Source of the DNA: Perna viridis
Lineage: Eukaryota
DNA length: 64,000 nucleotides
NCBI GenBank assembly: GCA_037379345.1
Contig: CM074520.1
Coordinates: 16,719,488 to 16,783,487, forward strand
Direction: 5' to 3'
Of the stretch, positions 1-64,000 are shown piece by piece; within the stretch, counting starts at the first letter, position 1; every line of letters starts with the position of its first letter. The position numbers and the translations under genes are program-made. The notes below the pieces were generated by a model, which was given only the letters and a program-made list of their open reading frames with translations, ran no database searches and was not told the origin of the DNA.

Positions 1-321
1 ACCAAAGGAAGGCTTGGATTAATTTTGGGGTTTTGAATTGAACTTTTTGGGAATTAGGAGTCAAAATGGGGCACGAAACAAGCATTTTCCTCATGATAAT
101 AAAATGATAATAAATTGAATAAAAATGAATGAACCTTATACAAATTTCACTACAAGGTGCCATGCTGCAAAAGGAATTTTTTGGGTGGTGAATTGAGCCA
201 GGTAAGAGTAAGGATCACAAAAGGACCAAGAACATTTTGTTTTTAAAGTTTTGGATAATAATTTGAGTATAAGGAAATGAATTGCTTTCATAATGTACCA
301 CCAAGTGCCATGCCCAAATAG
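1..321. repeat. Degenerate ~165-bp tandem repeat (Helentron/HINE-like internal array), interrupted by a Penelope-like insertion and resuming at ~1265-1330
   Basis: Recurring motif caaggtgccatgc...aaaggaa...ttttggg at ~1-30, 152-190 and 301-325; the pattern continues as gtgtgggttgatttttgagg after 1265. The family call rests on resemblance only. Confidence 0.4.
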
Positions 322-1264
322 AAAGAGTAATCAAGGGAACCAAGGTTATAGCTGTAAACAAAAGAATGTAAACCAGGGACAAAGACCAGACATGGAAAAC
401 AGACATACACAACAAAGAACATAAAGTAACTAAAATCATACATACAAAGTAACAAAAGTAAATGAGCAACTCGGACTCCACTAAAAACTGGAAGCATGGA
501 CCAGGTGCACCGGTAGGGTAAGCGTCCTCTGCTTTTCTAGAAACACCCACCGAGTTGCTCATAAAAAGTCAAGTCGGGGTAGACAAACAAGTGAAGGAAA
601 ACTATGACCCGTTGAATAAATCAGTTCTCATGGTGCTGATGGATACACCATAACGATCCACGAGTTCATGATAATGATCATAAAACTTCTGTAGTGATGA
701 CTTCAATCTTGTAGCAACATAACCCTGTTCCAGAAGCCTATTTGTTAGAGCTCTAGTGCGATACAAAAAGTGTCTGCATAGTTTCGGCAAGATCTGGCAT
801 AACGTATGAGTTGTGATATGAACACTCCTTACGCAGGAGCCGAAGGGATGTTGCCACAGATGAAAGGAAAGTTGACAATTCTGAATGAAAAGTCATCATG
901 TTTATCGTAAAGTTTGGTCAATAATTTTCCTTTACCATCGATTTCTAAGTGTAGGTCAAGATATGAGGCTGACTTTACAGTGTCTGTAGTATCCTTTATC
1001 TCAAGTTCTTTTGGGTAGATGCGATGTATCAAATCCCCGAAATTAGGATTGTTTAAAGATAATACGTCATCTATATAGCGGGAACTGAGATTGAAGGATC
1101 TAGCCAAACGATATTCTTTCTTTCCGATCAGATCAGCTATAAAGTCAGCCTCATAAGATTGAAGGAATAGGTTAGCAAGTAAAGGAGCACAATTTGTTCC
1201 CATTGGAATGCCGACCGTTTCTTGAAAGACACATCCACCACACTGGACAAATATGTTGTCGATT
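322..1264 (-). mobile_element. Penelope-like retroelement (PLE), 5'-truncated copy A: RT C-terminal half plus 3' UTR
   Basis: ORFs 829-1302 and 602-790 give GIPMGTNCAPLLANLFL, RYIDDVLSLNN, YLDLHL, KLYDKHDDFSFRIVNFP and ...TDLFNGS*, which are PLE-type RT motifs; frameshifted; ends in the family 3' terminus ...cccttgattactctt. Confidence 0.88.
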
Positions 1265-1951
1265 AGGTGTGGGTTGATTTTTGAGGTATTGACTCCAACC
1301 ATTTCTAATAAGGGGCCAAAAGGTGACCGCTTCTATTCTGGTCAAATTCATATACTGTGTCTTGTATTTCTAATCATAATCAAACTTCAAAGCTGTAACA
1401 ACTGTGAATGGTGTGTCCATACTTGCCCCAACTGATCATGGTTCGACATCTGTGGTCGTATTATGTTGCGCTGCATTTTATTCAAAAATGTTTAAAACAT
1501 TACTGTATTTTAGATTAAGCATTTTATATTAAATATCTACAGTTTAATATGATACAAGTAAAATTGAAATAACGTACATACACATCGAGTTTATTCTTTT
1601 ATCTAATTGTCTTGAGTTATATATTCTGTTTCAATTTCTAATATACCGACTGGCGGTTTTGTGGTATGGTATGCCCACTGTTACTGCAGGACCCTCTATA
1701 TAGTGGATAGAGTGACACCAAAGATTTTTAAAATTAGTATTCACTACTTGTCGGCTTGAAGTTACTATAATGCGCCGGAGTGGGTTGATATGACTTATGT
1801 AAGATGTTGCCTCTGTGAGCTGGCGCATCTGTCGTGAATATATATCTCGACAACTAAAAACGAGATTTGTGTATTCATCGATGCCTACCTGGACCATATA
1901 TACCTCCCATGCTAGCTGAATAATTTGAATTAAAGTTTTGTAAAAATCCAT

Positions 1952-2588
1952 TATACTCGGCGTCACATAAATAACATACTGTTAAAATTTGAATACAAAT
2001 ATTTTCTACGACTTTATTGACACCTACCGTCGTTTAAATTGTCTTAAATGACTTGCTCATTCGTTTAGCCAAACGGCTTCTCCCTAAACATTGAATCGTT
2101 AAATTCCGGTCAGATTTTAATTCTAGGTGCCAATATTTACATTGTAAAAAGTCGGCCATGTTTAAAGTGATCGGGTTGCTAGGAGATGTTGTTTACGTTT
2201 AAATGGTTTGTCCAAAAACCGAAGAACCCAGAATGCATTTCGGCGTTATTTCGGATATCTCGGGTTTATTTTACGCGAACAACGTAAAATTCCGAGAAGT
2301 TAATCAAGCAGACGATTGTCACCGGAGTTCGACGGCAACTTACGAACTTCGTTTGTAAACAAATCGTCCCGTAGAAACCAACATGGCGGATATTAGTATG
2401 GGATTTTTCCGTAAGGATTTGTTACGCATGATTTAAGCTAAAAGCGACTTGTTCAGGGAGAAGCCGTTTGGCTAAACGAATGACCAAGTCATTTAAGACA
2501 ATTTAAACGACGGTAGGTGTCAATAAAGTCGTAAAAAATATTTTTATTCAAATTTTAACAGTATGTTATTTTTGTGACGCCGAGTATA
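1952..2588. mobile_element. MITE / non-autonomous DNA transposon with ~139-bp terminal inverted repeats and TA target duplication (Tc1/mariner-type)
   Basis: tatactcggcgtcaca...ctccctaaaca (1952-2090) is the near-perfect reverse complement of tgttcagggag...tgtgacgccgagtata (2450-2588); ~360-bp non-coding interior. Confidence 0.88.
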
Positions 2589-2766
2589 GTGTATGTTTAC
2601 TCTTAAAGTTAAAACCATTGTACTGATAGAAAGAATGGTGCAGCGTGACTTCATCTTTTACAAATTCTTTAGTGTAATCTTTACGAAAATTATCTTTTAA
2701 CTACTTGGAATAATGTGAGAAACACTACTAAACGAAGACTATAAATTTAGACATTGGCCATTTTCT

Positions 2767-3183
2767 AAAAGAGTAATCAAGGGAACCAAGGTTCTAGCGG
2801 ACATCAAAAGAAAGTAATCCAGGGACAAAAACCAAACATGGATAACAGACATGCAAAACAAAGAACATCCAGTAACTAAAATAATACATACAAAATAAAA
2901 AAAAAGCAAATGAGCAACTCAGACTCCACTAAAAACTGGAAGCATGGACCAGGTGCACCGGTAGAGTAAGCGTCCTCTGTTTTTCTAGAAATACCCACCG
3001 AGTTGCTCATATGAAGTCAAATCCGGGGTGGTAGAAAGAGGAAAGGAAAACTATGACAAAATGAATAAATCTGTTCATTTTCATGATGCAGATGGATACA
3101 CCGTAAAGATCCAAGAGTTCCTGATGGCGACCATAAAACTTCTGTATTCAATTTTGTAGCAACATAACCCTGTACCAGAAGTC
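2767..3183 (-). mobile_element. PLE copy B (3' UTR and last RT codons)
   Basis: Colinear with 322-740 (aagagtaatcaagggaaccaagg, atgagcaactc, ggaccaggtgcaccgg, ccgagttgctcat). Confidence 0.85.
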
Positions 3184-5319
3184 GAATAAGAATATATTTA
3201 TAAGTTTTATCTTGTTACTATTCTAAAAATGATTATAGAAATAATACAAATATAAGTTTTTGTAAAAATATATTTCAACTGTCAATATGAAAGAAATGTA
3301 TTTAAATAGTTTGTTTATTAATTAGTTTCAATTAATGAAGTTCGCAATCTGATGCTTTTTTTTTGGTTTCCGACATGTCTTTGAAGATTTAATCAGAAAT
3401 TCTTCTCGTGTAAACTGCAATAGCTGCTGCATTTAAAAAAAAAGGTTAGCATAAAAAAACAGGGTGCTACAATATTTTATATAATTAATGTATCGTTAAT
3501 GCAACATGTGTACATATAGCGGAGAATATCCGTATGTGCATGTACAATAATTATACGTCACGAGGTATGACGTATCTAAATATAAAGGTAACGGGACATC
3601 TTTGAAAATCACATAAATGCAAGAATATCCCCAAATAAAAATTGAATTACCGTAAATTACTGGGAAAAATCTATACTACTAAATGATGAGAGTAGAATTT
3701 TTGTCCGTTCTTATTTATTCATTGTTCATAATTTATTGAACATAAATTATCATTGCAAAATTTGTCTGATTGAAGAGCATAGCAGAAATTTTAGACCTAC
3801 AAATATGCTGAGAAAAAAAAAAAAACAAATGCGCACCGTGTCTCCACGAAATCACAAATCATGACTAAACATTTGCCTAAAATATTTGACAGTGCAATGT
3901 AAAAATATGAAATCAGAAGCACTGAATAAACAAATAAACAGTATAGCCTCTTAATCCCTCTCAACACTAGAAGTTGGTTTTTGTCATATATGTTTGTACT
4001 CTGTGATTTAAAGTTTGTTTCTCTAAAAAGGTACATGTTAAATCATTATTATTAACTGTTTTCTTATTGGCTTTAATAGTATTTAAAGAAGTAGAATGTA
4101 TTGTTTTCATTTTGTTCTTAATAGCTCATGTATTAGTATATGTACATATACATATTTTATAAACGCCTTTGTTCCATAGAGCATTTTCAGACTAAAAGCG
4201 CCTCATGATAAGTGGTAAAAATTATTTTCATTTGCATGATCAAAACACATGAAAATCTATTGTTTTTCCTCGCCAAACTACATTGTACACATAGTGGCGA
4301 GACGTATGATGCCCTCCGAAAAGCACTGTCCGTACACACGTTATCTATATCATAACTTGTATTGTTGTTGTCTTTTAAAATTCTTAAATTTCTTTGCTAT
4401 TTTATGTTTAGTTGACTCATGTAAGCGAAAAAGATTTATCTTATTTTCATGCCCCTAAAATTGGTTGCATTTTAGTGCATTTTCAATGATAAAGAGATAA
4501 TAAGACACCGTATAACATTGCAATGTATATCTAAGTATTCTTTACTAAATAACAAAAAAAAAAAAAAAAATGAACACAATGTTCTCGATTCGATCTGCTA
4601 CATTAGCTTTCCAAAATGTATTTGAAGTTGAAATATGTTAAATATATCGGAACTTTTTTATCGGATGATCACTGGTAGTTAGATTTGTGATACGGTCAAG
4701 TGAAATTTTAGCACGCGTGCCTGTTGATGAAGCGATACAGAAGGGGAAGCTTGGTATACCTCAAAACCAATTTGTTAAGACCTGCTGTGCATTATTATCA
4801 GGATTATGTTAAAAATTGTATAAATTCAACAAATGTAGGTTATGATCTTTCCAGTTCTCCTTAAAATTAGATAACTCCCGTTAATTGTTCAAAGACGATA
4901 AACATAGTCAGTTATCTGGGAACCATCTATATACTATGTTTTATTTTAAAATAATACTTTATAGTAACTAGTTTACAATACAAGATACACATGATTTGTC
5001 CACATTATTTTTCTTCAGCCGAGAGCAGACGATTTACATGTACATATAAGAATGCACCAAATCGTACTTTTGGCATTAGAAAAATGCCATATCGATTTAT
5101 TATATCATTTAAGGATATATATTTTAGAGATGTGTGAAATTGTTGTACATGTACCTTACTTTTTGTAATTGTTTATAAAATATTGTTAACAGTAACGGTT
5201 CCAACGTCAAAATAAAACGTTATTCCCCGAAACGCGAATCCTAACGCGGATAATTTGCCCATGCTGATTGCAAACTGACCCGATAATTTTTTGCATTAAG
5301 TCAGTTTGCCGATTCAAGC

Positions 5320-6070
5320 ATTATCAGCAAGTACATATCAAAGGACGTTTTCTCAATTACCGATTAGTTTTAATCCTTTCTTTTTACGACATCTCTGTAG
5401 ACGGTCTACTGTCATAAATGAATCAACCGTTTATTCTAGAAAGTAAATTTACGAACAAAAATGTAGATGCTATAAACCTTGACAATGTCATACATCATAA
5501 AAAATGTTCCCCTTAATTTTAAGGACCAGATGGTTCCACTTACATCCTACACCTACACTAAACCAATTGCAGTCATGATTCTTAATTATGAAAAAGAACT
5601 GTGCGATCTTTAACTTGCTAATTTTAAATCCAAATTGCCTGCCTGTCTGTTCCTCTTCGCCCTTTCATTATACTCCCGCTGTATATATCATCTCTTGTAA
5701 CCATTGTATTGTTTATGACACTGCTTTACAAGATATTCTTACATAAGGTCCTTAATAATATGAACCCCCATTATAGACATTAATTTGTACATAGAAAATA
5801 CAGGGTGTTTAAAATCGAAAATTTTGAATCATGATGACTTTAATTGCCGCACAGTAAATTTTCCTTTTCTAAATGGCAATATACCAAGTTTTCCAGCCTA
5901 AGAATTATTTGACAGTTTGTCTGTTACTCTCGAGTCTTTGATCTGTACACAGACTTTTTCATAAGAGTTTGGATATTATCAAATAAACTTCTCAATCGTG
6001 CGTAAACTCATTCTTTGTTAATATCATCACTACAGAATATTTACAGTCGATGTCACAATCTGATCGACTT
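5320..6070 (+). mobile_element. Old, divergent PLE remnant of a related subfamily, with an internal deletion
   Basis: Manual translation gives VDAINLDNVIHHK, FKDQMVP, TYTKPIA, SSPFHYTPA (matching the linker of copy G), then jumps to DDFNCRTVNFPFLNGNIP (RT thumb). Many stops and frameshifts. Confidence 0.6.
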
Positions 6071-7695
6071 TTGTAAATGACAAATTATTATTTTATTTGT
6101 TTCCCAATGAATATTTATTACTCTACGTTTTTGTACCAGATATTAATACCAACTAACATATTTTTTTCCTGAGAAAAATCAACCAATCTGAAAGCATGTT
6201 GCACGTCATAATAGATATGTATTAGCTAGAAGCTTATTTATATAATCGAGATAGAAATAAGTATATTCACAAATCGACTATGTTATATGAAAGACATGGA
6301 ATAATATATTCGAGGTTATAACGTGAGTTAATCATTTTTAGGGTAAGAATATTGTTGCGTATGTTTCGTGAAATATTTAACGATTGAAATGAAATAAAAT
6401 GAAAAACAAATACTGAAGTTTGTTGCAAAAACAACAAAAAACAAACTGTAAAATTAAGACTTGAAATAGCTCAAGATCAATCTTGTGAAAATGGATATTT
6501 TTACTTTACTGAGGCGTTTTGGCGGCATGCTACCATCTGTTCATTTGTGCTCAAATGTATTGTACTTATAATAAGTCTATGATATATATACATATAAATA
6601 TCATCATTTAAAATGTTTTGAAAAAGATTGCGCTAGCCTTACAGGCAATACAGCAAGCAAATGTCTTGTTCGCTTTAATGAAATACAACATATATAGGTG
6701 GATGTTAAGGAAACATCCAATGTAATACAATTATACAAACAAAAGTACGCTTGATATTTAAGAGAAATTTTGGAATAACGTTCGTTGGCGATTTTTCAAA
6801 CCATGAGAATATTCCTGATCAATCGAAAAAACCGTTATTGTGATAGACGGTACATCGAAGCAGGATATGTTTGCAAGCTAATAGAAGAAACTAGTTATTG
6901 AGGACTAGGAAATGATAAAAAGATGTGAAATCAATATTTAGTTAATATGTTATATTTGGTCGGTAATCTAACAAATGTTGAAGACCAATTGTCTATTTGT
7001 TAGACGCGTCGAGGAAATGTTTAAATTGCTTGAAAACAAATTGTTGACTTTGGTGTAAAAATCAATTTCAATTTGTTTTCATTTGAAGTATACGACAGCT
7101 TGAACGTTGAACAGGATGGGTTTATTAAACTTTTATTTTGAACATCTGTTGTGAAAACCCGAGGGGAAAAGGACACTTTCTCAGTCTGTGCTTGATTGTT
7201 AAGATAGAGTACAAACGATCGGAGTATAATTGGGTTTAAAACGAATAGTACCATGTACTTATTGCTTCTTTGAAAAAAAAAAACAAGGGTTCCAAAGAAA
7301 ACATAAATCATATTGTGTTTAGGTTGCAGCAAACTTACAATAAAGCCGATGCTTTGATCTTATGACCTAAATTCAGTAGGATGCGGTGTTGCGAAAATTA
7401 TATTCTGTATATTCAATAGTGCACGAAAACTGCTTGAAATTAAGTATGATCTTGGTAGAACTTAATGTGAAAAATCAATAAATAAAGACAAGTTTACAGT
7501 TTTAATGCATGCATCACATCCTACCCAAAGAAAAGACTAACAAACAAGCGGAAACAAAAACAACCTTGCAGATAAGTTTTACTCTTAATCACAAATTTGT
7601 ATTACCAAAGTTAGGTAAGCAATTCATCCTGCATAAATCAATTGGCACTTTTATTTCCTTTGTAAATTTCTATTTGGCAAAGTGATATTAAATTA

Positions 7696-8352
7696 ATGAT
7701 TCATAAATATATATATATATATATAAACCAGAATGAACCTTGTTCTGTCTTCAGCAGTAGTTTTGTATTTATATACTACACTTTGTTTATTTATTCACTA
7801 ACCATAAATTCGTTAAATGAAATAAAGAACCCAAGACATAGTCTACTACTGGATACTATTGGGTGTAAAATAACAAAATTATGCCATATTTTGTACAAAA
7901 ATAACAAAATTATGCCATATTTGTTACAAAAATGACAAAATTATGCCATATTTTGTACAAAAATTACAAAATTATGCCATATTTGTTACAAAAATGACAC
8001 AATTACGCCATATTTTGTACAAAAATTACAAATAGCAAAATTGGATCCATTCGACGTAAAGTTTTTTTTTTTCTCTCGAAAGGCAATAAATTTGAGTGTG
8101 CATACAAAAAATATAGTTTATACTGATGGCAACATTATACACATAAATAAGAATTCTCTTGCCCATCGACTTTAGTTGGAAAACTGTCTATAATAAGTGA
8201 TATAGAGACAAATCATTGATACGATCGATGATAATTTCTTGATCGTCTGTAACCAAAGTAATTCAATTAAATATAACCAATTGATAAATGACGACTTCAT
8301 TAAAGTAACATGCTTCAACAACAAAACATTTTAGTTTACAGAAATGCGTTTT
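7696..8352 (+). pseudogene. Truncated pseudogene of the DUF229 gene (first ~185 codons)
   Basis: ORF 7696-7935 reads VFSSSFVFIYYTLFIYS...IKNPRHSLLLDTIGCKI, matching the 16200 protein. Disrupted by a minisatellite, frameshifts and stops; homology ends at gtttacagaaatgcgtttt. Confidence 0.88.
7871..8035. repeat. 31-bp minisatellite, ~5 copies, with alternating variants (62-bp higher-order unit)
   Basis: atgccat/acgccat at 7881, 7912, 7943, 7974, 8005; units alternate ttttgtac / tttgttac. Confidence 0.92.
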
Positions 8353-10410
8353 TTCTTTCTTTTTTTTTTGTTTTTCATCATACAAGTACGGTTTGGGGCT
8401 CATATTTTCTCTGTACTCTTACAATACGAAACTATTGGAAATAACTTTTCCAAAACAGATAATATTTTACTGCTATCAGGAACTAGCAATTAATTACTAA
8501 ATAATTAGTAGGAAAACTTTGGTAGGATGGTTATTTACTCATACTAGTTAGATAGTATATTTCTTAATGGTGTTAAATCTGAAAAACCATCAAACAATTA
8601 TACGATAAAAATCTGAGCATCTAACATGTGATATTTGAAATAAATAAATAAATGAACAAGCCCTGCCAAATAGAACAAACACTAAAATAAAAAGCAAAAA
8701 CAAAACGAAAAACAAAAAACGAAACATTGAACCTTAAGACAGTTTATAAAAACAGTTAACACAAATCTTTTGCTGGAAAAGCCTTTCGGTCAAGAAATCA
8801 TGATGATTATTTTCATTTCTACCGAAAAAATATCTTAGATTTTAGGGTACTCCCTCCTTCAATTGTTGGAGGATGAATGATGTGGATACAATTGATAAAG
8901 TTCTAGCACTTGAAAAACATTGCTAGAAATATACCAGATTGTATCCCTACTAATATCTCATCCGCCATGTAAATCTTTTCAACTCGACATCGATTCTAAT
9001 GTAGAATTTTAAGATTGATGGGTTTTGAAATTATAATGAAACTATATATTCATGTTTGTGTGTTTGTTTGTTTGTATTTGCCAGTTTTGTTTGTCTTTTT
9101 ATTTGTCTCTCTGTTTTTGTTTATATTCGGATTAGCTTTTAAATTTTTGCTTTGATCGTTTTGTTTTCTAACAGGTAGAAAGCTTCAGAGCTTTTAGAAA
9201 TCTCATCCCACTTATTGGGATTTACATGTATATATGTGAGTGTGTCATAATGAGTACTTAACTTAACACCCAATCTAACAAACAAAACATGCAAAAGCAT
9301 TACAAATGGGTCCACATGAAAAATCAATGGATTTTGTTTAAATTTTGTTTATATGTTAAGATTAATATGAGCATAAAATATCTAGAGTTTTTTTTTGTTT
9401 TTGTTTTTATGCTCTTAGTATAGATGCTACAGCGTCATCGTTAGAATGACAAGATTTCCATTTTTTCTGCTTATTTTGTTGAAACATGACATACTTTGAT
9501 CCCATAATTGTGTATTGAAAATTGTATTTTCTCATGACATGTATTATTTTATACAACCAGTAGCAACTATTCTTCAATATTCAAACCAGAAATGTTCCAT
9601 CTGATGATCCTGTTTCCATAGCAACTGATTAAAAAAATGGCCTTAATTGGCCTATTTTAAATATCCTTTTAAAATAAACTTTTATCTTTTAAAGGCTTAG
9701 AAACTTCCAAGAGATCGTATTTTTTTTTATTTTTGGGATGACACTTTTAGAAAATAGGCTCTTTCATACCATTCAAACAAAAATTGAACTGGGCCTTTTA
9801 TATTTGTAACTATGGTAACCATTTGAAAATTCCCAATTTTTATATATATTTCAGTATACATTAATATATTTTATACTTTTCTCCTTAGGAAAACACATTA
9901 TTTTGAGGCAATAATTATTCCCATCTTTTCCTTCATGAATAAATAACATCTTATTCTAATATAGTTGCATTGTGACAACTGTTGATGCTGTTTATTTCTC
10001 TTTAAGGACCAAATTATTGGAAAAAATTTGCCCTAATCATGGTCTTTCATGACGACAATGCATCTATTTTGGTGCTGACCATATTGTTAATAAATATAAT
10101 TAAACAAAATATTGCTGAAAATAAATGCAAACTATGAACGAGTTATTTCCTCTTGTGCAACTCTCCCCTTGAAAAGCATGAAAACAACATGTAGACCAGA
10201 AAAAAAGACAGAGGGATGATAAAGATGGCTACAGATGAAAACAAGTGTATTCCAAGTATTCATGACAATTATCCATGCAGTTTATCAACACACTACAATG
10301 ACAAAGATTTTTACATAGGACTTAGTGACTGTGACAAGAGTGTTTATGCACACTTCAGATCCATATAAAATGCATCAGTACAAACAAATAACCAAATAAC
10401 CAAATCCTCT

Positions 10411-10636
10411 TTGATATTTGCTTGTGTTGGACTTTATATTAATTCAACTAACTTAAAACATGCCAATGTATGCACATTTTATCGAGTTAAACTTGGACTG
10501 TACTGGAAATGCCGTTCGTCAAAATGCTAACACCCACTTTATTGAGAGGTTAAATGAAAAGCTGACAGAGGGATAACCTACGCTAAGGCAGCAGAAATTT
10601 ATTTGTACTGGAAATATACAGTTTTAGTTGGCAATG
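10411..10636 (+). pseudogene. Decayed Cys/His-rich coding exon, probably from a DNA-transposon gene
   Basis: One frame reads LIFACVGLY...VCTFYRVKLGLYWKCRSSKC*HPLY*EVK*KADRGITYAKAAEIYLYWKYTVLVGN and is followed by a GTAAG donor; 3 in-frame stops. It resembles, from recall only, N-terminal domains of invertebrate DDE transposases. Confidence 0.4.
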
Positions 10637-11411
10637 GTAAGATTATAATTAATGAAGCAACATTTAAGGGACAACCCTTTGATTTGAGAGGTTGAGAGAA
10701 AAAGGGGTGTTAATTTTTTTTCTTTTTTGCAGAAGAATAAGTACATGTACAACAATTTCTCCACTCTTAGGGGAAATGATATTGATTTTATAAAAGATCA
10801 GTAACATGACCATTTAAAAAAAAAATGTTTCCCACTACCCAACTTACCCATATGAAATTTGCCCAACCAAAAATATATTACAAGTATAGACGAAATTTGG
10901 TTTGGAATTACCTGCTCCTGCTGCAGAAATACGAGTATATGGGTAATCAAACTCAAATAAAAAAAATAAAAATGATACTCGTCTCAGTGCTAAAAAGGTC
11001 TTTAGCTCTTAAAAACTTCAAAACTGATGTGACCACTAGGTGTCAAGGTCCTTATAACATTTGTAGATGCTAACAGTGCTGATAAAAATTGTATTGGAGG
11101 CAAAATCACTGACATACCATTCAATCTATGTAAGAGACTTTTCATCTATCCCTGATTTGGATGTGCATAATAAATGTGTTTACAGAACGAAAGTGGCAAG
11201 TCATCTATTGCCTTAAATAGTTATACCGGTATGATTCGTTTGGTTATTTTAAAGGCAACCCTTTCATAATCTTATGATACATTTTATAGAATCAATATTC
11301 ATATTGAAAAAAAAAAGATTTTGCCCACTTCCTTGAAATAATTTTCTCTAGCAAACAAACATAATTTCAAATGTGACCCAAAATACATAGATTTAAAATA
11401 CCTCTCCCTTG

Positions 11412-11918
11412 AAAGAGTAATCAAGGGAACTAAGGTTATAGCGGTAATCAAAAGAATGTAATCCAGGGACAAAGACCCGACATGGAAAAACAGACATACA
11501 CAACAAAGAACATAAAGTAACTAAAATCATACATGCAAAGTAACAAAAGTAAATGAGTAACTTGGGCTCCACTAAAAACTGGGAGCATGGACCAGGTGCA
11601 CCGGTAGGGTAAGCGTCCTCTGTTTTTCTAGAAACACCCGCCGAGTTGCTCATAAAAAGTCAAGTCCGGGGTAGACAAACGAGGAAAGGAAAACTATGCC
11701 CCGTTGAATAAATCAGTTTTCATGGTGCTGATGGATACACCATAACGATCCACGAGTTCATGATGACGACCATAGAACTTCTGTAGTGATGACTTCAATC
11801 TTGTAGCAACATAACCCTGTTCCAGAAGCCTATTTGTTAGAGTTCTAGTGCGATACAAAAACTCTGCGTAGTTTCAGCAAGCTCTGGTATAACGTATGAA
11901 TTGTGATATGAACACTCC
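11412..11918 (-). mobile_element. PLE copy C (3' ~500 bp)
   Basis: Near-identical to 322-828; same 3' terminus. Confidence 0.88.
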
Positions 11919-12243
11919 ACAAGTCCACATTATGTAAATGTTTTCCTCTCTATTTTAGATTTAGATCTTTTAGACTTTTACATTTTAAGATGACATCTTA
12001 GGGTTGGGGTATCATATATAGGGAGCTTTGCTCACTGACTTCTAGTTTTGAAAATATTTTAAGCCCCTTGCAAAGTCAGTAAAACTTGTTGATTATATAC
12101 AGACTAAACAAAAACAACTACGTTATTAATAACTTTCTCTGTAAATACGCCACCATATTTCTAATGTATAACCAAGTTTTCATGTTACAGAAATAACGGC
12201 CCTTGAATTTTAAGAATTTCATAGAAATAAGAGTTTTCTGAAC

Positions 12244-12296
12244 TTTTTAGCCACCTGTCCGAAAGCCATGTGAGTTATTGCCATCACTTGGTGTCC
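12244..12296 (+). mobile_element. Helentron/HINE-like 5' terminal fragment, truncated by the tRNA-headed array
   Basis: tttttagccacctgtccgaaagccatgtgagttattgccatcacttggtgtcc resembles the T-run + subterminal inverted repeat + GTCC start of bivalve pearl/HINE elements (recall-based). Confidence 0.45.
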
Positions 12297-13357
12297 AGCG
12301 CCCTAGACCACTACCCCATACATTGTGTACTAAGTTACAGCCCTAGATTAATCCTACGAGGAGAAATGACCCGGCCAGCGAAAGCTGGCCGAGTGGTCTA
12401 GGGCGCTGGACTTAGTGCAGGCGGTGTTGCCATAGATGTCACAGCAGTACGAGTTCGAGTCCCGCGGAGGGAACGACCAAAAATTTGCATCACAAATTTG
12501 ACAGTTCTAACATCGTTGGGAATTTTTCAGACCTTTCTATACGTTTATATATCTTCCCTGTATCAATTTGATCCGATGGAGCAGTGTAGCAAATAGAGTC
12601 GTCACATTCTGAGACTTTGTATAATATTGATTTGTTGTGACATGCATCATTAATTTGATCATCTATCCTACATAATAACATCTAAATGAACTATCCCGTA
12701 CCACCATACATCGTGTACTAAGTTACAGCCCTAGATTAATCCTACGAGGAGGAATGACCCGGCCAGCGAAAGGTATATTTTTATATAGCCTAGCTGGCCG
12801 AGTGGTCTAGGGTGCTGGACTTTGTGCAGGCGGTGTTGCCATAGATGTCACAGCAGTACGAGTTCGAGTCCCGCGGAGGGAATGACCGAAAATTTGCATC
12901 GCAAATTTGACAGTTCTAACATGGTTCGGAATTTTTCAGACCTTTCTATACGTTTATATATCTTCCCTGTATCAATTTGATCCGATGGAGCAGTGTAGCA
13001 AATAGAGTCGTCACATTCTGAGACTTTGTATACTATTGATTTGTTGTGACATGCATCATTAATTTGATCCTCTATCCTACATATTAACATCTAAATGAAC
13101 TGTCCCGTACCACCATACATCGTGTACTAAGTTACAGCCCTAGATTAATCCTACGAGGAGGAATGACCCGGCCAGCGAAAGCTCTATTTTTATAGAGCCT
13201 AGCTGGCCGAGTGGTCTAGGGCGCTGGACTTAGTGCAGGCGGTGTTGCCATAGATGTCACAGCAGTACGAGTTCGAGTCCCGCGGAGGGAACGACCAAAC
13301 ATTTGCATCGCAAATTTGACAGTTCTAACATGGTTCGGAATTTTTCAGACCTTTCTA
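12293..13357 (+). repeat. Tandem array (~2.5 units, periods 388 and 409 bp) of a tRNA-headed, structured SINE/retrozyme-like unit
   Basis: Anchor gtgtactaagttacagccctagattaatcc at 12325, 12713, 13122. A boxes TGGCCGAGTGG at 12386, 12795, 13204; B boxes GTTCGAGTCC at 12453, 12862, 13271. Head resembles tRNA-Leu (tggccgagtggtctagggcgctggacttag). Inverted 20-bp head copy at 12293-12312. Confidence 0.9.
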
Positions 13358-13381
13358 TATATATATATATATATATATATA
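13356..13381. repeat. (TA)n microsatellite at the array/PLE junction
   Basis: Direct reading. Confidence 0.95.
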
Positions 13382-13390
13382 CAAGCTTGC

Positions 13391-13987
13391 AGTCAGCCTC
13401 TTATCTTGACCTACACTACACTTAGAAATCGATGGTAAGGAAAACTATTGACTACACTTTACGACAAACGTGATGACTTTTCATTCAGAATTGTCAACTT
13501 TCCTTTCATCTGTGGCAACATCCCTTCAGCACCTGAGTATGGAGTGTTCATATCACAACTCATACGTTATGCCAGAGCTTGCCGAAACTACGCAGAGTTT
13601 TTGTATGGCGCTAGAACTCTAACAAATAGGCTTCTGGAACAGGGTAATGTTGCTACAAGATTGACGTCATCACTACAGAAGTTCTATGGTCGCCATCATG
13701 AATTCGTGGATCGTTATGGTGTATCCATCTACACCATGAAAACTGATTTATTCAACGGGTCATAGTTTTCCTTTCCTCGTTTGTCTACCCCGGACTTGAC
13801 TTTTTATGAGCAATTCGGCGGGTGTTTCTAGAAAAGCAGAGGACGCTTACCTTACTTTTTCTTTGTATGTATGATTTGAGTTACTGTATGTTCTTTGTTG
13901 TGTATGTCTGTTTTCCATGTCGGGTCTTTGTACCTGAAATACATTCGTTTGATTACTGCTATAACCTTGGTTCCCTTGACTACTCTT
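13391..13987 (+). mobile_element. PLE copy D (RT thumb plus 3' UTR with internal deletion)
   Basis: ORF 13448-13765 LYDKRDDFSFRIVNFPFICGNIPSAPEYGVFISQLIRYARAC...TDLFNGS*; ends cccttgactactctt. Confidence 0.88.
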
Positions 13988-15004
13988 CCAATGACTACGG
14001 CAATGTACTATCTTGTTCGTTTTAATGAAATACAACATATATATAGGTGGATATAAAGGAAACATTGTAATATAATTCTGCAAAACATTGTGCTTGATAT
14101 TTTAGAGAATTCATCTGGTTACGAAATTCCAGAATAACTTTCATTAGTTACGTTTCAAACCATGAGAATATTTCTGATCAACCGAAGATACCGTTATTGT
14201 GGATAGACTTCGAAACTTGATATTTTTGCTCACAGAAGAAGCTAGTTCTTGAGGACTAGGAAATTAGAAACAAATGTGAAATCAATATTTAGTTCATTTG
14301 TTACAATTGCCTATTTGTTAGAAACGTCGAGGAAATGTTTGAGTTGTTTGAAAACAAATTGTTGCCCTTGGTGTAAAAATCAATTTCAATTTTGTTTTCG
14401 TTTGAAGTATACAACAGCTTGATCATTGAACAGGATGGGTTTATCAATCCTTTAGTTTGAACATTTATTGTAAAAACTCGGGGGAAAAAACACTTTCTCC
14501 ATCTGTGCTTGATTATTTAGATATTTTATAGATGAAAAAAAAAAACGACCGGAGTGTCAATAAACGCTACTTAGTCAATGCATATCAATACAAATCTACA
14601 TATATTAACAACATTTTAAGGTTGCAATTGGATCTAAAATGAAAAAGTACCATGTACTAATTGATATAGCATTAAGCAAGGTTGATTCATCTTAGTAAAT
14701 TACCCGATGAAGCCATTGTTCAAGATAAAATCGACGGGTGTAGAAAAGCAGTGGACGCTTATCTTTATGACGCAACTGGTTCATGCTCCCAGTTGTTAAT
14801 GAATTTTTGGTTGGTTAGTATTTGTTTTTTTGTGTATTATTTGGTAATTAATTTTATGTTCTTTGAAATGTGTATCTATTTCCTCTGTCTAGTCAATACC
14901 CCTGGATTTTTACCATTTAAATCCTATTTCCTCTGATTTCTATTTAAAAATAATGATAGATATCGACGGTTTAATCAACTATTCTGAATATGTTTAAACC
15001 GGTT

Positions 15005-15112
15005 TTCGGAGTTTCATGATTAGATATCATACTTCATAGTGAAATGATCGATATGTGATTCGGAGATTCATGATTAATTATCATAATTCATGACGAAATG
15101 ATAGACTTGTGA
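15005..15112. repeat. 54-bp direct tandem duplication
   Basis: ttcggag.ttcatgatta...gaaatgat.ga..tgtga occurs twice (15005, 15059). Confidence 0.75.
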
Positions 15113-15129
15113 TAGACCTACATTATTAT

Positions 15130-15430
15130 CAAATAAGTGTAAAATCTGTACGAATCAAGCAAAATGGGAAAACCAGAAACATGCATGTCAACAACCCACA
15201 GTTTTGACAATACATATCACCAAATGATGGTAAAAATACCACTATTTGATCTCTGTGTCACTGGTTTTGTTCAGAAATTATAACTCAATTTACCAAAATC
15301 ATATGAAATATCTTTATATTTTACCTTGATTCTGATAGCTCAAATATTCAAATTATACTTTCAAAACGGTGGGTTTTTCGATATCATGTTTTAACCACAG
15401 CCTGATTTTACAGAGACTGACACTTAATTC
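15130..15430. mobile_element. Old fold-back MITE upstream of the DUF229 coding exon
   Basis: Degenerate inverted repeats aagtgt..ctgta..aatcaagc / gcctgattttacaga..gacactt and aacccacagttttgac / ttcaaaacggtgggtt; absent from the 6645-8352 duplicate. Confidence 0.5.
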
Positions 15431-16160
15431 TGAATGACTAACACAGAAAACAAAGGCACCAATACTACAGCGCGACCAATATAGGCTTACACAATGTAAT
15501 TATGGTATCACTAATACCGCTTAAAACATTTTCGTTAGCTTATGGTCATATATATGTAAATGTACATTCTAAATTAGTTGATATATAACGGGTAAAACTC
15601 CATTAAACCTCACTGGCAAAATTTTGTTATTTTGAGAAGGCATAGCATTCTCTGAGATAGTTTGTGTTTTAAGTTGAACATGTTTTTCTTTGAATAATTA
15701 TTTTATTTTGTTGAAAAAAAAACAAGGGTTCCAAAGAAAATAGAAATCATTTTGTGTTAGATTGCGGCAAAAATTACATTAAAACTCATACATTGATCTC
15801 ATAAATTAAATTCAGTAGAATGCGCTGTTGCAAAAAAAAATATTCTGCATATTCAATAGTGCAAGAAAAGTGCTTGAAATTGAGTATGATGATTTTGTGA
15901 ACAATTCAGTTATGTCTTGATAAACTTCATATTGAACAATCAAAGACAAGTTTACAGTTGATGAATGAATCATACCCTGCCCAAAGAGACAAAAAACTAA
16001 CAGAACAAAAACAAAACAAAACACACATAAACAACAAACCAAAACTCAAGTAGATGAGTTTAAAGCTTAATCACAAAATTGTATGTTAGGTTATAAAATA
16101 CATTTGTGAAGATTTTCCGGTATGCATTTTTTTCGTGCATAAAATAATGAATTGACAGTT

Positions 16161-16178
16161 TTTTTTCCTTTTTTGTAG
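16161..16178 (+). promoter_or_regulatory. Probable splice acceptor (polypyrimidine tract + TAG) ahead of the DUF229 coding exon
   Basis: ttttttccttttttgtag ends 21 nt before the first ATG. Confidence 0.55.
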
Positions 16179-16199
16179 ATTTATGTTCAGCAAACAGAT

Positions 16200-18200
16200 A
16201 TGAAATTAATGATTCATGAATTATACAAAACAGAACGAAACGGAATGAAGAACTCGTATATATGTGCTTCTAAAATGAACACAAAAACAAACCTTGTTCT
16301 TTTCATTGTCTTCAGCAGTAGTTATATATTTATATACTACACTTTGTTTATATATTCACCAAATATAAATTTGTCGAATAAAATAAAGAACCCAAGACAT
16401 AGTCTATTACTAGACACTGTTGGGTGTAAAATTCCAAAATTGGATCCATTCGACGTAAATATCAAAAAGTATTTTCTCTCGAAAGGCAAGAGACTAGAGT
16501 GTGCATACAAACACGATATACTTTATACTGATGGCAACAAAATAAAAATAAATCGGAATTCTCTAGCCCGTCGACTCAAGTTGAAAAACTGTCGATATAA
16601 AGTGATATGGAGACCAACCAATATTGCAACTGATCATAATTACTTCATTCTCGGCAACCAAAGTGAACCATTTAAAGACAACCAAGTGATTAATGACGAC
16701 TTCATTAAAGTAACATGCTTCAACGATAAAAACATTTCAGTTTACAGAAATGCGTTTTCTTTTATACATAAAAAAGCTGCTGTTGAGAGACGCTGCATGG
16801 AAGTCTTCAAGCAATTTAAAAATTCCTCTGACTTTATCAACGTATTAATGATCGGTATTGATTCTGTCTCGCGAAGTAACATGATTCGGTACATGTCAAA
16901 GTCGAGGGAATATCTTCGGAAAGAAATGGATGCACTTGAATACGTTGGGTACAATAAAGTTGCTGATAATACGTTTTTGAATATTGTTCCAATGACGGCT
17001 GGGAAGTTCGTTCATGAACTCCCATGGAATGCAACAATGACAGAAGAAACATTTGATAAATTTGAATTCATTTGGAAAAAGTTTTCAGAAAATGGATATC
17101 GAACATTATATAGCGAGGATGCACCAAATGGACAAGTATTCGACTACGAGAAGGCCGGATTCAGCAAACCTATAGCAGATTATTTCGACCGACATTACTC
17201 GGTTGTATTAGAACACATGAAAGACGTATGGAATACCGATCATCAATGTGTGCATGCTAGACCTGAAACAAAGATAAAGTTAGATTACACAAAACAATTC
17301 GTTAAGACATTCGCAAATTCGCCATTTTTTTCGTTTACGTTCAATACAAGATTAACACATGATATACTGGAGAATGCATATGCAGCTGATGAACTGTACC
17401 TTAATTTTTTCAAAGATATACACGAAGGGTCTTATTTGAAAAACACATTTTTGATATTTTTCAGTGACCATGGGATAAGGTTTGGTAACTTTCGTCAAAC
17501 ACATATAGGGAAAATGGAAGAGAGATTACCATTTTTGTTCATTGTTGTTCCTCAATGGTTTAAATATAAATATACAAATTTTTATAATAGCTTGAAAAAA
17601 AATACAGAGCGGCTTGTGACACCATTCGATATATACGAAACTTTGGTTCATCTTCTGAACATTACAAAATACAAAGATGATTCATTTGGACGGAGCCAGA
17701 GTTTATTCAGTTCTATTCCAACCGAAAGAACCTGTGCACAAGCCGGAATTCTTCCTCATTGGTGCACATGCCTTAATGAAGAAACCGTTTTGGATTTGAA
17801 AAACAAGTTTGTTAAACAAATCGCAAAATCATTTGTCGAAAGCATTAATAAACAACTCCACAATTACACTCAATGTAATCGACTAGAATTAAAAACAGTT
17901 AGAGCAGCTACCAAGTTTTTGCCCTCTGATTATATTTTGAAATACATTAAGACATCACACATGAGACACAAATCCGAAATCAAATTTGGAAAAAGAGTCC
18001 AGGCAAATGTACACTACCAGATTGTGATACAAACTACCCCAGGGGATGGTATATTTGAAGTGACAATGGAATACTCGGAAGCAAGCAGATCTATTAAAAG
18101 GGTTGGAGACATCAGTCGTATAAATATGTACGGCAAAACTTCTCATTGTGTTGAGGGCATTGATTTAAAGAAAATATGTTATTGCAAAGGACAAATCTGA
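16200..18200 (+). CDS. DUF229-family (alkaline phosphatase/sulfatase superfamily) type II membrane protein, single coding exon; true start may be a downstream Met such as MNTKTNL
   Basis: Intact 666-aa ORF; N-terminal hydrophobic anchor LVLFIVFSSSYIFIYYTLFIY; motifs NVLMIGIDSVSR, YNKVADNTFLN, LTHD, FFSDHGIRFG, EERLPFLF, RLVTPFDIYETL, RTCAQAGILPHWCTC, and C-terminal SRINMYG...CYC. Confidence 0.92.
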   Translation: MKLMIHELYKTERNGMKNSYICASKMNTKTNLVLFIVFSSSYIFIYYTLFIYSPNINLSNKIKNPRHSLLLDTVGCKIPKLDPFDVNIKKYFLSKGKRLECAYKHDILYTDGNKIKINRNSLARRLKLKNCRYKVIWRPTNIATDHNYFILGNQSEPFKDNQVINDDFIKVTCFNDKNISVYRNAFSFIHKKAAVERRCMEVFKQFKNSSDFINVLMIGIDSVSRSNMIRYMSKSREYLRKEMDALEYVGYNKVADNTFLNIVPMTAGKFVHELPWNATMTEETFDKFEFIWKKFSENGYRTLYSEDAPNGQVFDYEKAGFSKPIADYFDRHYSVVLEHMKDVWNTDHQCVHARPETKIKLDYTKQFVKTFANSPFFSFTFNTRLTHDILENAYAADELYLNFFKDIHEGSYLKNTFLIFFSDHGIRFGNFRQTHIGKMEERLPFLFIVVPQWFKYKYTNFYNSLKKNTERLVTPFDIYETLVHLLNITKYKDDSFGRSQSLFSSIPTERTCAQAGILPHWCTCLNEETVLDLKNKFVKQIAKSFVESINKQLHNYTQCNRLELKTVRAATKFLPSDYILKYIKTSHMRHKSEIKFGKRVQANVHYQIVIQTTPGDGIFEVTMEYSEASRSIKRVGDISRINMYGKTSHCVEGIDLKKICYCKGQI

Positions 18201-19127
18201 TTATTGTACAAACTATCTCTTTTTTTCCTCAATGCGGTTCTATGGTCAAGATTGAAACATTGAAAAGATATAAATACCACTATCATATCTTGATGACTTT
18301 CAATAGTTTTAATTTGTCTGTAAATTGTAAAGGTTCTGATCTTTACGTGTATGGTGCCGGATAAATCATATACCAGAGTATTTAAGGTTACATGGAAGAA
18401 AATGGTGTTTAACTTTTGTTTTGCCGTAGCTCGGAAGCTCTACATATGCAGAGATCTGTACAACAGATGGAAAGTTAACAGTTTTCATGGAATTAAGATT
18501 TATATGGCAGAGACACAGATCGACGAGGACCAATTCGCTCACCGTGTCATAGTTTACATGATTTGCGTCTACTTGTGCAGTTTTTTTTTTTTAAAAACTC
18601 GGCTAATGATTCTTGAAAAGAAGAGACCACTCACCCTACAGTTGAATGTGGTCATTCTACAAGTGTTTTTGAATGAAATTGAGATATATACAAGGTTATA
18701 ATTTACGAATAATTGCGTTTATAGTACTAATTGTATGTGTAATACGGGATTAGACGTCTTGAAATATATTTTGTTTCATTGTGTTTTCTTTTACTTCAAT
18801 ATTTTGTTTGTACCGTAGTCATTTTATTACATCTAAAGATCTTCAACATATACTGAAAGATACTTACAAAGAAAATTTTTAGTTTATGATGATAATTACA
18901 ATGTATTAATTTACCTAAAAACCGACATGAAGTAAATGAATGTGTATGGGTATGTTTGTGTGTGTTTGAGGGGGGACGGTTGATCCTCTTATACCACTAT
19001 CTCACTTACGATACACTTGTAAAATATTCAGCTTTTCTATGGATCAGGCTTCATCTATCTTTTCCCAATATTTCGTATTGGCCTAGGACAATATGCCGTA
19101 TTGGACTAGTTAGTCAATAAAAGCATA

Positions 19128-19231
19128 ATTGCGTATTAGCTGAGTTATTGGTCCTCTGCTAGCAATGTTTAAATTCGGCTACGCATCAGTTAAATATGGC
19201 TAGCCTCAGACCAATAACTGTGCCAATATGC
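19128..19231. mobile_element. Short palindromic element (Crypton-type MITE-like hairpin)
   Basis: gcgtattagctgagttattggtc..gctagc.atgtttaa / ttaaatat.gctagc..gaccaataact..gccaatatgc around a central cggctacgcatc loop. Confidence 0.5.
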
Positions 19232-21320
19232 AAAACCTTACGCATTTTCTTGTGTGTTTACGGAAGGAGGTAGCCACGTAGTCAAGTGCTAGATGAGCTT
19301 GAATGGTCTATTCAAATACATTGGATATTAGCCGCAGCACGTGTCTATGCCTTTATTTCTATAACAGCGTGGCTAATGCAAATGTACTATTACTGCTAAC
19401 ACAGTAGCGGCAATAATACTGTAAATGCATACATATTTAAAAATATTATCGAACACATAACAAACATTCTTTATATACAACTTTTATTACTATTAATAAA
19501 ACGTAATTAGTTTTCGGCCAGATTCGAATCCTTTGAATTATTGTATATATTTTTAAAAATAAATCACCAGCAGTGTCTACGTATACATACATGGTCCTTT
19601 TCTTTCTGTATTATGGAACGGGGCAAACCGTGGAATCGGGTATTACCGGTAATTTAATAGAAATAGATTATGTACCTGTCTTAAAATCAAATAGAACGAT
19701 TACTTAAGTATAACTGTCGTACAGGATACTTTGTGATTGGGGTAGAATGGCGTATCATAAGACCTTCCCAGTTTCCATCATTTCAAAAAATTAGCTGGTC
19801 AACCTGCCTGACTAATCGCATTTTGATGTTTCTACCAAACAAAAAATACCACAAACATCACAAGTTATTGAAAGTTTATGTAAATATCTAATAAATTAAT
19901 ATTCTCTTCACAACTTAACTTGAAGTACACTTTTTATTAATTTCGTAGTGATTTTCACATGGTCGTCTGGAACTACTGTACCCATTGATAAACCGGAAAA
20001 CTTACTGGTCCGTAGTTCGACTTTATCATTTACAATCTGTGTTTTGCAAGAGATTTGTTTCATTTGTTTCTTTGGTCCATCAAGATTTTTCGCGTGGAGA
20101 GAAATGTTTGATCTGATCTAACTCATTATGAAGTATGAGCGTGGGCCGTAGGTACGCTCATGTTGAATTTTAACTTTTACTCAGAAAATGGGCACAATTT
20201 TCACGATTTTCTACGAACAACGTTATAATAAATGCCACCTATGTTCATGTATGACTATATTTTACGTACACTGGTGTCATATATTAAAGCACTCGTGGTT
20301 GGGCTATATAAGACGTACAATTGATTTAGTAATATCCGTCTTTCAAAATTTTCCAAAAAGGGAGGCCCACCCAATACCTTACCATATCTGGTCCTCTACC
20401 CCATAGAGGTCCTGCTTTAAAATTGAGATATCTCTCTTTATTGTAAGAAATTGGCTTACATTCATCCAGTGTCAATAATTGCTAATTTCTAAATTTGATA
20501 TATCTGCTAGACTAAGAGAGTAGCGCCATGAGTTGTCCTAGGCAGGTGTTTATCAAGCAATTGTTGTTATCTGCGCTTCAAAAGTTTAACTGTTTTATTG
20601 TCGTCATCACAATTCGGTTAACCGATTTAAGTTCCTCTCTTTCAGATGCAACAATATATCATCAGTAAATTAGAACCGTTTTGACAGCCAAAAGAATCTA
20701 CTGTCTTACCGATTTTTATTACTTGCAAAAGTAATCCAAATGGTTCAATTCTTGTAGAAACATGTGAAATGACCATTATAATGGAAACAGAAACTGGATT
20801 GTGGTCGAAGATTTGAAGGAGTAAATCTTGATATGAGGGTGACAAGCTATTACCTAAGCGGCGCCCAAAAACTAAACTTTACTCTTAAAGCACTTTGTTG
20901 ACTCAAATATGTCATCTCATAAACACCTGGTACTTTAGCACATCAAAGCTTGGAACAGCTTGAGTCTGTCTAAGAACATTTGAACTGTAAATGGCGTCAT
21001 CAGTTTCGACGACTTGTTTGGAATCACCATGGAAGTTACGAATATTATCAAGGCTATGTACTGTTGACGTTTTACATTTAAATGCTTGAGATATAAAGAG
21101 CACCAAATGCTATTACCAACTATTGTTTGTAAAATATATAACCAGACTGATTAGGTGACACATCAGTGGTAATACATATGATCTTTTTATACAGTAATTG
21201 TGCACAATTATGGAAGAGGGGGTTCAACGCGGTATAAAACATTGATTTACCCACCTTTCATTTTACAAATGCCTGTATAAGATTTGGATCATTTCGGTGG
21301 TATCAAACTTTTGGTTTTTA

Positions 21321-22791
21321 CTGGCCACTACACTCTCCAAAGAAGAGATAGTGGATAACCATATATCTGTGCTATCCTCTTTTATTTTCTCTACCGAAGA
21401 CGATGATTGTGATTAACTGTCTTTGTACTGGATTCCTAAACTCCACAATAATCCACACAAACAACGTTACATAGCTGAATCTCTACCACCAAACCTCTTT
21501 TAAAAATTAATCTTCTATACTCACAGCTGTCAATGGGGGTCTCAAGTCTTACCACAACACTTATTACTCCCGTAGTGGTATTAATTCAATGTGGATCCTG
21601 AAAAAATTCGAAAGCTCTTTTGGAGACCCTCAATTCAAGATTATTATCAGAATATAATAACATTAAAACCACCTATGATTGTTGAACATTGTATACTTCT
21701 ATTCCCCATACTCAGTTAAAATCCCGACTCAAACGCATTATACATCGTCGTGTCTCAAAAAAGATGGTACACCTAGATACATATGTATAGGTCTTGGTAG
21801 AGAATTTTCATAGTTTGAAAAACATAATTCCAAATTACCAAAGATGTTTTCAAAAAGCTGGAATTGTTGACCCACAACTTATTTGTCCAGTGTGGTGTAC
21901 ACGTTTTTCGGTATTCCAATGGGAACAAAATGTGCTGTTATACTTGCTGACCTATTCTTACTTTTTTAAGGCTGACTTTATAGCTGATCTGATAATAAAG
22001 AAAGAACATCGTTAAGCTAGATCCTTTAATTTAGGTTTCCGCTATATAGATGACGTGCTATCGTTAAACAAACCTAGTTTCGTGAATTTGATACATCGCA
22101 CCTACCCCAAAGAACTTGAGATAACAGCTATCACATACACTGTGGGCAGCTCCATATCTTGTCTTACCCTTAGAGAATGAGTGTAAAGGAACATTATTGA
22201 CAAAAGTTTAAGACAAACGTGATGACTTTTCGTTCAGAATTGTCAACTTTCCTTTCATCTGTGGCAACATCCTTTCAGCTCATGCGCATGAAGTTTTCAT
22301 ATCACCACTCACACGTTATGCCAGACCTTGCCGTAACTATCCAGACTTTTTGCATCGCGCTAGACTCCTTACAATTGGCCTTGTGGAACAGGATTATGTT
22401 GCTACAAGATTGAAGTAGTCACTACAGAAGTCTTATGGTCGTCATCACCAACTCATGGATCTTTACGGTGTATACATCTGCAGCATGAATACCGATTTGT
22501 TCATTGTGTCAGTTTTCCTTTCCTCTTTCGTCTACCCCGGGACTGGACTTTTTATGAGCAACTCGTTGGGTGTTTCTAGGAAAGCAGAGGATGCTTACCC
22601 TCCGGTGCACCTGGTCCATGCTCCCAGTATTTGGTTGAGTCTGGGTTGCTTATTTACTTTTGTTTATTTGTATGTATTATATTAGTTACTTTATGTTCTG
22701 CGTTGTGTTGGTCGGTTTTCCATGTCTGGTCGTTGTTTCTGGATTATATGCTTTTGTTTTCCTCTGGAATCTATGTATCCTTGATTACTCT
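21321..22791 (+). mobile_element. PLE copy E (degenerate full RT region plus 3' UTR)
   Basis: YWIPKLHNNPHKQRYIA, YSRSGINSMWILK, RYIDDVLSLN, DDFSFRIVNFP across frameshifts; 3' end ccttgattactctt. Confidence 0.88.
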
Positions 22792-23919
22792 TATGCATTG
22801 CTTTGTGAAGAAAATTGTAAAGCAAACTACCAGTTTTGTATAAATTTCCATTAAATCTCATATCTTCAGTGCTAAATCCCTGAACCTAGAATCGTGTTGA
22901 CTATCATAATTATTATATACTAATGTATTATTTCTCAAGTTTTATATACTATTCGTCATACCTTTCTGGTAATTTTGATAATATTTTTTGTATGTGTGTT
23001 GTTCGACCGCAAAAAAAGTATACACATTAAATGGTATACAATAGCATATGGTAATATATATAAAACAAAAGTTTATTTACAGTTTATTACATCTGAATCT
23101 GAAGAACATTGGTTCTCATCAGAGGTTTAAGATCTTACATTTCGCAGAACAGCAGAAAAGCACGGTCAAAAATATGGCGACGCAAGTTTTCAAAATCATG
23201 TGACAAATGACTACAGAATGGTGATACCTCAAAGAAGATATTATGTCTGCGTTTTCCAGACTGACCCCTTGTCAAAAACTCGCGAAATGAAAATAACGAT
23301 ATTTAAAGTTTTAGATTTTGAAACACTTAGGTTATTTCATACAGTGAAAGACCGATATATTTCTGTGCTGCAGTGTATGTTTAACACACGGAGAGGTGTA
23401 GAGTACTAAATTTCAATTTAGACAGCAGGGGAGGCAACTGTGTTCGGACGTGTCAGTACAATTGTGACACAATAAGTATTTATTGTATTTTGACGCCTCA
23501 CCTGTGTATACAACACAAAAGGATTTGATGAAAAATTTTTATTAGATTTCCACTTACTAATAAAACCACCCCTAAGAATTCATACAAGCTATATTAAAAA
23601 CCATTGGTTTTTATGATGGGTTCAACCTTCAGCACTGTAACCAATAGGTGAAATATTGGTATGATTGTCAAATTCAATGCGTTTCCAGAATTTAGAATTA
23701 AGAAAAAAATCAAATATATTCCATTTAACTTTTGTCTGGCAACAAGCAATGGAAAAAATGTTTTCACATTATATACCTAAATTCTGAAGTTATGATTAAA
23801 TGCCTATAGATTCATGTTCAAGGAGAGCAAAATGGAGCAATTACCTTTGCTTTAGACATATCACCATATGCTATAGTTGACCATTTAATGTGTCTTTGGT
23901 TTCAATCATTGTCATGAAT

Positions 23920-23983
23920 AAACAAAAACAAAAAAAACAAAAACAAAAACAAAAACAAAAACAAAAAAAAAAACAAAAAAAAA
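23920..23983. repeat. A-rich (AAAAAC)n simple repeat
   Basis: Direct reading; explains the spurious KQKQ/FCFC ORFs. Confidence 0.9.
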
Positions 23984-37992: not shown

Positions 37993-40900
37993 TTTATCTT
38001 ATAAAGTGGCTTTAAAATGATTTATGACAAAATGTCGCTCACATCACGTTTGCAATATTAAAGACTTCAAGTCGAATTTCACCTTATAAACTCCTGTCAT
38101 TTGTCTAATGAAATTTAAGTGTGAACGTGTGAAATAACAACACGTGATTGTACGTAGCTCAGTAGGGGATATCGCATGTATAGAAAACATGTGGGTAACT
38201 GTTTGTATTTAAACTTACAGTTGTAGTTTTCTATAGGGAAATGATATGATAACTGGAGTTATTCTTTTTTGTATTTTATCTTGTTATGGAAAAAGTGAAA
38301 ATTATGAAATTAAACATTGACAGTTGCAACTTCCTAATTCAAAGTATCAGCAAAAAACTTAATTCGTGAGCAAAAAAAAAAAAAAAATAAGACATTATTT
38401 ATTTAGTGTTGGTGGTCATATTGTTGTTCTTCACGCTCTAATACTAATCATTTGTTTACTTTCTTTTTCGAAACTCGTGATCTGATTTTCAATGTTGAAT
38501 ATCGAAATGTATTTGATAAATTGATTAATCAGAGTATATTTAAAACAACGAATTCAAATGTATCAATTAAAAGCACATTAAAGGCGTAACATAAGTTATA
38601 AACAGTTCAACCCTTGAAAACACGTGAATTTCAATCATTTGGGCACACAAATTGCATGCGAAGTAGATTATTACCTGTGCATAATATTGTTTTAGGGCCA
38701 GCTGCAGCCTGCCCTGTGCCTTGAGGGTTTCCTCGTTATTAATTGAAGACCAATGGGGTGGTAATAAGCTCACATTTTGCATCGAACCGAAGGAAAAAAT
38801 TACACTTGAAAACTGAAGATAAGGGAAATAAGATGTCACACGATAAAAAAAAACTAAAGTACTAGAAATACAAACTCTCCAACAGACCGAAATTGACCAT
38901 CAAGAGCTCAGGAATGGTAGGTATGTCCACCAGCAATACCTGCCATATTGCAAGTAAGTATCATGCTGGAAACGAAGTAAACAACTTTGAATTAGTGGAA
39001 ACATAACCGGAATTAACAAAGGTCATCGTTTGTCTTTAATAACATTCCCTAGAAATACCTTCATTCATCAAAGAAAAAGAATTTCCAATATGAAAGAGGA
39101 CTGTTCAAAGAAAATAAAAGATACAGTGATCCCATGTCAATATTTATCAGTTCTTTATGTTAAGTACAGTACTATATTGTTTTGAAAAAAAAAAACACTG
39201 TAGATGCCGTCAAACTAATATTAATCAGTTTGGTAGTTTAATAATTTGTACATCTCTTAAAAAATATCCCCTTACTCATATTCCGGACTATATAAAGTTG
39301 ACTGTAAAAAAATAACAGCGTTTTGATTCTTTTCTGAAACAACAAGTAACCATATGCGCCGTTTATGTAATAACAAACAGGTTGTACATCATTTATAACG
39401 AGAATGGATTTGATGAATATACCAGAGAGACAACAACACCACCAGGATGAAATGTCAGCCCAAGGCCAGCCATAGGTTTTCACTGAATGAGAGGAATGAC
39501 TAGGAATAATAATCAACGGTTTATAACTTTATAAATATATATTTAGCCTACTAAACAATTGGTTTCAGTGTCAGCCATTTCATCTGGTTGAGTTTTATGG
39601 GGGAGTCTTGGTTGCTCATCATTTACCTTTGTTTTTTTATGTTTGTGCTTTTTTGTTATATCTTTGTTGTACTTGACTGTTTTCCGTACCTTGTTATTAT
39701 TCTTGGTTATATTCCTCTATTATGATTACGTGCCGTTCGAATTATTGTCCCTTTGATTTCCGTTTCACGTTGTCACCTGTAGATGCCTCATTGATTTAAC
39801 CAAGTGTAATGTACGACATAAATGCTTTTTTTCCACGGCGAGAAAAGGTCTTGAAGAGGATAAACATACTTTGGTCTTGTTTTGCAGGCACATCTGGACT
39901 CTTTATATATATCATTTTTCTTTTTTTCGTTTTTTACATACATAGTTTTTGACATATTTTAATTTAGTATTTTAGCATGATTTACAGTATTTAAACTTAT
40001 TTTATGCGACATTTATGCCCGAGAATATCTGAAGCATACCAAGCAAAATAAATGTTGTTGAACATGTTGATGGCTTTGATATAGAATTATTTTTTTTTAC
40101 TCAGAGTCATTTAGATGCCTCAGTCTATGTTAATGTACTTATGCATTTTTTTGGAAATTCGAATTCGTGAAGATCGCAATAGCGCTGGAGGTTGAATCTC
40201 TTATTTCAAGAGTAAGTTAAAATTTCGACGTAGATATGATTTGGAAGTAATGGATGTTGAAAGAATGTAATTGTAATTAGCAACACAGGACATATTTATT
40301 CCTATATAAACTAGCAGATTGCAAACTTTTCAAATCAAAAATAGCAAATACAAACTACTTTTAACTAATTGCAACACAAAAGGCGTAGATATGCTTGTAC
40401 AAACTTTACAAATACTTTTATCAACATATTCAGATAATGCACCTATAATAATTATTTGGTGAAACGATAAACATTGGTTCAAGTCGATGCGAGACAGGAG
40501 ACCAGCATGCGACTTGGCCTACGTAAAAAATTTCTCACAATCAAATCATTGTGAACTTAAATATAAAGCTCAGAATAACACGGTTAGCAATATAAAAATG
40601 TACATAACAGCAATTTTATGCTAATATTAATGGATCCCTTTCTGGTTTCGATTAACGTGACTCTGAAAAGCGATTTGCTAAATTCATGTATTGCACCACT
40701 GCACGACCCAAAAACTGACATTGAGCTCGTGTTTGCTCGTCGAAGTGCAATGTTCTAGACCAATACTTTTGTTCTGTCGCAGAATTAAAAAAAAGCGATA
40801 AAGATTTACCACCATTTGGTGGCACACGTAACGAAATTCGCACAGAAATAATCATACAATTACACGTATCAAAATGACCTATTGTATAAATATCAATCTG

Positions 40901-41009
40901 GATTTTTGCCTCGATTTTGTGCCGTACATTACTCGATCAAAATATATCACCATGTATAGATTTCATTAGATTCGAACCACAAAACATGCATAACTTTTGT
41001 GACATAAGA

Positions 41010-41500
41010 AAAGCATTTTGTAGGATCTGATTTTATAGCTGGGGTTAAAGGTAAACTTCTTTCTTGGTTATAATACTGTCTAACTAACGAAAAACAATTA
41101 GTAGTGCTAAACAAGGAAATTTTATTTTTAGGGTCGATGCATGGCGATGTCTCTCAGGGTTCGGTTTCAGGCCTGTCTTGTTCTTGATTCATCAGATATC
41201 ATTATAGCTTTGTATAAATTGTTTGCTGATGATACTTCACGTGGTCATGTTGGTGATAATGAGACCACATTGGTCAATCCTACGAACACTGACCTCGACA
41301 ATATATCAAAATGGTCTAAAAGATGGTTATTTAGCCTCAACCCTGACAAAATAAAGTTCGTGTACTTAATACACATAACAGATTTACAGATAATAGTTTT
41401 TGGTTACAAAATCACCTAGATGTAATCTTCACTGTACTGCTACTGTAAGAACGATGATATTTATCGAGAAACTGGAAAGGAGCCATTGAAAGACTATTAA
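41010..41500 (+). mobile_element. CR1/L2-group LINE reverse-transcriptase remnant
   Basis: GVKGKLLSWL, KQLVVLN, DVSQGSVSG, KLFADDTS and DLDNISKWSKRWLFSLNPDK across frameshifts. Confidence 0.75.
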
Positions 41501-41518
41501 CTATAACGTAAAAGGAAC

Positions 41519-42538
41519 AAAGAGTAATCAAGGGAACCAAGGTTATAGCGGTAATCAAAAACATGTAATCCATGGACAAAGACCAGATATGAAAAACAGA
41601 CATACACAACAAAGAACATAAAGTAACTAAAATCATGCATGCAAAGTAACAAAAGTAAATGAGCAACTCGGTATCCAATAATAACTGGGAGCATGGACCA
41701 GGTGCGTCCTCTGCTTTTCTAGAAATACCCGTCGAGTTGCTCATAAGACAGTCAAGTCCGGGTCAGACGAAAGAGGAAAGGAAAACCATGACACGTTGAA
41801 CAAATCAGCATTCATGGCGCAGATAGATATACCGTAGCGATCCACGAGTTCATGCTGACGACCATAAAACTACTGTAGTGATGACTTCAATCTTGTCAAA
41901 AAACAACATAACCCTGTTCCAGAAGCCTATTTGTAAGAATTCTAGCACGATACAAAAAGTCCGCGTAGTTTCGGCAAGCTCTGGCATAACGTATGAGTTG
42001 TGATATGAACACTCCATACGCAGGTACTGAAGGGATGGTGCCACAGATGAAAGGAAAGTGGACACTTCTGAATGAAAAGGCATCACGTTTGTTGTAAAGT
42101 TTGGTCAATAGTTTTCCTTTACCATCGATTTCTAAGTGTAGGTCAAGGTATGAAGCTGACCTCACAGTGTCTGTATATCCTTTATCTCAAGTTCTTTGGG
42201 GTAGATGCGATGTATCGAATGCCCAAAATCAGGATAATACGTCATCTATACAGCGGAAACTGAGATCTAGCTAAACGATATTATTTCTTTCGGCTATAAA
42301 GTCAGCCTCAGAAGAGTGAAGGAACAGGTCAGCAAGTACAGGATCACAATTAGTTCCCATTGGAATGCGGACCGTTTGTTGTAAATCGCGTCCGCCACAC
42401 TTGACAAAGATATTGTCGATTAAAGGTTCCAGCATTTTGTAAACATCTTATGTATATTTGGAAGATGATTTGGAATTATTTGTTGACAAAGTATGAGGAA
42501 TCTCTACCAAGAACTATATATTTGAATCTAGGTGTACT
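41519..42538 (-). mobile_element. PLE copy F
   Basis: ORF 41896-42165 SASYLDLHLEIDGKGKLLTKLY...LIRYARAC; same 3' terminus aagagtaatcaagggaacc. Confidence 0.88.
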
Positions 42539-42941
42539 ACTTTATCATTCCTATGACTTAATTGTCTATTTGTCAACAAACCTTCTTACAACCAACTCTA
42601 ATGTTATTGGACGATAGGAAATTACACTAAGACAGGACGCTTCTTTTGAAATTCTTATATATAATATAAAGTCAAAAAACAACAAGGAAACAATTCCACA
42701 ACTATTGCAAAGTGGGAGACCGTTTGCAAAAATTCACGAATACGAGAATAAAAGACAAGTAAAGTAAATATGACCTTTTCTCCAAAAAATATTATTAAAG
42801 TTGGAAGGTGTGACTGTGCACAAGCTAAAGAAACTGCAATTTTTTTTCTACATTGTAAATTTTCCTTTTTTATTATTTCATATTATTGTCTTTTTACTTC
42901 TTTCTTTAACATGTTCTTCTTAGTGTAACAATAACTTATTC

Positions 42942-43049
42942 ATTTGCGTGTCATTTACAGAGTTATCTCCTCTTAGGAGATTAAAATTATATAGAATGCA
43001 CTGTAGATTTCAAAAGTAAAGGAGATAACTCTGTAAATGACACGCAAAT
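42942..43049. repeat. Perfect 30-bp inverted repeat with 48-bp spacer (mini-MITE/fold-back)
   Basis: atttgcgtgtcatttacagagttatctcct (42942-42971) / aggagataactctgtaaatgacacgcaaat (43020-43049). Confidence 0.85.
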
Positions 43050-46000
43050 ACAATATAACATATTAGATTTTCAATGTTGGGTATCTCCAAAGAGAATGCA
43101 GATCTGAATGAATAATTACACATATAATAGTATAGACCTTTAAAACAACTTAATTACAAAAATAAGAATCAGTAGCTTTTTTAGGGGTGTATCACATTTT
43201 TAAGATTGTGCATGATTTATACAAAGACGGCTACTTAATTGTAAACAAAAGTAATAATTTGATGTGGCATTCAATAGTAAATTATTTATATATGATTCTT
43301 TAAATGACACGATAAAAGTTCGATAAAACAAATTATTTTTCTAAAATGTAGCCTTCTGTAAAAAAGTAGAAACAAATTTGTTATTACCTTACTTGATTCT
43401 ATTATGTTTTTGTTTTCATTGACATATCATAGTTATTTTATTTGGTCATGAATAAGTTATTGTATGAAAACTGAAAGTTAGTCTTCCTCACAAATAAAAA
43501 ACCTGATGAGAAAATGTTTTATATTCAGTTTTATGGAAGTTGTTTATGAGCTTCAGATTAAAATTAAACTATTTGTTTATTGACAAAAGCATATATATCG
43601 ATCAAAATTTTCAGCAAATTACAAATTCCAATACAGAAATCAATTTCAAATTAGGGCATAGTTCATTTGCTTTCTTAAATCCAAACCAAATATGTGGCCT
43701 TGTTATCTGCGCATTTTTTTTAAATTAAATATTACAAAGCATATATATGTACACCTAACCAAAAGATATCAGAAAGTCATACATGTACTGTAGGTCACAA
43801 CATAGCTTTGAAAATCTTTATCAATATAGTATACCTAGTAACAAAATTAGCTCTATATCAAAAATAAATAATGAGTGTAGAGACAGTCATAAAAAAACAG
43901 GATGATTTATATGTCCTCCGGTTGTTTAAAAAAATCTATGTACGTAAACCTTATGGGTGTTATTAATTTCATCCATATATTTTTTGGTATGGCCAACGAC
44001 AAATATAATATTTAAGGTGCTCAGACAATTAAAGACGTTGCATGGAGATCAACTGTTTTAAGTGTCGCTACATAGTTGATAACATTTATAGAAGACGAAC
44101 TCCTCATAACGGTATTTAATGTGCTATTAAGACATAGCTGAGAAGCACTGAGAGCTTAATTTTGGTCTGACAGGAAGTCATGTCTCTCAGGGCTTCCAAT
44201 ACAAAATTTTGTATTTTCCTATCTTCCTTGCTAAAAGCGTTTATTATATAGTCTTCAATCATTACTTGAATTCATATCTTTTTTTCCTTTCCGACATGCC
44301 ATAAGAGTAAGCATTCCTGGCTTCAGTCAGATAGTCCCAAGTTCAAAAACGAAGTAATACCAGTCTCACTAATAAGCGACAAGGCGTGTCAAAGAGCCAA
44401 AAATATGTCTATAAAAAGCCACAAAAATGGGTAAAATGGTGACAGAATATTTGTACATTTCTATATATTCAACGCTGTCCTATTACAGCTTACACTTGCC
44501 TCATATTATTGTACATATACTGTAGAATCAGTATGCCTATGTATTCATGAGTTTTTCTGTAGTTAAGAAAAGGCTCCCAAGCACTCTGAGAATCAAAACT
44601 CTTAGAACAATTAAAATGTCACGGACCGCATAAATATAAATAAATTTCAAGAAATTAATGCAGTATCAAAGCACTTTCATTCTTAAGAAAATTATTGATT
44701 ACCACTGATATCAACACCTTAACCATTTTTTACTAACAACCTCTGTCATTGTTTACAACGTCAAGCGTTTCGATCTTGCGTCAAGCATAAAATTATACAA
44801 TCATGTTTGCTTAAAATAAATTAATAAGTGTGAAAAATTGTATAAGAATCAAAGGAGGAAGAAATTTAAAATATACATGAAGCATAGTTCAAGCATAGTG
44901 TTTTCCAAACAGCATTTTATGGTTTCCTTTCAACGCTAATACATGTATTATCTAGCAATTCGTTTTTTTAATCGAATCAAGTGCCAGTCCTTAGTGTACC
45001 AACTACTTTCGCAACGTATTTGGTGCGTGTTTCTAGAAAAGCATTGGTCGCTTTCGCTACCGGTGCACCTGGCATAATCTCTACGTTTCTAGTGTAATCT
45101 AGGTTGCTGATTTACTTTTGTATCTTGGTATCTGTTTTAGTATTGTGTGTATATTTTTCCGCGTATAGTCTTCATCCCTGAAAAAAGATCGTTTGATATC
45201 CACTCTGAACTTGATTCCCTTCATCTCTATTTCACTTTGCTGGCCTCCAAAATTACAGATGAAGACCAAGCCTATCGTATCAGTTGGCCACATGAGTTAC
45301 ATATATAATGTATTATGTCCCATGCGTTTCAAATGAAAAGAACAAACAATATGTGAAACACGTCCGATTTGAGAAAATTTCAAGAAATTCAGTTGTTGTC
45401 AGTTTTATAAGAGTTTACCATTGTAATGTAAATAAACCACCAGATCGGTTCAGACTGTCTATTTTTAGCATTTTCCCCTGATTTGTTTTAAAAAAATTCC
45501 AAATACACCTCTTGAATTGTATACACTTTCCATTCCCACTGTCTCCATCCCCATTTCTCACAGAAAATTCCACAATGGAAAAATGCCCGTTCGCCAATAT
45601 AATCTGCATTGATTTTTTTATTCAATACACACTGGTATAATAAAACTAATAAAGTCCACAACATTTCAACTGTTCATCTTGATTAGATTTATAATTGTTT
45701 TCATATAAATAAGTACCTTACAAAACTAAATTCCCCATAGTCTCCATTCAAAATTCCCATCCCCCATACAATCTTCCTGTTCCCAATCCCACTTAACTAA
45801 ATAATGGGAAGTTTATCAAATACAAACACTGTTCCAAAATGTCGCGTTTTGTAGCAATGTGTTTGTGTGTCAATTGTTTGTTGTACATATTCATTTGTTT
45901 TTACTTATGAATAAAAACAAATGTCATGATAAATAAACATAAGTGGTGTAAGTGCAAATAAATCATATTGCGTCATCACAAAGTCATGTGAAATCAACAG

Positions 46001-49000
46001 ATTCTCTTACATTTTGTACTAAATTACTTAAATCCGTTCTACTTTTGTTGTGTTTTTACGACTTCACTGTCATATGTAGAAAAAAAAATATTCAGAGGAG
46101 ATCAAATATCATGAACTTTTGGACACGAAAAGCATGATTGAAAACAACAGGATATGTATTTATATCCAATTCATACAATTGTATTGTATTTGATAAAATA
46201 AAGAGTCGAAGTGACTCCAATTTTATCATTCATCATTGCGCTCAGGTTTTACAAAATAATATCATTTATCGTCATGTAAGGATCAAAACTTGAAACAGTG
46301 TTGTTTTTTTAATGAAATATCAAGAAAACTCAAACTGTTATTTAAAGGCAAACAATCATTTTTTTATCACTTTGAACGATTATTTTCCTTTATCAACTCT
46401 CGAATGCAATCATGATATCGAATCTTCAGGAACAAATGAAGGAATTTGGTGAGGAAGTCCCTCCTTATTATAAATATGACACATACAATCTATGAACTCA
46501 ATATTTTACGCTCAATCTCAGGTATGCATTTTAAAAACCATCATGTAGCATATTACCAAAATAGAAGAGTATTTAATACCAATAGTGCTTACACATTGGA
46601 ATCACAGATGCACATGCATGGTGTAATATTTAAATACATTGCAACGAATTTTCAGTCGAGTAAATATTTCGTCTTTATCCACTATGTGCACTTAAAAAGG
46701 CAAAACGTTGAAGTAAAAGTTTCTGTAAACAATGGTATCTCTAAGGGTTTCAGATGTATTGTTGAAACATAAGCTCAAGAGAGAAAACTGAAATTAGTGC
46801 TACATATTATTCCGTGAAAAAAATGTGGTCTTCTGTGCTTGATTTCGATGCATGAATTCACACTTGTCTTTTTGTTCCGAATGACCCCAGATTTGTCTCC
46901 GAATAATCTTTCGACGTCGATGAATGAAAAAGACGAGAACATGCATTATTTTGAACAGTGGCGTCCACGAATGAAAGTAAACATATGTTTCACAGACAAT
47001 TATGCAAAGACTGTGGAATGACAACAATTAAAACAAATCACTTGTTGTATTGGAATCTCTGATATGTCACGGTTAATTTACTGTTGTTGCATGTAACGTA
47101 AAATGTGACAGCCATCGGGTAACATCTCCGAAATCGAACTTTTTAGCCCTTATTTTACTGAAACATGATCAAATGCAGCATGTATCAAGTCTTTTTATTG
47201 AACATGAGAGTTAAATTTATGATGTTTACGTGAAAACGTAACAGACTAATCAAAATCTATTTCATACTGAAAATTTGTTACATACTACATTAAGAAAAGT
47301 AAGGTTGTAATTCGAAGCAGAAAAATATTATGAAAATTTTGCATTTTTAATCACAGTTACTGTATAACTACCGAATAAGTGGGGACTGGGGAAACAAAAT
47401 CTCCACTTTTTCAAAACTGTTTTTAGAAGAAAGATATATGCATTCACCACGTTCAATAGGACCTCTATATCATTGTTCAGAATTCTCAACACCTATAAAT
47501 GTAGTTTTGTCGCAGATGCTTTTACTTCATAAGAAAAAACATACCAGCGGATGGGTCATGACGTCAACATGTCTTATTAACATTCTGTTGTGAACAGCTA
47601 ATTTAAATTGAACGCTATTTTTTTAGACATGATTAAATCTTACCAAATTGTTAAATGACCCAAGCGTCGCAATATGCAGGTTGAATATTAAGAGGCACTC
47701 TCCTCTGTAACCATAAACAATTCTTTTTAACGAAATCGCATTGCATGTTACCCCAAGTAATGGACAGAAAGATAAAAACATTTTTGAAACTTTTGTCACT
47801 GTTACCATGGTATTAAAAGCGTCTAAACCTTGTGGTTCTTCCTGTTGTATTTGCATATTTTAATTTATTTTTAAAATCTTTCATTTTACAACTATATCTC
47901 CAATTTTTGCTGAATGGATTGAAAGATGGTAATCCACCACATGGTTATTTTCCTTTTCAGTATACCGATTTCAATTTTATTCATGCGTAGAAAGGGGGGA
48001 TTCTACATGAATAAACAAAATTACCCAGGAACAGAAGGAAACAAAAGCATGTAGGTCCTTTGTTCGTAGAAGTTATCGATGCTTTAGTGCATTTCACTTG
48101 TTTAAATATTTATATATGGGTTGAGGATTGCATGCTATTTTAAATCACCATCACTGGACTATTCAAATTACATACAATTGCTAAATTCCAATGACCAAAT
48201 AGATGCTGAAATTGTTATATCGGAGGCAGGGTTACCCCCATACACAGGTAACTGTAGTAAGATTTTCTCATGCTGGGCTTACTTCAGCCATTATTTAAGA
48301 TTGAATGAGACTCGTAAGAAGAAAGAACAGTTATCTACCAACTTCCAATAGATTCACCCTGACATTGACTTAACTACCTCACATAAAAAAAACAAGAAAG
48401 AAAGTAGGGGACTTCGAGCATCTGAAGTCCTGACAGTTCACCAACATCATGGACTTTTTTTGCCTATACGAACCCGTAAGTTATTTTTTTTTATCTTTGG
48501 GATAAATCGGTAATGAGAATTCTAAGAAGTAAATGACATTGTCCATCTTCCAGATGCACGACCGTCATTTTAGGTCACTTTGACACCTGTATTATTCACT
48601 GTTTATTTGTACCTCTAAAATATCGAGCCACTATTAAGAAAGCAAAATGTCCACAGTATTTACATACATACATGTATTGAGTTGAAAATATGTACCTTGG
48701 CATTTCATTATGGATGGACTATGGGTAGGTATGTATGCTTTTAGCAACATTGAAAAAAAGTTGTTTGTTTTCCCTCTCCCTACCATTGGTCCTTACTCTA
48801 GATATTTCTTGTATTTTATTGCTTTTTGAACATTTTTAACTTTGTCTTGTACTTTTATTCTTACTGGTCAAATCATAAATATTTTTAAAATTTGAAAAAA
48901 AAAAATAATACCGGTACATACATACCTACCATAAGTTTCTACTCTTGTATAAAGTATCAGGAGAAGGACAACATTTTTAATGTAGCCGTATGTGCTATAC

Positions 49001-49936
49001 ATGGTACATGTGTATACACTTTCTGTAATTGTAGAATGACTGAATTTGTATCATGTAACTAAGGTTTCTACTATACAAATATGGGGTGTCGAATAACGCA
49101 AAGCTGTTTTCTGCCACGGCATAATATCTTCTCCTGGTTACCTTTTCAGTTTTAAGCAACGTCAATGACACGAAGATGTAACAAGTTAAAAAGTTCTCTT
49201 GCCGACTGCGGCCATCGAAATATTGTTGAATAAAGCACCTATTTTGGGCAAATTTCGCATGTTTATTTAGCAAATGTGGTTGCAGGATACTAACAGTGCA
49301 TGACAATTGTCGAAAATATCAATATATTTATTTGTCCTCGATGCGAAACGGTCTGATTAACTCAGGATTGGAAGTCTCAAAAAGATAAAAGCATTAGAAG
49401 TACATGTACCAGACGATATTGAAACAACAGAACAAGAAAGAAATGAAGACACTGGCTTATGAATTTTATATGATCATGTAGACAATGTCGAAATATTAAA
49501 ATTGAAAAGGAGGACTTCCGAAATGTCCATCCTAAAAATTGATGTCAAAAATACATTTACTAACCTTTGTATACATGATAAAAAAATATGTTGATTTCAA
49601 ATATATCATTTCATATCCATCACAAAAGAGTACTTGAGGAAATAAGGCATGACTTTGTTCTAAAAATATCATTTCTGTCAGATTTCAATTTAATTATTGA
49701 AATTGATCAAGTCAAATAAACGTATCGTTTAAAAATTCATATTCTGTGGCTTAATTGACAATGATGATGTCATAAACCAATCCTACAAACTGGAGTCTCA
49801 GTAATGGCATATTAAACAAATAGCTGGTTTTTTTTCTTAATTTGTCAGTAGTTATTTTATGATTATTATAAGCCTATTATGATTGATATTTGTCATTGTC
49901 ATAAAAAAAAATACATGCAAATGTAATAAAGTCGGT

Positions 49937-49974
<38 letters not shown>

Positions 49975-51129
49975 TTTTTTAGAATATCTGTACTTTCGAT
50001 AAATGAAATAATTACCTCTGACACAGTCCAGGCAAATTCAATATAGTGCTTGTGTGTAAATATTATAAAAAACAAATTCAGTCCTACTGAAAGCTACTTA
50101 TACCAGTTACTCAACTACATTCTTTATTAATGCCCTGCCAACTTTTGGTGACAACCAATACTGCCTTGACATATATTAATAACACAAAATTACTTAGGTT
50201 AAACATATGTCAGATTTATATACCCCTACAGAATTATCTTTCAGCTTTTTTGTACATTTTAAAATTGAGTTATTTGAGATATTTTACTAGGGCCAGACAG
50301 GCCTTTCTTAATTATTATACTTAGATGTTTATAAGTATATTTAACTCTTTCTCTTAAGCGGTACATGGCAATACCTGCTGGACACCTTAGATGACTGAAA
50401 TTAACAAAAGAATTTATGCTGTTTAAACAACAGATCTAAATAGGTCAAATATCAATTGAAAGAGTAACTTCATTTCATATTTATAGGTATTCCTGTATGC
50501 ACAAAATGCATACATGTATACCACTCCAGTCACCAAGGAATGTAATTAAATATTATGTATGAAGTAAATATCTACTTAAATATATTTGCTTTTTCCAGGG
50601 CTCTCAAGATTCAATGGAGTGTGAATATTTGGATTGCACAAGAAGTTCATCTCAGGATTTAGAATTTCAGGTATAATGCAAAATAAACCTGTCGTGCCAT
50701 TTATCTTTGTCATTCCAGTGAAACTACTGAAAATACTTTCATGCAAATACTTTAATGTAATGGCAGTTTTCAATAAAATTTTGTTTGAATAGTAGCTGTA
50801 ATATACACATATAAATGTACATGAAGTACATGTATGTTAATTGCAGAAGTCTGATATGAGGAAATATTTTGACGGATGTCGCAACTTCTCTTGAATGGTT
50901 CAGTATGTTATGATAAAACTTAAAACAATAATTTAAGTATAAATATGAAGATGTCACTGCTGGCTAAAATTGTGACTGTAGTGACCATGCACAGTTTAAA
51001 TATAACTGAGGAAAACAAATAATGTCTACTTAAACGCTCATTTCGTTTTACTAAGTCAGATTTTGACCATATCAACACCTAAAATGCTCATTAAAATCAC
51101 AATTTGTATTTGTCTAATTCAACATAAAA

Positions 51130-51392
51130 ATGCGTTGTCTTACAACATCAAAGCAAATTCAGTGTTGAGTAGGACACAAAATGTCTAACGCAACGTTTTG
51201 TGCATTGAGGTGGACACATTTTCTCTACCCCAACGCAAAAAGAGTTGACGTAGACTTTTTTTGTCTTACCCAAGCCAAAAAGCGTTGACATCCACATTTT
51301 TTTTACTAACTCAACTTTAAAGGTGTTGACATAGCCGAAAAAGTCTACATAAACATTTTATTTTGTTTAGATCTCTTTTCAGTAGTCAACCA
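51130..51392. repeat. Degenerate ~40-bp tandem array of palindromic units (gtctacNcaac...gttgNgtagac)
   Basis: gtcta/gtctt-like starts near 51137, 51183, 51222, 51263 and 51343, alternating with gttga..tag/gac half-sites. Confidence 0.55.
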
Positions 51393-53294
51393 AGTATAAA
51401 AGAGAAGACAGCATTGCAAAGTTAAAAACTATTATTGAACGTAAAGTACTGCCTCCAATTGTCTTGCCGAAATTTGAATGGTCATCCATGTAGAAACCGA
51501 CTCACTAATGCTTGAATGCAAAATGTATGTCTTAACAATTTATATAATATCGTTAGTTAGAACTATATCATTCGTCATCTATGTTCATTGGTTGTACATG
51601 GAATATTCTGTGTGATAATTGGAGGATCAGTACTAATAAAAAAGACTAAAAATCTAAACAAAACTCAGGTTATAGACTAAAGCGTACATTCAATACACTA
51701 ATCAATCTGTATTATCAAAAACGATTCTGTTTCCCCATCTTGCTAGGATTTTGATCACAAAACGATTTCAAGTATGGTATAAATTCTACTTGGACAAATT
51801 AAGGATGATCGCCAAGGAAAATGTACTGATATCGTTATAGTTGCTTAAACCGGTATAAATGCGTATTTTAAATTTTTATTTAACTTTTGCAATTTTCTTG
51901 ATATGCTCTCGGTTTACTTGTTCCCTCCATCTTGGGTGCGTTTTTCTCATAAATATTAATTCGCAAATGTTTAATTGCCATGGAAGGTTTATTTAGGATA
52001 AATCAGTATGACCCCGAAATCTCACATCTGATTCCCTTTTTGTTAATTTTAGTTTCACGGTTTTTCAAAGTAGCTTCATGATCAACACACATCATGCGAC
52101 AGAGCCTAGTTATGCTAGCTTAGGGAAACAATATTACACGATATAGTATGCTAACAACTTATATGGATATTGTTTCGATGTACATCAACGCTACTCAACA
52201 CAATGATCTATGTAATATTGCAGTGTTCCTTCTTTTTATTGATTTTTAGGTGAAGTTTCAATTTGAAAGTGTGTGTGTATCCTTGTCTCTTTTATGGTAC
52301 AATAATACTGTCTGGAAGTGTATATTTCATAAGTTCTTAGGCTAAAAGCTGGTTATTTAACAAATAAATAGACATTTAAATCTTAAAAGAGTTAGCCCAT
52401 TGCTAAGTAGGTGGTAGTTCCCTCTTAGTTTTCTTGTTTTTTTTTAACAATGAATATGACATATTATAGCCATCAGAATATATACCTGTTTGATTATATA
52501 CATTAGAATACTTCAAATTTTGAAGTTCGGGATCGGACATTAAAGTCGGCTGGAACACCTGCTGTAGTGATTGTGGTACAGTACCTGAACTAATCCGTGT
52601 AACAAAAATTTCACCGATCAGTTTATGGTCAGTCATCGATCCGTCAAACCGATCCATTTAACTGGTAATCGCATCACGTGAGCACAGAGCGGTCAATGTA
52701 TTTTACGGCTTTATGTTTTCTTTGTCAATTTTACACATATTTATATAATGTAAAAGATTTCAACATCAATTTATACTTTTATTTTACATTTCTTTTATTA
52801 TAAAACAGATCTTACGTCATTTTACATAACAAAACTGCGATCAGATCGGTCACCACCTATTGGTCATCGACCCGTCAGCGATCAATCAGTCAACGGTCAT
52901 CGATCCGTCAAATCGTTGCTTGGATCGGTTCAATGACTGTACAAATTGATTTAATGGAACAGCAGACAAAAAAAATCAACAGTAGAAATAATTCCACACG
53001 TGGATGTCCTTCGTATTGTAGGTTTCTGGTATTAATTCCGGTGACACTATTGGTGTCAATATCAATCCCGAACTTTTAAGCTGGCTCAAACATTATCAAA
53101 ATCTTCAACAGGAGGAGTCGGTGTTCGAGAAGAGGTCTGTGTGGGTCGTTGGCCTCTTCTCCTTGTGCTGGCGTTTTGAGATTATTTTTTCGACCAAATT
53201 TACAAGGGCTGTTTTCTTTCTATTACTGGTTTTGGGATGGTGCCTACATAATAATAATACATGACATTTTTTTTTAAGACTGTGATGATAAATA

Positions 53295-53812
53295 TTGATT
53301 GATTGTTGGGGTTTAACGTCCGAGCAGCAATATTTCAGCTATATTCAGACGATGAACGTGAAATGGATGATAAAATAAATGAACACGAAATGATGATAAA
53401 ATAAAAAAGAGATGGGACACAAGGGCAACAGGGCCGACAAATTTAGATTGCCACTAGAAAAAGGGAGGGATGGGTAGGTTCGGGCAATTTAGCCTCCTGT
53501 GGCGGAGCGCAAAGGTTCCTACTCCTATCGAATACCACAGCAGGGTTCTTTAACGTGCGAGGAACGTGGCATCTTTCCCAACACGGTGCACCACAATGGT
53601 TTGCGGTCAGGTTTTCCGTATTATAGCCCGACAACCCCAGCATGTAATACGCCAGGGGTACCCCATTCCACTACCTGGGACACACATCCCAGTTACTCTG
53701 TGGCAGAGCGCCTAGCCCCCGGCTAGGTTTCTGAGCGCTATCTAGTCGCCTTTTACGACAAGCTTAGCGCTGCTGCAGGCCTATTCTTTTGACATCCGGA
53801 CTTGCACGGGAC
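53295..53812 (-). mobile_element. SINE-like retroposon with Meta/Deu-type central domain, (CAAT)n tail and 13-bp TSD
   Basis: TSD gtgatgataaata at 53282-53294 and 53813-53825; minus-strand core gcacgttaaagaaccc...ttcgataggagtagg...ggctaaattgcc; 3' end atagctgaaatattgctg...gacgttaaaccccaacaatcaatcaa; GC-rich relative to flanks. Confidence 0.82.
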
Positions 53813-54339
53813 GTGATGATAAATAACTTGACTGCATTTTAAAATACAAATCAAGATGTTGATTATATACATTAGAATACTTCAAATTTAGAAGTTCAGG
53901 ATCGGACATTAAAGGCAGCTCAACATATTTATATAATGTAATAGATTTAAACAGAGTTAATAAGAGTGCAGCGATTTATTATAAATCCATGGTAATTCAA
54001 CTATACATTAATGATAGATGAGAAAGATAGTAAACGATAGCTAGCTACAAATTCCAATCTATATCTCTAAACCAATCTAGACTAGACTCATCCTAGAAAC
54101 TCTAACTCAAGATACTCAATTGTCTCTTGTATGTATGTAAAGAAAAAACATTCTTGATCGTATATTGTATTTCAAAATAAGGCCATCAGTCACACATTTT
54201 TCTTGCAAGTATCACTTATTACGATATGTTAATTGCTTAATAGGCAAAGAGTAGAGCGGGGTATAAATAGATATTTATATGAATTGAATGTTTATCAAAA
54301 AATGAATTTCATCACATGCTGTTGTTCACTCATTCGGGA

Positions 54340-56665
54340 ATTAACACCGCCAAATTCGCAGACTGGGTACTGCAATACCTTACGGGTGCAATGACAACAT
54401 CAAAAGTATAAGAAACCTTTCAAGCCAATATAACAATAGAATAAATGTGATGAATTCATTCGACAAAATCCGAGACGGGAAAGGAGTCATGGCCATCGTC
54501 ACTATACGTCACCTTAGTTACATGATGTCTCCATAGGTGGTCTCCTCTTTCTTACATACAAAAACCTCTTGGACTTCATCACATTAGAACCAAACTTTAT
54601 TCTATACCTCTCACGCTACTACACTCCCTTTACAAAACAAATCTTGACACAAGTCAAAATGAAGAAATATGATAATTTCTTCCACTACCGTTTGTCAAAA
54701 AAGATATAGATGCAATTACTTTTGCTAACATCCTCCATCACAAAACATTACCAACAAAATTCCCACATATTTCAAAGACAAATTCATACAAATTATTTCA
54801 TATTCTTATACTTCACCCACTGCATCCAAAATTTTCAATTATAAAAGGCTATTGCAGAACCTCGAGATTGAGGACTTTAAGGCTAAACCACCTGACTGTT
54901 CTTGCAAAAACTCTCCACACATTGATTCTCTGTCAGAGTGGTTAAAGGAAGTGAGGTCATTAATTTTGAAACGTATGAACGTTTAAGTAGGTCAATGAGT
55001 GCAAAGGCTACATCAGTTTTCAAAGACCCGATGTAACAAAAACATTGTCTACTATACATGACAAATATTGTCGTACCAGCAGACAAAGCCCAAAACAACA
55101 CTGCTTTTGTCTGCAAAACATTTTACATCCAATGTTTATTATTAGAGGTAGAAGTAGAAATTAATGGCAGTGATACAATCTATACTGCTATCACACTCTC
55201 CAAAGAATGGAAAACCATAAATCTGTGCTATCCTCCTTTGGTCTCTCTACCAAGGACGATGATTGTGACTTACCGTCTATGTACTGGATTCTAAGCTCCA
55301 CAAGAATCCATACAAACAACGTTTCATAGGTGGATCTGCAAAATGTACAACAAAACCTCTTTCAATACTCTTTAACTTCTATACTCACAAATGTCAAAGA
55401 GGGTCTGCAGTCCTACCACAACACTTGTTACTCCCGTAGTGGTATTAATTCAATGTGGATCCTGAAAAATTCGAAAGATCTTTTGGAGACAATCAGTTCA
55501 AGACTATTATCTGAATATAATAGCGTTAAAACCTATGATTTGTCAAAACTGTATACTACTTCTCACCATTATCCCGACTTAAAAACATTATACATCGTTG
55601 TTTTTCCAAAAAAGATGATACACCTAGATACAAATATATAGTTCATGGTAGAGATTCCTCATACTCTGAAAGAAATAATTCCAAATCATCTTTCAAATAT
55701 ACAGAGGAAGATGTTTACAAAATGCTGGAAATTTAATCGACAACATATTTGTCCAATGTGGTGGATGTGTTTTTCAACTAACGGTCGACATTCCAATGGG
55801 AACAAATTGTGCTCCTTTACTTGCTGACCTATTCCTTCACTCTTATGAGGCTGATTTTATAGCTTATCTGATCCGAAAGAAAGAATACCGTTTGGCTAGA
55901 TGCTTTAATCTCAGTTTCCACTATACAGATGACGTATTATCTTTAAACAATCCTAATTTCGAGGATTTGATACATTGCATCTACCCCAAAGAACCTGAGA
56001 TAAAGGATACTACAGACACTGTGAAGTCAGCTTCATATCTTGACCTACACTTAAAAATTGATGGTAAAGGAAAACTATTGACCAAACTTTACGACAAACG
56101 TGATGACTTTTCATTCAAAATTGTTAACTTTCTTTTCATCTGTGGCCACATCTCTTCAGCACTTGCATATGGAGTCTTAATATCTCAACTCATAAGTTAT
56201 GCCAGAGCTTGCCGAAACTACGCAGACTTTTTGTTTCGCAGTAGAACTCTAACAAATAGGATTCTTCTGGAACAATGCTATTGAAGTCATCACTACAGAA
56301 GTTTTATTGTCGTCATCATGAACTCGTCGATCGTTATGGTGTATCCATCTGCACCATGAATACTGATTTATTCAACGGGTCATAGTTTTCCTTTCCTCTT
56401 TTGTCTACCCCGGACTTGACTTTTTATGAGCAACTCGGCGGGTGCTGCTAAAAAAAGAAGAGGACGCTTACCCTAATGGTGCACCCGGTCAATGTTCCTA
56501 GTTTTAAGTGGAGTCCGAGTTGCTCATTTGCTTTAATTGCTTTGTACGTATGATTTTAGTTACTTATGTTCTTTGTTGTGTATGTTTGTCTTCCATGTCT
56601 GGTCTTTGTCTCTAGATTACATTCTTTTGATTACCGCTATAACCTTGGTTCCCTTGATTACTCTT
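54340..56665 (+). mobile_element. PLE copy G (longest): GIY-YIG C-terminal remnant, linker, RT, 3' UTR; Naiad-type permuted domain order
   Basis: IRRLGTAIPYGCND at 54354-54395 (the LxTxxPxGxN end of GIY-YIG); linker KPLGLHHIRTKL, KIFNYK, KPPDCSC; RT motifs VVPADKAQNN, MGTNCAPLLADLFL, YTDDVLSLNN; stop at 56383-56385; 3' end gattactctt. Confidence 0.9.
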
Positions 56666-57282
56666 GCATCATACTTCTTGTGTTTGTCGGGATCAAGGGA
56701 TGCCATAAACCAGAGGATCATGATCGTTATCTTACGCATTTTCGTTCCCTTAAAAGAAAATATTCAGGAATAATTCGGATGCCGAACACAATGAGATCAT
56801 TAATGCAATAATTGTTCTATAAAACTGGTTTTAAAATGCGTCATAAAATGTCATTTTTAAAGTGTCATTTCACGGAGTAACTCAAAGATTCAAACACGCA
56901 ATGGTTATAATAGCAAGATTACACAACTAAAACTATCCATTTCATGATAGATGGTTGTTATAAAAGTTCAATTTAGTGGACTTACTGCTTTCCCATGTCT
57001 AATCAACCCGGTCGGAAAGGACGACCTGTAGTTACCCAAACATGGAAGTCATAATGGTAATTAATGATATCATTGCAATCCACACATACATAAAATCAGT
57101 ATTCGTAATACATGTCAGTTAACAGTTTGACAGTTGTCATAATCATTGGAATTTATGCACATCAGAAACTGGCTAATTGCTCATCTATGTTGTCAATACT
57201 TTCATGAATGGTTCCACTATCGATTGTTTATTAAATAACACCATTGAGTTTGTCTTCCTTGGTGGCGTGACCTCCACCTTGA

Positions 57283-57632
57283 GGTGACTCTAATACACTT
57301 TTCTTTGCTACAATGTTGACTAACCAACACGTGAAACCCATCCAAAACGTATTTAGAACATTCAACATGCTAAAGTGATTCATTCTTTTAACCTTAGGTA
57401 CCTAGGGGTGACTCTAGTACACTCTTTTGCTACACTGTTGACTAACCAACACGTGAAACCCTTCCAAAACGTATTCAGAACATTCAACATGCTAAAATGA
57501 TTCATTCTTTTAACCTTAGGTACCTAGGGGTGACTCTAGAACACTCTTTTGCTACACTGTTGACTAACCAACACGTGAAACCCATCCCAAAACGTATTAA
57601 GGACATTCAATATGCTCAAGTGATTCATTCTT
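57283..57632. repeat. ~122-bp tandem repeat, ~3 copies
   Basis: ggtgactcta at 57283, 57407 and 57529; each unit contains CACGTG; two units end in the palindrome taggtaccta. Confidence 0.93.
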
Positions 57633-58199
57633 CTAAACTTACGATGTTGAAGTTAAACAGGCAACTCCTGACTTCAACATACAATATCGATAGAAAAAAA
57701 TCGTAGCTCACTCCTGTATTACATGTATTACCCGCTTATTGATATTTTTTCTTTTACATTAATGCATGCAACAACAACAGAGTACAAGCACGAACATATT
57801 TCGTGCAAATATTCAATAACCTGTTTTCTTTGTACGCTTCTTATCATTTCTTGGTGTGTTTTGCCATTTGTTGATAAAGGATTACTAAATCTTGTGTTGA
57901 CTTAGTTTTATCATTTCTTTTGAGTTTTATTTGACCAATGAACAGGTTTTCAGCAGGATTTTGTTGTTTATAATCATTATTAATTTCATAACGAATTGCA
58001 GTGGCCGTATCATTAGAAAAATCTTATTGTAACAAATGCCCATAGTTTTATTTAGCATTTTATTCCATATTAGGTATGTCACTGTCAGAATTCGATAAAC
58101 AGTTCTTTTACCTCTGAATCTTTATGCATTTTTTATTTAAGGTTAATTTTCGGAGTCATGATTACAACTTCTTTCTGAATTAATTGTGTTTAAGTTGTT

Positions 58200-59100
58200 G
58201 GGCCATCTAACTGGTTTTTAACAATAAAAAATTGGTCCTTTCTTTACAATAATTCTAACATATGGTTGCCAATTAGCTTGCAGTTATTTTGTTTACTGTG
58301 AAATTGTAAATAAACAGAATCGCCTGCCTCAAATATAACTTTTTTAGCGTTTTTTGTCATCCTACTTAGCTTACCGTATCTTTGCTTTCTTTAAATGTTT
58401 ATAAATCATGCCAAAAGCTTTATGTTGTTTCCTGTACAGCAATTTGGTGTTCTCCTCCCCGATATTATGTTCTCCTCTTGGTTTTAAAAATATTATTGAG
58501 AGGCAAAATAGGATCTCTACCATATAAGAGATAAAATGGCGATAATTTAGTTGACTCATTTATATTGAACCTAATTGTAGCCAAATTTCGTTGTAAATAC
58601 AAATCACAACTTATCATGCATTTTCCTAGATAATACATAATTTATATTCTATTTTATATTCTAAGTTCTATGAAATCTCCCGATTTTAGTATTACTTTGT
58701 GGATGGTCAAACGAAGTTGTAATATGATGTTAATTTAAAATATCTGACACTTCTTTGAATACACGGCTTGCATTTTCACTACCATTATCAATCAAAATAG
58801 CAGAAAGACATGAGAACTTTGGAAATATCTCATCAATAATCAAATGCGCTATGTTAAGTGACTCTTTACTTTTAACAGTAAAAGCTTCTACCCACCCACT
58901 ATATAAACAAATGAAACTTATTATGTATTTATTTCCTGACAATGTTGTTAGATAAGGTCCTGACAAATCAAAGCCTATTTTAACGAATGAGAATGGTGGA
59001 ATGTCTGTTTTGCACAGGAGTTCTTTCCCAGCACTTCTCATTTGACAAATTTGACAGGCAATTCACTAGGGTACATACAGGTACGGATGAAATTCACATG
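58200..59100 (-). mobile_element. Ty3/Gypsy-like (or Ginger-like) integrase remnant
   Basis: CQIC zinc-finger half; PPFSFVKIGFDLSGPY, SGWVEAF, ILIDNGSEN (rve D,D); HPQSN; SPFYLLYGRDPILP; frameshifted; no LTRs identified. Confidence 0.82.
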
Positions 59101-59649
59101 TCAGGATTCAATGGCTTATATAGAAAATGCATGGTATGGTTCCTCGGTCTCCAAATCCTTTTTGTTGTCGGCGTACACCTTATTTATATGAGACTCCACA
59201 CTCCTACTGTGGTGTTGTTACGTACCATTGATTGGCCAAGTGAACAATCCTCCAATTGCAAGGCCTCACACTGTGGTGTTCACTTCCAAAATTCGGATAA
59301 ATGGCGCAGAATTTGAATAAACTAAATGACTACTATCATGAACGGGACCTAAACACAAGGGTAACAATAAGTCCCTCAACGCTAGCATATAAAGAAGTAT
59401 GAGGGGTTAAGAAATCGGGCCGAACTAAAGTAGGGTATGGAAAAAAGTGAGGAGGAACGATGCCTTCAACAGCTTTCCAACAATAACATACAATACAATA
59501 AAAACTCTTTCTAATTTAAATTTGCAATTCTAATTTTTTGCAAATCCCCAAATCTATACACCAAACTGTGCGGAATTAAATTGGAAAAACAAATATAATA
59601 ATTTCATTGTGGAGATAGTAAACATATTCTTTAAGTTTTGAAAAAAAGA

Positions 59650-59975
59650 AAAATTGGGAAAATTTATTCCAATAGGAAAACTTGATTTCCAATTGGAATA
59701 TCGACTTTCCAATTGGAAAACCGGTTTTCCCATTGGAAATTCACAATTTCCCATTGGAGAACGAGTGCTCCCATTGAAAAATTTCTTCTCGTAGGAAAAA
59801 AATTTCCCATTGGAGAAAATTTCTTCCAATTGGAGAAAATAAATCCAATCGGAGAATTTTTTTCCAATGGGAAAATAATTTTTCCCAACAGAATTTTTTA
59901 TTTCCAATGGGAAGTATACTTTCCAATTGGAAGATATAATTCTCAAGTTGAAGATAAAAATTTCGATTGGAATAC
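59650..59975. repeat. Array of ~15 short palindromes (TTCCAATTGGAA consensus) spaced ~19-21 bp apart
   Basis: cc(a/c)attgg-like cores near 59689, 59709, 59729, 59750, 59770, 59806, 59826, 59845, 59864, 59904, 59922. Confidence 0.85.
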
Positions 59976-60385
59976 ATATGATATTGAGGATAGCTTTAAT
60001 TTCTCCGTTATTTCATATATCCATGAAATAAAATGATTTGATTGATGTGCATGTATAAGTCATGAATTGCAAAGTAAACCTGCATTTTCAAATTACAAAA
60101 TTTTAATCAAATAAAAACAAATAAATGTACATGTACAGGTACAAATGCGTGTGATTTTATAGGGAACTAGTTAGCACATCTGCACATCTTTTTTCGTGAA
60201 AGGTATCCAAAAACTAAATATTTGATGAACTGATTTCCACTACATGATTTTTCTGAAGTCTTTCTATTCCATCTCATTTATTCGGCAATAAAATCACATG
60301 CTTCTTTATACAGCAGTCAGTAGAGAACTTATAAATGAGTTACAAGTAAACCTGAATCAGCCAAATGCGACGATTTTTCGTACCC

Positions 60386-60815
60386 TGTTGTCAACTTTCC
60401 TTTCATATCTGGCAACATCCCCTTAGCTCCTGCTTTTGGAATTTTCTTATAAATCACTCATACGTTATTCCAAAGTTTGCCGTAAAACACACAGACTTTC
60501 GTTCTGTGCTACACTTCTTATAATTAAGATTTTGGGTTATATGTTGTAACAAGATTGAAGTTATCACTACAGAAGTTTTATTGTCGTAATCATGAAGTCG
60601 TGGGTCGTGACGGTGTATATATATCCATCTGCACCATGAGACTTAACTTTTTCACCGTGTCTTAGTTTTCTTTCCTCTTTTGTCTACTCCTGACTTGAAT
60701 TTTAATGAACAACTCGGCGGGTGTTTCCAGGAAAGAAACGAATGCTTATCCTAGAGGTGCACCTGGTCCATGCTTCCAGTTTTTAGTGGAGCTCATTAAC
60801 TTTTGTTGCTTCGTT
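60386..60815 (+). mobile_element. PLE copy H (older 3' fragment)
   Basis: ttgtcaactttcctttcat..ggcaacatccc, cactacagaagtttta, caactcggcgggtgtttc, ggtgcacctggtccatgct. Confidence 0.8.
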
Positions 60816-61382
60816 GGTTATTTCTTTTTGTGTGTGTGTGTCTGTCTGTTATTACAATAATTACAAATTATGACTGACATCTTTGTTTAATGAAAATTAA
60901 GTTATCTGCCTATAATTTCATTTAATATCATTTTAAGAAGTATGTTGATTTTCTCATGTAATAATTTGTTTAAGAAATCCTGTGTGTTTAGAAGTGGTCT
61001 GATGTTTATTCGAAATTATTCCTTTCTGTCACAGCAGTTAAAGCCCATGTGATCCTGCTTACCACATCCTTTATACACAAACATCGTACATTATGAGGTA
61101 GCATGCAACAAGATGACTTACTACAAGCCATATAAAAAAATTGCCAAATATCTTAGGGAATCTTATACATAACGGAGGCTTTGCCTTTAAATGTACCTGA
61201 TGAATTACCTGCAAATACAAGATTTAAACACTGTTTAAGTCTCTAAATTTCCGAATCCTACCATGATTTTTAAGGTAAATTTGTATACTGTATTTGCTTT
61301 GTGCTTGTATACTTGAATAAACACGTTTATACTAAGTCTCTACATGAATTACTATAGTTAATTTCGATATACATACACGTAC

Positions 61383-61408
61383 GTGTGTGTGTGTGTGTGT
61401 GTGTGTGT
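61383..61408. repeat. (GT)n microsatellite
   Basis: Direct reading. Confidence 0.95.
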
Positions 61409-61991
61409 AGTTCCATCCCTCATAGTATAATAAATTCATAAATTATTATGATTTAATAAATTAGGTTAATTATAAATGATGTTTTCCTTCTTGCGAGATA
61501 TAAAAAGATGCACTGATTTCCGGCATGCTGGATTTGGTTCTACCCATCTTGACCATAAATGCCAGGTAATATAGCCTCATGCCATTCTGGGATTGATGTA
61601 TATAAATTATATATTTAATTGCTATAAAAACACAAGTAGCACGTAATTACATGTTTATTCGAGTTCTTATTTCGCCTTAGTTCACTCCAAATCTTACTAA
61701 GGCGAAATGGGAACAAGCCTTTGTTTTTACCATTCTATGTTTTGAAATTTTGGAAGTATTACTTCATAAATTAGGTAAGTCATAATTTCACATCCCTGTA
61801 CAATCTATCCCAATTTTCAGACTATAATTATTTGTTTATAAAACATAACCTGGTAGGTTTTTAAAATCTAACTTGCCAAGAAAAACTGTACAATTGTATG
61901 TATGTGTATAATATTACTTAAGAAGTTTATACTTAAAATTCTGATTAAACATTTATCTGCAATTTCTTTGTAAGGGAAATCAAGGTATAAC

Positions 61992-62097
61992 CAGGGGCGG
62001 ATCCAGGATTCTAGAATGGGTGCAATGTAGATACCTTTTGTGGTAAAATAAGCGAGAAATTAAAGTTTCAACCTCAAACGGCCTAGATCTACCCCTG
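61992..62097. mobile_element. PIF/Harbinger-type mini-MITE
   Basis: Termini caggggcggatccagg ... cctagatctacccctg (imperfect TIR, CAG/CTG boundaries). Confidence 0.65.
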
Positions 62098-62591
62098 ATA
62101 TCCCATGCTTTGCATATTTGGAGGGGGCACTATTGTTGTAAATATTTTATTTATGAATAAGTTAGAAACACAAATATCTGTCTGTCTGTTTGCACATTCG
62201 AATTTATTCATGTACAAGTTGAAGGAAACCCATGCTAAAGAAGTGCATATCAAGGCTGTCAAAAGACTTTTCGAATAAAAAAAAAGATAAAGCAATGCAT
62301 TTGAGATGGACACACAAAAAGATGTGTACCTAACTTATTAATCGGTACGTCTAAATACCGCTTAGCCCCGGCTAAGTGCACTTAGCCCCAAATATTGATT
62401 AATATCTATATTTTTGGAGGTTGGGATGAAAAGATATGTCAGATATGTTTATATATTTGAACTTTGTTTAGAGATATTGTTATTATATTTTAGGAAAAAA
62501 CGGTTTTTAAAACGGCACGCGCTGTCTGTGTGTCGGCAATTTCGTGTGCTATCATGCGTATACAAATTAACAAGTTAATCAAGCAATATAC

Positions 62592-64000
62592 GGCTTGTCA
62601 ATTAATTTATGATTAATTGTTTGTCTTCAATTATATGCAATAATGACCTATTCAATAGAATTGGCGAAAAATAAATGTGCACTAGCTTGGACAAATGGTC
62701 TTTGATGTTCATCTCATAAAAACATTTTAAGTTTAGACAAAGAACGATAAAGAATAAAATATAAAAACGGTCTTTTTTTGTCGCAATATTAAAAAGATTT
62801 CTTGTTTTGGTAAGATTTTTTGAGTAAAATTAAATATCATTTAAATATGGAACATCGGTATTCTGGACATTCATAGCGAGCGCATTTACAATATACAATA
62901 TAAATTTCACAAAATATACGAGATGTGGCGTCCTTGGGGATCACCAACTACGTCCGTTGATTATGACATGGTCTTACATAGATTGCAAGAGGTATATATA
63001 AATATATATATATATATATATTAATTATTATTAATTTAGATGAAAGATTGTTGTTTCTTTTTTAGGTAATGCATTGATCACTTTCCGTATTTACAATATA
63101 AATTATAGAATTATAAGATATGGAACGAAATAAATATCTGAACAAATTCTGACCGCTGAGTATATATATATCGCCCCCAATGTATCACCCGTCGTCTTGT
63201 TGCACATTGGAAATTAACTCAGTTAGTAAGATTTATTTGATCATTGTTTTTTTTTTTGTCCAGAAATATACCCCTTAAAAGAACGCAATGATCTGAATAA
63301 CTTCTGAAAACTAAGTTTGATTTTTGTCCGATGCTTGACCAGTAAGACTTTGTTCTTTTATTCATTTCGCTCCTAAAACACAAACAAAACAGCCATCAAA
63401 GTATCCTGGACATTTGATAAATAAAACAGAAACAGGCTTGTCAATTAATTTATGATTAATTGTTTGTCTTCAATTATATGCAATAATGACCTATTCAATA
63501 GAATTGGCAAAAAAATGAATGCGCACTAGCTTGGACAAATGGCCTTTGATGTTCATCTCATAAAAACATTTTAAGTTTAGACAAAGAACGATAAAGAATA
63601 AAATATAAAAACAGTCTTTTTGGTCGCAATATTAAAAGGATTTCTTGTTTTGGTAAGATTTTTTGAGTAAAATTAAATATCATTTAAATATGGAACATCG
63701 GTATTCTGGACATTCATAGCGAGCGCATTTACAATATACAATATTAATTTCACAAAATATACGAGATGTGGCGTCCTTGGGGATCACCAACTACGTCCGT
63801 TGATTATGACATGGTCTTACATAGATTGCAAGAGGTATATATAAATATATATATATATATATTAATTATTATTAATTTAGATGAAAGATTGTTGTTTCTT
63901 TTTTAGGTAATGCATTTATCATTATATACCCCTGAAAAGAACGCAATGATCTGAATAACTTCTGAAAACTAAGTTTGATTTTTGTCCGATGCTTGACCAG
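62592..64000. repeat. 843-bp-period direct duplication; second copy has an internal ~190-bp deletion and runs off the window
   Basis: ggcttgtcaattaatttatgattaattg at 62592 and 63435; near-identical sequence, including the TA tract. Confidence 0.93.

What the first reader, a model, noticed from the sequence alone, without database searches (positions are those of the whole stretch)
13123..13237. Long hairpin spanning the unit junction: the unit's 3' end is an antisense copy of its own tRNA-like head, with a looped-out core
Seen: tgtactaagt pairs with acttagtgca, ccctaga with tctaggg, cggccagc with gctggccg, and gctctat with atagagc around a T-run loop. There is a GAAA/CUA internal loop and a side branch tcct-acg-agga-ggaatg opposite the D-loop/A box. 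G-U pairs indicate the + strand is the folded one. Unit 1 has a clean 21-nt deletion that leaves a perfect cggccagc-GAAA-gctggccg tetraloop hairpin. The T-run lies just upstream of the next head, where a Pol III terminator would make a monomer with paired 5' and 3' ends. Inference: a terminal stem that brings the ends together for ligation or RT priming, or a non-canonical self-cleaving junction (CUACGA...GAAA-stem-CUA loosely echoes a hammerhead but has the wrong topology). The antisense arm could also bind host tRNA-Leu in trans as a primer.
Basis: partly seen in the sequence, partly recalled or inferred. Interest (0 to 1): 0.75.

Follow-up and report, generated by a model that had tools for sequence, protein, structure and literature searches.

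The report
End-clamping hairpin in tRNA-headed jumping repeat
A very abundant 409-letter repeat that starts with a tRNA-like head ends in a tail complementary to that head, which likely holds the two ends of its RNA together so that a borrowed reverse transcriptase would copy it into head-to-tail chains without the self-cutting ribozyme that similar elements use.

Summary
The hairpin is real: 35 core pairs in four helices, z -7.7. It is present at all three unit junctions and in other copies seen in sequencing runs. It joins the tail of one 409-nt unit to the tRNA-Leu-derived head of the next. The family looks like a non-autonomous element moved by a Penelope-like (PLE) reverse transcriptase: partial tandem, a 20-nt inverted piece at the 5' end, several 3' ends at internal TATA words running into TA-rich sequence, no target duplication. 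No known ribozyme core is present; the junction has only the right half of a hammerhead. The arm matches the element's own head, not tRNA-Leu, so tRNA priming is rejected. An RNA from A13192 to the next T5 would be exactly one unit with clamped ends. But a second T5 lies 149 nt after that start, RNA reads cross the loop, no discrete ends were seen and covariation is one pair. Unit 1's deletion is slippage between direct repeats. Verdict: new variant of PLE-type tandem retroposon (element type about 0.8); end-clamp for template jumping about 0.4; inert inverted-duplication relic about 0.3.

The parts
12293..12312 (-). Exact 20-nt inverted copy of head 13210-13229, fused to the array's 5' end (PLE-style inverted 5' piece)
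   Evidence: I2, I3: 100% complementary
12316..13360 (+). Partial tandem array, period 409 nt, about 2.5 units, 7-13 substitutions between units
12320..12427 (+). Junction hairpin 1, with a 21-nt deletion of the tip stem that leaves a GAAA tetraloop
   Evidence: (z -6.6)
12708..12836 (+). Junction hairpin 2 (tip stem has the family-majority A-U pair and one G-G mismatch)
   Evidence: (z -5.3)
13117..13176 (+). Antisense arm: reverse complement of the element's own head 13202-13245, with a 5-nt and a 14-nt insertion (side branch 13149-13162)
13177..13201 (+). GAAA/CUA internal loop and 7-bp tip stem; pair 13184/13195 is C-G here and A-T in about 97% of family depth
   Evidence: (table 3)
13187..13191 (+). 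T5 run at the hairpin tip: candidate Pol III stop and inferred unit-to-unit junction; A13192 is the candidate start, 12 nt before tRNA position 8
   Evidence: function inferred
13197..13290 (+). tRNA-Leu-derived head (tRNA position 1 = 13197; A box about 13204-13214; B box about 13270-13280; acceptor stem lost)
   Evidence: 13204-13228 differs from tRNA-Leu genes in loci L077-L087 at one position, 13219; 28-30 of the first 40 identical. Box definitions recalled. No tRNA called here
13341..13345 (+). Internal T5, family-wide, 149 nt after the candidate start; a possible premature Pol III stop
   Evidence: (table 7)
13029..13032 (+). Internal TATA word where many family copies end and run into TA-rich sequence
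   Evidence: tables 2 and 7 (loose ends behind 13024 and 13032: 119-211 reads per site and RNA run)
13356..13381 (.). (TA)13 tract into which the array's 3' end runs at an internal TATA word
13388..13990 (+). Flanking 3' fragment of a Naiad-type Penelope-like retrotransposon (RT C-terminus and 3' UTR); shares no sequence with the unit

Best explanation
The hairpin is the head-to-tail junction of a very abundant, ribozyme-free, tRNA-Leu-headed repeat that is likely a non-autonomous retroposon copied into TA microsatellites by a Penelope-like reverse transcriptase, and the stem is predicted to clamp the two ends of a unit-length RNA so that the enzyme would jump from the 5' end to the 3' end and write tandem copies. 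Shown: the hairpin, the tRNA-Leu head, the tandem array, the inverted 5' piece, 3' ends at internal TATA words next to TA-rich sequence, and a head part about twice as deep as the tail part. Inferred: (1) Pol III starts at about A13192, reads through the internal T5 part of the time and stops in the tip T5, giving a 409-nt RNA with a blunt 5' end and a short U overhang; (2) a nicked (TA)n target anneals to an internal UAUA word and primes cDNA; (3) the enzyme either falls off near the 5' end, giving the common copy of about 245 nt without the arm, or crosses the clamped ends directly or after ligation, giving multimers that keep the arm; (4) the arm first arose as an inverted 5' copy of the head, a normal PLE by-product, and was kept because only arm-bearing copies renew the cycle.
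For: Structure: 33 end-to-end pairs p>0.5 in the predicted monomer; A12783 to T13191 is 409 nt. Family: 20 of 24 listed runs hold the stretch or part of it, 14 with half or more of its words; 29,367 contigs were laid in run X1, and pieces from X1 and X12 span the hairpin (tables 1 and 8). Depth steps up across 13197-13245 and down at 13024-13032, with head/tail depth of 3.9-4.1M against 2.1M in X1 and 459-577 against 216-235 for + first mates in X23 and X24. Loose 5' ends were seen at 13196 (44 contigs) and 13210 (78 reads, probably one locus). PLE hallmarks of partial tandems, 5' truncation, an adjacent inverted 5' copy, (TA)n targets and no clear target duplication are described in PMC8557442 (sections 6 and 15) and are seen here. 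One double change keeps a pair at 13184/13195. None of the 40 listed substitutions falls in the 34 positions of the two inner long helices (p 0.026, region chosen after looking), and 3 of 12 listed indels fall in the 18-nt tip (p 0.014). RNA over the tail is strand-skewed, 395:216 and 555:235, which means + strand if the libraries are of the usual stranded kind.
Against: The internal T5 at 13341-45 precedes the tip T5 and also has predicted structure just upstream (0.71 paired over the last 10 nt, against 0.34 at the tip), so a structure-gated stop at the tip only was not supported. Read-through of 1-6 U tracts was reported in human cells (10.1101/2020.09.11.294140, passages); nothing was found for molluscs. 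RNA depth over the loop is 83-99% of that to its left and no clustered starts or ends were found; these libraries may miss short or circular RNAs. Covariation in the three window copies does not exceed shuffles (255 of 500). 52-66% of family depth has T at 13232, which breaks an outer pair, and 4 of 74 long-range paired positions vary against 7.2 expected (p 0.11); the arm side alone gives p 0.17. Only 40 of 234 substitutions and 12 of 14 indels were shown. No partner was identified: the unit shares nothing with local Naiad fragments, none of the 7 local Naiad 3' ends runs into a (TA)n tract, and none of the 11 bivalve Naiads in the PMC8557442 table is listed with a (TA)n preference. The strand skew comes from one study and partly from a few loci.
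Confidence: 0.4

Rival explanations
1. Same element type, but the hairpin is an inert relic: an old inverted duplication of the head that was caught in the unit. Tandem copies are renewed from read-through transcripts of existing arrays, and the stem is only carried along.
For: A fresh inverted head piece sits at this array's 5' end, which shows how such arms arise. RNA runs through the loop. An internal T5 precedes the tip. The majority allele at 13232 breaks a pair. Both strands fold almost equally well. A single double change in a palindrome can come from DNA template switching (established knowledge, recalled). Unit 1 lost the whole tip.
Against: The arm has taken 5- and 14-nt insertions and internal loops while its four helices keep 35 of 35 pairs. 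No listed substitution falls in the inner helices. G-U outnumbers A-C 6 to 1-2 (not significant). The start-to-T5 distance equals exactly one unit.
Confidence: 0.3
2. The hairpin is a protein-recognition or protein-cleavage signal on long read-through RNA. A host double-strand nuclease would cut multimers to monomers, or the partner RT would load there; it is not an end clamp on a Pol III monomer.
For: RNA spans the junction with a strand skew. The stem is the only structured part of the unit and stands where retrozymes carry their processing ribozyme (PMC7229834, passages). This avoids the internal-T5 problem.
Against: No clustered ends in the two raw RNA runs (table 6). No partner shares the motif. 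It does not explain an intact A box and B box with a T5 directly before the start.
Confidence: 0.17
3. The junction is a new or degenerate self-cleaving or self-ligating ribozyme, or the remnant of a type I hammerhead that lost its 5' core and stem II.
For: The order stem I, GAA, stem III, UH, stem I matches the right half of the PLE hammerheads tabulated in File S2 of PMC8557442, with one extra base in stem III. Unit size and tandem form match mussel retrozymes of about 350-390 bp.
Against: The hammerhead 5' core has no match within one mismatch on the + strand, and no complete core exists on either strand. There are 0 HDV-like candidates and no hairpin-ribozyme, twister or twister-sister words. 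No Rfam ribozyme appears at E<=10. RNA reads are continuous over the site.
Confidence: 0.1
4. The arm binds host tRNA-Leu, or its 5' half, in trans as the reverse-transcription primer, as in an LTR-type element.
For: The arm can form a partial duplex with tRNA-Leu 5' halves (-27 to -32 kcal/mol). Anticodon-loop priming exists in Copia-type elements (PMC10886601).
Against: The arm pairs far better with its own head (-56) and matches head-specific bases. The longest match to a tRNA 3' end is 3-4 nt. I saw no LTR pair or primer-binding site, and no target duplication over 4 nt. The listed copy ends do not fall at the arm. The tRNAs used were virus-encoded, not the host's.
Confidence: 0.03

Closest known systems
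Metazoan non-LTR retrozymes (PMC7229834, PMC7761336, passages; bioRxiv 10.64898/2026.07.22.740005, parts 1-3 of 5)
   Same: Non-coding tandem units of a few hundred nt, transcribed, proposed to be moved by PLE enzymes; a structured element at the unit junction.
   Different: No hammerhead core; a tRNA-derived head; the monomer is not self-paired outside the junction stem; circles not shown.
Non-autonomous Penelope-like elements such as Chlamys MRC1, and (TA)n-targeting Naiad and Hydra clades (PMC8557442, passages, sections 6 and 15, supplement parts 1-2)
   Same: Head-to-tail partial tandems, 5' truncation, inverted 5' piece, microsatellite target, no clear target duplication, no ribozyme needed.
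   Different: tRNA-derived Pol III-type head; no 3' similarity to the local autonomous family; long tail-to-head stem.
[quoted passage not shown]
   Same: High-copy tRNA-related element described as SINE-like and as satellite DNA.
   Different: Those carry an active type I hammerhead; here its place is taken by an antisense arm and a T-run.
Bivalve tRNA SINEs, for example the 245-265 nt tRNA-Leu V-SINEs of Mytilus (PMC11481361, passages and rows of supplementary table 2)
   Same: tRNA-Leu head; the short form here is about 245 nt; occasional tandem and palindromic arrays.
   Different: Those have target duplications and short AATC-type tails; here there are several TA-joined ends and a conserved antisense arm. 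Sequence comparison was not possible because the FASTA supplement is unreadable here.
Helenus and Cassandra (TRIMp3; PMC10886601, parts 1-4 of 6 and supplement searches)
   Same: Small Pol III-type retroelement with a tRNA-like promoter; tandem arrays occur.
   Different: No LTR pair, primer-binding site or 4-bp duplication seen; three unit motifs are absent from the Helenus supplement and the Mytilus entries read look unrelated.

Membership tests
tRNA-derived SINE (SINE2) | tRNA-related head with A and B boxes | tested here: met
   box definitions recalled
tRNA-derived SINE (SINE2) | Short, non-coding, high copy | tested here: met
   409 nt, no ORF of 100 aa over the array; 29,367 contigs laid in one run. 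Depth is not a copy number.
tRNA-derived SINE (SINE2) | Transcribed by Pol III | not testable with these tools
   RNA reads exist (3355 and 4056 laid) but show no ends
tRNA-derived SINE (SINE2) | One fixed 3' end with LINE-like tail and target-site duplication | tested here: not met
   several 3' ends at internal TATA words; no duplication over 4 nt at this locus
Non-LTR retrozyme | Tandem units of about 170-400 nt | tested here: met
   period 409, at the upper edge
Non-LTR retrozyme | Type I hammerhead in each unit | tested here: not met
Non-LTR retrozyme | Abundant circular RNA | not testable with these tools
   reads across the junction cannot tell circles from tandem read-through
Non-LTR retrozyme | Highly self-paired monomer | tested here: not met
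   z +0.05 to +1.3 outside the hairpin
Non-autonomous Penelope-like element | Partial tandem insertion with 5' truncation | tested here: met
Non-autonomous Penelope-like element | Inverted 5' piece next to the insertion | tested here: met
   12293-12312; one locus only
Non-autonomous Penelope-like element | Microsatellite target, no clear target duplication | tested here: met
   (TA)13 at 13356-81; TA-rich loose ends in all four runs
Non-autonomous Penelope-like element | 3' similarity to an autonomous partner | tested here: inconclusive
   none with the three local Naiad fragments tested; other PLE families of the genome were not available
Helenus / TRIMp3 | Two LTRs with primer-binding site and polypurine tract, 4-bp duplication | tested here: not met
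   no primer-binding site against the tRNA-Leu set, no duplication over 4 nt, no motif match; LTR ends judged by eye
Hammerhead ribozyme | 5' core followed by stem II | tested here: not met
Hammerhead ribozyme | GAA, stem III, UH, stem I | tested here: met
   13177-13209 with one bulged base; layout compared
Bivalve HCD SINEs (V, Meta, Deu, Core, MD) | Conserved central domain | not testable with these tools
   FASTA supplement unreadable; 0 motif hits in the 8 readable files

The most novel reading that the evidence does not exclude
A ribozyme-free counterpart of retrozymes: a Pol III unit whose promoter, stop and antisense tail are arranged so that one transcript is exactly one unit with its ends base-paired. 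This makes a pseudo-circular (or ligated circular) template on which a Penelope-like reverse transcriptase rolls out tandem copies into TA microsatellites, that is, a tRNA-headed SINE class whose partner is a PLE rather than a LINE.
Probability: 0.3. Interest if true: 0.75.

Novelty: new variant of a known kind. Interest (0 to 1): 0.5.

Why it matters
How Penelope-like elements make their tandem and inverted insertions is stated as open in PMC8557442 (section 15), and it is unclear there what replaces the hammerhead in ribozyme-less families. A small, abundant passenger whose only structured part is an end-to-end stem would give a minimal template for testing template jumping by these telomerase-related enzymes, and would add PLEs to the known partners of tRNA-headed SINEs. 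I found no description of such an element in searches. The library lacks most subscription papers and Repbase was not available, so the family may already be catalogued as a SINE or unknown repeat. If the stem is a relic, the finding is an ordinary repeat feature.

Tried and rejected
No own genome was available, so copies could not be aligned. Homologue hunts found none. Viral contigs gave 0 loci for four patterns and 7 for a 15-mer, metagenomes gave 1 and prokaryote genomes 68; BLAST of the unit against these loci showed only seed-length matches among the 20 best. Phages and plasmids gave no match at E 1. The RT query gave no confirmed locus in viral contigs. A covariance model of the three copies found no further copy in the window: next best outside the array 16.5 bits, E 0.07. 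ARAGORN and Rfam call no tRNA or family here. Rejected: Helenus/TRIM; tRNA priming; known ribozyme cores; the local Naiad family as proven partner; a structure-gated stop acting only at the tip T5; unit 1's tetraloop as a designed variant. A Helitron-type 3' end (hairpin then CTAG, recalled) was considered; listed copy ends fall at TATA words instead. The joints 13353 to 12945 are not evidence of circles or tandems; they only reflect where I cut the reference. A likeness of the GAAA/CUA loop to loop-E-type motifs is recalled and untested. The supplement of PMC7229834 (mussel retrozyme sequences) and the SINE FASTA of PMC11481361 could not be read and may bear on membership. The A/B-box regex returned nothing, not even this head, so it was uninformative.

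Full report
Observation. The segment 13110-13245 folds on the + strand to -67.8 kcal/mol, z -7.72, with 0 of 200 shuffles as stable. The three junction copies rank 1, 2 and 4 among 936 windows of the 64 kb, and the rest of the unit is unstructured (z +0.05 to +1.3). The - strand folds nearly as well (-63.7, z -7.41), so G-U pairs say little about strand (6 against 5; in-register 6 G-U to 1-2 A-C, p 0.06-0.14). Unit 1's 21-nt deletion is real but lies between 4-nt direct repeats, which points to slippage.

Anatomy. The hairpin is the junction of a tandem array of period 409, about 2.5 units at 12316-13360. The head is tRNA-Leu-derived: 13204-13228 differs at one position from the tRNA-Leu sequences in 11 viral loci (9 called as whole tRNA-Leu genes by ARAGORN, 2 cut by contig ends), which sets tRNA position 1 at 13197. 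A B-box word lies at 13271 (box definitions recalled). The head is no longer a tRNA. The arm 13117-13176 is the reverse complement of the head with 5- and 14-nt insertions. On the left, the array begins with an exact 20-nt inverted copy of 13210-13229. On the right it runs at an internal TATA word into (TA)13, followed by a reverse-transcriptase fragment. No target duplication over 4 nt was found. The flanking RT family is Naiad-type: 2 of 5 long relatives scanned show an N-terminal GIY-YIG domain, one has the DKA motif, and a Naiad consensus in the PMC8557442 supplement shows the same RT C-terminus by eye. The host is therefore probably a mollusc (inference).

Family evidence. One unit (12945-13353) was laid on four runs. 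29,367 contigs were laid in X1, and 3355 and 4056 RNA reads in X23 and X24. Listed pieces span the hairpin, so it is not private to this locus. 20 of 24 listed runs hold the stretch or part of it, under three organism labels plus metagenomes. Depth is about twice as high from the head through to 13024-13032 as over the tail. Loose ends lie behind 13024, 13032 and 13351 and are TA-rich; others lie before 13196 and 13210. So a form of about 245 nt without the arm is about as common as the full unit, and 3' ends fall at several internal TATA words. These are the insertion marks described for Penelope-like elements (PMC8557442 sections 6 and 15). The 13351 ends lie at the reference edge and partly reflect family divergence. 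The joints 13353 to 12945 only reflect my cut point.

Is the stem maintained? About 97% of X1 depth has A at 13184 and T at 13195, while unit 3 has C and G: one pair-keeping double change. None of the 40 listed substitutions falls in the 34 positions of the two inner long helices (p 0.026, post hoc; arm side alone p 0.17). Against this, 52-66% of depth has T at 13232, breaking an outer pair. Over all 74 long-range paired positions the deficit is 4 against 7.2 (p 0.11), and covariation among the three window copies equals the shuffles (255 of 500). Only 40 of 234 substitutions were shown and none are phased. The evidence for selection is suggestive, not established.

Ribozyme: there is no Rfam ribozyme at E<=10, no complete hammerhead core, 0 HDV-like candidates and no hairpin or twister words. 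The junction does match the right half of PLE hammerheads without the catalytic left half. tRNA primer: the arm pairs with its own head at -56 against -27 to -32 kcal/mol with tRNA-Leu 5' halves, follows head-specific bases, and no primer-binding site was found (viral, not host, tRNAs). Pol III monomer: an RNA from the A after one T5 to the end of the next is exactly 409 nt, starts 12 nt before tRNA position 8 and pairs its ends. But a second, family-wide T5 lies 149 nt after that start and also has upstream structure. RNA depth over the loop is 83-99% of its left neighbour and no clustered ends were reported. Short U tracts were leaky in human cells, and these libraries may not hold small or circular RNAs, so the monomer is neither shown nor excluded. 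RNA over the tail is skewed 395:216 and 555:235, meaning + strand if the libraries are of the usual stranded kind; both runs are one study.

Mechanism. I commit to a non-autonomous, PLE-moved, tRNA-headed retroposon (about 0.8) whose stem clamps the ends of a unit-length RNA, so that the reverse transcriptase, primed by (TA)n at an internal UAUA, either stops near the 5' end or crosses to the 3' end and writes tandems (0.4 overall). This one model accounts for the doubled head depth, the several TA-joined ends, the junction at the hairpin tip and the lack of a ribozyme. All steps after the anatomy are inferred. Rivals: inert relic of an inverted duplication (0.3), protein recognition or cleavage site on read-through RNA (0.17), new or remnant ribozyme (0.1), tRNA priming (0.03). 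The partner is unknown. The local Naiad shares no sequence with the unit, its 7 local 3' ends do not run into (TA)n, and none of 11 bivalve Naiads is listed as (TA)n-targeting, whereas other Naiads and nearly all Hydra-clade elements are.

Comparison and novelty. It works like a non-LTR retrozyme or a non-autonomous PLE, but it is not a retrozyme (hammerhead test failed), not Helenus and not a standard LINE-moved SINE (no fixed 3' end or duplication). Membership of the bivalve HCD SINE families could not be tested. Sm-alpha is the nearest tRNA-headed analogue but has a hammerhead. Literature searches showed no description of this arrangement; Repbase and most subscription papers were not searchable. 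One earlier AI note from another genome (e1-7810945) describes a similar TA-landing tRNA-derived repeat; it is a lead only and was not checked. Verdict: new variant of a known kind, interest 0.5.

Noticed in passing
window 321-1330, 2769-3181, 11409-11919, 13388-13990, 22165-22792, 41520-42160, 55330-56668, 60362-60811: At least eight truncated copies of one Naiad-type Penelope-like element in 64 kb; the seven 3' ends inspected share the same terminus. The copies at 11409-11919 (-) and 13388-13990 (+) flank the array in diverging orientation, 95% identical over 316 nt.
   Followed up: partly
window 12240-12296: The array's inverted 5' piece is fused to a short stretch that resembles, from recall only, the 5' end of bivalve Helentron-type repeats; no other copy in the window.
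   Followed up: no
array units 12316-13360: The units are mosaic: units 2 and 3 share two changes that unit 1 lacks, while units 1 and 3 share A at the 13232 position where unit 2 has the family-majority T. This suggests mixed templates or conversion rather than one copied monomer.
   Followed up: partly
run X24, positions 13128, 13135, 13162: About a fifth of minus-first-mate reads carry changes that would be neutral or pair-restoring in the hairpin; probably one expressed diverged locus, not phased.
   Followed up: no
window 53400-53820: GC-rich structured stretch, third most stable 136-nt window (-52.3 kcal/mol); probably another short retroposon (family not tested).
   Followed up: no
window 16179-18200 (+): Uninterrupted 673-aa ORF of the DUF229 / sulfatase-like family.
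   Followed up: no
window 36961-37998 (-): Uninterrupted 345-aa rhodopsin-family 7TM receptor ORF.
   Followed up: no
window 30729-34380 (-) and 58730-59062 (-): Broken pieces of another RT-bearing retroelement, and an integrase-core fragment.
   Followed up: no
window near 62990-63020 and 63835-63861: Two (TA)n tracts 843 nt apart with identical 30-nt flanks on both sides: a recent tandem duplication or an assembly repeat.
   Followed up: no
window 57276-57641 and 59655-59940: A 122-nt tandem repeat (3 copies) and a degenerate 19-20-nt palindromic tandem array.
   Followed up: no

What the first reader, a model, noticed from the sequence alone, without database searches (positions are those of the whole stretch)
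12312..13357. Spacerless tandem array of a ~409-nt tRNA-headed structured unit: candidate circular / retrozyme-like Pol III RNA
Seen: 2.5 head-to-tail units with no spacer, no poly(A) tail and no evident TSD. The array begins and ends mid-unit (circularly permuted). Every unit keeps intact A (TGGCCGAGTGG) and B (GTTCGAGTCC) boxes and a tRNA-Leu-like D/anticodon region, but lacks a viable acceptor or T stem. The body has several hairpins (aaatttgc-atc-gcaaattt; gtcaca...tgtgac; atca-ttaatt-tgat). Established: ordinary SINEs insert as monomers with tails and TSDs, whereas animal non-LTR retrozymes are tandem units of a few hundred nt made by reverse transcription of circular RNAs and usually carry a hammerhead. 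Inference: this is a rolling-circle cDNA of a small structured Pol III RNA, possibly a distinct class, since no CUGANGA hammerhead core occurs on either strand. Caveat: an internal T5 (ggaatttttcag) could end Pol III transcription early.
Basis: partly seen in the sequence, partly recalled or inferred. Interest (0 to 1): 0.85.

Follow-up and report, generated by a model that had tools for sequence, protein, structure and literature searches.

The report
tRNA-headed Penelope-style tandem repeat
The 2.5-unit array is one insertion of an abundant non-coding mobile element with a tRNA-like head that lands at TA repeats as partial tandems with flipped pieces, as Penelope-like retrotransposons do; it has no ribozyme, and an RNA circle could not be tested.

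Summary
Window 12313-13357 is a spacerless 409-nt array of 2.5 units with intact A and B boxes. It has no tRNA fold, no poly(A), no TSD and no hammerhead core.

The array is not a local oddity. The unit is a high-copy family (3,038 first-look candidates). In 56 insertion complexes from this genome:
- 5' ends are scattered.
- 3' ends sit at two TATA sites (unit positions about 258 and 329).
- 76% of 3' ends abut (TA)n.
- 43% of complexes carry an inverted 5'-truncated copy next to the direct one.
- Flanks show no TSD signal.

These are the published hallmarks of Penelope-like element (PLE) insertions. The genome holds GIY-YIG PLEs that also end at (TA)n and lie next to copies of this family more often than in control DNA. 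I read the family as a PLE-dependent, tRNA-headed, ribozyme-free non-autonomous retroelement, a cousin of animal retrozymes.

Adjacent units share private variants, so each array was copied from one template.

The scan has met this family before on other DNA of this genome (s1-753427, s1-758003), with the same verdict.

The parts
12293..12312 (-). 20-nt inverted fragment of the tRNA-like head (unit positions 98-117) abutting the 5' end of the array
   Evidence: It is 100% complementary to 12392-12411 and 13210-13229 (I4-I6). Inverted pieces begin at the same unit position (94-107) in several other loci (junction sequences). DNA left of 12296 belongs to another repeat family.
12313..12703 (+). 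Unit 1. It starts about 3 nt before consensus position 1 and lacks the 21-nt inner hairpin, leaving CGGCCAGC-GAAA-GCTGGCCG
   Evidence: Alignment. It is 91.7% identical to unit 2 when the gap is counted.
12704..13112 (+). Unit 2, complete 409 nt. It was used as the reference for unit positions 1-409
13113..13357 (+). Unit 3, ending at the TATA site near unit position 250-258
   Evidence: The 247-258 site is the commonest 3' end in the family, 29 of 74.
13356..13381 (.). (TA)13 microsatellite at the 3' junction
   Evidence: TRF. 56 of 74 outward-facing 3' ends in the family abut (TA)>=4.
12386..12462 (+). tRNA-like head of unit 1, from A box to B box. The same module lies at 12795-12871 and 13204-13280
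   Evidence: Motif coordinates. Only a degenerate cloverleaf is found. No Rfam tRNA match.
13117..13257 (+). Junction hairpin: the antisense-head segment pairs with the head of the next unit. The equivalent hairpin lies at about 12708-12848, and in shortened form at 12320-12440
   Evidence: Fold of -68.8 kcal/mol, z = -7.0. No covariation across 73 copies.
12932..12936 (+). Internal T5 (also at 12523 and 13341), upstream of both preferred 3' junction sites
   Evidence: 3' end positions.
11409..11919 (-). 5'-truncated Naiad-type PLE copy. It is the left arm of a head-to-head pair and is context, not part of the unit
   Evidence: The arms are 95% complementary (I1/I2). Full-length relatives carry an N-terminal GIY-YIG domain, a CxC motif and a C-terminal RT.
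13386..13991 (+). 5'-truncated Naiad-type PLE copy, the right arm. Its 5' break point lies 4 nt after the (TA)13

Best explanation
The array is one insertion of a non-autonomous retroelement that is copied in trans by a GIY-YIG Penelope-like element (PLE) reverse transcriptase.

Proposed steps:
1. The endonuclease nicks a (TA)n microsatellite.
2. The exposed TA end pairs with one of two UAUA sites in the element's RNA (unit positions about 250-258 or 323-329) and primes cDNA synthesis.
3. Synthesis runs for more than one unit and stops at a variable point.
4. It often finishes with a strand switch that leaves an inverted 5' piece.

In the window this gave 20 nt of inverted head, 2.5 direct units and (TA)13.

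Shown: the insertion anatomy, its polarity, the TA association, the lack of TSDs, the single-template origin of each array, and the presence and adjacency of EN+ PLEs.

Inferred: which PLE is the partner, that the tRNA-like A/B boxes drive transcription, and how a template longer than one unit arises. The template could be a read-through transcript of an older array, repeated copying of one RNA whose ends are held together by the head/antisense-head stem, or a closed circle.
For: Abundance and sampling:
- The family is abundant, with 3,038 first-look candidates.
- 56 insertion complexes were analysed.

Insertion anatomy:
- 3' ends cluster at positions 247-258 (29) and 319-333 (23).
- 56 of 74 outward 3' ends abut (TA)>=4, against 7 of 38 outward 5' ends.
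- 5' ends are scattered.
- 24 of 56 complexes hold both strands, and 19 have 3' ends on both outer sides.
- The inverted piece belongs to the same subfamily as its direct neighbour.
- Flank pairs share no more sequence than mismatched flanks: mean longest shared word 4.93 against 4.80.

Single-template origin:
- Adjacent units differ at 3.1% of sites and share non-consensus alleles at 1.18% of sites. Random pairs give 5.15% and 0.20%.

Match to published PLE features:
- Craig et al. 2021 (PMC8557442) give 5' truncation, partial tandems, an adjacent inverted 5'-truncated copy and microsatellite targets as PLE hallmarks, with (TA)n named for Naiads. They report that Naiads lack hammerheads. They also describe non-autonomous Chlamys elements with multicopy head-to-tail insertions.

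PLEs in this genome:
- C-terminal GIY-YIG PLEs (family 1, with a CX4CxxC linker) end at (TA)n.
- Copies of the element lie within 1.5 kb in 5 of 12 GIY-YIG loci.
- PLE endonuclease sequence lies in 6 of 56 element loci and in none of 121 kb of control DNA.
- In three loci (L002, L004, L085) a family-2 PLE 3' end is followed through a short TA run by the element in the same orientation.

Conservation:
- A 64-68% identical family with the same head, antisense-head segment and CAGAC..TATA(TA)n end occurs in foreign contigs JYMV01.
Against: - No sequence similarity was found between the unit and the 3' UTRs of the three PLE families sampled. The only shared feature is a short GAC-N(1-6)-TATA end motif seen by eye. 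The partner is therefore not identified.
- Non-autonomous PLE derivatives described so far usually share termini with their partner.
- The adjacency statistics rest on small samples: 5 of 12 GIY-YIG loci against 1 of 14 control loci.
- (TA)n on only 18% of 5' sides leaves room for a (TA)n tail rather than a (TA)n target.
- No RNA data of any kind were obtained.
- Two T5 runs per unit argue against long Pol III transcripts.
Confidence: 0.7

Rival explanations
1. A ribozyme-free retrozyme in the strict sense. Unit-length RNA is cut out by host enzymes acting on the tRNA-like head and junction stem, closed into a circle by a tRNA ligase, and copied by rolling-circle reverse transcription. It concerns the form of the template and is compatible with PLE machinery.
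For: - Arrays reach 4.8 units, with any phase at the 5' end and either of two internal sites at the 3' end.
- Units of an array come from one template.
- The unit junction is constant across copies rather than ragged.
- The unit's two ends pair in a very stable stem.
- Mussel hammerhead retrozymes of 350-390 nt do form abundant circles that RtcB ligase can close (PMC7229834).
Against: - No self-cleaving motif was found: no CUGANGA in 50 units and no Rfam ribozyme at E <= 10.
- No covariation supports the stems.
- Outside the junction stem the unit folds no better than shuffled sequence (z = -1.6).
- About half of the head-sampled copies are shorter than one unit.
- PLEs make partial tandems without any proven circle.
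- No RNA evidence was obtainable.
Confidence: 0.15
2. An ordinary LINE-dependent tRNA-derived SINE with a (TA)n tail. Its tandem and palindromic arrangements arose later by unequal recombination, as proposed for tandem SINEs in the blood clam.
For: - The element has a tRNA-like head with A and B boxes.
- Some copies start at the head (positions 78-84) and end in (TA)n.
- (TA)n is far commoner at 3' ends than at 5' ends.
- Tandem-like and palindromic SINE structures are reported in bivalves and ascribed to recombination (PMC11481361).
Against: - There is no TSD signal, whereas 90% of curated bivalve SINEs have 6-18 bp TSDs.
- There are two alternative internal 3' ends, both at TATA sites.
- The 164 nt between positions 329 and 83 are always present inside arrays and are conserved in a foreign relative.
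- Inverted pieces abut the 5' end at recurrent positions and share the subfamily of the direct copy.
- Array phases differ from locus to locus.
Confidence: 0.08
3. A DNA-level process: satellite-like expansion, extrachromosomal circular DNA re-integrating at fragile TA repeats, or tandem repeats carried by a Helitron or Helentron.
For: - Short arrays are dispersed over all chromosomes.
- TA repeats are break-prone.
- Bivalve Helentrons are known, from my own recall and not checked here, to carry satellite-like arrays.
Against: - There is strong polarity relative to the A-to-B box direction: a fixed 3' end and a ragged 5' end. A symmetric DNA end-joining process would not give this.
- Flanks hold no conserved terminal sequences apart from an unrelated, ubiquitous Naiad repeat.
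- Arrays are short, at most about 5 units.
Confidence: 0.05

Closest known systems
Animal non-LTR retrozymes, for example the 350-390 nt Mytilus galloprovincialis repeats (Cervera and de la Pena 2020, PMC7229834). A 2026 preprint (10.64898/2026.07.22.740005) proposes that they are non-autonomous PLE derivatives.
   Same: Non-coding tandem units of a few hundred nt, thousands of copies, low GC (43% here), no LTR, PBS or PPT, and co-existence with autonomous PLEs in the same genome.
   Different: The defining type I hammerhead is absent. A tRNA-like head with A and B boxes is present instead. No similarity to a PLE terminus was found. Circular RNA was not examined.
Non-autonomous Chlamys elements such as MRC1, and PLE insertion architecture in general (Craig et al. 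2021, PMC8557442)
   Same: 5' truncation, partial or multicopy head-to-tail insertions, an adjacent inverted 5' copy, microsatellite association, and no hammerhead (as in Naiad and Chlamys).
   Different: Those elements share 3' ends with an autonomous family. Here only a short GAC..TATA end motif is shared. Those elements carry no small-RNA-gene head.
[quoted passage not shown] 1998, as cited in PMC2770079 and PMC8490949)
   Same: A tRNA-derived sequence (tRNAscan calls Sm-alpha copies tRNA-Gln), a unit of about 335 nt, and high copy number. That they are both dispersed and tandem is my recall, not checked here.
   Different: They carry an active hammerhead. This family does not.
Tandem-like and palindromic tRNA-derived SINE structures in bivalves, notably Scapharca broughtonii (PMC11481361)
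   Same: tRNA-related SINEs found as direct arrays and palindromes in a bivalve genome.
   Different: Those were described with TSDs and LINE-derived tails and were ascribed to unequal recombination. Here there are no TSDs, the 3' junctions are at (TA)n, and the truncation is polar.

Membership tests
Animal non-LTR retrozyme | Short tandem units (about 170-400 nt), non-coding, multicopy | tested here: met
   409-nt unit in 2.5 copies. The family has 3,038 first-look candidates. Arrays span 0.3-4.8 units.
Animal non-LTR retrozyme | Type I hammerhead ribozyme in each unit | tested here: not met
   No CUGANGA on either strand of the consensus or of 50 units. No Rfam match at E <= 10. The Rfam negative alone is weak, because Rfam also missed a by-eye hammerhead core in PLE locus L079.
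Animal non-LTR retrozyme | Unit-length circular RNA in vivo | not testable with these tools
Animal non-LTR retrozyme | Sequence relationship to a PLE terminus (pLTR) | tested here: not met
   Smith-Waterman scores against the 3' UTRs of PLE family 1 lie within the shuffle range. blastn finds no match to the 3' UTRs of family 1 or family 2 beyond inserted copies of the unit itself, and none to the Naiad arm. Only three families and only their 3' regions were sampled.
PLE-type insertion (PLE-dependent non-autonomous element) | Variable 5' truncation with defined 3' ends | tested here: met
   5' ends fall at 30 different positions. 3' ends concentrate at 247-258 and 319-333.
PLE-type insertion (PLE-dependent non-autonomous element) | Partial tandem (pseudo-LTR-like) arrangement | tested here: met
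   Adjacent units share private variants.
PLE-type insertion (PLE-dependent non-autonomous element) | Inverted 5'-truncated copy adjacent to the 5' end | tested here: met
   24 of 56 complexes hold both strands. In the window the piece is 20 nt, at 12293-12312.
PLE-type insertion (PLE-dependent non-autonomous element) | Microsatellite target, here (TA)n, with TSDs not discernible | tested here: met
   76% of 3' ends and 18% of 5' ends abut (TA)>=4. Control DNA holds 0.035 (TA)>=6 runs per kb. No TSD signal.
PLE-type insertion (PLE-dependent non-autonomous element) | Autonomous EN+ PLE in the same genome that could supply RT and EN | tested here: met
   Naiad-type PLE. Two C-terminal GIY-YIG families, one of which ends at (TA)n.
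PLE-type insertion (PLE-dependent non-autonomous element) | 3' end shared with the autonomous partner | tested here: inconclusive
   No alignable similarity. A GAC-N(1-6)-TATA motif is seen by eye at both 3' sites of the unit, at the PLE family 1 and family 2 ends, and in the foreign relative.
LINE-dependent tRNA-derived SINE | [quoted passage not shown] | tested here: met
   The motifs are intact in all three units and in the consensus. Promoter activity was not tested.
LINE-dependent tRNA-derived SINE | Target-site duplications of about 6-18 bp | tested here: not met
   the observed distribution equals the mismatched-flank control.
LINE-dependent tRNA-derived SINE | 3' tail derived from a partner LINE | not tested
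Satellite or Helentron-borne tandem repeat | Conserved carrier termini flanking the arrays | tested here: not met
   All-against-all comparison of masked flanks finds mainly the ubiquitous Naiad repeat, at variable distance and orientation, and nothing shared by most loci.

The most novel reading that the evidence does not exclude
A hammerhead-free retrozyme. A Pol III-type, tRNA-headed RNA whose two ends pair in a long stem is processed and closed by host tRNA enzymes into a 409-nt circle, which Penelope-like reverse transcriptases then copy by rolling circle into (TA)n sites. That would be a protein-dependent route to the same life cycle that other retrozymes reach with a ribozyme.
Probability: 0.12. 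Interest if true: 0.8.

Novelty: new variant of a known kind. Interest (0 to 1): 0.5.

Why it matters
PLE-dependent passengers known so far are hammerhead retrozymes or deletion derivatives that share PLE ends. A high-copy passenger with a tRNA-gene head, no ribozyme and no shared terminus would show three things:
- PLE machinery can be hijacked much as LINEs are hijacked by SINEs.
- The hammerhead is dispensable for tandem, retrozyme-like amplification.
- "Tandem and palindromic SINEs" reported in bivalves may be PLE products rather than recombination products.

The family also gives a compact substrate, with two defined priming sites and a TA target, for testing how PLEs make tandem and inverted insertions.

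Tried and rejected
- **Known ribozymes.** Rfam at E <= 10 over 11800-13900 and over the head alone found nothing relevant. The hammerhead core search was negative. A control showed that Rfam also misses the minimal hammerhead-like core visible in a PLE 3' UTR, so I rely on the motif search.
- **Genuine tRNA gene.** Rejected.
- **Structured RNA under selection.** No covariation in 73 copies of the junction stem. Outside that stem the fold is no better than shuffles.
- **Ragged unit junction from end-to-end template jumps.** Rejected. The junction is no more variable than other parts of the unit.
- **Units of an array drawn from different RNAs.** Mostly rejected. A few arrays do mix subfamily markers (L018, L036, and unit 1 against unit 2 in the window).
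- **The flanking Naiad repeat as a specific partner or carrier.** Its nearness is explained by sheer abundance, with about 10 copies in the window and 46,058 first-look candidates. Its 3' ends are not at (TA)n.
- **Shared 3' sequence with PLE families.** None found.
- **Supplement and literature look-ups for the unit sequence or the species' repeats.** Nothing found. Ferbeyre 1998 is not held.

Full report
**What is in the window**

Tandem Repeats Finder reports one array at 12383-13370 with period 409, 2.4 copies and 96% matches. Alignment of the units gives this layout:
- Unit 1 at 12313-12703. A 21-nt deletion leaves CGGCCAGC-GAAA-GCTGGCCG.
- Unit 2 at 12704-13112, which I use as positions 1-409.
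- Unit 3 at 13113-13357.
- (TA)13 at 13356-13381, directly after unit 3.

Each unit also has a body T5, and units 2 and 3 carry a second T5 in a hairpin loop. ARAGORN finds no tRNA. Only a poor long-variable-arm cloverleaf appears at 70% thresholds. Rfam gives no tRNA and no ribozyme match at E <= 10. CUGANGA is absent from both strands of the consensus and of 50 genomic units.

A perfect 20-nt inverted copy of the head (12293-12312) abuts the array start. The 60-odd nt that precede each head are antisense to that head, so the unit junction folds into a stem of -68.8 kcal/mol with z = -7.0.

**It is a family with a fixed habit**

The assembly has 723 Mb in 46 contigs. The unit gives 3,038 first-look candidates on all chromosomes, at 87-97% identity. 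I fetched 30 loci selected on the whole unit and 29 selected on the head alone. From these I reduced the data to 56 insertion complexes. Results:
- Sizes run from 0.3 to 4.8 units. In the head-selected set about half are shorter than one unit.
- Ends that are element 3' ends cluster at positions 247-258 (29 cases) and 319-333 (23 cases). Both sites are TATA motifs.
- 56 of 74 such 3' ends run straight into (TA)>=4.
- 5' ends fall at 30 different positions, and only 7 of 38 touch a TA run.
- 24 complexes contain both strands. In 19 of them both outer ends are 3' ends, that is, an inverted 5'-truncated copy sits head-to-head with the direct copy or array.
- The inverted piece carries the same subfamily markers as its neighbour. 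It often starts near position 98, at the 3' foot of the junction stem, as in the window.
- The two flanks of a complex share no more sequence than flanks paired between loci: mean longest word 4.93 against 4.80, and words of 8 or more in 5.4% against 4.6%. There is therefore no TSD signal.
- Flanks carry no conserved carrier termini.

**Each array comes from one template**

Adjacent units differ at 3.1% of sites and share non-consensus alleles at 1.18% of sites (0.50% are private to the locus). Random pairs from different loci give 5.15% and 0.20% (0.01% private). Units of an array were therefore identical, or nearly so, when the array formed, on a template already about 1% away from the consensus. 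They have decayed since.

Two subfamilies exist, defined at positions 152/297/381 as A-A-T and G-G-A. Most arrays are pure and a few are mixed. The junction region is no more variable than the rest of the unit. The junction is thus part of the replicating sequence and is not made anew at each event.

There is no covariation in the stem across 73 copies. Outside the stem the unit folds no better than shuffles (z = -1.6).

**What this matches**

Craig et al. 2021 (PMC8557442) list the following features of Penelope-like element insertions:
- heavy 5' truncation;
- partial tandems (pseudo-LTRs);
- an inverted 5'-truncated copy at the 5' end;
- insertion bias for microsatellites, (TA)n for Naiads, which hides TSDs;
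- no hammerhead in Naiads;
- dominance of Naiads in bivalve genomes;
- non-autonomous Chlamys elements that make multicopy head-to-tail insertions.

Every architectural item on that list was tested here and met. The polarity runs with the A-to-B box direction: a fixed downstream end and a ragged upstream end. This argues for an RNA-templated, target-primed process rather than DNA end-joining.

**PLEs in this genome**

The 95% complementary arms around the array (11409-11919 and 13386-13991) are 5'-truncated copies of a hugely abundant element with 46,058 first-look candidates. Its long ORFs contain a CxC motif and an RT. Its 1,000-aa relatives carry an N-terminal GIY-YIG domain. This is the Naiad architecture. 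Its 3' ends are not at TA repeats, and its nearness to arrays elsewhere is what its density predicts.

A GIY-YIG search found two families with a C-terminal endonuclease:
- Family 1 has a CX4CxxC linker. Its 3' UTR holds a by-eye hammerhead-like core (CUGAAGA ... GAAA). It ends in (TA)n.
- Family 2 ends in ...TTTAGAC followed by TA-rich sequence.

Evidence of association with the 409-nt family:
- Copies of the family lie within 1.5 kb in 5 of 12 GIY-YIG loci, against 1 of 14 control loci.
- PLE endonuclease sequence occurs in 6 of 56 element loci and in none of 121 kb of control DNA.
- In L002, L004 and L085 the element follows a family-2 3' end in the same orientation across a few TA repeats.

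Against a simple partnership, no alignable similarity links the unit to any sampled PLE 3' UTR. The only common trait is GAC, then 1-6 nt, then TATA at the junction. I saw this by eye in both 3' sites of the unit, in both PLE families and in the foreign relative. I rate it as a lead only.

**A relative elsewhere**

A 23-nt head pattern hit public metagenome contigs. Five contigs of set JYMV01 carry a 64-68% identical element over up to 267 nt. It has the same head, the same antisense-head segment and linker upstream, and the same ...CAGAC.TATA(TA)n end. One copy is flanked by (TA)n on both sides, and one pair lies tail-to-tail across a TA run. The composite unit is therefore an inherited design and not an accident of this genome. 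I did not identify the source organism.

**Mechanism and what stays open**

I commit to target-primed reverse transcription by a GIY-YIG PLE at (TA)n, primed by TA pairing at either UAUA site, running over more than one unit and ending in a truncation or a strand switch (confidence 0.7).

The template form is unresolved. It could be read-through RNA from an older array, repeated copying of one RNA whose ends are held together by the head/antisense-head stem, or a closed circle.

The T5 at positions 229-233 lies upstream of nearly all 3' junctions. The copied RNA was therefore not a transcript terminated at that T5.

**Comparison with known systems**

The element works like an animal non-LTR retrozyme or a non-autonomous PLE passenger (PMC7229834; preprint 10.64898/2026.07.22.740005). 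It fails the retrozyme's defining hammerhead test.

It resembles schistosome Sm-alpha in having a tRNA-derived sequence (PMC2770079), again without the hammerhead.

It fails the TSD criterion used for bivalve SINEs (PMC11481361). That paper's "tandem-like and palindromic SINE structures" may deserve a second look in this light.

**Earlier notes of this scan**

After reaching my reading I found that the same family had been flagged several times elsewhere in this genome and followed up twice with the same verdict (s1-753427, s1-758003). Notes on this very stretch had already suggested a Penelope-type boundary (s1-778008). Other notes report true hammerhead retrozymes of about 380 nt in the same genome (s1-768203), and that the genome appears to be Perna viridis (s1-763039). 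I checked neither of these last two.

Noticed in passing
window 11409-11919 (-) and 13386-13991 (+): Two 5'-truncated Naiad-type PLE copies lie head-to-head and are 95% alike, closer to each other than to about 8 other copies in the window (75-89%). The array, its (TA)13 and 373 nt of other DNA sit between their 5' ends, and the (TA)13 lies 4 nt from the right arm's break point. This could be later insertions into a PLE inverted pair, or one composite event.
   Followed up: partly
window 12200-12296: The DNA just left of the inverted head fragment belongs to another dispersed repeat with 812 first-look candidates. Most matches cover about 55 nt. Its family is not identified.
   Followed up: partly
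L079:1895-1935 (also L081, L084): The 3' UTR of a C-terminal GIY-YIG PLE holds a by-eye hammerhead core (CUGAAGA, a 5-bp stem, GAAA). Rfam does not report it even at E <= 10, so Rfam negatives for minimal PLE hammerheads are unreliable.
   Followed up: partly
L079, L080, L082, L084, L085; unit positions 238-258 and 313-329; L088, L092, L093, L098: Every TA-associated 3' end examined (two PLE families, both 3' sites of the 409-nt unit, and the foreign relative) has GAC 1-6 nt before the TATA junction. This may be a priming or recognition signature. It was seen by eye only.
   Followed up: no
L088, L091, L092, L093, L098 (contigs JYMV01...): A 64-68% identical relative of the whole unit occurs in public metagenome contigs of an unidentified organism, with (TA)n junctions.
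   Followed up: partly
window 13183-13197 versus 12774-12788: The inner junction hairpin of unit 3 reads GCTCTA/TAGAGC where the family consensus has GCTATA/TATAGC. This is a compensatory double change inside a single decaying copy. Unit 1 has lost the inner hairpin exactly.
   Followed up: no
window 16200-18200 (+): An intact 666-aa ORF with a DUF229 domain (E = 1e-118) and a weak sulfatase match lies about 3 kb downstream of the array.
   Followed up: no
L004 1039-1148, L008 1064-1220, L040 1761-1963, L053 1135-1416, L084 466-727: Older copies of the same family at 74-82% identity sit next to younger ones. This points to several waves of activity and repeated use of the same sites.
   Followed up: no
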